Shown piece after piece: positions 1-35,587 of a stretch of DNA of 35,587 bases. Location of the stretch: assembly GCA_016211165.1 (NCBI GenBank), contig JACQSU010000086.1, forward strand, positions 1 through 35,587, written 5' to 3'. This stretch comes from Candidatus Woesearchaeota archaeon. Its GTDB lineage: Archaea > Nanobdellota > Nanobdellia > Woesearchaeales > JAGWAF01. Below the pieces are notes generated by a model that worked only from the letters and a program-made list of their open reading frames with translations, was not told where the DNA came from and searched no databases. Within the stretch, counting starts at the first letter, position 1; each line of letters starts with the position of its first letter. A program made the translations under genes and the position numbers.

Positions 1-35
1 ATTCTACACTATATAAACATATCCTGCATGGGTTT

Positions 36-59
36 AAAAGGGTGCAACAGCCCCCTTTT
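36..59. repeat. Palindromic element, family 2
   Basis: AAAAGGGTGCAACAGCCCCCTTTT; 20/24 identical to 35302-35325. Confidence 0.6.
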
Positions 60-61
60 CT

Positions 62-874
62 ATGATTCTCATCCGCTACGACGAAATCTGGCTCAAAGGA
101 CAGAACCAAATCCATTTTCTTCATGCACTGCGAAAAAGCATCCAGCACTTCTTTGTCAAAAAAGGCCACCCCAAACCACCTATCACCACACCGCACGGAC
201 GCCTAATCGTCGAAACAGACCTTGAACCTTACTGGGTCAAGAACATCTTTGGCATTTCGTCCTACTCATTTGCCACTAGGGTACCTCTGGACCTTGAGAC
301 GATCAAGGAAACATCGCTTGCCCTGTATTCGCGGTGCGGCATTGGACCCTTTCGCGTCACATGTCAGCGCCTTGACAAACGATTCCCCCACACAAGCCAA
401 GAGATCGAGAAGACCATCGGCGCGCAGATCGTGCAAACGATGCGGCATGATGTGAATCTTACACACTACACCACGGAACTATCCGTCGAGCTCATCAATG
501 GATGGGCGTACATCTTCATTGGCCGCATACAAGGCCATGGGGGCTATCCTGTTGGAACACAGGGCAAGGCGCTCTTGCTTGTTGATACTACCGACGATCT
601 CCTGGCCGGCATCCTCATGATGAAACGCGGATGCAATCTCCTGGTGCACAATCCATTAAAAAAGGACCTAGGCCAGCTTGCACGATACCACGCAACCGAA
701 CCAGGAATTCTACCTGAACTTAGTGATGAGGCAATCACAAGGTACAATCTCCTTGCGTGCGTGAACACATCAGGCACTGGCTTTGGAGGTCTTGTGAGAC
801 TCAATCCCCTCGCAGGCTTTACCTTAGAAGAACTTGAGGGGCTCCGGGCCACATTTCTTTCAGAGAGCTTTTAA
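62..874 (+). CDS. thiI: ThiI-like THUMP-domain protein with degenerate PP-loop (probably catalytically inactive)
   Basis: N-terminal 'LIRYDEIWLKGQN', THUMP segment 'FRVTCQRLDKRFPHTSQEIEKTIGA', and 'GGYPVGTQGKALLL...LMMKRGC'. The usual SGGIDS is replaced by DTTDDL; only 270 aa. Confidence 0.8.
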   Translation: MILIRYDEIWLKGQNQIHFLHALRKSIQHFFVKKGHPKPPITTPHGRLIVETDLEPYWVKNIFGISSYSFATRVPLDLETIKETSLALYSRCGIGPFRVTCQRLDKRFPHTSQEIEKTIGAQIVQTMRHDVNLTHYTTELSVELINGWAYIFIGRIQGHGGYPVGTQGKALLLVDTTDDLLAGILMMKRGCNLLVHNPLKKDLGQLARYHATEPGILPELSDEAITRYNLLACVNTSGTGFGGLVRLNPLAGFTLEELEGLRATFLSESF

Positions 875-877
875 TAA
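869..877 (+). promoter_or_regulatory. TATA box for the TtuA-like gene
   Basis: TTTTAATAA ~30 nt before ATG 908. Confidence 0.5.
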
Positions 878-907
878 CCCCCGCCACGCTCGAGTTTTCT
901 AGAAACC

Positions 908-1846
908 ATGCAAGAAACTATGATCATTGGGGCCGACGATTATCTGCGAGGCGTCACACTCGAATCATTCTCAACAGATGACACTGTCTTTGTTACACAG
1001 TTTGAGCAACGCATCAAGGACACTATCAGCACATTCGGGATCCTTGATGGTAAAGAGAATATCGTCGTTGCCGCGAGCGGGGGAAAGGACTCAACCGTGG
1101 TGATGTATATCCTCAAGAACTTAGGTTATCACATACGCGCACTGACTGTAGACACCCACATTGGATGTTATACTGAACAGAATCTTAAGAATGTGATCAA
1201 GTTTTGTGAATCCATTAATGTGCCACTTGTAGCAAAGGACTTCAACACAGAATTTGGCTATGGCGTATGTTATTTGAGAGATACCCTTGCTGAAAAAGGC
1301 CTCAATGTGAAAAGCTGCACTGTCTGCGGGGTTCCCCGACGCTACTTAATCAACAAGTACACACGCGAAATGGGTGCTGATGTTGTCATCACAGGACACA
1401 ATCTTGATGATGAATGCCAAGCCATCCTCATGAACTACTTTCGAAATACATTACAACTCTCTGCTCGCCTCGGACCAGTTCCTGGAGTCATTAGAGATCC
1501 CCGGTTTATCCCACGGGCAAAACCACTCTACTTTTTGTCAAATACTGAGATTGAGAGGTATTCGAAACTCAAAGGATTCCAGGTAGCATACGGCCACTGC
1601 CCATGCTCGACAGATGCATATCGAAGACACATCAAGGACTGGCTTCATGCAATGTCTCTTAAGCACCCTCGCTTCAAACATCGCATCATCACACACTTCT
1701 TGGCGAACCTACCTGCACTGCGCCACAAGTATCGCAGTGATGCATCACCTGGCGAGTGTTTGTCCTGTGGAGAACCGACAAGCGCCGAACTTTGCAAAAC
1801 ATGCTCCATTATGCAACTGGCAAGCTCTCCGACCCAAACCATATAA
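908..1846 (+). CDS. TtuA/Ncs6/TtcA-family tRNA thiolation ATPase
   Basis: PP-loop SGGKDS, 'CTVCGVPRR', 'TGHNLDDE', 'CPCS', C-terminal CxxC...CxxC zinc finger. No N-terminal zinc-finger cysteines. Confidence 0.88.
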   Translation: MQETMIIGADDYLRGVTLESFSTDDTVFVTQFEQRIKDTISTFGILDGKENIVVAASGGKDSTVVMYILKNLGYHIRALTVDTHIGCYTEQNLKNVIKFCESINVPLVAKDFNTEFGYGVCYLRDTLAEKGLNVKSCTVCGVPRRYLINKYTREMGADVVITGHNLDDECQAILMNYFRNTLQLSARLGPVPGVIRDPRFIPRAKPLYFLSNTEIERYSKLKGFQVAYGHCPCSTDAYRRHIKDWLHAMSLKHPRFKHRIITHFLANLPALRHKYRSDASPGECLSCGEPTSAELCKTCSIMQLASSPTQTI

Positions 1847-1847
1847 A
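1841..1847 (+). promoter_or_regulatory. TATA box for rnp3
   Basis: ATATAAA ~22 nt before ATG 1869. Confidence 0.5.
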
Positions 1848-1868
1848 GCGTAATCGATAAGACCACCT

Positions 1869-2471
1869 ATGCACATCGACATTATCATTCCAGATCGCAA
1901 CGAACATGAACTCATCGAGATGGCCAAGCGACTTGACTGGGATGCATTGTGTCTTGTCTATGAGAAACGAGCAGATGCCGACCACATCAAGGGCTTGAAA
2001 TCCCCACTTCCGCTGATCTTTGCAAGCCATATAGAAAAGAACGCTTCGTTGCGTCTCATGCGTGGCACAGGAGAAGATCGAACATCACTTGAACGAGGAG
2101 GATTTGATCTTTACTACGGCATGGAAGAAACTGCGCGACACGATCGTCTCCACCACCGCGAAGGCGGGCTCAATCACGTGCTATGCAAGCTGATGCACAA
2201 ACACGGCATTGTCTACGGCATTAACTTTGACAGCGTCCTTAACGCTGAAGCAACCAAGCGCGCAATCCTCATAGGCAGGATGCGACAGAACTTCAAACTC
2301 TGCGCTGATGCTGACGTGCCCATCGTCGTTGCTTCCTTTGCCACAACACCATACCAGATGCGAACACCCCACGATTTGCGGGCAACGATGCTCTCATTCG
2401 GGATGAATACTGCGCAGGCCAAGGAGTCGATACTTCATCTGGGAATCAGACTCGCCAACCACCTTAAATAG
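1869..2471 (+). CDS. rnp3: Ribonuclease P protein component 3 (Rpp30)
   Basis: 'GGLNHVLCKL', 'RAILIGRMRQNFKLC', 'VVASFATTPYQMRTPHDL' match the archaeal Rpp30 pattern. Confidence 0.85.
   Translation: MHIDIIIPDRNEHELIEMAKRLDWDALCLVYEKRADADHIKGLKSPLPLIFASHIEKNASLRLMRGTGEDRTSLERGGFDLYYGMEETARHDRLHHREGGLNHVLCKLMHKHGIVYGINFDSVLNAEATKRAILIGRMRQNFKLCADADVPIVVASFATTPYQMRTPHDLRATMLSFGMNTAQAKESILHLGIRLANHLK
2464..2470 (+). promoter_or_regulatory. TATA box for the hxsD-hxsB-peptidase-speD operon
   Basis: TTAAATA ~23 nt before ATG 2493 (leaderless spacing). Confidence 0.55.
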
Positions 2472-2492
2472 TTTGAAGACACTTCCCACTTG

Positions 2493-2813
2493 ATGGAGAT
2501 TGTTACATTTGAAATCGACACGCGGACATACCCACTCTTTATCATACGCGCCGCAGCGTATGCATTTCTTGATCAAACAACAACCATTCTGTCTATTGCA
2601 TCCGAGAACAACATACGATGCCAACTCATCAGAAAAGAGGGCAGGCCCCCTTTTGAACCCCCAAAAGAGGGGGACACCCCATTTTTAAGCCCTGATATAC
2701 TCAAACAGGCATTCATTGATGAACTCACAACGCAGGCCCACTACTTCTCGCAACTTGAACACACCAAGCACATCACCGGCCCGCTCATCTTGGCAGCCTT
2801 GGGAGGACGATAA
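2493..2813 (+). CDS. hxsD: His-Xaa-Ser system protein HxsD-like
   Basis: 'IDTRTYPLFIIRAAAYAFLD...AFIDEL...TKHITGPLILAAL' fits HxsD; upstream of hxsB. ATG 2493 preferred over TTG 2490. Confidence 0.75.
   Translation: MEIVTFEIDTRTYPLFIIRAAAYAFLDQTTTILSIASENNIRCQLIRKEGRPPFEPPKEGDTPFLSPDILKQAFIDELTTQAHYFSQLEHTKHITGPLILAALGGR
2633..2686. repeat. Two tandem family-2-like palindromes inside hxsD
   Basis: AAAAGAGGGCAGGCCCCCTTTT and AAAAGAGGGGGACACCCCATTTTT, read as 'KEGRPPFEPPKEGDTPF'. Confidence 0.55.
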
Positions 2814-3004
2814 TGCTCCAAACAGATCCTCTGCGGCTCGAACTGGATCATCGCATCTATCCACAACACAAGATCGCTCCTGTGCTCAATGACCTTGGCC
2901 TGCGACCAACAGAACAAACAGACACAGCAACAGTCATCGAATCAGACATCTCCAAACTCCTCCATATCGTCGACCATCTCACTATCCAAAACCGCTCACC
3001 ATGA
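2813..3004 (+). CDS. Small HxsD-like accessory protein (63 aa)
   Basis: Coupled on both sides (TAATG at 2811-2815, ATGA at 3001-3004). 'LELDHRIYP' echoes 'FEIDTRTYP' of the preceding gene. Confidence 0.55.
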   Translation: MLQTDPLRLELDHRIYPQHKIAPVLNDLGLRPTEQTDTATVIESDISKLLHIVDHLTIQNRSP

Positions 3005-4443
3005 TCCTCCCATACCAGACCCGAACCATCACAGGAAAAAACCTTGTGACAACACGACTTGGAACATGGATCATCCTCACAAACGAAGAACTTTCTCAAC
3101 TGTGCACAAATACCTTAGAAGACCCTCTCCGAGAACGCCTCACATTAACCGACATCATCATCACGGAAGAGAACCGAGATCGCGTCCTATCCAATTTCCG
3201 CAGACTCAATGCAAATCTTGGAGCAGCACCAAGCCTGCACATCATCTGCGTCACAGACCGTTGCAACCACAACTGCACCTACTGTCACGCATCAAGCCCA
3301 GAAGCAACAGGAGTTGATATGAGTATTGCGACAGCGAACAAAGTTCTTGATGTGATATTCTCCAGCCCTGCCAAGCACTTGACTATCGAATTCCAAGGAG
3401 GCGAGACGATGATCAATTGGATGGTTGTAACCCACATCGTCACTCAAGCAAGACGCAGGGAAGCAACAAGCGGCAAACACATCAGTCTTGTCATCGTAAG
3501 CAATCTCTCACTCATCGACAACGCCAAACTCGAATTCTTATCAATACATCAAGTGGCAATCACGACAAGCCTTGATGGCCCTGCATCTGTGCACGATGCC
3601 AACAGACCATTCCTTGGCGGTGGCCGCAGCACGCACAAGAGTGTCATGCGCGGGATTGAACTTATACAAAACCACTATAAGAAGCAAGGAAAACCAGCAC
3701 CTCTTAGCGCATTGTGCACAACGACCCGGGCGTCACTCGCGCACGGCCCTGCGATTGTCGATGAGTATGCACGCTTAGGGTTTGAGATCATCCACCTACG
3801 CCCTGTCAATCCAGTTGGCATCGCCAAAAAACGATGGGATCTTGTAGGCTACACTGCCGATGAGTTTATTGCGTTTTGGAAGACTGCGATGGACCACATC
3901 CTTAAGCTGAATCGATCCGGCATACGCATCATCGAGCGGCAGGCCTTTATGATGCTGCAAAAAATACTTGCATTCCGCGATCCGATGTACCTAGGCCTGA
4001 TGAACCCCAGCGGAGCAGGACGCTGTGTTCTCACGTATAACTATGATGGCAAGGTCTACGCAAGCGATGAGGCGCGGATGATTGGAGAAGACATCTTCTG
4101 CCTTGGCAGTGTCGATCTCGGATACGAGAAACTTGCGCGCGATCCGATCGTGGCTGGGCTTGTGCAGGCGTCCATCTTGGACAATACCTGTGGCTCGTGT
4201 CCATATATTCCCTGGTGCGGCATTGACCCTGTGCTCACCTATGCCGCATACGGCAGCATCATCCCACAGATCCCCCTGCATCGGATGCACCAGATCCACC
4301 AGGCGCAGTTTGACTATCTTATTGAGCAGATACTTACACACCCGGACCCATTTTCGGCATTCTATTTGTGGCTGCCAAACTTGGACATGACCCTCACAAG
4401 GGCCCGACTCGGAGATCGCATCCTTGCGCTGGATATGCGGTAA
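3001..4443 (+). CDS. hxsB: His-Xaa-Ser system radical SAM/SPASM maturase HxsB
   Basis: 'SLHIICVTDRCNHNCTYCHAS' (CxxxCxxC), 'IEFQGGE', 'TSLDGP..VHDANR', 'YNYDGKVYASDEARM', 'CGSCPYIPWCGIDPV'. Confidence 0.9.
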   Translation: MILPYQTRTITGKNLVTTRLGTWIILTNEELSQLCTNTLEDPLRERLTLTDIIITEENRDRVLSNFRRLNANLGAAPSLHIICVTDRCNHNCTYCHASSPEATGVDMSIATANKVLDVIFSSPAKHLTIEFQGGETMINWMVVTHIVTQARRREATSGKHISLVIVSNLSLIDNAKLEFLSIHQVAITTSLDGPASVHDANRPFLGGGRSTHKSVMRGIELIQNHYKKQGKPAPLSALCTTTRASLAHGPAIVDEYARLGFEIIHLRPVNPVGIAKKRWDLVGYTADEFIAFWKTAMDHILKLNRSGIRIIERQAFMMLQKILAFRDPMYLGLMNPSGAGRCVLTYNYDGKVYASDEARMIGEDIFCLGSVDLGYEKLARDPIVAGLVQASILDNTCGSCPYIPWCGIDPVLTYAAYGSIIPQIPLHRMHQIHQAQFDYLIEQILTHPDPFSAFYLWLPNLDMTLTRARLGDRILALDMR

Positions 4444-4487
4444 ACCCCACCGCTACCCAGATATAGACGCGTACGATCCCAGTGTCC

Positions 4488-5423
4488 ATGGAACTAGCAT
4501 GGATCATGAGTGTCATCGCATGGGTCACCATCGCGACGCTTGCCGCATACAAGGACCATCGAACATCTCGAATTCCCAATACTCTTAACGCAACAGCCTT
4601 GGCAGTCAGTCTGATGATTCTTGCCGTGATCAAGTCATCGACGCAAACCATCCTTATCAACACAACAGCAACGATAGGCGCCTCACTTGTGCTGTGGAAC
4701 CAGGGATGGTGGCGCGGGGGAGACGCCAAACTCTTCATCGCACTGGGCATCGCCACACCCGCACTCATCACGCACGCAATCTACCCAACTTATCCATCCT
4801 TGAATCTCCTTGCACCAACCCTCATCCTTCCTGCTATCTTGATGAGCATCAACGCCGTGCGCAAAAGCACATGGGCACACCACACAAGCAGCCTTCATGG
4901 CACTATTATGAAGCTCCCACGCTACATCCCCACCCTATTTAGTGCAAGTTGGCTCCTTAGCATCGGCTCGGAACTGATTGGCATCCCTCTCACCTCGCTT
5001 GCAACAATCACTATCACATTCGCCGCACTCGAACTCACACTGCCTAACATACCCTGGCCAATTATCCTCTCGCTTTCCTTGCTAAGACTTCTTATTGACT
5101 CCGCATACCAAAGCACCTCGTTCTTTCTTGCATCCATGCTCATTGTTACTATCTATATCACCGCCACATACCTTGGATTACTTGCCGCTGACTTGCATAG
5201 CAGACATATTCTCGCAGTACGCCTACAACCTGGCATGCGCATCACAGCAGCAACTCTTCCCTCTCACCTGCGTCAGTATAGCGATACTGTCGACATCACA
5301 TCCGATAACATCGGCAGCATTCAATCACATGTGAAAGACCTTCGTATCCTAGACCAATTCACCCTTGGACCATACTTCCTTCTTAGTCAATTTATCATAC
5401 TCATAGCCGAAATAGTTTTATAG
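4488..5423 (+). CDS. A24-family prepilin/preflagellin peptidase (FlaK/PibD-like)
   Basis: Polytopic membrane protein with both catalytic Asp motifs 'AYKDHRTSRIPN' and 'GGDAKL'. Alternative GTG start at 4482. Confidence 0.85.
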   Translation: MELAWIMSVIAWVTIATLAAYKDHRTSRIPNTLNATALAVSLMILAVIKSSTQTILINTTATIGASLVLWNQGWWRGGDAKLFIALGIATPALITHAIYPTYPSLNLLAPTLILPAILMSINAVRKSTWAHHTSSLHGTIMKLPRYIPTLFSASWLLSIGSELIGIPLTSLATITITFAALELTLPNIPWPIILSLSLLRLLIDSAYQSTSFFLASMLIVTIYITATYLGLLAADLHSRHILAVRLQPGMRITAATLPSHLRQYSDTVDITSDNIGSIQSHVKDLRILDQFTLGPYFLLSQFIILIAEIVL

Positions 5424-5444
5424 ACAGACCAAGAGCAAATCTTT

Positions 5445-5825
5445 ATGATTGGAACGCATCACCTGCTTGACCTGTACAGCGTTGATTCCCACAGCCTTAC
5501 GGATCTTGAGCTCATACGCGATGCCTTGCGTGGAGCCTGTGCCGCAGGTCACTTCACAACGCTTTCCGAACACATTCACACATTCCCAGAGGGGGGAATA
5601 ACAGCCATCCTCTTGCTTGCGGAATCCCACATCAGCATCCACACGTACCCAGAACACCGATATGCAGCAATCGACTTGTTTAGCTGCGGAGCACAGGCGC
5701 GCCCAGAAGCTGCCATCCAACACCTCATCACCGCCCTTGCACCAGCGCATCATACTCGCAGTGTGAGCACGCGAGGAGAAGGGATCTGCGCGCGGCCGTT
5801 GCCGGCTCATATCTACAACTCTTGA
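5445..5825 (+). CDS. speD: S-adenosylmethionine decarboxylase proenzyme (short pyruvoyl type)
   Basis: 'GTHHLLDLY', 'GITAILLLAESHISIHTYPE', 'IDLFSCG'; intact E|SH autocleavage site. An arginine-decarboxylase paralog cannot be excluded from sequence alone. Confidence 0.88.
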   Translation: MIGTHHLLDLYSVDSHSLTDLELIRDALRGACAAGHFTTLSEHIHTFPEGGITAILLLAESHISIHTYPEHRYAAIDLFSCGAQARPEAAIQHLITALAPAHHTRSVSTRGEGICARPLPAHIYNS

Positions 5826-5827
5826 TA

Positions 5828-6121
5828 TCACTTACCAGCAACAGGAGGGGGCGGGCACGGACCGCCCTGAATAATTTGGTGGCAATGAATCCCACAATGG
5901 TTACCGTCACCTGTCTCAATACTCAAACTATTCGCGTGGCACGCAGAATTACACGCAGGTGAGCACGAACACTGTGCTAATGTGGGAATCGCTGATGAGG
6001 CAAGACCAAGCGCAATCAGCGCACCAGCCTTCACAACATCGGCCTTGGTCATCCGCCCATTTTCATCTTCAATAAAGAGCGAGACCTTGCGAGCAACTTT
6101 TGGCAAAAGTTTCTCATTCAT
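5828..6121 (-). CDS. Putative precursor peptide of the Hxs-type cluster (97 aa, Cys/His-rich core)
   Basis: GAGGAGG RBS before ATG 6121. Leader 'SLFIEDENGRMTKADVVKAG', hydrophobic 'ALIALGLASSAIPTLA', core with 7 Cys and 4 His. Lies within a peptide-maturase cluster. Confidence 0.7.
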   Translation of the reverse strand: MNEKLLPKVARKVSLFIEDENGRMTKADVVKAGALIALGLASSAIPTLAQCSCSPACNSACHANSLSIETGDGNHCGIHCHQIIQGGPCPPPPVAGK

Positions 6122-6794
6122 ACACACGCGCCTCCTCGGCAATCGAACGGCATATGGCACTCTTGATCAGAGGGCACGCTTGCGGATTCTTGGTCACTGT
6201 CACTGTACAGGCCATCATATCAGTCACATCTGAGATATAAGCACACAAGGATTCCTCATTAGCACGCAGAGCTTGCACCCAGTGCACGTGACCCTTGCAA
6301 ACCTCTTGATCAGAAAGTTGTGGGTAGCGGCTGCACAGGGACGAATCATCCATGATGATGGCTTGACATTCAATAGCCTCCTCACCATAAGGACACAATG
6401 ATGTTTGATTCCGCTCTACAGCGTTGCATACGGCAGCGTATTCTGGATCAATGATATCCTCACAAGAACCAGTCCCATCGATCATTCGAACCATAACAGA
6501 GAGTGCCTTGCAATCTTCCGCAGACGGATGCGCATCACACGCAGAAGAATTCGCGCTAGCCAAGGCTACACACAATGCATCAAGATTGCTCTTCTCCACG
6601 CACTGAGCAGTTCGTTGTTCTATCACCTCGGTTACCGGAACCTTAGAAGACCATACTGAAATGCCGACGACAATAACAAATCCAACGACGATGAACACCC
6701 AGTGTCTCATAGGCCAAAATCCGCAGACGCGGACACCTCGGATTTCTTTCTTGTTTTTGTCACGCCGCCCGCTCTCGTGAACGGTTCTTGACAT
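6114..6794 (-). CDS. Membrane-anchored protein with short Cys-pair repeats
   Basis: GGAGG RBS before ATG 6794; one TM helix 'WVFIVVGFVIVVGISVW'; repeats such as 'CEDIIDPEYAAVC' and 'CAYISDVTDMMAC'. Alternative start at 6710. Confidence 0.7.
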   Translation of the reverse strand: MSRTVHESGRRDKNKKEIRGVRVCGFWPMRHWVFIVVGFVIVVGISVWSSKVPVTEVIEQRTAQCVEKSNLDALCVALASANSSACDAHPSAEDCKALSVMVRMIDGTGSCEDIIDPEYAAVCNAVERNQTSLCPYGEEAIECQAIIMDDSSLCSRYPQLSDQEVCKGHVHWVQALRANEESLCAYISDVTDMMACTVTVTKNPQACPLIKSAICRSIAEEARVYE

Positions 6795-6807
6795 ATTCCC
6801 TCCTGTC

Positions 6808-7917
6808 TTAGGGTATAAAACCGTTTCGACAATCGACGACGTGCACAATCTTGCCAGATGTCGTGCGATGAACCAGTCCACCCATAACAATGCTCACATC
6901 AACACCATGCACTGTCGCGATCCTTTCTCGCAACTGCGCAACCTGCGCAGGCGTGGCATGCGCAACGCACACCACAACCTCATCGTGCACACCATCGGCT
7001 GCATGTCTTAACTCCAAGGAGAATTCAGGATGACCTATCGCGCTCTCGACTAGCGCCGCAAGCGAATCCTTGGAGCAGACATCTCCCCAAATCTTGATCT
7101 GATCATCTGAACGTCCCAGTATCTTGATCAACCGCACAGAACCCTCTGATCGCAACTCGACCCGATCACCAATCAAATACCTCACTATGGGCATCGACTC
7201 ATTCATCAGATCCGTGATGAGCAGGTCCCCCACACCCTCTTTGCTAATCCTGCCGTTGTCATCCCTCACTTCAAGGACGAGGGAACCTCCAAGGACATGA
7301 AACCACCCGTCATCAGCCTGCGATGCGACGATGCCGACCTCGGTCGCAGCATAAAACATCCGAACCCTGGCCGTCGGCACCTTGGAAGAAAAGAACTGCA
7401 TACATTCCCTTGTCACTTTTCCGCCTGTGAGCATAATGAGACGCAATGAGGGCAGGGCATCCACATGCTTAAGAATCTCAAACACGTGCGAGACAAATCC
7501 CACAAGCACTGACACGCCAGCAGACTCAAGCTTAAAACACAGCAGATCCATATTATGCTCTGTAAGCACACCGCAATGAATGATCATCGCAGGAAGCAAA
7601 CGATCAAAACCCACATCAAGAATCACGTTATCCAGAAGACTCCCCACAACATCATCTGCCTTGATTTCCTCCAAGAAGAGTCTGGATCCCTGCGCAATCT
7701 GACTCTCCACAGCTTTGCTTGATAGAAAAATCAACTTATGAGCCCCCTCTGATCCCGACGTGTTGAGCACATAACGCGGACGGACAGGACAGTCAGTAAT
7801 TGACCACGATGCGAGGTGCTCCCTTGTCACAATAGGTATGTCCCCGGATCCATGCCAGGATCTATACTTCGGATGCGCACGCCATTTGCAGGAGATATCC
7901 ACAACATCGGCCATCAT
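6808..7917 (-). CDS. Phenylacetate-CoA ligase (PaaK/CapK)-like adenylate-forming enzyme
   Basis: ANL-superfamily motifs 'TSGSEG..K', 'YAATEVG', 'RYLIGD', 'GRSDDQIKIWG', 'RTTSGK'. Confidence 0.82.
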   Translation of the reverse strand: MMADVVDISCKWRAHPKYRSWHGSGDIPIVTREHLASWSITDCPVRPRYVLNTSGSEGAHKLIFLSSKAVESQIAQGSRLFLEEIKADDVVGSLLDNVILDVGFDRLLPAMIIHCGVLTEHNMDLLCFKLESAGVSVLVGFVSHVFEILKHVDALPSLRLIMLTGGKVTRECMQFFSSKVPTARVRMFYAATEVGIVASQADDGWFHVLGGSLVLEVRDDNGRISKEGVGDLLITDLMNESMPIVRYLIGDRVELRSEGSVRLIKILGRSDDQIKIWGDVCSKDSLAALVESAIGHPEFSLELRHAADGVHDEVVVCVAHATPAQVAQLRERIATVHGVDVSIVMGGLVHRTTSGKIVHVVDCRNGFIP

Positions 7918-9641
7918 AGACCACCCAAGCGCCTCCTTCGCACATATCTTATCTCGCGAATGAAATCGCGATCCGCCGTGAACCGTAGCGGCTCATCAGC
8001 ATTGTAGATAGCGTCCTCAACCTTCCCTGTTACAAGAGGATGCGCGAACTCCGTCGACAAGAGATGCAAGACCAACTCCTTACGACCAAGCGCTGCCAAA
8101 AGCCATTGATCATTCTGACCGACCGTTATATAGTCCTTGGCAGCAGCTTCTAACGAAGACAAGTCTGGATACTTCTCACGCAAAGCCTTTGGCACATCAT
8201 TCCGACTCGTAACACCCTTTTCCTTGAGCACAAGCCCCATTGCAAATGCCGATTCAATCGCCTCCCCTTCTATTATCCAGGCAGGGTTGCGCGGGGTAAA
8301 CGCGCAAAACACGTGCTTGCCAGGACGTTGACCAATCGCTTCTACAGAACGTGAGAGAAAGAGACGGAATCCTGCACCGGTATAGGGAGGATCAAAACAG
8401 CACACATCCACCATACCTATAAGATCCTGCGGCAAGGGATCGCGCAAGTCATGCACACGCGCACGCACGGGGAGACGATGTGTCGCTGCGACTTCATTGA
8501 TACGAGACACCACACGTGGATCAATATCAAGCACGACAATGTCATCAAACACTCCCTGCGCCGCGAGCAGCAGCGAGAGAAAATCATCATCACCAAGAAC
8601 CAACACCTTTCGCTGCCCCCGAGCGGCCTTTGCAATGTACGCGGCCCTTACCTTTAGATCCTCTTCACACACCCGAAGCTGCGCAAAAGAGCGATCCTCA
8701 ACACAACGCATGTCTGACACATCGATACGCACGGCCTGCGGAGTCCAGTGATGCATGGCATAGAACCTGCCTGCGTCCTCATGGACTATACGATGTTCCA
8801 TAAACATCCGCAACACCCGCGCGACAAGTAAAATTGCCATACCAACATCCTGCGCAATAGACCACACATCCTTGCCATCACAACAATCAAAAATATCAAG
8901 CACATCCTCTGCGCACAATTCCACGGCGCAATGATTCGTCAATTGTCCGGCAACATGCTCGGCTACATCCTTAAGCAGATTCACTGGCCGAAGCTCTTCA
9001 TCACGGATTGAAGCAATTGCTCCCTTGCACACATCCTTCTTTGCGCAGACATGGCATCGGGGCCGTTGTGACCGAGCCTGTGCAACAAGCAATCCAGCAT
9101 CGTGCTGCTCAAGATCCCCGAGCAGACATAACGGAATATTATCTGCAAGAATAACACCTGGAAACAGCGCCATCACAAGCCGCGTCTGCGCAGCAGCAGC
9201 ATCCACAGGAATATACTCATGTTCTGCTACCGGGACCACCTGTGACTGCGCACCTGGATAGAACAAGATGATCCTCTCAATCCCCTGGTTCCTTGCCTTG
9301 CGAACCATCGAATTGAGACGATACACACTTGATGCTACCAAGGGAATGATCAGCACATCAGCAGGGGATATATGCGCCGCTTCCTCTGTTAGCACAGTAT
9401 CAACTAAGACACCCACTGTCACATTCGTTGAGCGCGACACCTTTGAAGGATGCGATGTAATCACGAACGTCTTCTTATCCCTGCTGCAGATAAGCTCCTG
9501 GATGGTATCCCATTGCGGATGATCTGTTGGCTCGGCACCAGCGATGAGCACCAAACCTTGCATACCGGAGATCCCATCCCTAATCTGATCAAGCCCCACA
9601 AACACATCACCATCACGCAACCTACAGAACACAGCCTCCAT
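7914..9641 (-). CDS. Fusion of a degenerate HxsC-like radical SAM domain and a BpsA-like (branched-chain polyamine synthase) aminopropyltransferase
   Basis: N-half: 'GAEPTDHP', 'NIPLCLL', 'CHVCAKKDVCKG...EELRPV', no CxxxCxxC. C-half: 'VLVLGDDDFLSL', 'VVLDIDPR', 'HDLRDPLP', 'DPPYT.AGFRLFLSR'. Confidence 0.8.
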   Translation of the reverse strand: MEAVFCRLRDGDVFVGLDQIRDGISGMQGLVLIAGAEPTDHPQWDTIQELICSRDKKTFVITSHPSKVSRSTNVTVGVLVDTVLTEEAAHISPADVLIIPLVASSVYRLNSMVRKARNQGIERIILFYPGAQSQVVPVAEHEYIPVDAAAAQTRLVMALFPGVILADNIPLCLLGDLEQHDAGLLVAQARSQRPRCHVCAKKDVCKGAIASIRDEELRPVNLLKDVAEHVAGQLTNHCAVELCAEDVLDIFDCCDGKDVWSIAQDVGMAILLVARVLRMFMEHRIVHEDAGRFYAMHHWTPQAVRIDVSDMRCVEDRSFAQLRVCEEDLKVRAAYIAKAARGQRKVLVLGDDDFLSLLLAAQGVFDDIVVLDIDPRVVSRINEVAATHRLPVRARVHDLRDPLPQDLIGMVDVCCFDPPYTGAGFRLFLSRSVEAIGQRPGKHVFCAFTPRNPAWIIEGEAIESAFAMGLVLKEKGVTSRNDVPKALREKYPDLSSLEAAAKDYITVGQNDQWLLAALGRKELVLHLLSTEFAHPLVTGKVEDAIYNADEPLRFTADRDFIREIRYVRRRRLGGL

Positions 9642-9661
9642 TATCGTGAGGTTGCGCCATG

Positions 9662-9715
9662 ATATAAATGCTTTTTGAACTTCCTCACTTCGTTCGGAAG
9701 TTAAACCTTTTTATA
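9662..9715. promoter_or_regulatory. Divergent promoters with a central inverted repeat
   Basis: Minus-strand ATTTATAT (9662-9669) ~21 nt before ATG 9641; plus-strand TTTTTATA (9708-9715); AACTTCC-N11-GGAAGTT at 9678-9702 between them. Confidence 0.6.
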
Positions 9716-9729
9716 GCTACAAAAACAGG

Positions 9730-9776
9730 AGGATGTTTGAAAAAGTCGGTCTATGGCCACATTTTTTCAACATCCT
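9730..9776. repeat. Palindromic element, family 1 (5' UTR copy)
   Basis: AGGATGTTTGAAAAA-GTCGGTCTATGGCCACAT-TTTTTCAACATCCT. Confidence 0.7.
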
Positions 9777-9790
9777 AAGAGGAGTGTATT

Positions 9791-12760
9791 ATGCAACAAT
9801 CCATTGCTGTGATCACAATTATCCTGGTGCTCATCCTTGTTGCGTCCCCAACATTTGCACAAAGCGGCGTTCTCAAACTCCTCTTTCCTGACCAAACCAC
9901 GGAAGCCATCGTCACAGACGAATGCGCAGGCACAGGCAAATGCTGCATCCCCACAGCCATCGCAGACAAGGTCTGCACAAGCGAAGGCACGTACATCCTC
10001 AACTTCAAATACACAGGAGACGTACAGAGCGCAGGCGAAGTCCTCAAAAACGCCCACGCCGTCAACTGGGATACGGAGCAATACTGCAAAGGCACGGAGA
10101 GCACGGATGTGCTATGCTTCCAAAACAAAAGCGTAAACTTCTCATCTGTATCAGGGAAGTGCTGCGGAGCACGCCCCAGCAGGGACTGCGGACTGCGCAG
10201 CGGCACAGAAGTCTGCGTCAACCCCACCAAAGAACCAGAACACTGGGAACTCATGCACCTTGCAGAAAACCACGGAGATATCATCGATGTCGACTGCGCG
10301 CAAACACAACTCGTAAGCGATGGAACTGAATTCTACGGATGTGGACTCTACCAAGGCATCGCGACACAGCATCCCACGTTCGATCTTTTGGAAGTCACCA
10401 GAAGTGGCGTTGACCAATACCAAAAGCACGGCTACCTGTGCGCAGAACCAGACCCTGGAAACAACAACACCCACCCGGAAATCATCGAATGCCTCGGCGA
10501 CGGACGATCATACAACCAAAAACAAGGAAACATCGGACAGATCGGAGAAGCACACCAACGCGGCGAACTCTTCTTTGCCCAACTTGGCCGCGACGATGTC
10601 ATCCAAACCGGAGCCCTTGGCAACTTTAATGGCGCAAGCGGCAAACTCATTGTTAAACTCAACAACACCTGGGCAGGGTCAGAAGACCTTACCAGAGTCA
10701 TCTTCTTTGCAGAAGCGGACCTTGACACATACATCTCCATAGAAAAAAGCAAGAACAAACTCACCTGCAATGCAGTCAATGGGGGAAGCAGTATCAAAAC
10801 AACATTTGACATTAGCAGTCTTACACCATCACCGCAAAGCGGCATTATCCACACGATTATCCTCACGTGGAACACCAATGGCCAATTCATCTGCTCCTTT
10901 GATGGAGTATCACAAACCAAAACAGGATACAACGCCATCAATGTCAGAGAACTCTTTGTCAACACAGGACCCCGAGGAGCCCAAGGATCGCAATCACCCA
11001 TGCGCGCGCGCATCTCAAAAGACGCGAATGCGCCCATACTCTACTGCACCAAGGATGCCCAATGGGTCAAGGACCTTGACACAAAGGACTCGATTACGTG
11101 CCGCGCTGCAGGCCTTCGCTGGACAGGAAGCAAGTGCTGCTCTGAAGACGAAGACCTGCCAGGCGAATCCTACAATGACAAAGACCCCCCAAACTACAAT
11201 GACCAAGAAAGCGGCGCCTGCTTTAAATCCGCGCATGTCGCCAATGGATTCCTCGTCCCACAAACCAATGACACGGTCCTTGCGATCCTCGGAGAATTCT
11301 ACGGATGTCAACTCAACGAGACCGCACCACACTTTCTTGCACTCACTGACACCCACACAGGAAAACCCCTTATCAATACCACCAATAGGTGCACACTCGC
11401 CTATAATGCAACACGAAATGTCAACGTGAACTACTACTGCTCATTCCGCAACAACTGGACACGCACGCTTAAACAGGATCAGTTGTTCCCACGAAGCGTC
11501 GCACCTGAAGTTCGCTCCGTCCTGAATCCCGCACAAAACCGCAGCGCCATCGACACAGAATGCTGCCCACAACAACAATGCTGGAGCGGCATTGCCTGCG
11601 TGAACGACCAACGAAACGACCCAAATCCTCGAAACACCATCAAAGGATTCCGCTGCATCGGAGGCAACTGGACCACGATGACACCAAAACACACCTTTGA
11701 TGACCGTGTCTTCGGATTCTGCCCACGCAACGAACAATGCCTTGTCAACCCAAGCGCAAACGCATCTGCAAACGACCTACCACACGCCATTAGCTTTGCA
11801 CATCCGGAACGAGGACCCATCTGCATCACTAATGGGCAATACATCCTTCAATCAATCACTCGTGGCGATGCCACGCAGAGCACATCAACATACTGCAACA
11901 ATGGGTCATGGACCAGCAGAACCAATATCCTCGCATCATACCTTGCAAGCATCGGAGAAACCCAAGCACCCAACAACTACGCACTCTTCTGCGACCGATT
12001 CCGCAACACACTCAATTTCTTTGAATACCGAGCACTCCCGGACGCCAACTTTGTGTCGCACTACATGGACGCAACATGCACAGGGCCTGACAAAACACCA
12101 ACCCCCTGCGTCAACGAATTCTGCGTCCTCAAATACGGAGACAAGGTCGCCTGGGGAACCACACTTAACAAACCCATCAACGACTCAAGAGAGGGATTTC
12201 TTAATGCCGTTGGAAAACCAGTCACGCACTGTGACAACGCACTGCAAGACGACGCACAATTCCACGCCTGCGGCGCAAACATGTGGCACAACAATGCCCT
12301 GGGAGCCATCATCCACCTTCCCACAGGAGCAGTGCCAGGCATCACAACTACCGAAGCCCTAACCGCCGGCGCAGCATACATCGAGGCGCGCATGCAAGCC
12401 ATTGACACATTCATGGAATCCGCAACACTTGCAGACTTTCGAACCTTCATCCTAAGCACCCACATGTTCGAAAACCTCTATATCAACCGCGCAGGCCAAA
12501 AAGACCTTTTTGCGTTTTTGCAAACAAACAGAGTCAATGGCACACCCATCGACTACCTTGCCGCACGCTACATGGGAATCAATATCACCGACCCACGCGG
12601 CGTGTCGGGCTGCGACCTTATCAGAAACCGCATCACCGTCGATTTAGCCAAAGACTGCAAAACTGTGGGCACAACAAACACCTTTGTCGGCGTACAAACA
12701 CCAGGAGAAGGAAACCTAAGAATTATATGGCAGGACTTCACAGCAAAACTACGCAAATAA
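9791..12760 (+). CDS. Large secreted Cys-rich protein (989 aa), probable LamG/ConA-like domain; paralog of 17989-20949
   Basis: Signal peptide ending 'SPTFA|Q'; many Cys; 'HTIILTWNTNGQFICSFDG'. Shares 'WTGSKCCSE.EDLP.ESYND.DP' and 'TPCVNEFCVLKY' with the paralog. Confidence 0.8.
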   Translation: MQQSIAVITIILVLILVASPTFAQSGVLKLLFPDQTTEAIVTDECAGTGKCCIPTAIADKVCTSEGTYILNFKYTGDVQSAGEVLKNAHAVNWDTEQYCKGTESTDVLCFQNKSVNFSSVSGKCCGARPSRDCGLRSGTEVCVNPTKEPEHWELMHLAENHGDIIDVDCAQTQLVSDGTEFYGCGLYQGIATQHPTFDLLEVTRSGVDQYQKHGYLCAEPDPGNNNTHPEIIECLGDGRSYNQKQGNIGQIGEAHQRGELFFAQLGRDDVIQTGALGNFNGASGKLIVKLNNTWAGSEDLTRVIFFAEADLDTYISIEKSKNKLTCNAVNGGSSIKTTFDISSLTPSPQSGIIHTIILTWNTNGQFICSFDGVSQTKTGYNAINVRELFVNTGPRGAQGSQSPMRARISKDANAPILYCTKDAQWVKDLDTKDSITCRAAGLRWTGSKCCSEDEDLPGESYNDKDPPNYNDQESGACFKSAHVANGFLVPQTNDTVLAILGEFYGCQLNETAPHFLALTDTHTGKPLINTTNRCTLAYNATRNVNVNYYCSFRNNWTRTLKQDQLFPRSVAPEVRSVLNPAQNRSAIDTECCPQQQCWSGIACVNDQRNDPNPRNTIKGFRCIGGNWTTMTPKHTFDDRVFGFCPRNEQCLVNPSANASANDLPHAISFAHPERGPICITNGQYILQSITRGDATQSTSTYCNNGSWTSRTNILASYLASIGETQAPNNYALFCDRFRNTLNFFEYRALPDANFVSHYMDATCTGPDKTPTPCVNEFCVLKYGDKVAWGTTLNKPINDSREGFLNAVGKPVTHCDNALQDDAQFHACGANMWHNNALGAIIHLPTGAVPGITTTEALTAGAAYIEARMQAIDTFMESATLADFRTFILSTHMFENLYINRAGQKDLFAFLQTNRVNGTPIDYLAARYMGINITDPRGVSGCDLIRNRITVDLAKDCKTVGTTNTFVGVQTPGEGNLRIIWQDFTAKLRK

Positions 12761-12761
12761 C

Positions 12762-13577
12762 ATGACACAACCACAACCAGCAAGGAAACCATCAGTCGAT
12801 GAGTACATCACCAATCTCAAAACCGGAGGATGGACCAATTCTGATGCGTTACGAAAAGCAATCAGCGAAGGATACGGTAATGAAATTATTACCACCATAC
12901 GCAACGATCATGCGCACATAGTCACGCGCAACATCCTCATTGGCCTATGCATGCTCTTCGCTGCAATTCTCATAGGACTCACATTTACAAGACCAGGAAC
13001 CCCTGCCTATGACCTCACCTACCAAGCCACCCAAACACTCAACCTTGCGCCATGCCTTGCCTTGCAAGACCCAGGAGAGAGAACCCACTGCATCGAATCG
13101 GTAAGCGCAGCAGCCCAACGGATCCTATCACACTCGCAAAGCGATTTACACGCACGAACCCTTGCAAGCACAGTCCTTGCAGCAACAACAGAACCCAACC
13201 GATGCGAGACACTAGAAGCAACACTTCGAACCACATGCACAGACCAGTCATCATATTGGCGCGCCATCATCAGCGGCGACACATCATCATGCTCGAGCCT
13301 TAGTGATACACCTGCGCGCACGGCGTGCGTCATCGAAACACTCCAACGACACGATCCAGCACAAGCAGCACAACTCGCCGCATCATACGAAGAAGCGCTC
13401 ACCACTGCGCTCCAAGGCCGCAACCCCTCCTTATGCAACCAACTAGGCCAGAAGGATCTTGTGACGCAATGCACGATCGCAGCATCCTTTCAGCTCGCCA
13501 CGACAACACAGGACCCCATCCACTGCCAATCGATCTCCGATGATACCATTCGAGCACAGTGCACAATGCTCACTTGA
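12762..13577 (+). CDS. Membrane-anchored protein with short Cys-pair repeats
   Basis: TM 'ILIGLCMLFAAILIGLTF'; repeats 'CSSLSDTPARTAC', 'CNQLGQKDLVTQC', 'CQSISDDTIRAQC'. Confidence 0.75.
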   Translation: MTQPQPARKPSVDEYITNLKTGGWTNSDALRKAISEGYGNEIITTIRNDHAHIVTRNILIGLCMLFAAILIGLTFTRPGTPAYDLTYQATQTLNLAPCLALQDPGERTHCIESVSAAAQRILSHSQSDLHARTLASTVLAATTEPNRCETLEATLRTTCTDQSSYWRAIISGDTSSCSSLSDTPARTACVIETLQRHDPAQAAQLAASYEEALTTALQGRNPSLCNQLGQKDLVTQCTIAASFQLATTTQDPIHCQSISDDTIRAQCTMLT

Positions 13578-13593
13578 TAGCGCCACGCTACAC

Positions 13594-13602
13594 TTTTATA
13601 TA
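13594..13602 (+). promoter_or_regulatory. TATA box for the beta-helix gene
   Basis: TTTTATATA ~24 nt before ATG 13626. Confidence 0.6.
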
Positions 13603-13625
13603 TCATCTGCACCATAATCGACCTG

Positions 13626-15806
13626 ATGAAGACACCCCTGCTTTTCCGAATTCTGGTCGTCTTGTGCTTTCTTGCAGCCGTCTTCAACTCCCCTGGTTCT
13701 GCTACACCCAGCTCCGGATGCCAAATCCTTCATCGCAACCTCATACTCACCCACAACCTCACATCCAATGGCACCTGTTTTACCATCGGAGCAAACGGAG
13801 TGACGCTTGATTGCGCAGGGTTTACGATTCGCGGCAATGCAAGTGATGTGCTCATTAATATCTCGCGCAAACATGGTGTTATCGTCAAGAATTGCCGCTT
13901 TGCTAATGCGAGCATCAGTGTTCTTATGGAGGATGTGAATAACAGCCTTATCAATAACGTGACTCATGACACCATCCGATATCTTGGAACCATCACCCCG
14001 GACTGGAATAGAATCTCACGCAACACCACTATCGCCAACAGTGATAACTTCATCCTCTACAAACCGAACAATGGCGATGCCAGCAGTCTTGTCCTTGAGA
14101 ACAACACCAATATGGGATTCCAACGGGCGACGTTTAGCTCTTTTAATAACAACACGATCATTAGAGCGGAGTCCCTACACGGAAACCTCGGAACCTCATC
14201 TCGTTTTACCAACAACCACATCAGCGGAATCCACACCACGTTTAGCAACTCCATGACATTTATCAACAACACCTTCACCAACACATCCTTGACAGGCATT
14301 GGACTCACTGGAGCGAGCGCAGACATCATTTTCATCAACAATGACGTACGAAATGTTCCCCGATTCTGGCACATCGGCGGGGGCGGATTCGCAGCCAATC
14401 ATCGCATTATTGGCAACACATTCTATAATATCAGTCTTGCATTAGCCTACCCTGGCTACGGACCTGCGACAAACACCATCATCGTCAATAACAAATTCCT
14501 TAGCATCGGCACCGCCATCATCCTCAACAATGCCAGGCACAATGTCCACCTCCTCAATAATACCTTCAACGCCACCTACAGTGCGATTAACCTTGGCACC
14601 ACTGCCCCTAATCACAACGCAGTCATTGCGAATAACACATTCAATACAACAGAATATGGAATACAATTCTTTGGTACGAGCAATAATACCCACATCCTGG
14701 GAAATACATGGCTTGCAGGAAGCACCGGCATTCTTTTGAGCAGCACAACACAAGGAGCAAGCGCCAACAACACCCTTATCAGAGGAAATACGTTTAGGAC
14801 AACCACTACCCCTATTAGCCTCACCACGCTTGGAGCCAGCGGACAAAGCGCAGCAGTCCTTCGCATCATCGACACTCTGATGCTAAGCACGGGAAGCGGC
14901 ATATCACTCACTGGAGCAGAAAGCCCTTACATCAACAACAATACAGCGAACGCAACAACTTCAACCACACCGACCATTGCGCTCTTCAACGCGACACAAG
15001 GCATAGTCTCCAATAACACCATTAACAACGCGAGGCATAGCGTCAGGCTCATCACTTCGCGGGCGACCCTCCAAGACAACCTACTGGTGGACACACCCCT
15101 TGGAGTTGTTATTAACGACACCGGCTGGCCAGCAGGAGAATACACCATTGACAACACCACATTCCTCACACCCCCACGAGAATCCATCCACATCAGCGAC
15201 ACACTCAATGTCACCATCACCGGCCCCCTGCCTGCAAATATCACCATCCAAAACAGCACCACAACACGCATCACCTTAACCAGCCCCCTCCACGCGCACA
15301 CACGCCACCTCTCTGATATTATCAGCCTCACCAACAATCTCGCGTATCTAAACAGCACACTTGCACCTGAATGGAACACCAGCGCACGCATCTCCCTGCA
15401 CAACCTTAACTTCCTTGACCCACAACCCTACATACGCTTCCTTGACTATGGATCATTCCACAACTGCCCCCCAATGATATGCACCACACTCACGCGGGAC
15501 CCTCTCACAAATACATACCACCTTGACGTCAACCACTTTACCACCTACACCATAGGCGAAGGACAACTCCCCCAACCCATCCCTGCATCGGCACTTCCCG
15601 CGCCATCAGAAAACATCTGTTGCTGCAATTCCCAAGGACTCGCACAGAAGCCAAGCGTACTCTTCTCCGGAGCAGCATTTCCACTTGGATGTGACACTGC
15701 AGCGGAATTTGTAGAACATCCCCCACCAATCGCTAGCCTTGATATCGATTTCTCCACTGCATGCACCACCGTATGCATGGAAGACGCAATCCAACAATAC
15801 ATATAA
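13626..15806 (+). CDS. Secreted right-handed parallel beta-helix (NosD/pectin-lyase-like) protein with C-terminal six-Cys module
   Basis: Signal peptide; 'CFTIGANGVTLDCAGFTI'; many 'I.NNTF' repeats; Pro linker then 'NICCCN...CTTVC'. Confidence 0.82.
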   Translation: MKTPLLFRILVVLCFLAAVFNSPGSATPSSGCQILHRNLILTHNLTSNGTCFTIGANGVTLDCAGFTIRGNASDVLINISRKHGVIVKNCRFANASISVLMEDVNNSLINNVTHDTIRYLGTITPDWNRISRNTTIANSDNFILYKPNNGDASSLVLENNTNMGFQRATFSSFNNNTIIRAESLHGNLGTSSRFTNNHISGIHTTFSNSMTFINNTFTNTSLTGIGLTGASADIIFINNDVRNVPRFWHIGGGGFAANHRIIGNTFYNISLALAYPGYGPATNTIIVNNKFLSIGTAIILNNARHNVHLLNNTFNATYSAINLGTTAPNHNAVIANNTFNTTEYGIQFFGTSNNTHILGNTWLAGSTGILLSSTTQGASANNTLIRGNTFRTTTTPISLTTLGASGQSAAVLRIIDTLMLSTGSGISLTGAESPYINNNTANATTSTTPTIALFNATQGIVSNNTINNARHSVRLITSRATLQDNLLVDTPLGVVINDTGWPAGEYTIDNTTFLTPPRESIHISDTLNVTITGPLPANITIQNSTTTRITLTSPLHAHTRHLSDIISLTNNLAYLNSTLAPEWNTSARISLHNLNFLDPQPYIRFLDYGSFHNCPPMICTTLTRDPLTNTYHLDVNHFTTYTIGEGQLPQPIPASALPAPSENICCCNSQGLAQKPSVLFSGAAFPLGCDTAAEFVEHPPPIASLDIDFSTACTTVCMEDAIQQYI

Positions 15807-15807
15807 A
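15801..15807 (+). promoter_or_regulatory. TATA box for the gene at 15833
   Basis: ATATAAA ~26 nt before the ATG. Confidence 0.5.
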
Positions 15808-15832
15808 CCCGAATCTAGCAGTTCACACCCCA

Positions 15833-17188
15833 ATGAGCACCAGTAACCTTGTTCGCCGAAGCCAAATCAGCTGGGCGATCATCCTCACCATCTTTTTTCT
15901 TATCCTCTTTGCGATGCTTCTCTACCTCTTGTCATCCTACATGCAAGCCGGAGCAGACCTAAGCCTTATCCGAGGACAACTTAGCGAGACAGAACTCGTC
16001 CCACTCAAAGAGCATATCCAAGACTGTCTGGACCTTGCCAGTCGCAAAGGCCTTATTCTCGCAGGCAAACACGGAGGCGTCATCTACACAAGCCAAGGAG
16101 GACCCACACCGGACCCTCCTCCTACGTCCCTTGGAGAGGACTATCTGCTCTATGAAGGTGACATCATCCCCTATGCAGTCGTACCTTTCAGAGGCACTTT
16201 AGGCGGAGGATCATTTCGATACGCTGCAGAACCACCAGAATATCCCTGGGACGGATTCCCAGAATATCAACCACCCTGCGACACCACCTGTCCACCGCCC
16301 ACTACCAGCACCAAAGGCCTAAGCGGATACAACCTCCTTACCAGCCTGCCAAAACTCTTCACTGTCTCCATGCAAGACCAACTGGAACGCTACATCCATA
16401 ACACCACCCTCACATGCATCGACTGGAACCAATTCACCACTCTTGCAACATCCGCAGGCAACTCAAGCCTTCATGTCATCATCACCCACGCAAGCACGAT
16501 CATATCCTTCGAATACCCCCTCGTGATCACCAATACCATAACCGGCGCACAGGGCCGTATCCGCGATTTTCTCATCGAGTATCCTGTGCGCCTTGGACAG
16601 ATGATCAACTTCACAAGCGACACACTCGATGATGAAGTCTCCACACTCGAATTCAACCTTAACGCAAGCACTGTAGAAACCCTCACGTTTGAACGACGCG
16701 ACCACATCCACAATCTTGACTACATTATCATTACATCTGATCCTCAAAGCACCATACTTGAAACTCCGTATGAGCTGCGCTTTGCCATACGCAACCGCCG
16801 CCCCGCCCTCTTCTTACTCAATGACTCGCGTCACAGAACCCTCAACACATTTGTGATCTGTGGCGGCAAAGACTCCAATCAAAACTATGACCCACCCATC
16901 ATTTTTCTAACCCAGAACCAAGCACAATTGTGCATTCAAAACGGCAATGGATGCAACCCATCGTCCACCTGCGCAATACTTAACGCCATCGACCCGGACG
17001 ACAACCCTCTTACATATACATACCAACTTGACACGCCAGAACCCACAAACGCCACAACAATAGTGAGCGAAGCAACACTGATTCTTTTGCAAGCCACCAA
17101 TCAACGATTAGGAATCATGGTGAATGTCACCGACGGACAACATGCAGATAGCCAAACGCTCCGCTTCCGCACCACACGCATCCCCTAA
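15833..17188 (+). CDS. Large pilin-like protein with class III signal peptide; paralog of 20949-22352
   Basis: 'RRS|QISWAIILTIFFLILF'; shares 'HIQDCLDLASR', 'PPEYPWDGFPEYQ', 'STILETPYELRFAIRNRRPAL' with the paralog. ATG 15833 lies ~26 nt after a TATA box. Confidence 0.78.
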   Translation: MSTSNLVRRSQISWAIILTIFFLILFAMLLYLLSSYMQAGADLSLIRGQLSETELVPLKEHIQDCLDLASRKGLILAGKHGGVIYTSQGGPTPDPPPTSLGEDYLLYEGDIIPYAVVPFRGTLGGGSFRYAAEPPEYPWDGFPEYQPPCDTTCPPPTTSTKGLSGYNLLTSLPKLFTVSMQDQLERYIHNTTLTCIDWNQFTTLATSAGNSSLHVIITHASTIISFEYPLVITNTITGAQGRIRDFLIEYPVRLGQMINFTSDTLDDEVSTLEFNLNASTVETLTFERRDHIHNLDYIIITSDPQSTILETPYELRFAIRNRRPALFLLNDSRHRTLNTFVICGGKDSNQNYDPPIIFLTQNQAQLCIQNGNGCNPSSTCAILNAIDPDDNPLTYTYQLDTPEPTNATTIVSEATLILLQATNQRLGIMVNVTDGQHADSQTLRFRTTRIP

Positions 17189-17200
17189 TCAACAACAACA

Positions 17201-17208
17201 TATATAAA
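17201..17208 (+). promoter_or_regulatory. TATA box at the start of the 17231-30888 gene run
   Basis: TATATAAA ~23 nt before GTG 17231. Confidence 0.6.
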
Positions 17209-17230
17209 TGATCCAGACGGTATAATTGAC

Positions 17231-17992
17231 GTGGCAACTACACACCGAACATTGCGCGATGTGCCGCTCACCTATGCAATTCTTGGAATCCTTGTATTAC
17301 TGCTTCCGATTTACTACGCACTCCTTGACGGACTGCCACGCACAGGTTCCCCTACAGGCGCGCAAACAGCAGAGACACCTGCACAACCTGCAGGAGCAGA
17401 ACCAGCATGCCCCACATTCCCAGCAGGAGGAATGGGCGGGGGATGCAGACTCCTTGGCAATGGAGTCATCAATGTTCCAGCAGAATGCCTCCTCCCATCA
17501 GGATGCACGCTACGCATGAGCAGCACACAATCCACCCCAATTCCACCATGGGGGCAAGGAAGCGGACCAGCATACCGCACATCACAGATTCGCTATGCAC
17601 AGGACCCCACAAGCAACCTGGTCACGCTTGAAGGAAGCCTTATTCAAATTCCTTATTATTCTTATAATCCCTTTTTGAGCTATCCGCAAAGTATTCCCAA
17701 CTACTACATCACTCAGGCGATCCGAGAATCATATAACTTCGTCCCTGGAGGAGGTGTGCCCAGCGAACCGTCCCTTATGACCATGCTCCAAGGAGCAGGC
17801 AGCAGCGAATCCAAAAGCATCCGCTTCCTATACTCTGGGAGTGGAAGCATCTATTATGGAGGTAACATATACGATCTTTTCTGCCAACTAGTTATTGACG
17901 GCGCTCTTGAAAACTCACCACTCCAATTTAACGTCCTCCCTGCGCCAGGAAAGTCCACCCCTCCAATCTGCAATCTGTATGTCTGCCCATGA
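17231..17992 (+). CDS. Hypothetical membrane-anchored/exported protein (253 aa)
   Basis: TATATAAA at 17201 before the GTG; N-terminal TM helix; Pro/Ala linker; ATGA overlap with the next gene. Confidence 0.65.
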   Translation: MATTHRTLRDVPLTYAILGILVLLLPIYYALLDGLPRTGSPTGAQTAETPAQPAGAEPACPTFPAGGMGGGCRLLGNGVINVPAECLLPSGCTLRMSSTQSTPIPPWGQGSGPAYRTSQIRYAQDPTSNLVTLEGSLIQIPYYSYNPFLSYPQSIPNYYITQAIRESYNFVPGGGVPSEPSLMTMLQGAGSSESKSIRFLYSGSGSIYYGGNIYDLFCQLVIDGALENSPLQFNVLPAPGKSTPPICNLYVCP

Positions 17993-20949
17993 GTAAAACC
18001 GACGTGGAGAACCTTGAAAAATTCGGCCTCGCCTCGTTTTCTCAAGATTCTTCTCTGCAATCCCTGGTTATCATCAGCATCACCATCCTTGCCTGTGCTA
18101 GTACAACATCAGCACAACTCACCATGGAACTTGTCTATCCTAATGGCAGCAGCACTGGCACAAACACCACCTGCCCTGACTTTTTTACCTGCATGAACAA
18201 CCTCAACACCTCCATGGTCTGCGACCAAGAAGGCATCTACAATGCAAGCTACACCATCGGAGGACTCAGCAGCACATTCCCAGCATACCCAGTCTGCTAC
18301 TCATTCAAAGGATACTGCAAAGGAGCAGGAGCAACACCCTACGCATGCTTTCCCAACCGCATCGTCGAATGGTCTGACACATCCAACCTCTGCTGCGGCG
18401 CACGACCACCAACACAATGCGGCAAGAACCTGGGCACAACAACATGCGCAAATCCAGGAGGATCACCTGATGTATGGAGCATCGTAAACCCCACAACCAC
18501 GATAGGCGAGGTCGTGCGCGTCGCATGCGCCGACGGAACACTGCTTAGCAATGGCAACACATTCCTTGCCTGCGCAGACACCACCAAACTCGCATCATCA
18601 TACCCCCTGCTTGCTGTTGCGCAGATTGGCAAACCAGGCCGCACACTTCCCAACCACGGATTCATCTGCGCAGAAGAGGACCCTACACGAAACAACAGCA
18701 TCCTTGCCATCCACGAATGCACTGGAGGGGAACCAGGATACGGCGCTGGAGCCAGCGGCTCAAGCACAGGAGAGCGCATCACGCTTGGAGAACTCTTTTC
18801 CGCGAGCATCGGACGTGATGACACGCTATCTGTCAGCGCCCAACGCAACATCAACCCTGCCCAAGGACGCATCAGCGCCATCATCATCACACGCTGGCCT
18901 GGCAGTGAAGATCTGACACGCACACTAATAAGCGCACGCGAGAGCGACACCAAACACCTTGACATCATCAAAAGCAAGAATACCCTCACATGCAGCACTA
19001 CCAACGGCGCAACAACACACTCCGCTCTGGTCAACATCTCCACATGGGCACCCAACGAACCCCACATCATCGAGATGATCTACGGACCAGCAGGCATCAA
19101 CTGCACTGTCGATATGGGCGCATCAAGCAAGACACAAACCTACACACCCATCAATCCATTAACACTCACCATCGGATCAGCACACGGCCAAGCGCAGAAA
19201 TTTAACGCAGACATCAACATCAGCATCAATAATCTTCTCACAAGCGACACACATTACTGCGCAAATGACGCCCAATGGGTCATCGACTTGGACACCAAAA
19301 ACCAAGAAACCTGCACACGCGCACACCTTGCCTGGACAGGAAGCAAATGCTGCTCAGAACACGAAGACCTGCCCTACGAATCCTACAATGACCCGGATCC
19401 TGAAGACTATGACCCAAGCGCAAGCGGCGCCTGTTACCAGAGCCAACACACCCAAAACGGCAAGATCCTGCACAATGGCAGCGTCGCACTCCGCCTTGGC
19501 CAATTCGTCGGTTGCGACCTTGAAACACACAACCAAAGCCTTCTCCGCATCAATGATACCCATACCAATACCACACTCATCGCTGACAAACCCGCCTGCA
19601 CAACCCTTTTTAATCTCTCCAAAGGCATTGTCAACCCTGTTGTCTGCGGGCTTGATGGCAAATGGAATTTCACAAACAACCTTGTACAACACCACCTTGC
19701 TCCCACACCACAAGAAATACTCAACGCACTTGACCCAAGCAATACACAGCGCCGGAGCCCCTCTGGCTGCTGCCCACAACTATCATGCTGGGATGGCAAA
19801 CGCTGCATCGCAAATCAAAAAGACGACAGCAAAACACCAAGCATTGCAGGATATCGCTGCATCGACGGAAACTGGCGCATCCAAGCCCAGCGCACGACAT
19901 TTGACCGATCAGACACAGGATTCTGCCCCAGAGATGACCAATGCCTTATCAAAAGCAATGGCAACCCAAGCCTTAATGACCAACCGCTTCGCCATAATCT
20001 CACCGACCCAACCAAAGGACCTGCCTGCATTGCAGACGGACAACACGTCCTACAAAAAGGCGTGCTAGGCGACTTTAGCGGCACATACTGTCAAAACGGC
20101 ACGTGGACAACACGAACAAAGACACTTGCACTTCATCTTATGGACCACGCCGAAACCACCAGCGCAGGAACCTGGGCAATGTTCTGCGACACATACGAAA
20201 ACGCGCTCACGTTTGTCTCTGACATCCCTGGCGTATCGGATGTGAGCGGCCTTTTGCGTGAATGCACCACAGAAGGACAACAAACACCCTGCGTCAACGA
20301 ATTCTGTGTCCTCAAATACAATCGCGGCGTTGCATGGGGCGTTAGCCTTAACAAACCCATCAATGACCCGACCAAAAGCTTCCTTATAGCGCTTGGACTA
20401 GCGTCCACAAGCTGCAATCAACACATCCTTCCCATAGCAGACAACCAATTCCACGACTGCAGCCAAGGCGTGTGGTACAACCAAGGACAAAACAGCATCA
20501 TATATCTCCCTATCACAGACCAACTCCCCCCACGCCCAACACCCACAATCATAGCTTCACAAGACCCCACGCTGACCACACGCCTCACACCCATCACCAC
20601 CCTTGCACAATCAGCGCTCACACAAGAACTTGCCAATATCACCGCACACACAACGCTTCTTGAACACCTCTACATCAATCGCATCACATCACGCGACATG
20701 ATCGCATTCATCGAAACCCAAGCAAGCCGCGGCGCCGAAAGCACATACCTCGGCGCCACCTACGCACACGTCAACTTCACCGACATCAGCGGCCTTAGCG
20801 GATGCACACTCATCAACAGCAAGATCACCACTGACCTTGCCACTGCATGCACAAATATAAGCAACACACTTACATTCATCGGATTCCAAACACCAGGAGG
20901 AGGAAACCTCGACAGCATCTGGCCTGATGTCTCTGCAAAACTCCGATAA
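17989..20949 (+). CDS. Large secreted Cys-rich protein (986 aa), probable LamG/ConA-like domain; paralog of 9791-12760
   Basis: Collinear similarity to the 989-aa protein through the C-terminal 'QTPG.GNL..IW.D..AKLR'; signal peptide ending 'TTSA|Q'. Confidence 0.8.
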   Translation: MSKTDVENLEKFGLASFSQDSSLQSLVIISITILACASTTSAQLTMELVYPNGSSTGTNTTCPDFFTCMNNLNTSMVCDQEGIYNASYTIGGLSSTFPAYPVCYSFKGYCKGAGATPYACFPNRIVEWSDTSNLCCGARPPTQCGKNLGTTTCANPGGSPDVWSIVNPTTTIGEVVRVACADGTLLSNGNTFLACADTTKLASSYPLLAVAQIGKPGRTLPNHGFICAEEDPTRNNSILAIHECTGGEPGYGAGASGSSTGERITLGELFSASIGRDDTLSVSAQRNINPAQGRISAIIITRWPGSEDLTRTLISARESDTKHLDIIKSKNTLTCSTTNGATTHSALVNISTWAPNEPHIIEMIYGPAGINCTVDMGASSKTQTYTPINPLTLTIGSAHGQAQKFNADINISINNLLTSDTHYCANDAQWVIDLDTKNQETCTRAHLAWTGSKCCSEHEDLPYESYNDPDPEDYDPSASGACYQSQHTQNGKILHNGSVALRLGQFVGCDLETHNQSLLRINDTHTNTTLIADKPACTTLFNLSKGIVNPVVCGLDGKWNFTNNLVQHHLAPTPQEILNALDPSNTQRRSPSGCCPQLSCWDGKRCIANQKDDSKTPSIAGYRCIDGNWRIQAQRTTFDRSDTGFCPRDDQCLIKSNGNPSLNDQPLRHNLTDPTKGPACIADGQHVLQKGVLGDFSGTYCQNGTWTTRTKTLALHLMDHAETTSAGTWAMFCDTYENALTFVSDIPGVSDVSGLLRECTTEGQQTPCVNEFCVLKYNRGVAWGVSLNKPINDPTKSFLIALGLASTSCNQHILPIADNQFHDCSQGVWYNQGQNSIIYLPITDQLPPRPTPTIIASQDPTLTTRLTPITTLAQSALTQELANITAHTTLLEHLYINRITSRDMIAFIETQASRGAESTYLGATYAHVNFTDISGLSGCTLINSKITTDLATACTNISNTLTFIGFQTPGGGNLDSIWPDVSAKLR
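18006..18053. repeat. Palindromic element, family 1 (inside gene 5' end)
   Basis: GAACCTTGAAAAA-TTCGGCCTCGCCTCG-TTTTCTCAAGATTC. Confidence 0.7.
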
Positions 20950-22352
20950 TGATCATGAAAAACTCTGAAAAACTCGGCTCCGCCTCATTTTTTCAGAGTT
21001 TTCTATCCTCACGCGCACAAGTGAGCGGCATGCTCATCCTTGCAACCCTCCTTGTCTTCTTCTTTGCCGCACTCTACTATATCACCACGACATACATCCG
21101 ATCGACTGGCGAAGCGACAATATCCAGGCAACAACTTAGCGAAACCGAACTTGTCCCCCTGCGCACGCATATTCAAGACTGCCTTGATCTTGCCAGCAGA
21201 AACGGGCTTGCACTCGCCGGATTCCAAGGCGGACTCATCTACCGCAGCCAACAAGGACCGCATCCAGACCCGAATCAAGCCGACCTAGGATACACATACC
21301 TCACCTACGACGGAAAAAACCTTCCCTACGCCATTATCCCACCCCAAGAAACCCTTGGACCATACCAAAGCGACCCACCGGAATACCCGTGGGACGGATT
21401 CCCGGAATACCAAGCGCCCTGCACCGAGACCTGTCCTGGACGAATCAACCTAACCAAAGCATTCGCAGGATACAATCTCCTCACCAAACTCGGAAAGAAC
21501 TTCAGCATCTCAATGCAGGACCAACTCGAAGACTACATCCTCACCAAAACCACCACCTGCATCGACTGGCAACAATTCACAAACAAAAACCTCGAATTCT
21601 CAAAAGGCACACCAATGCTCAACGTAAGCATTGCGCAGGCAAGCACCATCATCACGCTCGACTACCCCATCGAGGCAACAAACACCATCACAGGAGCACA
21701 CGCAACACTTCGCGCATTTGCCATCGAATACACTGTACGCCTTGGACAAATGATCAGTTTTACCAGCGACATCATCGACGCAGACATATCCGACCTTGCA
21801 TTTAATCTTAGCGCAAGCGCGGCCGAGAGCCTCACCTTTGAACGCAAGAACCGCATCAGAGGACTCGACTATGTCATCATCACCACAGACCCACACAGCA
21901 CCATCCTCGAAACACCCTACGAACTCCGATTCGCCATCCGCAACCGAAGACCAGCACTCTACTTACTTAATGACTCCACACACCCTGAAATCAACACGTT
22001 CATCATCTGCGGGAGCAAGGACGCGGATGGCAACTACGACCCGCCCAAACTCTCCATCAGAGAATCACCCACCCAATTCTGCATTATCAATGGCGCAGGA
22101 TGCGACCCCACAGGCATATGCGCGCCCCTCAATGCCCTGGACCCTGACGATAATCCCCCCCTATACACTTATAAACTCGACAATCCCGAGAGCACGGCAC
22201 CAACCAGCGGCCAAACCACAGTGAGCGAAGGCACACTTGCATTTTTGCAACTCAACAATGAACGTCTCGAACTGACTGTGAACGTCACAGACGGAGAACA
22301 CGCGGACAGCCAAACACTCCGCTTCCCAGCAACACTCATCGCACGCACATGA
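20949..22352 (+). CDS. Large pilin-like protein with class III signal peptide; paralog of 15833-17188
   Basis: 'SRA|QVSGMLILATLLVFFF'; translationally coupled on both sides; collinear with the paralog. Confidence 0.8.
   Translation: MIMKNSEKLGSASFFQSFLSSRAQVSGMLILATLLVFFFAALYYITTTYIRSTGEATISRQQLSETELVPLRTHIQDCLDLASRNGLALAGFQGGLIYRSQQGPHPDPNQADLGYTYLTYDGKNLPYAIIPPQETLGPYQSDPPEYPWDGFPEYQAPCTETCPGRINLTKAFAGYNLLTKLGKNFSISMQDQLEDYILTKTTTCIDWQQFTNKNLEFSKGTPMLNVSIAQASTIITLDYPIEATNTITGAHATLRAFAIEYTVRLGQMISFTSDIIDADISDLAFNLSASAAESLTFERKNRIRGLDYVIITTDPHSTILETPYELRFAIRNRRPALYLLNDSTHPEINTFIICGSKDADGNYDPPKLSIRESPTQFCIINGAGCDPTGICAPLNALDPDDNPPLYTYKLDNPESTAPTSGQTTVSEGTLAFLQLNNERLELTVNVTDGEHADSQTLRFPATLIART
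20959..21002. repeat. Palindromic element, family 1 (inside gene 5' end)
   Basis: Perfect 14-bp stem AAAACTCTGAAAAA / TTTTTCAGAGTTTT around CTCGGCTCCGCCTCAT. Confidence 0.8.
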
Positions 22353-25300
22353 CACGCAACCCCATCCTGTGGACCCTGACTATTGCGGCACTTCTTGCCA
22401 TCATCGCGCTTTACGCATCAGCAGCAAATATCTGCTGCTGCAACCCTGCGGGCCTTGCGCAAACACCCGGAGTCCTGCAATCCGGACAAGCCCCACCACT
22501 GGGATGCGACACAGCCGCAAACTTCACTGAATTCCTACCAGTCGTCGAATCCCTTGACGTGAACTTCAACACCATCTGCCTTACTGTATGCAACGAAAGC
22601 AGACAACCACCCATCCTCATCAATGTCACACTCGAATGCGGCAACCCAGAATTCCGACCACCAGCAAGCAACCTTAACATCAAACCCATCCAAGGAGCAC
22701 GAGCCTTTGAACTCACCTGGAAAACAAACTGCACATCATACATCGAGTCGTATAGCATCGGCAGATGCGAAGGCATCGACTGCAGACCAGCGAACTTCCT
22801 TGACCTGGGACTCTTTGCCGAAGACAATATCACATCAATCGAGAAACGATTCATCGATGATGATCCACTACTTGAATACTTCACCAACTACACATACCAA
22901 CTCATCGTCAATTACAAAGGATTCGGACCAAGCCCAGCAGCAGTAGGCATCATCGAAAGCGGCGACATCGAATGCGACGGACGCACCACGGACCAGCAAT
23001 TCTGCATCAATGGCAAAGACTTCTACTTGCGACCATTTGAAATCTACCTCAAACAATTCGGCTATGGACCACTCCCCGGCATCCGCTTCCGCACCAGATA
23101 CGAAGACACCGTTGACCTTGCCTTCTTTGGAAGAAACCGACGCGCCTACCAATGCACAACAACCAATGAACTCACCCAAACCCGGGACTGCAGCCAAGAA
23201 GGATTCTGCATCATCCGCAACAATATCCCAATGTGCGTACAGGAAGAAAACTGCAAAAACGCAACCCAATTCGCCCTCGATGTCACCCAACAAAGCTGTG
23301 AAGGAAGCACATCAAGCCCACGCTACTGCTTTTTTGATCGCAGCAGAACACTCATCGACGACTGCTTTGGCTGCAGACCCGACCTTTTGTGCATCGACTA
23401 CAAGAGCAAGGGAGCCTGCGAGCGCGACAATTGCAAACTCGCCAACTGCGCATGGCGGGATGTCTTCCCATCCATCGGCATCGGCGTATGCGTCAATACC
23501 CAACAAAACAACTGCTTCCTATGCAACGCAACAGGCTCCTTTAACAGCCCCACAAACGCAAGCTTCAACCAAATCTTTGACACATGCATACGATCCCGAA
23601 GCGACGCGCTTAGCACAGAAAAATACCCCTGCTTTTTTAGCACCAAGGACGACGGCGGAAGCAGAAGCTGCACAGACGCGGACTGCACGGTTTTCACCCA
23701 AGCAGAATGCGGACGGCCAATAAACGGCATCCAACTTGACAATCTTAACAGACTCATCAGCAGATCAACAGATCCCTGCACTATCGGCGTATGCGACTTT
23801 GACCCGAGTGTAGGATGCGCCAAGAATGCAAATGCAAAAATCGACGTAGGATCTGACTTTAGAGACTGCGGATCACTTCCTGCAAACAAACAACGCGGAT
23901 GCGAACTCGACTACTTCCCGCCAACAACAACCATTGTCCCCACAAGCCCCACAAACCCTTCCCGCGTCGACGCGCTTAACATCACCCAACGGGACAAAGC
24001 AAACCTCACCACAGGAGCCGCGCTCATTGCGGACCGCGCCAAACGACTCAAAACAGCATTCTGCACCTACCCCACAGGCGGCACACCATGCACACAGATG
24101 AGGGACACAACCTCACCAGCGCTCCTGCTTAATGACCTTCTCTTACTTGATGGCACGGCAGTCGTCGCCAATCTTGTGGAAGGATCCAATACCATCCGAT
24201 TCTTTAGCGAAGACGCTGCCAAGAACCTTGAAATCATCAAAGAAGTCCGCTTTTCAGCCTGCGCCCGATGCCAGGGACCACGAATCATCGGAAAGAATGT
24301 AAGCAATGGCAAACTCGTGAATAGCATCTTCTTTACCAATGATCAACAACCCAAAGTCGCCTTGCAATTCAACGAACAAGCCACTATCATTGAAGCAATC
24401 TTTATCCAACCCATCGGACGCACAGTCCGCGTCACGCCCTCACGCCAGATCTTTACTAGCGAAAACCTCAACTACACCTTTGAGAGCATCGAATCACTTG
24501 CCGAATCAACATACACATTTCAAGTCAATGCAAAAGACAACCAAGACGTCCCCATGGACGAACCTGACACAACAACCATCATCATTGACCGCACACCACC
24601 ACGAATCAATGCCACAGGCAATCTCATTCCACTCGGACTTGCAACATTCAACACCGACACCATCGCCATCATCCTTAACTTCAGCGAAGAAATCGACATC
24701 CAAGACATTATCCTCTCCCGACTAGAAATCGATGACTTCAACACCAGAATTGTCGAAGCATCGCTACGCAATAACTTCACCATCTCCCCAACACACGCCA
24801 AGGCAACACTGCGCTTTAGCGACGGCCCACACACACTCCGCATCATCGCCACAGACCACGCATCAAACCCACTTGATCCAAACAAGGCACGATTTGATTT
24901 TATCATCTCCAAAGGCGCAAGCCGCATCCGTCTTCTCTCACCAGCATTTGGCGCATCCCCAAACTTTAGTTTCGATGTCGGCATTGAAACACTCGTGCCA
25001 ACAAAATGCCGATTCCTCTCCCGCCCGGGAACACTCATCCCCAATGACTTTTTGGACTGGCAAAAATTCGATGATAATGACGCATTCTCCACACGCCACA
25101 CCCTGGCAAGATACAGTGACATCACAGAACCAAACACCAAAACACCATTCCACGTCTTTTGCATGGATGGACAGAACCGACCAACAAAACAGGTATTCGA
25201 ACTCCAGGTCCAAAACAGCCCCCCGCGCATCCTCTCTGCGCTCGCAGACCCCAACCCCATCATCCAATTCCCATTGCGCACAACACTCAAAATCAACACA

Positions 25301-28198
25301 GACATCGACACATTCTGCAAATACTCAAACACTACAAGCAACTTTGATGCAATGGAATCCACATTCCCAGGATTCAACCTTGCCTTACGTCAAACACACG
25401 CCGCAGATATAGAAGTCAATACGATCGGAAGCTTCATCTACAATGTCGCCTGCAAAAGCGCAAGCGGCCTTGGACCAGTCGCCACAACAATTCAATTCAC
25501 GGTCAATCCCAATATCGCATTCCTTCTTGAAGATAGGACACCCCCTGGATTTATCTTTGCATCAGCCCAAGCACAGGTATCCATCCTCGCAAACAAGGAC
25601 AGCCTCTGCAGCTTTTCTGTAGACAATGTAAGCAGATTCACCGAGAACGCCCTCTCAAAAAGCCACACATACACATCGACTTTTAGCGCAGGAAGCCACG
25701 AGGCGAACACCGTCTGCAGGACTGGCGGCGCCACAGTCATCAGCGGCACCCCGCAAACAGCAACCATAACCACACCATTCATCAATGACCTTGCCAACCC
25801 TATCATGCTCCTTGTCAATGACAGCACACGATTCGAAAACCCCCAAGAAAGCGCTGATCGCGATCGCCTCCAAGTAGTCTATAATGGGACGGACGCGGAT
25901 TCCGGCATCGCCAAATACCGCATCAATATCCACAACCAAACAAGCATCATCCGAAGCATCGAAGAGAATCAGCCAATGGAACAGCGCATCTTCACAGGAC
26001 TCAAACTTGTGAATCGCACCCGGTACTTCTTCGAAGTCCAAACAGTCGACTTTGCCGGACGCAACAGCACATTCAAACGATCAAGCGGCGTCCTTATCAC
26101 CACAGACGCGCGGCCTGCAACATGCTTTAACAATAGAACCGACGGCACTGAAACAGCGCTTGACTGCGGAGGCATCTGCGAGCCATGCGCCGATGGCAAA
26201 CGATGCTTAACCAACAGGGACTGCGAAACAGCAAGCTGCATTAACAATATCTGCAGGACACCAGGATGCACGGACGGCATCAGAAACGGCGACGAAACCG
26301 CCATTGACTGCGGAGGATCCTGCAACCCATGCCCTGTGCGCAATGACTCTGATTCCCGCACAAATCGCACAAGACGAGCAGGATGCATCTCTAACTCTGA
26401 CTGCATCTCACGACTCTGCGGCCAGGACGGCACCTGCCAAGAACCAGCGACGTGCCAAAACAGCAGACTCGATGTCGGAGAAAGCGACGTCGACTGCGGC
26501 GCTGGATGCCCAACAAAATGCGCAGAAGACAAAACCTGCCAAACAAGAGCGGACTGCGCAAGCGGACTATCCTGCCAAGCGCCAAACGCAGACCAACCAC
26601 GCGTCTGCACAGACATCAACAAAGACACTGATAACGATGGCATCCCTGATGACTTTGAACGCAGACACGGCCTTGACCCCAATGACAATGGAGACGCGAC
26701 CCAAGACCCTGATCGCGATGGCCTTAGCAACCTGGAAGAGTTCGAATACTTCAAAAAAACAGGCAAGGAAATTGATCCACAAGACAACGACACAGACAAC
26801 GACGGCGCACCCGACGGACTCGAGCTTCGGGTCGGCACAGACCCCACAGACTATAATTCCAAACCAAGCGAGATTGACACGGACGGAGACCTCATACCCG
26901 ACGACTTTGAACGCGCCTACGGCCTTAACCCCGATGACGGAAACGACGCGATCCAAGACAAGGACGACGATGGCCTAAGCAACCTTGAGGAATATAGATA
27001 CTTTAAGGAAAACGGCAAAGTCATTAACCCCTCCAAAAAAGACACAGATGGAGACGGATTCACAGACAAGGAAGAAATCGACGCAGGAACAGACCCCACA
27101 ATCCCAACAGACCACCCTGGACGCGCCGATGACACAGACCTTGACGGCATCCCCGATGACTTTGAACGCGACCACGGCCTTAACCCCAATGACAATGGAG
27201 ACGCAACACTTGACCCGGACGGCGACGGCCTCACCAATCTTGAAGAATACAACCACTTTGCCCAACGAGGACAACTCATCGACCCCCAAGACCCAGACAC
27301 TGACAACGACACATACTCGGACAAAGAAGAGGTCGATGCAGGATCAAATCCTGCAGACCCCAACAGCCAACCCCTGGACACGGACGGCGATACCATCCCG
27401 GACTACTACGAACGCCTCTATGGCCTTGACCCCCAAGACCCCACGGATGCCGACGAAGACCTTGATGGCGATGGCCTTACCAACAAAGAAGAATATGACT
27501 ACTATCACCGCACATACAAATTTATCGACCCCCGCATCGCAGACACGGACGGCGACGAATACAGCGACGGCCGCGAAGTCAGCAGCGGCAGCGACCCCAC
27601 GGTCCCATCCAGCATCCCAGGATTCCGATGGGCCTGGTGGATGACTGCCATTATCCTCCTGATTCTTGGCGGCGCCGCAGCATACTGGATATACACCCAA
27701 CGACAACCACGCATCACACCACCACGACCCCCCACAATCAGCGCAGGAGGCAGACTCATCCCCCCTGCCCCAACTCAACCACCAACAGCACGCGAGGCAA
27801 AAGAACTCGGTGAAATCAAAAAACCTGATGTCGGCGCGGCAGCAAAACCAGAATGGATCTCCATTGCAGAAATGAATGAAGAAAACATGAAAAAACACGA
27901 AGAAGACATCTTTTCAAAACTCCGAAAATTTGGCGCAGAACCTGCAGAGAAGATGCAAAAACTCCAAGAAATCGCGCTAAGCACATTCACACCAACAGAA
28001 CGCGAAGACATCAAGAAAAAACTCGACCTGGCACGCAAAGGCAAACTCACACCACAAGAACTCGAAGCACTCTTCCGCAAACTACGCATCACTGCAACAT
28101 ACTGGGAAAAGAACAAAGAAGCCATCCAAACCCAATTTGAAGAATGGGTCAAACGAGGAGCCATCATCAAAAAAGCAGCAGGCAAACCAAAGAAATGA
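22349..28198 (+). CDS. Giant membrane-anchored surface protein (1949 aa): Cys-rich region, Ig/FN3-like beta domains, ETxxDCGG repeats, Asp-rich Ca-binding repeats, TM helix, cytoplasmic tail
   Basis: Signal peptide; 'ETALDCGG/ETAIDCGG/ESDVDCG'; four 'DTDxDGxPDxxE..GLxP' units; TM 'WWMTAIILLILGGAAAYWIY'; charged helical tail. Confidence 0.85.
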   Translation: MTRNPILWTLTIAALLAIIALYASAANICCCNPAGLAQTPGVLQSGQAPPLGCDTAANFTEFLPVVESLDVNFNTICLTVCNESRQPPILINVTLECGNPEFRPPASNLNIKPIQGARAFELTWKTNCTSYIESYSIGRCEGIDCRPANFLDLGLFAEDNITSIEKRFIDDDPLLEYFTNYTYQLIVNYKGFGPSPAAVGIIESGDIECDGRTTDQQFCINGKDFYLRPFEIYLKQFGYGPLPGIRFRTRYEDTVDLAFFGRNRRAYQCTTTNELTQTRDCSQEGFCIIRNNIPMCVQEENCKNATQFALDVTQQSCEGSTSSPRYCFFDRSRTLIDDCFGCRPDLLCIDYKSKGACERDNCKLANCAWRDVFPSIGIGVCVNTQQNNCFLCNATGSFNSPTNASFNQIFDTCIRSRSDALSTEKYPCFFSTKDDGGSRSCTDADCTVFTQAECGRPINGIQLDNLNRLISRSTDPCTIGVCDFDPSVGCAKNANAKIDVGSDFRDCGSLPANKQRGCELDYFPPTTTIVPTSPTNPSRVDALNITQRDKANLTTGAALIADRAKRLKTAFCTYPTGGTPCTQMRDTTSPALLLNDLLLLDGTAVVANLVEGSNTIRFFSEDAAKNLEIIKEVRFSACARCQGPRIIGKNVSNGKLVNSIFFTNDQQPKVALQFNEQATIIEAIFIQPIGRTVRVTPSRQIFTSENLNYTFESIESLAESTYTFQVNAKDNQDVPMDEPDTTTIIIDRTPPRINATGNLIPLGLATFNTDTIAIILNFSEEIDIQDIILSRLEIDDFNTRIVEASLRNNFTISPTHAKATLRFSDGPHTLRIIATDHASNPLDPNKARFDFIISKGASRIRLLSPAFGASPNFSFDVGIETLVPTKCRFLSRPGTLIPNDFLDWQKFDDNDAFSTRHTLARYSDITEPNTKTPFHVFCMDGQNRPTKQVFELQVQNSPPRILSALADPNPIIQFPLRTTLKINTDIDTFCKYSNTTSNFDAMESTFPGFNLALRQTHAADIEVNTIGSFIYNVACKSASGLGPVATTIQFTVNPNIAFLLEDRTPPGFIFASAQAQVSILANKDSLCSFSVDNVSRFTENALSKSHTYTSTFSAGSHEANTVCRTGGATVISGTPQTATITTPFINDLANPIMLLVNDSTRFENPQESADRDRLQVVYNGTDADSGIAKYRINIHNQTSIIRSIEENQPMEQRIFTGLKLVNRTRYFFEVQTVDFAGRNSTFKRSSGVLITTDARPATCFNNRTDGTETALDCGGICEPCADGKRCLTNRDCETASCINNICRTPGCTDGIRNGDETAIDCGGSCNPCPVRNDSDSRTNRTRRAGCISNSDCISRLCGQDGTCQEPATCQNSRLDVGESDVDCGAGCPTKCAEDKTCQTRADCASGLSCQAPNADQPRVCTDINKDTDNDGIPDDFERRHGLDPNDNGDATQDPDRDGLSNLEEFEYFKKTGKEIDPQDNDTDNDGAPDGLELRVGTDPTDYNSKPSEIDTDGDLIPDDFERAYGLNPDDGNDAIQDKDDDGLSNLEEYRYFKENGKVINPSKKDTDGDGFTDKEEIDAGTDPTIPTDHPGRADDTDLDGIPDDFERDHGLNPNDNGDATLDPDGDGLTNLEEYNHFAQRGQLIDPQDPDTDNDTYSDKEEVDAGSNPADPNSQPLDTDGDTIPDYYERLYGLDPQDPTDADEDLDGDGLTNKEEYDYYHRTYKFIDPRIADTDGDEYSDGREVSSGSDPTVPSSIPGFRWAWWMTAIILLILGGAAAYWIYTQRQPRITPPRPPTISAGGRLIPPAPTQPPTAREAKELGEIKKPDVGAAAKPEWISIAEMNEENMKKHEEDIFSKLRKFGAEPAEKMQKLQEIALSTFTPTEREDIKKKLDLARKGKLTPQELEALFRKLRITATYWEKNKEAIQTQFEEWVKRGAIIKKAAGKPKK
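26624..27620 (+). repeat. Four tandem ~250-nt coding repeats (thrombospondin type 3-like DxDxDG Ca-binding units)
   Basis: Units start at 26624, 26876, 27131 and 27377 (spacings 252, 255, 246 nt), each with three DxDxDG-type loops. Confidence 0.85.
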
Positions 28199-28725
28199 GC
28201 AAACTGGGCCAAATCATCGGACAAGCGCTCCTCTTTGCACTCGGCGCCATCATCTTTGCCATGACCCTCATCTACGGATACAGCGCCATTAGCAAACTCA
28301 CCCAAGTCAAATCCGAAGTATGCCTCATCGACATGCAAAAAACACTCAAAAACCAAGTCGAACGCGTCCGCGCATCATTTGGCACAGTACGACGCATGGA
28401 CCTCACCATCTGCGCAGGCCACACAGAGATCTGCTTTATCGACCGCGACAGAGTCCTTGAAGGACAAAGCGGCCCCTGCCAAGGAGAGCGCATCAACAAA
28501 CTCGCCCAACGAAGCAGCCTGATGAAGGACGCGGTATGCAGCGGCTCTGACCAAAATGTCTTCTTAAAACCCGCAAGCGCCACACCCATCACCATCGGAA
28601 CAATCACTGTTGATCACCCTGACGGATTCCTCTGCTTTGAAGACATCGAAGCATCCACTATCTCACTACGCCTCGAAGGCAAGGGCGATCACACGCAGAT
28701 CGGCACATGGAAAATCATTGAATGA
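28195..28725 (+). CDS. Pilin-like protein, class III signal peptide
   Basis: ATGA overlap with the upstream stop; 'MSKLG|QIIGQALLFALGAIIFAMTLIYGY'. Confidence 0.75.
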   Translation: MSKLGQIIGQALLFALGAIIFAMTLIYGYSAISKLTQVKSEVCLIDMQKTLKNQVERVRASFGTVRRMDLTICAGHTEICFIDRDRVLEGQSGPCQGERINKLAQRSSLMKDAVCSGSDQNVFLKPASATPITIGTITVDHPDGFLCFEDIEASTISLRLEGKGDHTQIGTWKIIE

Positions 28726-28756
28726 TTTTTTATAGGCCAACAAGGCGAAGCAAACC

Positions 28757-29773
28757 ATGGTCGCATCCTCAAAGAGCGGACAACTTGAAGTTCCACTCAA
28801 CTGGCTCTTCATCCTCATCGCAGGCGGCGCCATCCTCATCACATTCTTCGCATTCATCCAACGCCAACAAAGCGCAAGCGAACTCTCCATTGCAGAGAAC
28901 CTTGTAAGCGACCTTGAAAGCATCGCATCTGTCGCAGGCACAGCCAAAGGCACAGCACAACAAATCGACTTTCCCGAAGAAGACATCACCATCGGATGCA
29001 CTCCTGACTGCAGCTGCCTCTTTAGCATCGGAGCCATTAGCAAGCCATTTGGCACAAACCTCATCTACTCACCAAACCTCATCCGAGGACCAAACCTTGT
29101 CCTATACTCCATCGACTGGAACGTCCCATTCCGCGCAAACAACCTCCTTATCCTCACCAATAGCAGAACACGCTACATCCTCATCACGCCCACACTCACC
29201 CCACCCATCAACCGACTCATCAGCATCATCCCAAACATGACCAACTTACGCGTTGCCAAAGGCCCAGAGGCCCAAACCGCCAAAAACCAACGCCAACCCG
29301 AAGGCAAGATCAGATTCATCTACTTTAGTCAAGGACAATGCGACGACTTCCGAGGAATCGAGCTTGATGAACAAGACTTTAGCTGCCTCGAAGTAGACCT
29401 TGAGAAACACACCTTGGATTTTTACTACAGGAATCGCGCAGGAACCATCCTCGGACCAGACCGGCAAACATACCTTAGCGAAGGCGACTTGATCGGAGCA
29501 CTATTTACAGAGTCCCCTGACCAATACCGCTGCAACAGCCAAGCAGAGATGCTACGCCTAGCAAACCTTGCCAGCGTCTACCAACGCCGAGCCGCAAATG
29601 TCACGACCTCCACATGCGGCAAGAGCTATACCGATGCAGCGACGCAATTTGAACGACTTGCAACAGAAGCACGCAAGGCAGAAAATGCAAGCAAACTCCT
29701 CTTGCACTACAGCATACTAAGCAACCTAAGCGAAGAGTTCATCAGACTCTCATGCAAACCGGAGCTGTTCTAA
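28757..29773 (+). CDS. Pilin-like protein, class III signal peptide
   Basis: 'KSG|QLEVPLNWLFILIAGGAILITFF'. Confidence 0.75.
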   Translation: MVASSKSGQLEVPLNWLFILIAGGAILITFFAFIQRQQSASELSIAENLVSDLESIASVAGTAKGTAQQIDFPEEDITIGCTPDCSCLFSIGAISKPFGTNLIYSPNLIRGPNLVLYSIDWNVPFRANNLLILTNSRTRYILITPTLTPPINRLISIIPNMTNLRVAKGPEAQTAKNQRQPEGKIRFIYFSQGQCDDFRGIELDEQDFSCLEVDLEKHTLDFYYRNRAGTILGPDRQTYLSEGDLIGALFTESPDQYRCNSQAEMLRLANLASVYQRRAANVTTSTCGKSYTDAATQFERLATEARKAENASKLLLHYSILSNLSEEFIRLSCKPELF

Positions 29774-29774
29774 A

Positions 29775-30353
29775 ATGGCGAAATCTCACAAACTCGGCCT
29801 GCGACCTTATTTTTTGAGAAGAATCCGAGGGACCGCAACTGCTGGCCGTCATCTACCACGTTCGGGACAGGATTACAATCGAAAGGCCCAAATACAAATG
29901 TTTGAGACCGTCGCTGTGCTTGTCATCTTCTTTTTCCTCATCGCATTCGGACTCTCATTTTACTTTCTTGTAAGCAAGACCCAAGCATCAAAAGAATATG
30001 AAAGAACACTACAACTGCGCAGCATCACATTTACACAGAAAATAGCAACACTCCCAGAACTTGACTGCGTCCGCGTCACAGTCCAAGTTGAGCGATGCTT
30101 TGACAGCCTCAAAACAGACGCCTTCCGACACATCCTCCAAAACCCTGGAATCAAGGATGACTACTTCGCACTCTTCGGATACTCCAATGTCACGATCCAG
30201 GAAATCTTTCCTTCAGTGCACACATACCAACTCTATGACCGCGCGCTACCCAATGCCAGCGCAAGCATCCCAACCACGATTCCCATACTCCTGCGCAACC
30301 CCCACAAAAACACATACTCCTTCGGAGTCCTTCGGGTGACACTCTATGCCTAA
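29775..30353 (+). CDS. Pilin-like protein, class III signal peptide with extended n-region
   Basis: 'RKA|QIQMFETVAVLVIFFFLIAFGL'. Confidence 0.75.
   Translation: MAKSHKLGLRPYFLRRIRGTATAGRHLPRSGQDYNRKAQIQMFETVAVLVIFFFLIAFGLSFYFLVSKTQASKEYERTLQLRSITFTQKIATLPELDCVRVTVQVERCFDSLKTDAFRHILQNPGIKDDYFALFGYSNVTIQEIFPSVHTYQLYDRALPNASASIPTTIPILLRNPHKNTYSFGVLRVTLYA
29784..29819. repeat. Palindromic element, family 1 (inside gene 5' end)
   Basis: TCTCACAAA-CTCGGCCTGCGACCTTAT-TTTTTGAGA. Confidence 0.65.
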
Positions 30354-30888
30354 AAAACACACGGCTTCGCCTCGTGTTTTTCAAGAACAACGAGCACAAA
30401 TGGAGATTATGGGACTCACGATCATCATCCTACTTGTCTCCATAGGAATCCTCTTTGCCATTGGCATCATTAGCAAACCAACCGAAGACATCAAACGAGG
30501 ATATGAACAAAAACAACTCGCCGTCAACTTCCTTACCACACTCCTTGACACAACCAGCGGCTGCCAACTCAACACCTTCCGACAGCTCCTCATGGACTGC
30601 GCAACAGACCGCATCGTCACATGCCCTGGCGGACTTGACAGCTGCTCATACGCTAAAACCTCATTTCGAACAATCTTTAGCAGAACACTCGACCCCATCA
30701 GAAAAGGATACTACCTCTCAGTTGACGGACCACAAGCAGTGAAATCAATCACACAAGGATCCTTTGGCACGAGCGCCACACCCACACCCTGCCCAGGCGA
30801 GCGAGACCAAGCAACACAACCCATTCCCACACTCGGCGGAGGAACCATCATCACCAGACTTGAGATCTGCGATCGACCCCCACAGTAA
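30346..30888 (+). CDS. Pilin-like protein, class III signal peptide
   Basis: 'QRA|QMEIMGLTIIILLVSIGILF'; overlaps the upstream stop. Confidence 0.75.
   Translation: MPKKHTASPRVFQEQRAQMEIMGLTIIILLVSIGILFAIGIISKPTEDIKRGYEQKQLAVNFLTTLLDTTSGCQLNTFRQLLMDCATDRIVTCPGGLDSCSYAKTSFRTIFSRTLDPIRKGYYLSVDGPQAVKSITQGSFGTSATPTPCPGERDQATQPIPTLGGGTIITRLEICDRPPQ
30353..30381. repeat. Palindromic element, family 1 (inside gene 5' end)
   Basis: AAAAACAC-ACGGCTTCGCCTC-GTGTTTTT. Confidence 0.65.
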
Positions 30889-30933
30889 TCGTTCAGAAAA
30901 GTCAAACCAGGAGCGGCGGCCGGCCCCACCTGT

Positions 30934-30945
30934 ATTTATATAAAT
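30934..30945 (+). promoter_or_regulatory. Palindromic TATA box ATTTATATAAAT
   Basis: ~21 nt before ATG 30966. Confidence 0.55.
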
Positions 30946-30965
30946 TGATCCGCAGCTCTGCCTGC

Positions 30966-33773
30966 ATGACTATCACTAGACAGCGTCGCGCAAACCGCTC
31001 GAAGCGCTTCTCCCGCATCGCCCTCACATTGGGATTTGGCAGTCTTCTCTCTTTCCCCTACGTATCCGTCCAGAACGCCCTCACCATTAGCCGCATCATA
31101 GACTCCGGCCACCAATCACTCGACCTTGCCCTTTACAATCAAAGTTTTAGCACATTCGCCTTTGGCAGGCAACGCGATACTACCACACGCGAAGTAGTCC
31201 TTTACAACCCCAGTCCTCACACGCTGACGCCGCCTTCCGAATCTGAACAACCTGTGTTTCTGGACCCACAGAGCACATTTCTCATCGCCACAACATCCAA
31301 AAACCCTGTCATCTATGACCTTCCCAGCGGCAAACGCACCCCATTCCTGTTGAATGCATCTTACACTACCATCGCGCACAGCCCTGGCCTTGAAGCCCTT
31401 ATCTTCTATAAGGCATATTCCTCCCAACCGCGAGGTATCTACCATCGCAGCGGCAAACTCCTACGCCCTCTTTCTCGAAGAGAAAAACCGTTATGTCTCC
31501 CAAACCACATTCTCATTAGGAATGAGACTGAGAATAAGACTGATGTGCGCGTCTTGGATACAACTGGAGAACGACACCTCACAACAATCGACGGCCTGCT
31601 CGTACACGCGTGGGAGACACCGGATGGAATCTATATCCACCAAGGCCCGTTCTCTGACAAATCCGGAACCCATTCCATCCAATGCATCAGTCCAACGACA
31701 CGCACCCTGTTCACGTTCCCCTCACTTGACACCGCCTTTATCAAGGACAACCTTCTTATCACTCTTGTAGGAGACCACATCAGCACCTATGCCCTTCACA
31801 CTGGGAAACGCATCGCTACGCTGCAAACCACCGCCGCACCACCCCACATCGTCAATATATCAACTGATCCACTCCCTGTCTTGGTACAAGACCGGGGAAA
31901 CAATCTGTATATCATCACACAGGAAGGCATCAAGCAATCGCATCAAAAACACCCACGACTTGAAGCCCTTATCGGATCGACTCAAGCAATCGTCAAAATC
32001 TCGAAGGAAACATATGAAGCACTGGCCTCCCATGACATCTCCACTGGCAAGACCACACCACTACCCACGCCGTGGCAACCTTGCCCTCCAGGTCCATTGC
32101 AAGCTGTGTTGCCTTCACTCCTTCTCGCACTTGGCGCAACGAGCCTTGTGTATGGCATGCGGTTTCCAAAAGAAACCCGAAAACCTCTTCCCACAAGCCT
32201 CGCCGCCAAGGTACTCTCGGCCCCAATAGATATCGTCACTGAGCACCCTCTTTGCGCATCACTCGCAGTCCTTGCCACAGATGACCGATTTAAGAATATA
32301 TATAATACGCTCGCGCACAATGGTTTATTCACGACACTCCGCGTCTGTGGCCCAGACATCATCTCTTGCTGCCTCATCAGCGGCCTCATGTATGCACTTG
32401 CCAATATATTCCATTCTCTACGCAAACCCCGCCTCGTGTCCTTTGCACATGTGTGCAAAAGCCTCACCTTCAGAAATGTCCTACGCACTTCGCAGAACAC
32501 GTTAACCTATTTGGCTGTCGATGATCAGACACGCGAACGCATCAATGCACTCCTTGCATTGCCCACTACGAGCGATGATACCTACCACTTCCTTGACCAC
32601 GTCCCAACCCACTCTTATGTGCCAGTCATGGCAGTTGTGCTTCCCCTTTTCATCGCCACAGAACGACGATCCCTTCGACAACAATTTGAGGCAGAACCGA
32701 CCAACCTCGCCGCCCTCCTTAGCCTTGAAACCCTCGCGGTCCAAACCGATGACACGCCAGGTGCTGTCAACTACGCAACCCAAGCGCTTGCGATAACACA
32801 AGAGAGTCCCTCGATGCTCCTCTTGCAAGGACGACTCCTTAGTCACGTTGCACCCAATCTCGCACAGAACTACATTTCCCAAGCAGCAACCAAACTCCTT
32901 GAAGGGGCGACACGTCATCAAATCCTTGGCGAAGCAAGTCACCTCGTCTTCACTGTCATTGGCACTGCCTACACCTCACGCACATTTGCCTTCAAAGAAC
33001 ATCCAACATTGGAGCACGCCCTTACCGAACACGACATCACTATGACTTACAATGACGCGCTCAACACCGACCGCATCCGAGTTGCAGAAAGCATCGGAGT
33101 CATCTCATCACAGAACAAACACTACCTTGTCACAACCTATCTTCCCGGCCCAACACTGTTTGAACTGATCCATTCAACAAGCATCCAAGCTGAGAACTAT
33201 ACCCGATGCATCGAACTTCTAGCAGAACTGCACGCCGTGCGCATCGATGGTTCGCCCCGAGACCTGCACGCAAACCTTGCGCAGAAACTAACACATCTGC
33301 CTTGCGCTGATACCTATCTTGACGCATTCGCAGACACTCAAGACACCCTTGCCCGCGTCCCTTGGCGACCCAACCAAGACTACCACCCCATGAACATTAT
33401 TGACTCTGAAGGCACCTGCCTCAAACTCGACCAAGGAAGCGCAGGATCCCTTGTTCCAGCGACATTTGACATCGCAAGCCTCATCCTCTTTGATCCACGC
33501 ATCGACTCCTACGAATCACGAGCGCTTACCACAAGATACTGCGCCGCAGTCGGAGAGAAACAATCAACAGACAACCACATCCGCGCACTTATCCCGTCCC
33601 TATTCTACCGCGCACTCTATATGAGCAGCATCTGGCAGAACCGCGACGCACACCGACACTACGCCGTCCCTGTACTCACCAATGCCGCACGACTCATTGA
33701 TGGACTTGCGAACAACCACCATCATCGCCACTGCGCTTCACTCCTTCTCACCCGAGCCCAATCCTTGACATGA
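30966..33773 (+). CDS. Membrane protein with beta-rich N-terminal domain, several TM helices, TPR-like helices and a C-terminal APH/choline-kinase-like phosphotransferase domain
   Basis: 'FAFKE', 'YLVTTYLPGPTL', 'LAELH', 'NQDYHPMNII', 'KLDQG', 'FDIASL'. ATG 30966 lies ~22 nt after a TATA box. Confidence 0.65.
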   Translation: MTITRQRRANRSKRFSRIALTLGFGSLLSFPYVSVQNALTISRIIDSGHQSLDLALYNQSFSTFAFGRQRDTTTREVVLYNPSPHTLTPPSESEQPVFLDPQSTFLIATTSKNPVIYDLPSGKRTPFLLNASYTTIAHSPGLEALIFYKAYSSQPRGIYHRSGKLLRPLSRREKPLCLPNHILIRNETENKTDVRVLDTTGERHLTTIDGLLVHAWETPDGIYIHQGPFSDKSGTHSIQCISPTTRTLFTFPSLDTAFIKDNLLITLVGDHISTYALHTGKRIATLQTTAAPPHIVNISTDPLPVLVQDRGNNLYIITQEGIKQSHQKHPRLEALIGSTQAIVKISKETYEALASHDISTGKTTPLPTPWQPCPPGPLQAVLPSLLLALGATSLVYGMRFPKETRKPLPTSLAAKVLSAPIDIVTEHPLCASLAVLATDDRFKNIYNTLAHNGLFTTLRVCGPDIISCCLISGLMYALANIFHSLRKPRLVSFAHVCKSLTFRNVLRTSQNTLTYLAVDDQTRERINALLALPTTSDDTYHFLDHVPTHSYVPVMAVVLPLFIATERRSLRQQFEAEPTNLAALLSLETLAVQTDDTPGAVNYATQALAITQESPSMLLLQGRLLSHVAPNLAQNYISQAATKLLEGATRHQILGEASHLVFTVIGTAYTSRTFAFKEHPTLEHALTEHDITMTYNDALNTDRIRVAESIGVISSQNKHYLVTTYLPGPTLFELIHSTSIQAENYTRCIELLAELHAVRIDGSPRDLHANLAQKLTHLPCADTYLDAFADTQDTLARVPWRPNQDYHPMNIIDSEGTCLKLDQGSAGSLVPATFDIASLILFDPRIDSYESRALTTRYCAAVGEKQSTDNHIRALIPSLFYRALYMSSIWQNRDAHRHYAVPVLTNAARLIDGLANNHHHRHCASLLLTRAQSLT

Positions 33774-34664
33774 GCGCAATGCCACAAGCGCAGACGTCGC
33801 ATCACCGACCCGTCTTGCAATATTGATCATCGCATGCGCGACTTCCGCATCACCGCGGCACTGCAGGAGATCAACCCCCTTGCGCTCCACGTCCTTACGC
33901 ATACGCGATACAGCATCCATATCATCAAACCCTTGCGCATACACTGCATTATAATATGATCTCACAAGCACCGCCGTCGCACAGAGAAGATCCTGACATC
34001 GTGGCGTGACCCTTGGCTCTTTGGGCAGACTTTGAATAAGATACTTGTACTCATCAGCAAGCTTTTCAACATTCCAGAGAATCATCGTATGCATCGAAGG
34101 AATCGGTGATTGCGATTCCCCCCTATGGATGAGACGGATGCAGAAATTCGTGAGCTGATTATTCGAGCGCTCCAGAAGAGCAACGGATCGCAACTCATCC
34201 CAATCCCTGCGTTTAATCGCATTAGCAACACCCTCTGCAAGCGAGACCGTGACCAGAAGCGCACGACGAAACACCGCATCAAATTGATCATTGGCATCCT
34301 TGGCCACTTGCCGAATCGTCACCACACCTTTGGCCTGGCTTATGATCGCAAACCCAAGCAAGGTATCACGGATGAGATCCTCGACGATGCGAACTTGATC
34401 CTGGCTCTGATAGCGGACCAGCATCTCATCAGCACCAATCTTATGCAAACCCGAGATCGTCCACCGAATCATCCGCTCGGAAAGACCACTAATGTCAACG
34501 TTCGCTGTACGGTGAGCATATGCGACCTGCGAGATCCGCAACTCGGCGCCATCCTCTTTAATATGCAACTCACTACCTTTCCTCACACCTTGCCGCTTTA
34601 CCCACGAAGCAGGAAGCGAAATTACCAACGTGTTCTTCGCAAGCTGAATCGCCTTTCGCTGCAT
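33738..34664 (-). CDS. Archaeal AbrB-PhoU family phosphate-uptake regulator
   Basis: 'RKAIQLAKNTLVISLPASWVKRQGVRKGSEL' (AbrB/SpoVT domain) followed by PhoU-like helices 'NVEKLADEY' and 'RRVGD'. Confidence 0.85.
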   Translation of the reverse strand: MQRKAIQLAKNTLVISLPASWVKRQGVRKGSELHIKEDGAELRISQVAYAHRTANVDISGLSERMIRWTISGLHKIGADEMLVRYQSQDQVRIVEDLIRDTLLGFAIISQAKGVVTIRQVAKDANDQFDAVFRRALLVTVSLAEGVANAIKRRDWDELRSVALLERSNNQLTNFCIRLIHRGESQSPIPSMHTMILWNVEKLADEYKYLIQSLPKEPRVTPRCQDLLCATAVLVRSYYNAVYAQGFDDMDAVSRMRKDVERKGVDLLQCRGDAEVAHAMINIARRVGDATSALVALRSCQGLGSGEKE

Positions 34665-34686
34665 ACGCTTCCCATTGCACCATTGG

Positions 34687-34693
34687 TATATAA
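34687..34693 (-). promoter_or_regulatory. TATA box for the AbrB-PhoU gene
   Basis: Minus-strand TTATATA ~23 nt before ATG 34664. Confidence 0.5.
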
Positions 34694-34798
34694 TAATGCC
34701 GAAACTATATACCTATAAGGCAATGTATAAGGTCTAAGGGAAAGGAACAAGCTACTGCTTCACTAAAAGATTTCCACAACCCCTGGAGGTGTTTTCAC

Positions 34799-35296
34799 AT
34801 GAACAACAAAGACCTGGTGATCCTGTGCAATCTTCGATCTGACAGCAGAATGCAACTAACACAGATGAGCAAACGGACTGGCATCCCTGTCTCAACGCTG
34901 CATGAACGCATCGCACGACAAGACTACATCAAACGCTTCACGATCGTCGCTGACTTTGCACGGTTTGGCTTTGACACCAAAGTCCACGCACTTCTATGCG
35001 TTAAGCAAGAAGACAAGGACGCTGTCAAAGAGCATTTGCTCAACTCGCCATATGTCAACACACTCTGTCGAATCAACAATGGCTACGACTACCTTCTTGA
35101 AGCATACTTTTGCAACCTAGCCCAAGTCGAAGCATTCTTTGAACACCTTGAGAAAAACTACAAAATCCGATCAAAAGTCATACACTACATCCTTGAGGAG
35201 ATCGCCCAAGAAGCATTTCTCTCACGACCAAGCCACGCAGACTGGGCAAGCGGACGAGGATCAGGACACAACGTGAAATGGATACAGATGGATTAA
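34799..35296 (+). CDS. Lrp/AsnC family transcriptional regulator
   Basis: 'KDLVILCNLRSDSRMQLTQMSKRTGIPVSTLHERI' HTH; 'RINNGYDYL'; GGAGG RBS upstream. Confidence 0.88.
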   Translation: MNNKDLVILCNLRSDSRMQLTQMSKRTGIPVSTLHERIARQDYIKRFTIVADFARFGFDTKVHALLCVKQEDKDAVKEHLLNSPYVNTLCRINNGYDYLLEAYFCNLAQVEAFFEHLEKNYKIRSKVIHYILEEIAQEAFLSRPSHADWASGRGSGHNVKWIQMD

Positions 35297-35301
35297 TGTT
35301 G

Positions 35302-35327
35302 AAAAGGGAACCGCAGCCCCCTTTTTT
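35302..35327 (+). terminator. Family-2 palindrome with T-tract just after the Lrp stop; possible terminator
   Basis: AAAAGGGAACCGCAGCCCCCTTTTTT starting 6 nt after the stop at 35296. Confidence 0.45.
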
Positions 35328-35443
35328 CATCAAGACCTGCCCGGGCAAGTGCTTTGATTGCAGTTCGCAGCTGCGCTGAATCAAGGAGCACTATCATGGC
35401 GGCCGACGCAATGCTTAAATATCTGTACAGGGCGGGATATGCT

Positions 35444-35587
35444 ATGAAACGCAAAGGACAGGAACTGTCAGTGACAGTCATTGTTGTGGCGGCTATCGCA
35501 CTCATTGTCCTTGTGGTCCTTGTTGCAATCTTCACCGGACGCCTTGGCAAATTTGGCATTGGCGTGAGCAAAGTTGAGAGCAATACC
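35444..35587 (+). CDS. Pilin (class III signal peptide), runs off the window end; not in the supplied ORF track
   Basis: Hand translation: MKRKG|QELSVTVIVVAAIALIVLVVLVAIFTGRLGKFGIGVSKVESNT; TTAAATA at 35415-35421. Confidence 0.8.
   Translation, partial: MKRKGQELSVTVIVVAAIALIVLVVLVAIFTGRLGKFGIGVSKVESNT

What the first reader, a model, noticed from the sequence alone, without database searches (positions are those of the whole stretch)
2493..9641. Hxs-type radical SAM peptide cluster expanded with aminopropylation, adenylation and prepilin-peptidase genes in an archaeon
Seen: two operons converge tail-to-tail with a 2-nt gap (5825/5828), each with its own TATA box and tight coupling. They are hxsD, hxsD-like, hxsB, A24 peptidase, speD on + and HxsC-like/BpsA fusion, PaaK-like ligase, Cys-repeat membrane protein, small Cys/His peptide on -. 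Known: His-Xaa-Ser systems pair HxsB and HxsC radical SAM enzymes with HxsD and a peptide; SpeD makes decarboxylated SAM, the donor used by BpsA aminopropyltransferases. Inference: donor supply (speD) and transferase sit in opposite operons, and so do hxsB and the HxsC-like domain, so the two halves look like one pathway. The product could be an exported or surface peptide that is radical-SAM-crosslinked, (poly)aminopropylated and possibly acylated. I know of no described system with this combination.
Basis: partly seen in the sequence, partly recalled or inferred. Interest (0 to 1): 0.92.

Follow-up and report, generated by a model that had tools for sequence, protein, structure and literature searches.

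The report
Archaeal HXS cluster with aminopropyltransferase fusion
A small-genome archaeon carries a version of a recently described anti-virus peptide system in which one maturation enzyme has lost its iron-sulfur site and is fused to a polyamine-type transferase, which hints at a new way of adding positive charges to a peptide.

Summary
They are hxsD, a degenerate hxsD-like ORF, hxsB, an A24 peptidase and speD on +. A fusion protein, a short adenylate-forming ligase, a Cys-repeat membrane protein and an HxsA-family precursor lie on -. The stop codons converge 2 nt apart.

The fusion's N-terminal domain is HxsC-like only by remote homology. It lacks the CxxxCxxC motif in 14 of 14 family members. 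Its C-terminal part is a complete BpsA-type aminopropyltransferase with an invariant GDDD motif.

Comparative genomics separates two layers:
- **Widespread layer.** The A24 paralog, HxsD, HxsD-like, HxsB and HxsA form a common Nanoarchaeota/Woesearchaeota form of the HXS system, which is a known antiphage system in bacteria. A Cys-repeat membrane protein and the ligase join it in some genomes.
- **Rare layer.** SpeD plus the pseudo-HxsC~BpsA fusion is rare. All three loci whose context I could read (the window, G007 and metagenome locus L085) place both genes among hxs genes, each in a different arrangement.

The one-pathway reading is therefore supported by gene context. Peptide aminopropylation is inferred only. 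Against it, 50 of 51 other HxsB genomes lack BpsA_C, and a same-genus genome has the same peptide type without speD or the fusion.

I rate it a new variant of a known kind, interest about 0.78.

The parts
2493..2813 (+). hxsD (106 aa)
   Evidence: TIGR03976 scores 15.2 bits, E 0.021, below the cut-off of 50. It is 24-38% identical to 12 HxsD ORFs that sit upstream of HxsB in relatives (alignment A2). Of those, the G001 copy scores 51.2 bits and the G006 copy 46.3.
2813..3004 (+). hxsD-like small ORF (63 aa), degenerate
   Evidence: It holds the same position as 68-73 aa ORFs in G001, G007, G207 and G042. The G207 and G042 copies reach NF038315 HxsD_rel (43.4 and 41.8 bits, cut-off 41). The window copy scores only 4.8 bits against a profile of those four.
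3001..4443 (+). hxsB, radical SAM/SPASM maturase (480 aa)
   Evidence: TIGR03978 scores 403.1 bits against a cut-off of 370, covering profile positions 2-458 of 466. CNHNCTYC and a C-terminal Cys motif can be read in the translation.
4482..5423 (+). Hxs-linked A24 aspartyl peptidase paralog (313 aa)
   Evidence: PF01478 scores 34.8 bits against 26.5. D25, G80, D81, K83 and L84 are invariant in an alignment of 5 Hxs-linked copies. This paralog type is in 43 of 400 phylum genomes, 36 of them HxsB-positive, and 25 of those 36 have it within 10 kb of hxsB.
5445..5825 (+). speD, pyruvoyl S-adenosylmethionine decarboxylase (126 aa)
   Evidence: TIGR03330 scores 113.3 bits against 75.65 and PF02675 scores 112.4. 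An ESHISIHTYPE stretch is present; its role in self-processing is recalled. It is the only speD found in the genome.
5828..6121 (-). HxsA-family precursor, Cys/His-rich variant without His-Xaa-Ser repeats (97 aa from the ATG)
   Evidence: The N-terminus matches NF038309 HxsA3 at positions 2-34 (E 8e-4, below cut-off). It shares the motif LPK..K..F..E..G...K ...KAG plus a hydrophobic stretch with 20 archaeal HxsA ORFs. The C-terminal half has 7 Cys and 4 His and no HxS repeat. The nearest relative is the G001 peptide, 40% identical.
6114..6794 (-). membrane protein with paired-Cys repeats (226 aa from the first ATG)
   Evidence: No Pfam or NCBIfam hit. Homologues lie directly downstream of HxsA in G224 (E 2e-17) and G010 (E 0.003), and next to the cluster in L085 (tblastn E 3e-5).
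6808..7917 (-). short adenylate-forming (ANL/PaaK-like) ligase (369 aa)
   Evidence: PF00501 scores 33.5 against 29.9. The best NCBIfam hits are far below their cut-offs: DVU_1553 47.6 against 300 and PaaK 29.6 against 646. The two best homologues in 400 genomes lie in hxs loci: G207 at E 4e-32 and G042 at E 2e-20.
7914..9641 (-). fusion protein (575 aa). aa 1-~225 (nt ~8967-9641): HxsC-like domain without an Fe-S triad. aa ~240-300: winged-helix-like linker. aa ~305-575 (nt 7914-~8729): BpsA-type aminopropyltransferase.
   Evidence: BpsA_C scores 90 bits. The top Foldseek hits for the whole model are BpsA structures 5xnf, 5xnc and 6j27 (E about 1e-14). GDDD and the D of DPPY align to Tk/Tth BpsA. 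For the N-terminus, hhalign against 34 archaeal HxsC-like proteins gives probability 98.5% and E 2.5e-15. The N-terminal model has pLDDT 83.6, and its top PDB matches are radical SAM enzymes at weak E of 2.5e-3 to 9e-3. There is no CxxxCxxC motif, and only 23 Cys-free codons lie upstream.
9642..9790 (.). divergent intergenic region between the fusion operon and the large secreted protein
   Evidence: A TATA-like TTTATATC lies on the minus strand at 9668-9661, about 22 nt upstream of the fusion ATG. It was not tested against chance.
9791..12760 (+). 989-aa Cys-rich secreted protein, a frequent neighbour of hxsB
   Evidence: tblastn finds relatives within 9 kb of hxsB in 7 of 20 loci and in L085. 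It has no Pfam family. Whether it belongs to the system is open.

Best explanation
This is an archaeal (Nanoarchaeota/Woesearchaeota-type) HXS-type peptide-effector system carrying a rare add-on.

Core system (shown by homology and recurrent context):
- HxsD, an HxsD-like protein and the radical SAM enzyme HxsB mature an HxsA-family precursor.
- That precursor has a conserved basic leader followed by K-x-G and a hydrophobic helix.
- A dedicated, divergent A24 aspartyl peptidase paralog travels with the system.
- Inferred: the A24 paralog removes the leader at the small residue before the helix, as prepilin peptidases do. The His/Cys-rich tail would then be exposed at the cell surface on a membrane-anchoring helix.
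- A Cys-repeat membrane protein and a short adenylate-forming ligase are accessory genes that recur in some such loci. Their roles are unknown.

Add-on (shown by domain analysis and by three loci):
- A canonical HxsC is missing.
- In its place stands a catalytically dead HxsC-like domain with no Fe-S triad, fused to a complete BpsA-type aminopropyltransferase with an intact GDDD and DxPY active site.
- SpeD, which makes the donor decarboxylated SAM, is encoded inside the cluster.
- Inferred: the dead HxsC domain keeps HxsC's role of docking HxsD and HxsA. It presents the peptide, or an intermediate bound to it, to the transferase, which adds aminopropyl groups (+57 Da each) and so adds positive charge.

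By analogy with bacterial HXS, the mature product would act at the envelope, most likely against viral genome entry. This last step is inferred only.
For: Core system:
- HxsB is over its cut-off.
- HxsB occurs in 52 of 401 sampled phylum genomes, 41 of them over the cut-off.
- An HxsA-type ORF lies beside hxsB in 17 of 20 loci read; one of them (L056) is divergent.
- PF01478 lies within 10 kb of hxsB in 25 of 51 genomes.
- The Hxs-type A24 paralog and HxsB co-occur: 36 genomes have both, 7 only the A24 paralog, 15 only HxsB and 342 neither.
- The paralog keeps its place in the cluster through rearrangements. In G042 the order is HxsA-A24-CysTM-ligase. In the window it lies after hxsB.

Add-on:
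- The fusion family has 14 members. 0 of 14 have CxxxCxxC, 14 of 14 have GDDD and 11 of 14 have CxxCx5C. All 34 archaeal HxsC-like proteins used as reference do have the triad.
- The N-terminus of the L085 fusion hits TIGR03977 HxsC at 70.3 bits, E 1e-19, profile positions 63-288 of 292. It scores 134.5 bits against the archaeal HxsC-like profile, more than any true radical SAM gene of its locus.
- G007 fusion: 63.4 bits against that profile.
- hhalign of the window plus G007 N-termini against the same profile gives 98.5%.
- The BpsA_C domains of the three fusions with known context form a clade, support 99/93.

Context:
- L085: hxsB'-hxsA-rSAM-speD-fusion-rSAM-B12 rSAM on one strand. speD overlaps the start of the fusion.
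- G007: speD-hxsD-hxsD-like-hxsB-hxsA-CysTM, with 22 nt between speD and hxsD. The fusion lies 9 kb upstream on the same contig.
- Window: speD lies 21 nt after the A24 gene, and the fusion heads the operon that ends in hxsA.
- No HxsC over its cut-off in the window's genome.

Literature: bacterial HxsC binds HxsD and is modelled to position the HxS motif. HxsA is thought to act through positive charge on DNA (PMC13128918, sections 8-11 read).
Against: - BpsA_C is not found in 50 of 51 other HxsB-positive genomes. In the one that has it (G181), it sits beside speD on a different contig from hxsB.
- G001 is in the same genus and 100% complete. It has the same Cys-rich peptide type and hxsD/hxsB, but no speD, no BpsA_C and no ligase homologue were found.
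- Free-standing speD-bpsA pairs exist in G010, G008 and G181. speD and BpsA next to each other therefore needs no peptide.
- This speD is the genome's only one, and a SpeE-like gene lies on another contig. speD may serve ordinary polyamine synthesis as well.
- The window's own N-terminal domain scores only 4.6 bits against the HxsC-like profile and has no NCBIfam hit. Its assignment rests on its homology to the G007 protein (BLASTP E 3e-8 for the N-termini alone).
- The window peptide has no His-Xaa-Ser repeat, so the acceptor site is unknown.
- Only three fusion loci have readable context, and two of them are from one family.
- RNase P p30 is near hxsB as often as A24 is by tblastn, 11 of 20 each. 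Adjacency alone in this order can therefore be inherited synteny.
- No biochemical datum exists for any archaeal component.
Confidence: 0.6

Rival explanations
1. Two independent modules lie side by side. speD plus the BpsA-type protein make free branched or long-chain polyamines for the cell. The hxs genes make their peptide without them. The HxsC-like N-terminal domain is a decayed relic of a gene-fusion accident and has no targeting role.
For: - speD-bpsA pairs stand alone in G010, G008 and G181.
- 50 of 51 other HxsB-positive genomes have no BpsA_C.
- G001 has the same peptide type without these genes.
- These are the only speD and the only BpsA_C of the genome, and a SpeE-like gene lies elsewhere.
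- The pseudo-HxsC domain of the window protein is strongly degenerate and carries an internal deletion relative to the rest of the family.
Against: - The fusion is conserved as a family of 14 proteins at 24-60% identity, with the N-terminal domain retained in all of them. A useless relic would not persist over that divergence.
- All three loci with readable context place speD and the fusion among hxs genes, in three different gene orders.
- In L085 the pair sits between hxsA and further radical SAM maturases on one strand.
- The second half of the BpsA_C profile matches poorly: positions 16-141 of 243 for the fusion, against 5-234 for the free-standing G010 enzyme. That fits a changed acceptor.
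Confidence: 0.2
2. The system is integrated, but the transferase does not act on the peptide directly. The fusion makes a polyamine at the maturation complex. The adenylate-forming ligase then joins that polyamine by an amide bond to a carboxylate of the peptide (its C-terminus or an Asp/Glu), giving a peptide-polyamine conjugate.
For: - In the window the ligase gene overlaps the fusion gene by 4 nt, and both lie in the operon that ends in hxsA.
- ANL enzymes activate carboxylates (established knowledge).
- The ligase recurs in hxs loci.
Against: - The two other hxs loci with the ligase (G207, G042) show no speD or fusion hit in the 16-17 kb read, and neither genome has BpsA_C.
- The two other fusion loci (G007, L085) show no ligase hit in the DNA read.
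- The ligase and the fusion therefore occur independently everywhere except in this window.
Confidence: 0.08
3. The biochemistry is as in the best explanation, but the role is not antiviral. The matured His/Cys-rich, pilin-like peptide would be a surface structure for metal binding or for attachment of the episymbiont to its host cell.
For: - The tails are rich in His, or in Cys in this genus.
- The precursors have a prepilin-like N-terminus with a dedicated A24 peptidase.
- The neighbours are huge secreted Cys-rich proteins.
- The genome is about 1 Mb.
- No PADLOC defence model matches beyond generic radical SAM and methyltransferase similarity.
Against: - The only experimental datum for any HXS system is antiphage defence in E. 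coli (PMC13128918).
- PADLOC-DB 2023 predates that paper, so its silence means little.
Confidence: 0.25

Closest known systems
Bacterial HXS antiphage system, HxsA/B/C/D (Li et al., Nat Commun 2026, PMC13128918; abstract and sections 8-11 read)
   Same: - HxsB is over the TIGR03978 cut-off.
- HxsD-family and HxsD-like small proteins lie directly upstream of hxsB.
- The precursor has an N-terminus that is removed and, in most archaeal loci, C-terminal His-Xaa-Ser repeats.
- An HxsC-type domain is present.
   Different: - The host is archaeal; the paper reports 99.7% of systems in Pseudomonadota and its text never mentions archaea.
- The gene order is not D-B-C-A.
- A dedicated A24 peptidase paralog travels with the system.
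- HxsA has a prepilin-like hydrophobic helix, and no peptidoglycan-binding domain was seen.
- In this window the HxS repeats are replaced by a Cys/His-rich tail.
- HxsC has no Fe-S triad and is fused to an aminopropyltransferase.
- speD, a ligase and a Cys-repeat membrane protein are added.
BpsA, N4-bis(aminopropyl)spermidine synthase of Thermococcus kodakarensis and Thermus thermophilus (PDB 5xnc, 6j27; review PMC12979288, passages read)
   Same: - The fold of aa ~240-575 is the same: Foldseek top hits at E about 1e-14.
- The GDDD motif and the Asp of DPP(E/Y)T are aligned.
- An acidic, Tyr-containing C-terminal segment is conserved in the family.
- It is paired with speD.
   Different: - It carries an extra ~230-aa HxsC-like domain at the N-terminus.
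- Only the first half of the Pfam profile matches well.
- It is embedded in a peptide-maturation cluster.
- The host is a small-genome archaeon, whereas the reviewed enzymes come from thermophiles.
- The acceptor is unknown.
Archaeal class III (prepilin-like) signal peptides and their A24 peptidases, PibD/FlaK/EppA (recalled, no paper read)
   Same: - The peptidase is of the A24 family with two invariant Asp, the second in a G-D-x-K-L context.
- The substrates have a charged leader, a small residue (G/A/S) and then a hydrophobic helix.
   Different: - The leader is long (about 30 aa) and strongly conserved (PK.KKK..SFL..EDGKISK).
- The basic residue lies at -3 rather than -2.
- The peptidase is a second, divergent and longer paralog, beside the canonical copy that each genome also has.
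- Cleavage has not been shown.
Pseudo-radical-SAM proteins (NCBIfam TIGR04347 'pseudo-SAM/SPASM' and TIGR04150 'pseudo-rSAM'; names seen)
   Same: A radical SAM-like barrel that has lost the cluster-binding Cys triad, in a peptide-maturation setting.
   Different: It belongs to a different lineage (HxsC-like) and is fused to a transferase. The window protein matches neither model.
Microcin C maturation, aminopropyl group on a peptide-nucleotide (recalled; only search listings seen)
   Same: A ribosomal peptide product that carries an aminopropyl group derived from SAM.
   Different: There the group is added as 3-amino-3-carboxypropyl from SAM and decarboxylated afterwards, by unrelated enzymes. 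No dcSAM, no BpsA-type enzyme and no radical SAM partner take part.

Membership tests
HXS (His-Xaa-Ser) system | HxsB radical SAM/SPASM maturase | tested here: met
   TIGR03978 scores 403.1 bits against a cut-off of 370.
HXS (His-Xaa-Ser) system | HxsC, a second radical SAM enzyme with a CxxxCxxC cluster site (essential in E. coli, PMC13128918 section 8) | tested here: not met
   No TIGR03977 match over the cut-off in the genome; the best is 28 bits. The only HxsC-like domain is the fusion's N-terminus, which has no CxxxCxxC.
HXS (His-Xaa-Ser) system | HxsD small protein (TIGR03976) | tested here: inconclusive
   The window copy scores 15.2 bits against 50. It is alignable with 12 syntenic copies, one of which passes the cut-off (G001, 51.2 bits).
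HXS (His-Xaa-Ser) system | HxsA effector with His-Xaa-Ser repeats | tested here: not met
   The window peptide shares only the N-terminal leader (NF038309 at 19.2 bits against 65; motif). Its tail has no HxS repeat. The feature is met in the sister loci G007 and L085 (HSSHSSHSSHSSY).
HXS (His-Xaa-Ser) system | Antiviral function | not testable with these tools
   Known only for an E. coli system (PMC13128918).
BpsA / PF01861 aminopropyltransferases | Pfam BpsA_C over the gathering score, and a BpsA fold | tested here: met
   90 bits against 27, but only profile positions 16-141 of 243. The first nine Foldseek hits are all BpsA-family chains (BpsA entries plus 2qm3, a related predicted methyltransferase), at E 1.5e-14 to 8e-12.
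BpsA / PF01861 aminopropyltransferases | GDDD motif (Asp159/Asp160 of Tk-BpsA position dcSAM) and Asp225 | tested here: met
   GDDD lies at aa 350-353, and D417 of DPPY aligns with the Tk and Tth residues (with the chain numbering offset worked out by hand). Both are invariant in 14 of 14 family members. The roles of the residues are taken from PMC12979288.
BpsA / PF01861 aminopropyltransferases | C-terminal acidic carrier cluster, and Glu259/Tyr290/Tyr316 at the acceptor site | tested here: inconclusive
   The phmmer alignment to 5xnc ends before these residues. The family does have a conserved (D/E)-x-I-Y-Y-E segment near the C-terminus.
BpsA / PF01861 aminopropyltransferases | Aminopropylation of spermidine at N4 | not testable with these tools
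   This needs an enzyme assay.
Radical SAM superfamily (fusion N-terminus) | CxxxCxxC [4Fe-4S] site | tested here: not met
   0 of 14 family members have it. There is no room upstream in the window, in G007 (26 nt after the previous gene) or in L085 (the start overlaps speD).
Radical SAM superfamily (fusion N-terminus) | Partial TIM-barrel fold and the G-G-E-P strand | tested here: met
   hhalign gives 98.5% to HxsC-like proteins from the GGEP column onward. The model has pLDDT 83.6, and 9 of its 10 best PDB matches are radical SAM enzymes, at weak E values of 2.5e-3 to 9e-3.
Class 1 pyruvoyl AdoMet decarboxylase (SpeD) | Equivalog model over its cut-off | tested here: met
   TIGR03330 scores 113.3 against 75.65.
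Peptidase A24 (prepilin/preflagellin peptidases) | Pfam model over its cut-off, and two catalytic Asp | tested here: met
   PF01478 scores 34.8 against 26.5. D25 and D81 are invariant in 5 of 5 Hxs-linked copies. That these are the catalytic pair is recalled.
PaaK phenylacetate-CoA ligase | Equivalog model over its cut-off | tested here: not met
   TIGR02155 scores 29.6 against 646.3. Only superfamily membership holds: PF00501 scores 33.5 against 29.9.

The most novel reading that the evidence does not exclude
A BpsA-type enzyme, aimed by a dead HxsC domain and fed by a cluster-encoded SpeD, installs aminopropyl (polyamine-like) groups on a ribosomally made effector. This would be the first dcSAM-dependent aminopropylation of a peptide or protein. 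The polycationic, pilin-like product is released by a dedicated A24 peptidase and blocks viral genome entry at the envelope of DPANN archaea.
Probability: 0.3. Interest if true: 0.9.

Novelty: new variant of a known kind. Interest (0 to 1): 0.78.

Why it matters
- **New chemistry.** If the transferase acts on the peptide, this is a new post-translational chemistry: aminopropylation from decarboxylated SAM. It would also be a worked example of a dead radical SAM domain reused as a targeting module.
[quoted passage not shown] The archaeal loci offer a concrete candidate protease, the linked A24 paralog. The add-on would raise charge by a different route.
- **Spread in archaea.** An envelope-level system known from Pseudomonadota is common in small-genome archaea (HxsB in 52 of 401 sampled genomes). 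It often comes with large arrays of HxsC-like paralogs. No paper found in my searches mentions any of this.

Tried and rejected
- **Direct HMM test of the window's N-terminal domain.** No NCBIfam or Pfam family at E<=10 or 0.01. phmmer of aa 1-235 against 1.8 billion representatives gave only two weak hits. The domain could be placed only through relatives.
- **PqqD-like hit.** A weak hit at aa 476-514 (E 0.012-0.03) lies inside the transferase domain. I dismissed it as chance.
- **Complex prediction.** I tried the pseudo-HxsC domain (aa 1-235) with HxsD. Verdict: no answer, score 0.00. This is evidence neither for nor against binding.
- **The look-up of sequencing runs**: no RNA holder listed. 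Three DNA runs of one study hold the stretch. Read laying was not used, so I have nothing on expression or co-transcription.
- **PADLOC**: only generic pVip (radical SAM) and mad2 (methyltransferase-like) similarity.
- **Bacterial promoter and terminator scan**: counts close to the shuffles, and not suited to archaea.
- **B12-radical SAM partner of the fusion** (present in G007 and L085): no homologue found in the window's genome, which is 88% complete.
- **Cys-repeat membrane proteins.** Those of G006, G007 and G042 look alike by eye, but jackhmmer did not link them to the window's protein.
- **Bacterial BpsA_C relatives with N-terminal extensions** (L087, L090, L091). I read their neighbourhoods as ORF lists only. 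I saw nothing interpretable and dropped them.
- **Tools and files I could not use.** The contigs of P0013-P0023 therefore could not be read. Supplementary files of PMC13128918 were not open to me; its distribution tables could list non-bacterial HXS.
- **Correction to my notes.** My note of 12 of 20 for A24 by tblastn was a miscount. One search shows 11 of 20.

Full report
**What is in the window.** The ORF map shows five co-directional genes on the + strand from 2493 to 5825 and four on the - strand from 9641 down to 5828.
- The stop codons converge with two bases between them.
- Junctions are tight. hxsD and the small ORF overlap by 1 nt, and the small ORF and hxsB by 4 nt. The gap from hxsB to A24 is 38 nt and from A24 to speD 21 nt.
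- On the minus strand the fusion and the ligase overlap by 4 nt. The gap from the ligase to the Cys-repeat gene is 13 nt. That gene and the peptide gene overlap by 8 nt when the internal ATGs at 6794 and 6121 are used.
- The + genes follow directly on ThiI-like, PP-loop and RNase P p30 genes, so the + 'operon' may start further upstream.
- TATA-like strings are present upstream of 2493 and of 9641. I did not test them statistically.
- The genome is 976 kb in 92 contigs and 88% complete.
- Its same-family relative G007 lies on a record titled Nanoarchaeota archaeon. Relatives of the fusion protein are named Candidatus Woesearchaeota.

**Gene identities**.
- HxsB passes its equivalog model, 403 bits against 370.
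- SpeD passes (113 against 75.65), as do A24 (34.8 against 26.5) and the ANL domain of the ligase (33.5 against 29.9).
- The ligase is far from PaaK itself, 29.6 against 646.
- BpsA_C scores 90 bits, but only over the first half of the profile.
- HxsD is sub-threshold in the window at 15 bits. It aligns with 12 syntenic copies, one of which passes the cut-off.
- The second small ORF matches the position of 'HxsD-like' NF038315 proteins, which pass in G207 and G042. The window copy itself is nearly unrecognisable.

**The peptide is an HxsA.**
- Its N-terminus weakly matches HxsA3.
- I read the DNA next to hxsB in 20 other genomes and found an HxsA-type ORF in 17; one of them is divergent. Further copies are in G007, G010, G207, G042 and L085.
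- They share a leader (I/L)PK(I/L)KKK..SFL..E(D/E)GKISK, then ..(L/I)K(A/T)G, about 15 hydrophobic residues and a variable stretch. Most end in His-Xaa-Ser repeats closed by an aromatic residue.
- The window's peptide and that of the same-genus genome G001 keep the leader and the helix. Their tails are Cys/His-rich and have no HxS repeats.

**HXS is now a known system.** A 2026 paper (PMC13128918; abstract and sections 8-11 read) reports the following.
- In E. coli, HxsB, HxsC and HxsD mature HxsA by N-terminal cleavage and a +8 Da change in an SHRSS motif.
- HxsC binds HxsD.
- The Fe-S Cys of both enzymes are required.
- Mature HxsA blocks phage DNA entry, probably through positive charge.
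- 99.7% of the systems are placed in Pseudomonadota.
- The words archaea, peptidase and polyamine do not occur in the main text. I could not see the supplements.

**The widespread archaeal layer.**
- HxsB occurs in 52 of 401 sampled genomes of the phylum, 41 of them over the cut-off.
- PF01478 lies within 10 kb of hxsB in 25 of the 51 other HxsB genomes.
- Most genomes have two A24 genes, and the linked one is the weaker-scoring, longer copy.
- p30, a housekeeping gene, is near hxsB just as often by tblastn, 11 of 20 each. I therefore also tested the phyletic pattern with a profile of five Hxs-linked copies. 36 genomes have both the paralog and HxsB, 7 have the paralog only, 15 have HxsB only and 342 have neither. 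The odds ratio is 117. Relatedness inflates any p-value.
- The paralog stays in the cluster through rearrangements (G042: HxsA-A24-CysTM-ligase).
- Both Asp of the A24 fold are invariant.
- Together with the small residue (G, A or S) before the hydrophobic helix of HxsA, this makes the paralog the best candidate for the leader peptidase. That is an inference.
- The window's Cys-repeat membrane protein has homologues directly after hxsA in G224 and, weakly, in G010, and beside the L085 cluster.
- The ligase matches 18 of 401 genomes at E<=1e-5, counting the window's own. The two best (G207 at 110 bits, G042 at 71.5 bits) both lie in hxs loci. The rest score 36 bits or less, in longer ORFs, and I did not examine their contexts.
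- Many genomes also carry arrays of roughly 300-aa HxsC-like radical SAM paralogs next to hxsB. None reaches the TIGR03977 cut-off; the best scores 221.7 bits.

**The fusion protein.**
- The C-terminal 340 residues are a whole BpsA. Foldseek's best nine hits are BpsA-family chains.
- GDDD and the Asp of DPPY align with the residues that a review describes as essential.
- The N-terminal 230 residues gave nothing by direct search.
- The G007 homologue is 26% identical over the full length at E 5e-58, and the N-termini alone give E 3e-8. It hits HxsC and HxsC4 weakly and a profile of 34 archaeal HxsC-like proteins at 63 bits.
- A third member, from metagenome locus L085, hits TIGR03977 at 70 bits over positions 63-288 of 292 and the archaeal profile at 134.5 bits.
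- Profile-profile comparison of the window plus G007 N-termini with that set gives 98.5% probability, starting at the GGEP strand.
- A model of the domain (pLDDT 83.6) finds radical SAM enzymes as 9 of its 10 best PDB matches, at weak E-values.
- A search with the L085 protein found 12 full-length relatives, one of which is that protein itself.
- Across all 14 proteins, none has CxxxCxxC, all have GDDD, and three have also lost the C-terminal CxxCx5C. All 34 reference HxsC-like proteins do have the triad.
- There is no room for a missed N-terminal exon.
- The domain is therefore a conserved pseudo-enzyme.

**Does the add-on belong to the hxs system?**

Against:
- BpsA_C is absent from 50 of 51 other HxsB genomes.
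- tblastn found speD, ligase, fusion and Cys-repeat protein in 0 of 20 hxsB neighbourhoods.
- G001 has no speD or BpsA_C.
- speD-bpsA pairs stand alone in G010, G008 and G181.
- The genome's single speD may also feed a SpeE-like enzyme.

For:
- Every fusion whose surroundings I could read sits with speD among hxs genes.
- In G007, speD is 22 nt upstream of hxsD-hxsD-like-hxsB-hxsA-CysTM. The fusion, next to a B12-radical SAM gene, lies 9 kb away on the same contig beside p30.
- In L085 the order on one strand is hxsB'-hxsA-rSAM-speD-fusion-rSAM/SPASM-B12 rSAM, with speD overlapping the fusion start.
- In the window the fusion heads the operon that ends in hxsA.
- The three transferase domains form a clade (99/93). 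This points to one fusion event that was then kept through three different gene orders.
- A profile of the family found no other full-length copy in 400 sampled genomes, so the add-on is rare.
- Its nearest free-standing relative (G148) lies among four radical SAM genes and a PqqD-like ORF, with no speD hit in the 19 kb read.

**Verdict.**
The cluster is one system by the standard of conserved, rearranged gene neighbourhood, but on three loci only.
- The 'HxsC' part cannot be a radical SAM enzyme.
- The A24, ligase and membrane components are general features of archaeal HXS loci and not novelties of this window.
- Peptide aminopropylation is a coherent hypothesis. It fits the charge-based model of HxsA action, but it has no direct evidence.
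- My odds: about 0.9 that this is an HXS-type system with a dedicated A24 peptidase; about 0.7 that speD and the fusion work in it; about 0.35-0.4 that the peptide itself is the aminopropyl acceptor.

Noticed in passing
relatives: G154:C13:28-37 kb, G342:C2:1-11 kb, G235:C2:43-60 kb, G167:C5:36-46 kb, G121:C11:5-18 kb, G404:C7:35-40 kb, G358:C1:27-40 kb: Tandem arrays of up to about 9-14 HxsC-like radical SAM paralogs (~300 aa) lie next to or near hxsB in many genomes of the order. All are below the TIGR03977 cut-off; the best scores 221.7 bits. The window's genome has none.
   Followed up: partly
L093 (G148:C8) 3847-14456: The closest free-standing relative of the fusion's wHTH-BpsA part (322 aa, 207 bits against the family profile) sits among four radical SAM genes, a 53-aa ORF and a 90-aa PqqD-like ORF. 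No speD hit in the 19 kb read. This may be a second peptide-maturation setting for a BpsA-type enzyme.
   Followed up: partly
L007 2151-4142 (G007) and L085 4951-6942: A 663-aa B12-binding radical SAM protein with a weak methyltransferase-like C-terminus lies next to, or one gene from, the fusion in both other loci. No homologue was found in the window's genome.
   Followed up: partly
window 9791-33773: A run of very large + strand ORFs (989, 726, 475, 986, 467, 1949 and 942 aa) has almost no Pfam family; the only hit is beta-helix/NosD in 13626-15806. Composition skew is strong across the window: GC skew down to -0.39 and AT skew up to +0.43. The 1949-aa ORF was not scanned.
   Followed up: no
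window 12762-13577: A second membrane protein with paired-Cys repeats (271 aa) follows the 989-aa protein. It resembles the Cys-repeat protein at 6114-6794 by eye. G002 has a homologue in the same place (tblastn E 6e-15).
   Followed up: no
L040 12058-13719 (G001): The Hxs-linked A24 peptidase of the same-genus genome is 553 aa. It has a long insertion or extension that weakly resembles a squalene-hopene cyclase C-terminal repeat, 24 bits against 26.1. The genome search reports one TAG inside its match.
   Followed up: no
L083 (G207) 4210-6457 and L084 (G042) 9347-12183: The two hxs loci that also hold the ligase carry two to three further genes of about 220-385 aa between or beside the hxs genes. 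I read them as ORFs only and did not scan them against families.
   Followed up: no
G000:C74:187-630: A SpeE-like gene (PF01564, 51 bits) lies on another contig of the window's genome. Similar genes are in G002 and G007. It may be a second consumer of decarboxylated SAM.
   Followed up: partly
window 33738-34664 (-): A 308-aa ORF has a sub-threshold MazE/AbrB-type N-terminus, 22.7 bits against 24.7.
   Followed up: no

Follow-up and report, generated by a model that had tools for sequence, protein, structure and literature searches.

The closest described relatives of the locus analysed here are the bacterial HXS systems (HxsA, HxsB, HxsC and HxsD), which according to the available account are found to 99.7% in Pseudomonadota and act as an antiphage system blocking the entry of phage DNA (PMC13128918, Nat Commun 2026). 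The same account describes the substrate as a small, exported, His-rich protein with N-terminal processing that goes beyond removal of the signal peptide, in which it would be similar to the archaeal precursor presented below. The window, here meaning the whole 35,587 nucleotide stretch of DNA that was analysed, has in common with these systems a HxsB above the curated cut-off and, in a divergent form that matches the HxsD model only weakly, a small HxsD-like protein. Its host is an archaeon, though, HxsC was not found in the genome of the window, the cassette harbours an A24 peptidase instead, and the substrate has neither a peptidoglycan-binding domain nor HxS repeats. When comparing with the HxsA3 and HxsA4 families of NCBIfam, the leader is a shared feature, while the protein of the window scores under the cut-off and lacks the His-Xaa-Ser repeats that gave the families their name.

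Flp prepilins carry a Gly at position -1 followed by a Glu at +5 within the hydrophobic N-terminus, and archaeal class III signal peptides consist of a short basic leader with Lys/Arg at -2, Gly/Ala at -1 and a hydrophobic stretch right after the cut. The cassette resembles both groups (Flp/Tad with TadV/CpaA; class III with PibD, FlaK and EppA) in the basic leader, Gly-1, Glu-3, the hydrophobic helix and a nearby GxGD aspartyl peptidase that lacks a methyltransferase domain. It differs from them in that the Gly is separated from the hydrophobic stretch by ten charged or amphipathic residues, that -2 is acidic, that Glu+5 is not general and that the C-terminal part would be the substrate of a radical SAM enzyme. 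There is also no gene for a pilus ATPase or platform protein in the cassette, and Pfam revealed none among the ORFs of the window. According to one account Tad is held to descend from an EppA-dependent archaeal pilus (PMC6668835).

A third comparison concerns RiPPs of the SCIFF/ranthipeptide type, which are alike in having a small Cys-rich core adjoining a SPASM radical SAM enzyme but whose precursors, unlike that of the archaeal cassette, lack a membrane-spanning segment and are not accompanied by an A24 peptidase. By analogy, formation of thioethers in the archaeal core might be guessed at.

The precursor gene, its leader and its core

The precursor gene is located on the minus strand at 5828..6121 with its ATG at 6121 and encodes 97 amino acids followed by a stop codon (MNEKLLPKVARKVSLFIEDENGRMTKADVVKAGALIALGLASSAIPTLAQCSCSPACNSACHANSLSIETGDGNHCGIHCHQIIQGGPCPPPPVAGK); translation, the match to HxsA3 and the homologues identify it as a divergent gene of the HxsA3/HxsA4 type. 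Translation of the minus strand of 5828-6160 reproduces exactly the peptide string quoted in a preliminary description of this DNA, which left the strand unmentioned, and the composition given there is right, the core after TLA containing 7 Cys, 4 His, no H-x-S and a Lys only at the C-terminus. A Shine-Dalgarno sequence (GAGGAGG, 6131..6137, minus strand) can be read 9 nt 5' of the ATG, and the start codon is overlapped by the stop of the upstream ORF (ATGAATGA). A homologue with 42% identity (E 2.4e-17) was found in G001, a genome of the same genus, and a profile of the leader had matches in 76 of 301 genomes from the order to which the archaeon belongs and, at E ≤ 1e-3, in 1039 clusters in a library of 1.84 billion proteins, which together place the ORF beyond chance. 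A word-index protein homology search with the 97 residues retrieved only the precursor itself, the index being too coarse for this family.

The match to HxsA3 (NF038309) is 19.2 bits, E 8.1e-4, where the curated cut-off for the whole protein is 65 bits, and places residues 6–38 on profile positions 2–34. It is the common N-terminal leader that matches, with P-16, F-7, E-3, G-1, K+4 and G+11 all in register; the C-terminal repeats are absent, no H-x-S occurring in the 97 residues while relatives contain up to 44. Among the 61 members of the family alignment 60 match HxsA3 and 24 match HxsA4 (NF038313) at E ≤ 0.01.

When analysing the N-terminal half, three segments appeared. The basic leader (residues 1–22, 6056..6121, minus strand, assigned by the family register) ends in F16-I-E-D-E20-N-G22, with the proposed A24 site after G22. 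It is followed by a conserved charged or amphipathic segment (residues 23–33, RMTKADVVKAG, 6023..6055, minus strand), for which the family consensus is K-I-S-K-x-S-L-L-x-x-G, and by a hydrophobic stretch recognised by hydropathy (residues 29–49, 5975..6037, minus strand), which is moderately hydrophobic, rich in Ala, Gly and Ser and ends in T-L-A at a possible signal peptidase I site, TLA/Q50 (a slash marks a cut). The family pattern reads P-K-x-K-K-K...F-L-x-x-E-x-G / K-I-S-K...G and then the hydrophobic stretch, and the leader of the precursor follows it with P-16, K-15, basic residues at -12 and -11, F-7, E-3 and G-1. Among 103 unique leader sequences G-1 is present in 96 (A in 4, S in 3), F or Y at -7 in 98, K+4 in 94 and G+11 in 92, and MAFFT alignments of 16, 52 and 61 rows showed E20 (-3) to be invariant and G22 near-invariant. 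AF2 predicts a helix at residues 7–18 of the leader and a loop at 19–25. A conserved F-x-x-[DE]-E-x-G motif with a hydrophobic stretch in small ORFs adjoining hxsB had been set beforehand as a test of the idea, and such conservation was found.

The proposed site had been described as non-canonical, which is borne out: instead of a hydrophobic start, charged residues (R, K, D and K in the precursor) stand within +1 to +9, and +5 is Ala. In the 103 family leaders +5 is Q in 39, E in 25 and K in 15 (E or D in 29), and -2, an Asn in the precursor, is E in 52 and D in 27. Compared with class III signal peptides the precursor has the basic leader and Gly-1, with Asn at -2 and the hydrophobic stretch following some 7–10 residues later; compared with Flp/Fap prepilins it has Gly-1 but Ala at +5. 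Judging from these sequences the Gly22 site is atypical for every known class of A24 substrates, combining an acidic residue or Asn at -2, charged residues from +1 to +9 and no general Glu+5. The leader had also been called Flp-pilin-like, of which the likeness of the short motif stands, while homology to Flp is not supported, the precursor and 12 related peptides giving no match to Pfam Flp_Fap (PF04964) at E ≤ 10, a threshold at which the filters of HMMER may still drop weak matches. No other meaningful Pfam match was obtained for these 13 peptides at E ≤ 10.

The core (residues 50–97, 5831..5974, minus strand, from the translation) lacks HxS, ends in PCPPPPVAGK and has its cysteines at positions 51, 53, 57, 61, 76, 80 and 89, its histidines at 62, 75, 79 and 81 and its sole lysine at 97. 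Using the 61-row alignment AF2 predicts a beta-hairpin at residues 60–85 (5867..5944, minus strand) with strands at 60–71 and 74–85 and a pLDDT of ~90 over the block, carrying the motifs H62-A-N-S-L and H79-C-H81. H62 and H79 are retained in at least 90% of the 61 family members, and the pattern C-x-x-C...C-H-[AS]-N...G-x-H-x-H-x-I...C-P-P-P is kept in the cores of G001 and a second genome of the genus, G002. The earlier view of a Cys/His core instead of HxS repeats therefore needs amending: the HxS tail is absent, but the H62-x-N-x-L...H79-x-H hairpin of the family remains. Among the best 150 family representatives 37 are without HxS, 16 of these having at least 4 Cys, and by sequence Cys-rich cores without HxS are a regular minority of the HxsA3/HxsA4-type family. 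With a conserved leader, variable cores (0–44 HxS and 0–101 Cys) and a maturase gene nearby, the family has the gene-level features of RiPP-type precursors.

The cassette and its A24 peptidase

The maturase is a radical SAM/SPASM protein, HxsB (3001..4443, plus strand), identified by TIGR03978 (403.1 bits, cut-off 370) and having PapB, the SCIFF maturase, QhpD and CcpM as its next-best NCBIfam matches. Upstream of it lies a divergent HxsD-like small protein (2490..2813, plus strand) which matches TIGR03976 only weakly (15.1 bits, cut-off 50, E 0.022), while 40 of 41 aligned homologues match the same model at E ≤ 0.01, the best at 2.2e-17. HxsC was searched for in the whole genome of the window, which is 88% complete, and the best match to TIGR03977 reached 28.3 bits (cut-off 267.9).

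Examination of 74 loci with a leader peptide from 71 genomes established the cassette: HxsB, A24 and the HxsD-like protein are all located within 5–6 kb of the leader peptide in 40 loci, and the strict order A24, HxsD, HxsB, peptide is found in 26. HxsB lies within 5 kb in 52 loci, 42 of which contain A24. Four well-flanked HxsB loci (L022, L061, L062 and L092) have no A24 within 6 kb; the genomes of three of these contain a cassette-type A24 at another position. In six loci A24, the HxsD-like protein and the leader occur without HxsB, and in four family proteins a HxsD-like domain of ~100 residues is fused N-terminally to the leader, both of which imply that the leader is more than a tag for HxsB. 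The same cassette is present in named records of Aenigmatarchaeota and Micrarchaeota, found in a world-wide list of loci that was built from a 10-row leader alignment and whose pattern EEGKISK[QE] skews it towards consensus-like members.

The A24 peptidase of the window (4482..5423, plus strand) is a GxGD aspartyl, prepilin-type peptidase with 34.8 bits to PF01478 (cut-off 26.5), and it is the proposed leader peptidase. Its active site is intact, retaining D25 and G-G-D81-A-K, of which D25 is invariant and D81 is kept in at least 90% of 42 aligned rows. A phmmer search against PDB sequences gave no match at E ≤ 1, and Foldseek returned FlaK at E 0.35 with probability 0.95, a result decided by a later structure comparison in which the model aligned with FlaK (3s0x_B) at Z 11.9 and rmsd 4.5 over 163 residues, the next row having Z 5.2. 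None of the NCBIfam models is specific to the A24 of the cassette; the EppA model is matched by 2 of 42 cassette A24s (1.1e-14) and the FlaK model by 4.

In a tree of A24 peptidases 55 cassette-type rows are split from 12 short rows encoded elsewhere (SH-aLRT 98), which makes the cassette enzyme a paralogue of its own. The genome of the window has one A24 of each kind, and the peptidase of the window falls on the cassette side, its exact place being unsure because of its long branch (1.98). When comparing genomes that either harbour or lack the two genes, cassette-type A24 and leader were found together in 71 of the 301 genomes, A24 alone in 10, the leader alone in 5 and neither in 215, counts that come from related, hence not independent, genomes and from HMM thresholds and a class limit of E ≤ 1e-30 chosen by eye from bimodal scores. 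In ~17 genomes, by a hand count, the cassette-type enzyme is the only A24 at E ≤ 1e-5, and there it may double as general prepilin peptidase.

To our knowledge no solved complex of a prepilin peptidase with its substrate exists. A model of A24 with residues 1–52 of the precursor reached a complex score of 0.63 (runs of 0.63, 0.61 and 0.68; best control 0.02). Of 80 solved complexes 58 attained this mark, as did 2 of 110 mismatched pairs, benchmark counts that apply only approximately here since the model was built from alignments made for this analysis. At least 90% of the contacts agree between runs, the pLDDT of the partner is 67–70, and the modelled interface joins D25 and residues 29–33 and 75–83 of the peptidase to residues 19–40 of the peptide. 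The proposal that the A24 of the cluster is the leader peptidase thus holds comparatively, for a dedicated paralogue linked to the leader, which the model sets at the catalytic aspartates. From comparative genomics and modelling, this dedicated neighbouring membrane enzyme probably cuts off the pilin-style leader.

Proposed processing and export, and alternative explanations

With fair confidence we read the ORF as a real but divergent precursor of the HxsA3/HxsA4 type from a Woesearchaeales-type DPANN archaeon, made up of four parts and cut by A24 as proposed. HxsB together with the HxsD-like protein would modify the core in the cytoplasm, with cross-links involving Cys or His as the likely modification; the hydrophobic stretch would insert N-in/C-out and place the core outside the cell; and the cassette A24 would cut after Gly22 at the cytoplasmic face of the membrane in the manner of a prepilin peptidase, as comparative genomics and the complex model suggest. 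Such a position of the cut fits the proteins with a fused HxsD-like domain, in which the leader motif is internal. For the fate of the product, anchoring by residues 23–49 and additional release by signal peptidase I at TLA/Q50 appear about equally probable.

The resemblance of the end of the hydrophobic stretch to a signal peptidase I site means that the Sec route alone would account for export. The conserved N-terminal 33 residues would then serve for recognition by HxsB and HxsD, much like a RiPP leader or an extended region of a signal peptide, signal peptidase I would free the core at Q50, and A24 would spare Gly22 and either clear the remnant signal peptide, as signal peptide peptidases do, or serve pilins. 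The basic stretch and the Ala/Gly/Ser-rich h-region fit a Sec signal peptide, as does the preference of the 103 leaders for small residues at +28 (A32/S15/V11) and +30 (A42/G13), candidate sites in relatives being AHA/Q, ASA/K, VEA/K and VSA/T. Bacterial HxsA is described as periplasmic with a signal peptide (PMC13128918), and A24 peptidases are placed in one Pfam clan with presenilin-type signal peptide peptidases (PMC6668835). However, an N-terminal Sec signal peptide is unworkable in the four members where the HxsD-like domain precedes the leader, and a Gly-1 replaced only by Ala or Ser together with an invariant Glu-3 is what would be expected of a site-specific cut. Moreover, the A24 paralogue follows the leader even where HxsB is missing, and the complex model sets residues 19–40 of the peptide at D25 and D81, so that we consider export by Sec only, with Gly22 left uncut, unlikely, while taking it seriously. 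A far weaker case can be made for a chance open frame or a functionless, decayed remnant. The low HxsA3 score and the loss of the usual gene position after hxsB point that way, as does a search for RNA sequencing runs covering positions 4400–7000, which listed none, but the precursor agrees in register with the family at every key position of the leader and at both histidines of the core, the Cys/His pattern is kept in the G001 homologue, the hairpin is confidently predicted, and a strong Shine-Dalgarno sequence as well as a start overlapping the stop of the upstream gene are present; this account is hardly credible.

A further idea of the preliminary description is that Lys97 or the new N-terminus is the acceptor of an aminopropyl group. 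An operon on the minus strand has the precursor at its end and starts with a 575-aa protein containing a BpsA_C (branched-chain polyamine synthase) domain (7914..9641, PF01861 90 bits), followed by an AMP-binding, PaaK-like adenylate-forming enzyme (6808..7917, PF00501 33.5 bits), homologues of which adjoin the cassette in four loci (L021, L090, L107 and L114), and by a 258-aa protein without known family directly upstream of the precursor (6114..6890). This last protein probably starts at its residue 33, at about 6794; it gave no match in Pfam or NCBIfam, nothing usable in the structure atlas (entry from residue 33, scores ≤ 0.81, TM < 0.5) and no homologue among 5 related genomes, a weak test. 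Convergent with the precursor gene, with the two stop codons 2 bp apart, lies a SAM decarboxylase of the SpeH type (5445..5825, plus strand, PF02675 112.4 bits, TIGR03330 113.3 bits). The BpsA-like enzyme could accordingly use decarboxylated SAM from SpeH to aminopropylate the peptide, assisted by the AMP-binding and 258-aa proteins. This operon, ending in the precursor, would speak for it, as would a second, unrelated family (G245, L090) with SpeH directly after the precursor and BpsA_C and two AMP-binding genes near, and the finding that among three members of the genus K97 occurs only in the peptide of the window's genome. BpsA is a polyamine synthase and is not known for modifying peptides. 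Searches of G001 (100% complete) and G002, which have precursors with the same Cys/His core, found no BpsA-like gene, while G245 has one; just 2 of the 74 loci have BpsA and SpeH in the neighbourhood of the cassette; and the partners in L090 (CoA-transferase, KAS III, SDR, MaoC and a further radical SAM protein) resemble a separate acyl/polyamine pathway. With K97 not kept in the orthologues of the same genus, the proposed acceptor role found no support, and we regard aminopropylation as improbable. The shift of the precursor into a polyamine/adenylation operon is a local curiosity, and the peptide of the window one divergent member of its family.

Implications for DPANN archaea

Removal of the leader is a bottleneck for understanding and engineering radical-SAM-modified peptides, and a membrane GxGD aspartyl protease in this role would be a new solution as well as a new class of prepilin peptidase substrates. 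A literature search joining prepilin peptidases with radical SAM precursor peptides or RiPPs gave nothing, and publications on RiPPs and radical SAM enzymes in DPANN, judged by title and abstract, included none on this cassette; on HxsB and His-Xaa-Ser peptides a single relevant study came up. Tentatively, and with somewhat more doubt than belief, we suggest that the widespread four-gene cassette of DPANN archaea makes a new kind of product, a radical-SAM-modified, His/Cys-rich mini-protein matured in prepilin style by a dedicated GxGD peptidase related to EppA and FlaK, which would take off a Flp-like leader on the cytoplasmic side of the membrane, with the modified hairpin displayed on the cell surface. 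If true, it would be the first case of a prepilin-type peptidase serving as RiPP leader peptidase.

The leader also occurs in DPANN phyla beyond the order surveyed, and this, along with its frequency within the order and the roughly one thousand metagenomic clusters, would make what the cassette produces a major secreted product, so far unstudied, of organisms living attached to other cells. The archaeal variant, with A24 present and HxsC not found in the genome of the window, offers a testable comparison with the phage-blocking bacterial Hxs. On this tentative reading the product might, by analogy with bacterial HXS, protect the cell envelope of these very small episymbionts from the entry of viral DNA, or it might bind metals or the host.

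The precursor gene and its neighbourhood

The peptide quoted in the preliminary description is present in the window and encoded on the minus strand, in an open frame at 5828-6160 of which the ATG at 6121 is the likely start, giving a precursor of 97 aa. A Shine-Dalgarno sequence (GAGGAGG) is situated 9 nt ahead of this ATG, the stop codon of the preceding ORF overlaps the start (ATGAATGA) and the family alignment begins a few residues ahead of a conserved Pro, in agreement with the chosen ATG. The earlier residue tally after T-L-A is exact (seven Cys, four His, no H-x-S and a single Lys, the terminal residue). The gene shares a minus-strand operon with a BpsA_C-domain protein, an AMP-binding enzyme and an unknown protein, which converges on plus-strand genes for ThiI, a PP-loop ATPase, RNase P p30, a 107-aa protein, HxsB (403 bits to TIGR03978, whose cut-off is 370), an A24 peptidase (4482..5423) and the S-adenosylmethionine decarboxylase SpeH. 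The source genome is small (976 kb, 92 contigs) and no copy of HxsC was found when it was searched at its 88% completeness.

The SpeH and precursor genes are convergent with stop codons 2 bp apart (5823-5830), so that their transcripts must overlap or terminate within one another. A 137-aa ORF antisense to SpeH (5418-5831, minus strand) matches no family and is probably spurious. Two plus-strand genes adjoining the cassette encode proteins of 989 aa (9791-12760; 44-48% identity within the genus) and 475 aa (15761-17188), both without a Pfam match and syntenic with the cassette in loci L014, L015, L020 and L023 of related genomes; they may be part of the system or conserved surface proteins. 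The product of 22349-28198 (plus strand), 1949 aa long, carries calcium-binding repeats of the bacterial TSP3 type as well as a weak Ig-like match and is probably a large surface protein.

The preliminary description proposed the terminal Lys (K97) or the new N-terminus as aminopropyl acceptors; in such a reading the BpsA-like enzyme, together with SpeH, would add the groups to the precursor. The operon link with BpsA-like genes is real in the window and SpeH, BpsA and AMP-binding genes recur by the cassette in one unrelated family (locus L090), but this amounts to just 2 of 74 loci, and the same-genus genomes, which have the core in common, contain no detectable BpsA-like gene. K97 is not conserved, which speaks against this acceptor, and the L090 neighbours resemble a self-standing acyl/polyamine pathway. 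On balance such a modification of the precursor is quite improbable.

At L090:456-9678 (genome G245) a nine-gene operon (BpsA_C, CoA-transferase III, KAS III, SDR, AMP-binding, a second rSAM-SPASM, AMP-binding, MaoC dehydratase and FMN reductase) converges on A24/x/HxsB/precursor/SpeH, a second, independent link of polyamine/adenylation genes to the cassette.

Leader and core of the precursor family

Precursor residues 6-38 align to NCBIfam HxsA3 over its opening 34 positions (E 8e-4, a score well under the cut-off). A six-frame search of 60 related genomes revealed small ORFs that share this N-terminus, the majority of them immediately 3' of hxsB and many terminating in textbook His-Xaa-Ser repeats. 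Among full-length aligned members 60/61 match HxsA3 and 24/61 HxsA4 (E≤0.01), and the family is already curated under these two names. Within the order the leader profile matches 76 of 301 genomes. In a library of 1.84 billion representative proteins it picks out 1039 clusters at E≤1e-3, of which 264 reach E≤1e-10, always at the N-terminus. Named records bearing the family have Woesearchaeota or Nanoarchaeota in their titles, apart from single records from Aenigmatarchaeota and Micrarchaeota.

The suggested conservation of the leader motif and hydrophobic stretch in small ORFs near hxsB was borne out by the 60-genome searches and by residue counts in 103 unique sequences, numbered from the Gly. 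Ahead of the proposed cut these gave Pro at -16 (86/102), Lys at -13 (80) and -12 (86), Phe (82) or Tyr (16) at -7, Leu at -6 (72), Glu or Asp at -2 (79) and Gly (96), Ala (4) or Ser (3) at -1, with Glu at -3 in all, a count partly imposed by the anchoring pattern; Glu -3 is also invariant in MAFFT alignments of 16, 52 and 61 rows. Beyond the cut follow Lys +1 (70), Ile +2 (88), Ser +3 (80), Lys +4 (94) and Gly +11 (92), then about 15 Ala/Gly/Ser/Leu/Ile residues, with small residues favoured at +28 and +30. The window precursor is in register at each key position.

When the site is compared with prepilins, using the Flp consensus as yardstick, it proves non-canonical as first described, with an acidic -2, charged residues from +1 to +9 and no general Glu+5; to our knowledge it is a poor fit to every known substrate class. 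The Pfam Flp model does not match the peptide, no pilus assembly genes were seen within the window, and in some genomes the cassette-type A24 is the only A24 detected. The end of the hydrophobic stretch, at T-L-A, does resemble a signal peptidase I site, as had been suggested. All these points weigh against a prepilin-type cut.

In the full-length family alignment two histidines are near-invariant, H62 of the H-x-N-x-L motif and H79 of H-x-H. AlphaFold2 with the family alignment (mean pLDDT 77.6, pTM 0.37) predicts helices at 7-18 and 26-41, a loop at 19-25 holding E-N-G|R and, in the core, a beta-hairpin (60-71/74-85, pLDDT about 90). The window precursor thus retains the family core domain: its Cys/His core, indeed without HxS, does not replace that domain, and only the repeat tail is missing. 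Its pattern C-x-x-C...C-H-[AS]-N...G-x-H-x-H-x-I...C-P-P-P is common to two same-genus genomes. HxS was absent from 37 of the 150 best representatives (some truncated), 16 of the 37 having at least four Cys, and judging by sequence such cores are a regular minority of the family.

The orthologous precursor of same-genus genome G002 (L015:9684-10904(+)) carries ~80 extra residues that separate its A-H-A|Q site from the Cys/His core and continues ~200 residues beyond C-P-P-P, a fusion, lost stop or assembly error. Other relatives (L025:9361-10161(-), L024:14260-15492(-) and library representatives P0059 and P0072) consist of the leader, a short core of His or Cys type and then a Hint/intein-like domain; the Pfam Hint match (5.7e-8) and intein C-terminal motif suggest self-cleavage or transfer of the peptide C-terminus. 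Giant proteins with the same leader (L110:10176-11651(-), L108:9082-10166(-), L115:9650-10633(+), L103:9861-12791(+)) include tandem pairs of His-x-Ser/Thr repeat proteins with up to 144 His and no nearby cassette, and an open frame of ~977 aa with 101 Cys, 128 His and the repeat unit H-D-N-C...H-S-N-C.

Linkage of the A24 peptidase to the leader

About 20 kb around each of 73 leader loci was scored with profiles made from the window proteins, giving with the window 74 loci from 71 genomes (leader-positive genomes G003, G171, G176, G216, G219, G225 and G297, seven in all, lie outside this set). With limits of >400 bits within 5 kb of the leader peptide for HxsB, and >50 bits (A24) or >45 bits (HxsD-like) within 6 kb, HxsB was adjacent in 52 loci, A24 in 49 and all three in 40. 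A24 is present at 42 of the 52 HxsB loci; of the other ten, four are cut by contig ends beside the cassette, two have their A24 at a distance of 7-8 kb and four (L022, L061, L062, L092) are genuinely without one in the vicinity; in three of these four genomes a cassette-type A24 lies elsewhere. The strict one-strand order A24/HxsD-like/HxsB/peptide occurs in 26/74 loci, and A24 and the HxsD-like gene are immediate neighbours in 33 of the 49 loci with both. The 107-aa family, with 40/41 members matching TIGR03976 (the window's own copy only at E 0.022), is by sequence HxsD.

A tree of 67 A24 sequences separates 55 of cassette type from 12 shorter ones encoded elsewhere (SH-aLRT 98). The window genome holds one of each: the window A24 falls on the cassette side, on a long branch, and the second (G000:C79:5754-6071, L027; 300-aa frame), of the short group, is likely the general prepilin peptidase. 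Cassette-type profile scores are bimodal across 301 genomes and, with the line drawn at E 1e-30, 81 genomes have this A24 and 76 the leader (both 71, A24 only 10, leader only 5, neither 215; 70, 10, 5 and 209 of 294 without seven genomes flagged unpublished). No p-value is attached to these counts, given the non-independence of related genomes. Of the five leader-only genomes, at least two (G001, G022) carry an A24 next to the cassette that is divergent or truncated by a contig end, and in A24-only genome G032 HxsB adjoins A24.

Six loci keep A24, HxsD-like protein and leader without HxsB, and no HxsB was found in one of their genomes, G025 (98% complete). An HxsD-like domain is fused ahead of the leader in four proteins (L019:9743-10381(-), L024:5605-6237(-), L024:14260-15492(-), L102:9764-10351(-)). 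Each continues with a hydrophobic stretch and a Cys/Gly/acid-rich core and lies near a cassette-type A24 in a locus that has no HxsB; one of the genomes with such a fusion is again G025.

Relation to known systems and proposed maturation

The closest known system is the bacterial HXS defence system (PMC13128918), which likewise has HxsB, HxsD and a His-rich substrate that is exported and processed. The window's cassette, in whose genome no HxsC was found, differs in this absence, in including an A24 peptidase and in its substrate architecture. No paper connecting radical-SAM precursors with a prepilin peptidase was found in a search of openly accessible main texts. The cassette A24s lean to EppA and FlaK. 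An origin of Tad/Flp systems from archaeal pili that depend on EppA has been put forward (PMC6668835), and on that view it would be unsurprising to meet a Flp-like motif in archaea.

The window A24 retains D25 and G-G-D81-A-K, and its model (pLDDT 88.3, pTM 0.81) resembles FlaK (Z 11.9, rmsd 4.5, 163 aligned; next chain Z 5.2). For its complex with residues 1-52 of the leader the model score was 0.63 (0.63, 0.61 and 0.68 in the runs; best control 0.02), a mark reached by 58/80 solved complexes and 2/110 mismatched pairs; these rates are approximate because self-supplied alignments were used. The runs share at least 90% of contacts (partner pLDDT 67-70), the interface comprising D25, 29-33 and 75-83 of A24 and peptide residues 19-40, and the model supports binding of the leader by the window A24.

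This study establishes the family, the linkage and the inventory of parts, and a maturation route may be proposed. HxsB together with HxsD would modify the hairpin core in the cytoplasm, the hydrophobic stretch would drive N-in/C-out insertion, and the cassette A24 would then cut off residues 1-22 at the cytoplasmic face, after which signal peptidase I may free the product at TLA|Q50.

Follow-up and report, generated by a model that had tools for sequence, protein, structure and literature searches.

Two surface proteins of a Candidatus Woesearchaeota archaeon share a 57-residue, six-cysteine module that we take, with high confidence, to be an autonomous, disulfide-stapled α/β mini-domain with the evolutionary history set out below. 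Both are encoded in the 35,587-nucleotide stretch of DNA analyzed here (contig JACQSU010000086.1, hereafter the window). A binding function is likely for the module, which is conserved across related genomes; our first-ranked candidate for the partner, favored tentatively, is the neighboring pilin-like protein B or its complex.

Results

Two Copies of the Module in One Locus

Translation of 15612–15782 and 22427–22597 reproduces exactly the two 57-residue stretches quoted in an earlier sequence-only reading of this DNA, which had aligned them by hand without gaps. BLASTP, run as a single comparison, agrees (37/57 identical, 0 gaps, E 3e-25), with all six cysteines aligned. The match is not due to chance, since the six cysteines are invariant in an alignment of 29 sequences from other genomes. 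Comparison of the whole 726-aa and 1949-aa proteins returned the module at E 1e-18 and a next best segment at E 0.21, which bears out the earlier statement that nothing else is alike in the two; the module is their sole similarity. Module 1 ends seven residues short of the stop codon of its ORF, and module 2 stands directly behind the 26-residue hydrophobic leader of the giant, whose cleavage site was placed by eye before NICCC. Logan contigs from groundwater-metagenome runs span the linker-to-module-1 junction (15476–15795), the module-1-to-B1 junction (15685–15840) and the stretch from B2 into module 2 (21252–22887); the runs belong to one study and possibly include the source sample, and hence are not independent support for the junctions.

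Table 1. Features of the locus, in order of position
Feature	Position	Strand	Basis
Peptidase_A24 gene (prepilin/class III signal peptidase-like)	4482..5423	+	Pfam PF01478 E 2.3e-8, above cut-off
A1, 989-aa Cys-rich secreted protein	9791..12760	+	synteny, tree
x271, 271-aa membrane protein with Cys-containing repeats	12762..13577	+	hydrophobic segment, residues 52–70
726-aa secreted beta-helix protein with C-terminal module 1	13626..15806	+	Pfam Beta_helix E 3.4e-13, NosD E 7.6e-10
Pro-rich linker GEGQLPQPIPASALPAPSE between beta-helix body and module 1	15552..15611	+	translation
Module 1 (CCC head module, C-terminal copy)	15612..15782	+	translation, BLASTP, alignment
B1, ~452-aa pilin-like protein (alternative start 15761)	15830..17188	+	class III signal motif RRSQ-ISWAIIL...
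y253, 253-aa membrane or secreted protein, extra segment	17231..17992	+	ORF
A2, divergent 986-aa paralog of A1	17989..20949	+	37% identity to A1
B2, 467-aa pilin-like protein	20949..22352	+	class III signal motif SRAQ-VSGMLIL...
Giant, 1949 aa	22349..28198	+	Pfam TSP3_bac E 2.7e-21
Giant signal peptide, 26 residues	22349..22426	+	hydrophobic segment, residues 4–22
Module 2 (CCC head module, canonical N-terminal position)	22427..22597	+	translation, alignment, AlphaFold2
Four small pilin-like genes (193, 338, 192, 180 aa)	28144..30888	+	N-terminal motifs, synteny

The two carriers are built differently. Judged by the hydrophobicity of its sequence, the beta-helix protein has no membrane anchor, its N-terminal leader being the sole hydrophobic part; residues 412–644 of its body have a 52%-identical paralog on another contig of the genome (C76), which has a different tail and lacks the module. 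In the giant, the head module is followed by a Cys-rich region, an Ig-like array, TSP3 calcium-binding repeats, a membrane anchor (residues 1761–1782; nt 27629–27694) and a tail of 167 aa. NCBIfam gave repeat-level matches of the giant to MtsD and CglD, far under their cut-offs. Orthologs of the giant are 50% and 46% identical in two related genomes, G001 and G002.

The Module Is the Hallmark of One Giant Family

The module follows the pattern CCC-x14-21-C-x-C-x3-C and forms the N-terminal head, behind the signal peptide, of all 26 giants found in protein database searches; five further giants read from related genomes also carry it behind the leader. We define the CCC-head giant family by a leader, the CCC pattern within 15–44 residues, a linker and a conserved Cys-rich body, features present in the window giant and in 25/25 other database giants. 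The beta-helix protein was considered as a member and rejected, having the module alone in common with the family. It is the sole non-giant among the 32 module carriers seen, the exhaustive library search having used a two-sequence profile only, so that further carriers may exist. The earlier suggestion that the module sits on "different cargo" is thin on this count, 31 of the 32 carriers being one giant family.

The module itself is real, as had been proposed: it is set off by linkers and occupies three positions, at the N terminus behind the signal peptide, at the C terminus of the beta-helix protein and, in G004, in the interior of the chain behind a cupredoxin domain (Pfam E 3e-11). The flanking linker is Pro-rich or sequon-bearing and in most giants follows the head. 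The idea of a portable tag for varied cargo is thin, resting on one case and one internal placement.

Gene order is also conserved. In 9 of the 11 genomes with the family (window, G001, G002, G003, G004, G005, G006, G008 and G010), the gene directly behind B encodes the CCC giant; of the two exceptions, one locus ends at a contig end and the other has weak B-like matches only. The conserved Woesearchaeal cassette reads A, B, giant, four small pilin-like genes, and G001 and G002 likewise keep the small genes behind the giant. A1 is the ortholog of the cassette-opening A gene of these relatives (48% identical to A of G001 and 44% to A of G002, in synteny), with which it groups in a tree (82/93). 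A2 is more divergent (pN 0.449), on a long branch outside that clade.

A Predicted Compact Fold without Database Counterparts

An AlphaFold2 model of the module, built from 29 sequences, predicts an α/β mini-fold (pLDDT 88.2) with the CCC on a strand at residues 2–5, a second strand, and the CxxxC on a helix at 50–56. Neither module matched any Pfam family at E up to 10 or any NCBIfam model. Searches of PDB folds with the model were likewise blank: Foldseek returned 0 matches, and none of the 48,161 chains compared by VIA-align reached a Z of 2.

The Module and B Were Duplicated in the Present Lineage

At the DNA level, the two modules are identical at 102 of 171 positions and at 20 of 57 third codon positions (0.35), the random expectation. 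Synonymous sites are saturated (pS 0.811), against a pN of 0.277 (pN/pS 0.34). On these rates, the module is under purifying selection, the outcome of a check between the copies that the sequence-only reading had proposed. That reading would have dismissed the module as a scar if it occurred nowhere else and showed no selection; 32 carriers and a pN of 0.28 say otherwise.

B1 and B2 are 59% identical, and their pN (0.262) is close to that of the modules. They are sisters within the genus (98/98), and the modules are each other's closest relatives, with 37/57 identities compared with 19–22 of 50–52 to G001 and G002. Both modules carry a five-residue insertion that G001 and G002 lack. Unfused B genes and modules occur in equal numbers in the three genomes of the genus (2/2, 1/1 and 1/1). 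A does not track the modules in number, with three A copies to two modules in the present genome. By tree and alignment, the C-terminal module copy and the B1/B2 split arose within the present lineage. In G002, an additional B paralog continues in frame into more than 800 aa of cargo; the fusion hints, in Rosetta-stone fashion, at B-type domains as cargo carriers.

B Is Pilin-like and Abuts the Module

The claim that each module lies beside one of a pair of large pilin-like paralogs holds for the ~460-aa pair. B1 and B2 abut the modules and bear a class III motif: B1 starts 48 nt past module 1, which is thus upstream of it, and B2 ends 75 nt before module 2, its stop overlapping the giant start codon. 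The ~990-aa pair, A1 and A2, are farther away, and their N-termini are ordinary hydrophobic leaders that are not pilin-like and, in A1, lack the class III motif. A1 gave no Pfam or NCBIfam match.

Class III signals were called from an N-terminal [KR]-x(0,1)-[GAS]-Q, the consensus of this motif, followed by a hydrophobic helix of ~20 residues. A strict regular expression matches 4 of the 25 ORFs of the window (B1, B2 and the small pilin-like o192 and o180); o193 (KLGQ) and o338 (KSGQ) fit a looser form by eye. The N-termini of the four small genes read KLGQIIG, KSGQLEV, RKAQIQM and RAQMEIM, each then running into a hydrophobic helix. All eight B homologs having an N-terminus keep the motif. B1 is 451 aa in the database gene call. 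The Atlas neighbors of B2 are Woesearchaeota-only clusters, and its C-terminal part resembles cadherin and Big_9 models at TM below 0.3. As for machinery, the Peptidase_A24 gene lies 5 kb upstream of the cassette and contig C14 of the genome has one T2SSE ATPase gene. A T2SSF-type platform gene was not found in the 88%-complete genome, so assembly of B into a filament stays putative.

Discussion

We consider it very likely that a duplication in this lineage gave rise to B1 and B2, with the head module copied too, and that one module copy was grafted through the Pro-rich linker onto the C terminus of the anchorless beta-helix protein, adjoining B1. As a portable head for binding, the module would plug whatever protein bears it into the neighboring B subunit or its pilin-like complex, and B would present the cargo. 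The giant would attach at its distal tip and the beta-helix protein at its tail. By carrying a module copy, this second secreted protein is probably brought to the binding partner of the giant. In favor of B as that partner we count the conservation and autonomy of the module, selection, linkage to B, the timing of duplication, the matching gene counts, the lack of an anchor on the beta-helix protein, and the class III motif together with Peptidase_A24. Several observations pull the other way. The giant has its own membrane anchor and so needs no docking tag for retention; the distal tip of an anchored adhesin is usually its ligand-binding end; and the A protein is anchorless, yet has no module. 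Adjacency and co-duplication with B could simply follow from where the module is encoded, at the 5′ end of the gene beside B. Furthermore, because module 1 lies upstream rather than downstream of B1, no single simple duplication explains the layout.

The alternative ranked next is a close rival, somewhat less likely than docking onto B: the module is a distal-tip head that binds a host or substrate molecule, and the beta-helix protein, possibly a polysaccharide-acting enzyme, is targeted to the same external ligand in the manner of a carbohydrate- or cell-wall-binding module. The C-terminal anchor and tail of the giant put the module at the membrane-distal end, and the giant has parts of adhesin type (TSP3 repeats, Ig-like domains and the sub-cut-off MtsD/CglD similarity). 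Apart from its cysteines the module evolves fast, at 40–42% identity to G001 and G002 compared with ~50% and 46% for the giant, which fits a surface under host-driven change; and a body, a Pro linker and a small terminal module make up the typical architecture of a targeting module. Host binding does not account for the joint duplication and retention of B and the module at a 1:1 count, or for the strict coupling in translation between B and the giant, and the module resembles no known binding module in the Pfam, NCBIfam and PDB fold searches. In a quite different account, module 1 is a functionless leftover of rearrangement, in frame by chance. The layout does require more than one rearrangement, and a C-terminal copy is seen in the present genome only. 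Such a scar is nonetheless very improbable: with synonymous sites saturated, 37 of 57 residues, the six cysteines and genus-level motifs (G-x-AQ, CDT) have been kept, and module 1 stands in frame behind its linker in an intact 726-aa ORF.

The cysteines suggest two further roles. Cys-knot domains multimerize mucins and von Willebrand factor, and the module might similarly self-associate or cross-link, heads pairing or swapping disulfides with the Cys-rich A protein, bundling the giant tips and loading the beta-helix protein onto them. The six invariant cysteines include an unusual CCC triplet, the A proteins contain many CC doublets in translation, and two carriers are present in the sole genome where a second protein bears the module. 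We consider cross-linking improbable, given that the model is a compact monomer at high confidence and that no Cys-knot family was matched in Pfam; with one carrier in each other genome examined, heterotypic loading is not the ancestral role. Alternatively, the CCC and CxxxC thiols could form a putative cell-surface cluster that holds copper or some other metal; in G004, a genuine cupredoxin domain directly precedes the module. That fusion is 1 of 32 carriers, however, and the CopC match in P0026 (residues 729–804) is far from the module. The number and spacing of the cysteines fit three disulfides on the predicted strand-plus-helix scaffold, and the alignment of 29 sequences contains no conserved His or Met ligands. 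Metal binding, too, is very improbable.

In its logic, as the sequence-only reading noted, docking resembles the cohesin–dockerin system: a small, linker-set terminal module could attach various proteins, at either end of the carrier, to a scaffold encoded nearby. Dockerins of cellulosomes are calcium-binding duplicated loop-helix motifs without cysteines, unlike the six-cysteine module; a Dockerin_1 assignment was rejected (no Pfam match at E up to 10, no NCBIfam match), and a Pfam scan found no cohesin domain among the 25 ORFs of the window. In bacterial type IV pili, a pilin tip complex holds a non-pilin adhesin. The locus shares with PilY1/minor-pilin tips, and with the GspH–K tips of type II secretion, several small and one larger pilin-like gene alongside large non-pilin adhesin-like proteins. 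It differs from PilY1 systems in that the giant has its own membrane anchor and that no platform gene was found at 88% genome completeness. A PilY1-type tip adhesin was rejected (no PilY1/PilC match in Pfam or NCBIfam for A1, A2, the giant or the beta-helix protein), and the proteins of the window showed no sequence similarity to known minor pilins in the same databases. A 2026 survey describes archaeal T4F loci with large adhesin-like, Ig-fold and beta-helix proteins, including a PilY-like adhesin, and notes the rarity of T4F systems among DPANN (PMC13705601).

Two further comparisons concern the module itself. In the cysteine-stabilized αβ (CS-αβ) motif of defensins and scorpion toxins, a CxxxC helix is disulfide-bonded to a CxC strand. 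The module likewise places CxxxC on a helix and C-x-C (part of the CCC) on a strand, both predicted, and has six cysteines in ~45–57 residues; its order is reversed, strand before helix, it has no PDB fold match, and it is a domain of giant surface proteins rather than a free peptide. Like the C-terminal cystine-knot (CTCK) multimerization domains of mucins and von Willebrand factor, it is Cys-rich and terminal, sits on very large extracellular proteins and could mediate assembly; it is shorter, archaeal, has another cysteine pattern and lacks a Pfam match.

To our knowledge, the giant surface proteins of DPANN archaea, which are tiny symbionts, are almost entirely unannotated. The present work defines a recognizable, foldable head domain of 45–57 residues that marks one giant family and a conserved cassette, and bears on host attachment by these archaea. 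Docking of the head onto B would represent a new principle of modular display in archaea; binding to the host would make the head a handle toward the host ligand. The window offers a natural experiment, in which a second protein has received the head and B has been duplicated as well, and the two modules and two B ectodomains are small expressible reagents for cognate versus non-cognate pairs. An extended version, which we put forward as speculative and unlikely as a whole, makes the CCC head a plug in a system for cargo display that would be new for archaea: class III B carriers would present very large adhesins or enzymes on DPANN cells, the cargo being docked through the head or, as with the G002 paralog, fused to B. 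In the present genome, B1/module 1 and B2/module 2 would be on the way to becoming orthogonal docking pairs, each with its own cargo.

Other Genes of the Locus

Two further genes lie between the cassette members. The product of y253 has no homolog in the loci of relatives or in the rest of the genome and no similarity to the giant. A weak homolog of x271 (24% identity) is found at the equivalent place in G002.

Two copies of a six-cysteine module

The sequence-only reading had described a 57-residue module with six cysteines at the end of a beta-helix protein and again at the start of a 1949-aa surface protein (the giant). Translation returned exactly the two 57-residue strings that it had quoted, and in a gapless BLASTP alignment they are identical at 37/57 positions and all six cysteines are in register (E = 3e-25). 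Its statement that the carriers share nothing else also held, as comparison of the full 726-aa and 1949-aa proteins gave no segment outside the module better than E = 0.21. A Pro-rich linker leads into module 1, which ends seven residues before the stop codon of a secreted Beta_helix/NosD-type protein (Pfam). Module 2 is preceded by a 26-residue hydrophobic leader. A profile search and a six-frame pattern scan agreed on two module copies only in the archaeon's own genome (976 kb, 92 contigs, 88% complete). Both module junctions are spanned by Logan contigs, all of them from groundwater-metagenome runs of one study; because these runs may include the source sample, the contigs argue only against a chimeric assembly.

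The dN/dS comparison proposed in that reading was run as pN/pS counts. At the DNA level the copies are identical at 102/171 positions (40/57 at first, 42/57 at second and 20/57 at third codon positions), and the third-position identity of 0.35 is what the codon bias of the gene would give at random. Nei-Gojobori counts gave a saturated pS of 0.81 and a pN of 0.277, indicating that the protein sequence of the module was kept long after the synonymous signal was lost. By these counts, the two copies are old and under selection.

Coordinates of features in the window, in the rest of its genome and at related loci
Sequence	Coordinates	Strand	Feature
Window	5445-9641		S-adenosylmethionine decarboxylase gene with adjoining 575-aa protein and AMP-binding enzyme
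Window			Peptidase_A24 gene (Pfam), 5 kb upstream of the cassette
Window	13626-15806		ORF of the 726-aa beta-helix protein
Window	15612-15782		Module 1
Window	15761-15830		Uncertain start of B1; the longest ORF shares 46 nt with the end of the beta-helix gene
Window	20949-21030		Uncertain start of B2
Window	22349-28198		ORF of the 1949-aa giant
Window	22427-22597		Module 2
Window	28144-30888		Small ORFs o193, o338, o192 and o180
C63 (own genome)	4376-7768		Third A paralog, 1130 aa
L004 (G004)	1081-1890		Giant with internal module
L036	6995-14745		Distant cassette
L051 (G002)	1-387	-	Second B paralog, first part
L050 (G002)	3-3497	+	Second B paralog, second part

The module heads a family of giant surface proteins

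The original observation is confirmed, and it is considerably broader than its reader knew. When the first 400 residues of the giant were used as query, 15 proteins of 1354-1949 aa were found, the window's own among them, and all 15 open with a leader, after which comes x-G-CCC ... C ... C-x3-C. A module profile of 20 sequences, run over all longer proteins, found 18, of which 7 were known already; in each of the 11 new proteins the module lies at residues 15-30, after the leader. Ten of these are 1506-1842 aa long; the eleventh, from a 4.8-kb contig, is a 626-aa form. The CCC starts at residues 15-44 in 26/26 database giants, most of which have a sequon and a 10-19-residue Pro-rich linker between the module and the next cysteine. 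Five further giants were read from related genomes (G002, G003, G004, G005 and G006). In an alignment of 29 sequences, the six cysteines are the sole invariant columns. A few members of the family are named in their sources, as Candidatus Woesearchaeota or Nanoarchaeota. Judged from these data, the module is the N-terminal head that marks one family of giant surface proteins.

In the giant, residues 1761-1782 form a hydrophobic anchor with a 167-residue tail beyond it, which makes the head the membrane-distal end of the protein. The sole internal placement seen is in a giant of G004, where a Cupredoxin_1 domain (Pfam E = 3e-11) and a Ser/Thr-rich linker precede the CCC module; the contig end falls inside this gene. 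A search with a five-row alignment of B (the ~460-aa pilin-like paralogs) found four related loci. One distant cassette (L036) has a B that is only 22% identical, with a 2103-aa giant on its 3' side and a 2318-aa ORF on its 5' side; the related head of this giant starts RGCCLNP (two cysteines, GCC) and has a different cysteine pattern. This type of cassette extends beyond the family of the window's genome and its ten relatives (f1). The record titles of L033-L036 read "uncultured Methanosarcinales" whereas the protein sources of the homologs are Woesearchaeota/Nanoarchaeota, and these record labels look unreliable.

When 1.84 billion representatives were searched exhaustively by HMM with a two-sequence module profile, 6 matches were obtained at E up to 0.001, namely the window's own two and four repeat proteins. 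The latter (P0005, P0006, P0007 and the LRR protein P0008) were judged spurious because the matches are short, partial and multiplied by repeats, and none has the cysteine pattern. P0006 and P0007 contain a ~41-residue tandem repeat including VAQDTGVFQSTIAGPLGCDT, which matches module 2 positions 10-29 at 13/20. Since part of the match lies over an insertion specific to the window's lineage, this likeness was taken as chance or convergence rather than homology. An order-level scan of 401 genomes gave only 4 partial matches outside f1 (E 0.0025-0.009, 24-26/52 positions), about the chance level for 400 genomes. The module had no match in Pfam, NCBIfam, PDB sequences (one row, E = 1.1) or the ESM Atlas, and a full-text literature search found no description of module or cassette. 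The proposal that the module occurs on varied cargo has a single non-giant carrier behind it, the beta-helix protein.

Predicted fold

AlphaFold2 with 29 sequences modeled the module at pLDDT 88.2 and pTM 0.67, superseding an unusable run with 7 sequences (pLDDT 60). The model has a strand ICCC (residues 2-5), another, short one (34-36) and, at the C-terminus, a helix (50-56) bearing CxxxC. This is as expected if three disulfides staple the strand cysteines to the helix cysteines and the middle cysteine, an arrangement that, as a predicted fold only, we take to resemble the cysteine-stabilised alpha/beta type. Foldseek found no PDB match to the model, and VIA-align gave 0 chains with Z of at least 2 among 48,161. 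With nothing in Foldseek, VIA-align, Pfam, NCBIfam or PDB sequences, the module represents a domain family not described before.

Evolution of the second module

Between the small ORF x271 and B2 the window carries an extra segment that its relatives lack. It contains, in order, the beta-helix protein with module 1, B1, the small ORF y253 and A2, one of the ~990-aa Cys-rich paralogs. Within the genus clade, B1 and B2 group as sisters (support 98/98). The two modules share a 5-residue insertion and are closer to each other than to the heads of G001 and G002 (19-22 of 50-52), and the pN of B1/B2 (0.262) is like that of the modules. B and head were therefore both duplicated within this lineage, at about the same time. 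A2 is different: its pN is 0.449, and its long branch falls outside the A1/G001/G002 clade. A third A paralog, ~45% identical to A1, is flanked by an 826-aa and a 284-aa ORF, with neither a B gene nor a module in the vicinity; as this copy is unlinked, A does not go with the module.

The family of the beta-helix body is also present in other large proteins, and a 52% identical paralog on contig C76 of the own genome has a different end and lacks the module. The 726-aa protein is thus a chimera of beta-helix body, linker and copied head. Because module 1 is upstream of B1, a single tandem duplication cannot explain the gene order. The possibility that y253 is a remnant of the giant was rejected, as the two show no similarity. 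In G007, frames as long as 8405 aa also contain the beta-helix body.

The cassette and its pilin-like genes

The locus order is A, B, Giant in G001, G002, G008 and G010, with x271 between A and B in G002; o193, o338, o192 and o180 come next after Giant in G001 and G002. B orthologs are present in 11/11 family genomes and are followed directly by a CCC giant in 9/11 (the G009 contig ends, and G007 has weak B-like matches only). The B N-terminus, [KR]-[GAS]-Q-[IV]-[ST] and a hydrophobic helix, is kept in all 8 homologs that have an N-terminus, and is the class III, type IV pilin-like pattern. The A proteins have ordinary leaders and lack the class III motif, so the term "pilin-like", used in the sequence-only reading, fits only the ~460-aa paralogs B1 and B2. 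Database gene calls give B1 451 aa and B2 440 aa, and the B2 call would drop the motif. The four small ORFs (193, 338, 192 and 180 aa) carry KLGQ, KSGQ, RKAQ and RAQ, respectively, with a hydrophobic helix; the set resembles minor pilins, without any evident major pilin. One T2SSE ATPase was found in the own genome (88% complete), and no T2SSF platform was found there.

G002 has a second B paralog, which begins MKNGQVTLFVIV and is split between contigs C111 and C158, whose sequences overlap at the join. Its body continues in frame with Cys-rich NCGxCG repeats and then >800 Gly-rich, beta-helix-like residues. The gene is a natural fusion of B with cargo, which suggests that B-type domains carry cargo. 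The N-terminal ~80 residues of B and a middle segment at ~178-275 are found again in many other frames of 250-790 aa in every family genome (G000-G010). The repertoire of modular surface proteins in these archaea is large. According to passages of a 2026 survey (PMC13705601), large adhesin-like, Ig-fold and beta-helix proteins are often companions of archaeal type IV filament loci and such systems are rare in DPANN; these passages make no mention of the CCC head module.

Candidate functions of the module

The module is an autonomous, selected unit usable at either protein end or internally, which speaks for a binding module and against a sorting signal or structural cap. The docking interpretation of the sequence-only reading is a plausible hypothesis. 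Among candidate partners we tentatively rank first B, or its complex with the four small pilin-like proteins, onto which the head would dock its carrier. This ranking is based on the translational coupling of B and giant, the joint duplication and retention of B and head, and the equal numbers of unfused B and head modules in three genus genomes (2/2, 1/1 and 1/1). The B-cargo fusion of G002 and the lack of an anchor in the beta-helix protein itself point the same way. When B2 residues 50-467 and module 2 were co-folded on alignments of 8 and 20 rows, respectively, without controls, ipSAE was 0.00 and 0.00, which counts neither for nor against binding.

Alternatively, the head could be the ligand-binding tip of an adhesin, the beta-helix protein having simply been retargeted to the same external ligand. 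The giant is anchored already, the head is its distal end, A is anchorless and has no module, and the non-Cys positions of the head evolve faster than the remaining giant, all of which favor a tip; this explanation is the main rival, somewhat less likely than docking onto B. Self-association or disulfide cross-linking by the module is improbable. Metal binding is more doubtful still: a copper reading would draw on a CopC match in P0026, but that match is far from the module. The "duplication scar" that the sequence-only reading had named as its alternative is unlikely given the low pN beside the saturated pS, and a neutral scar of this kind has very little probability.

The analogy with cohesin-dockerin drawn in that reading is fair as logic and does not extend to membership, as no dockerin or cohesin signal was found in module or window and the module has six cysteines rather than Ca-binding loops. 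The gene set of the cassette recalls minor-pilin and PilY1 tip complexes, but no homology was detected. The module would be a further case of modular terminal binding or docking domains, represented here by an undescribed domain family of an uncharacterised DPANN surface cassette.

Elsewhere in the window, the S-adenosylmethionine decarboxylase gene has as neighbors a 575-aa protein with the C-terminal domain of BpsA, the branched-chain polyamine synthase, and an AMP-binding enzyme. This small archaeon from groundwater thus has a set of polyamine genes.
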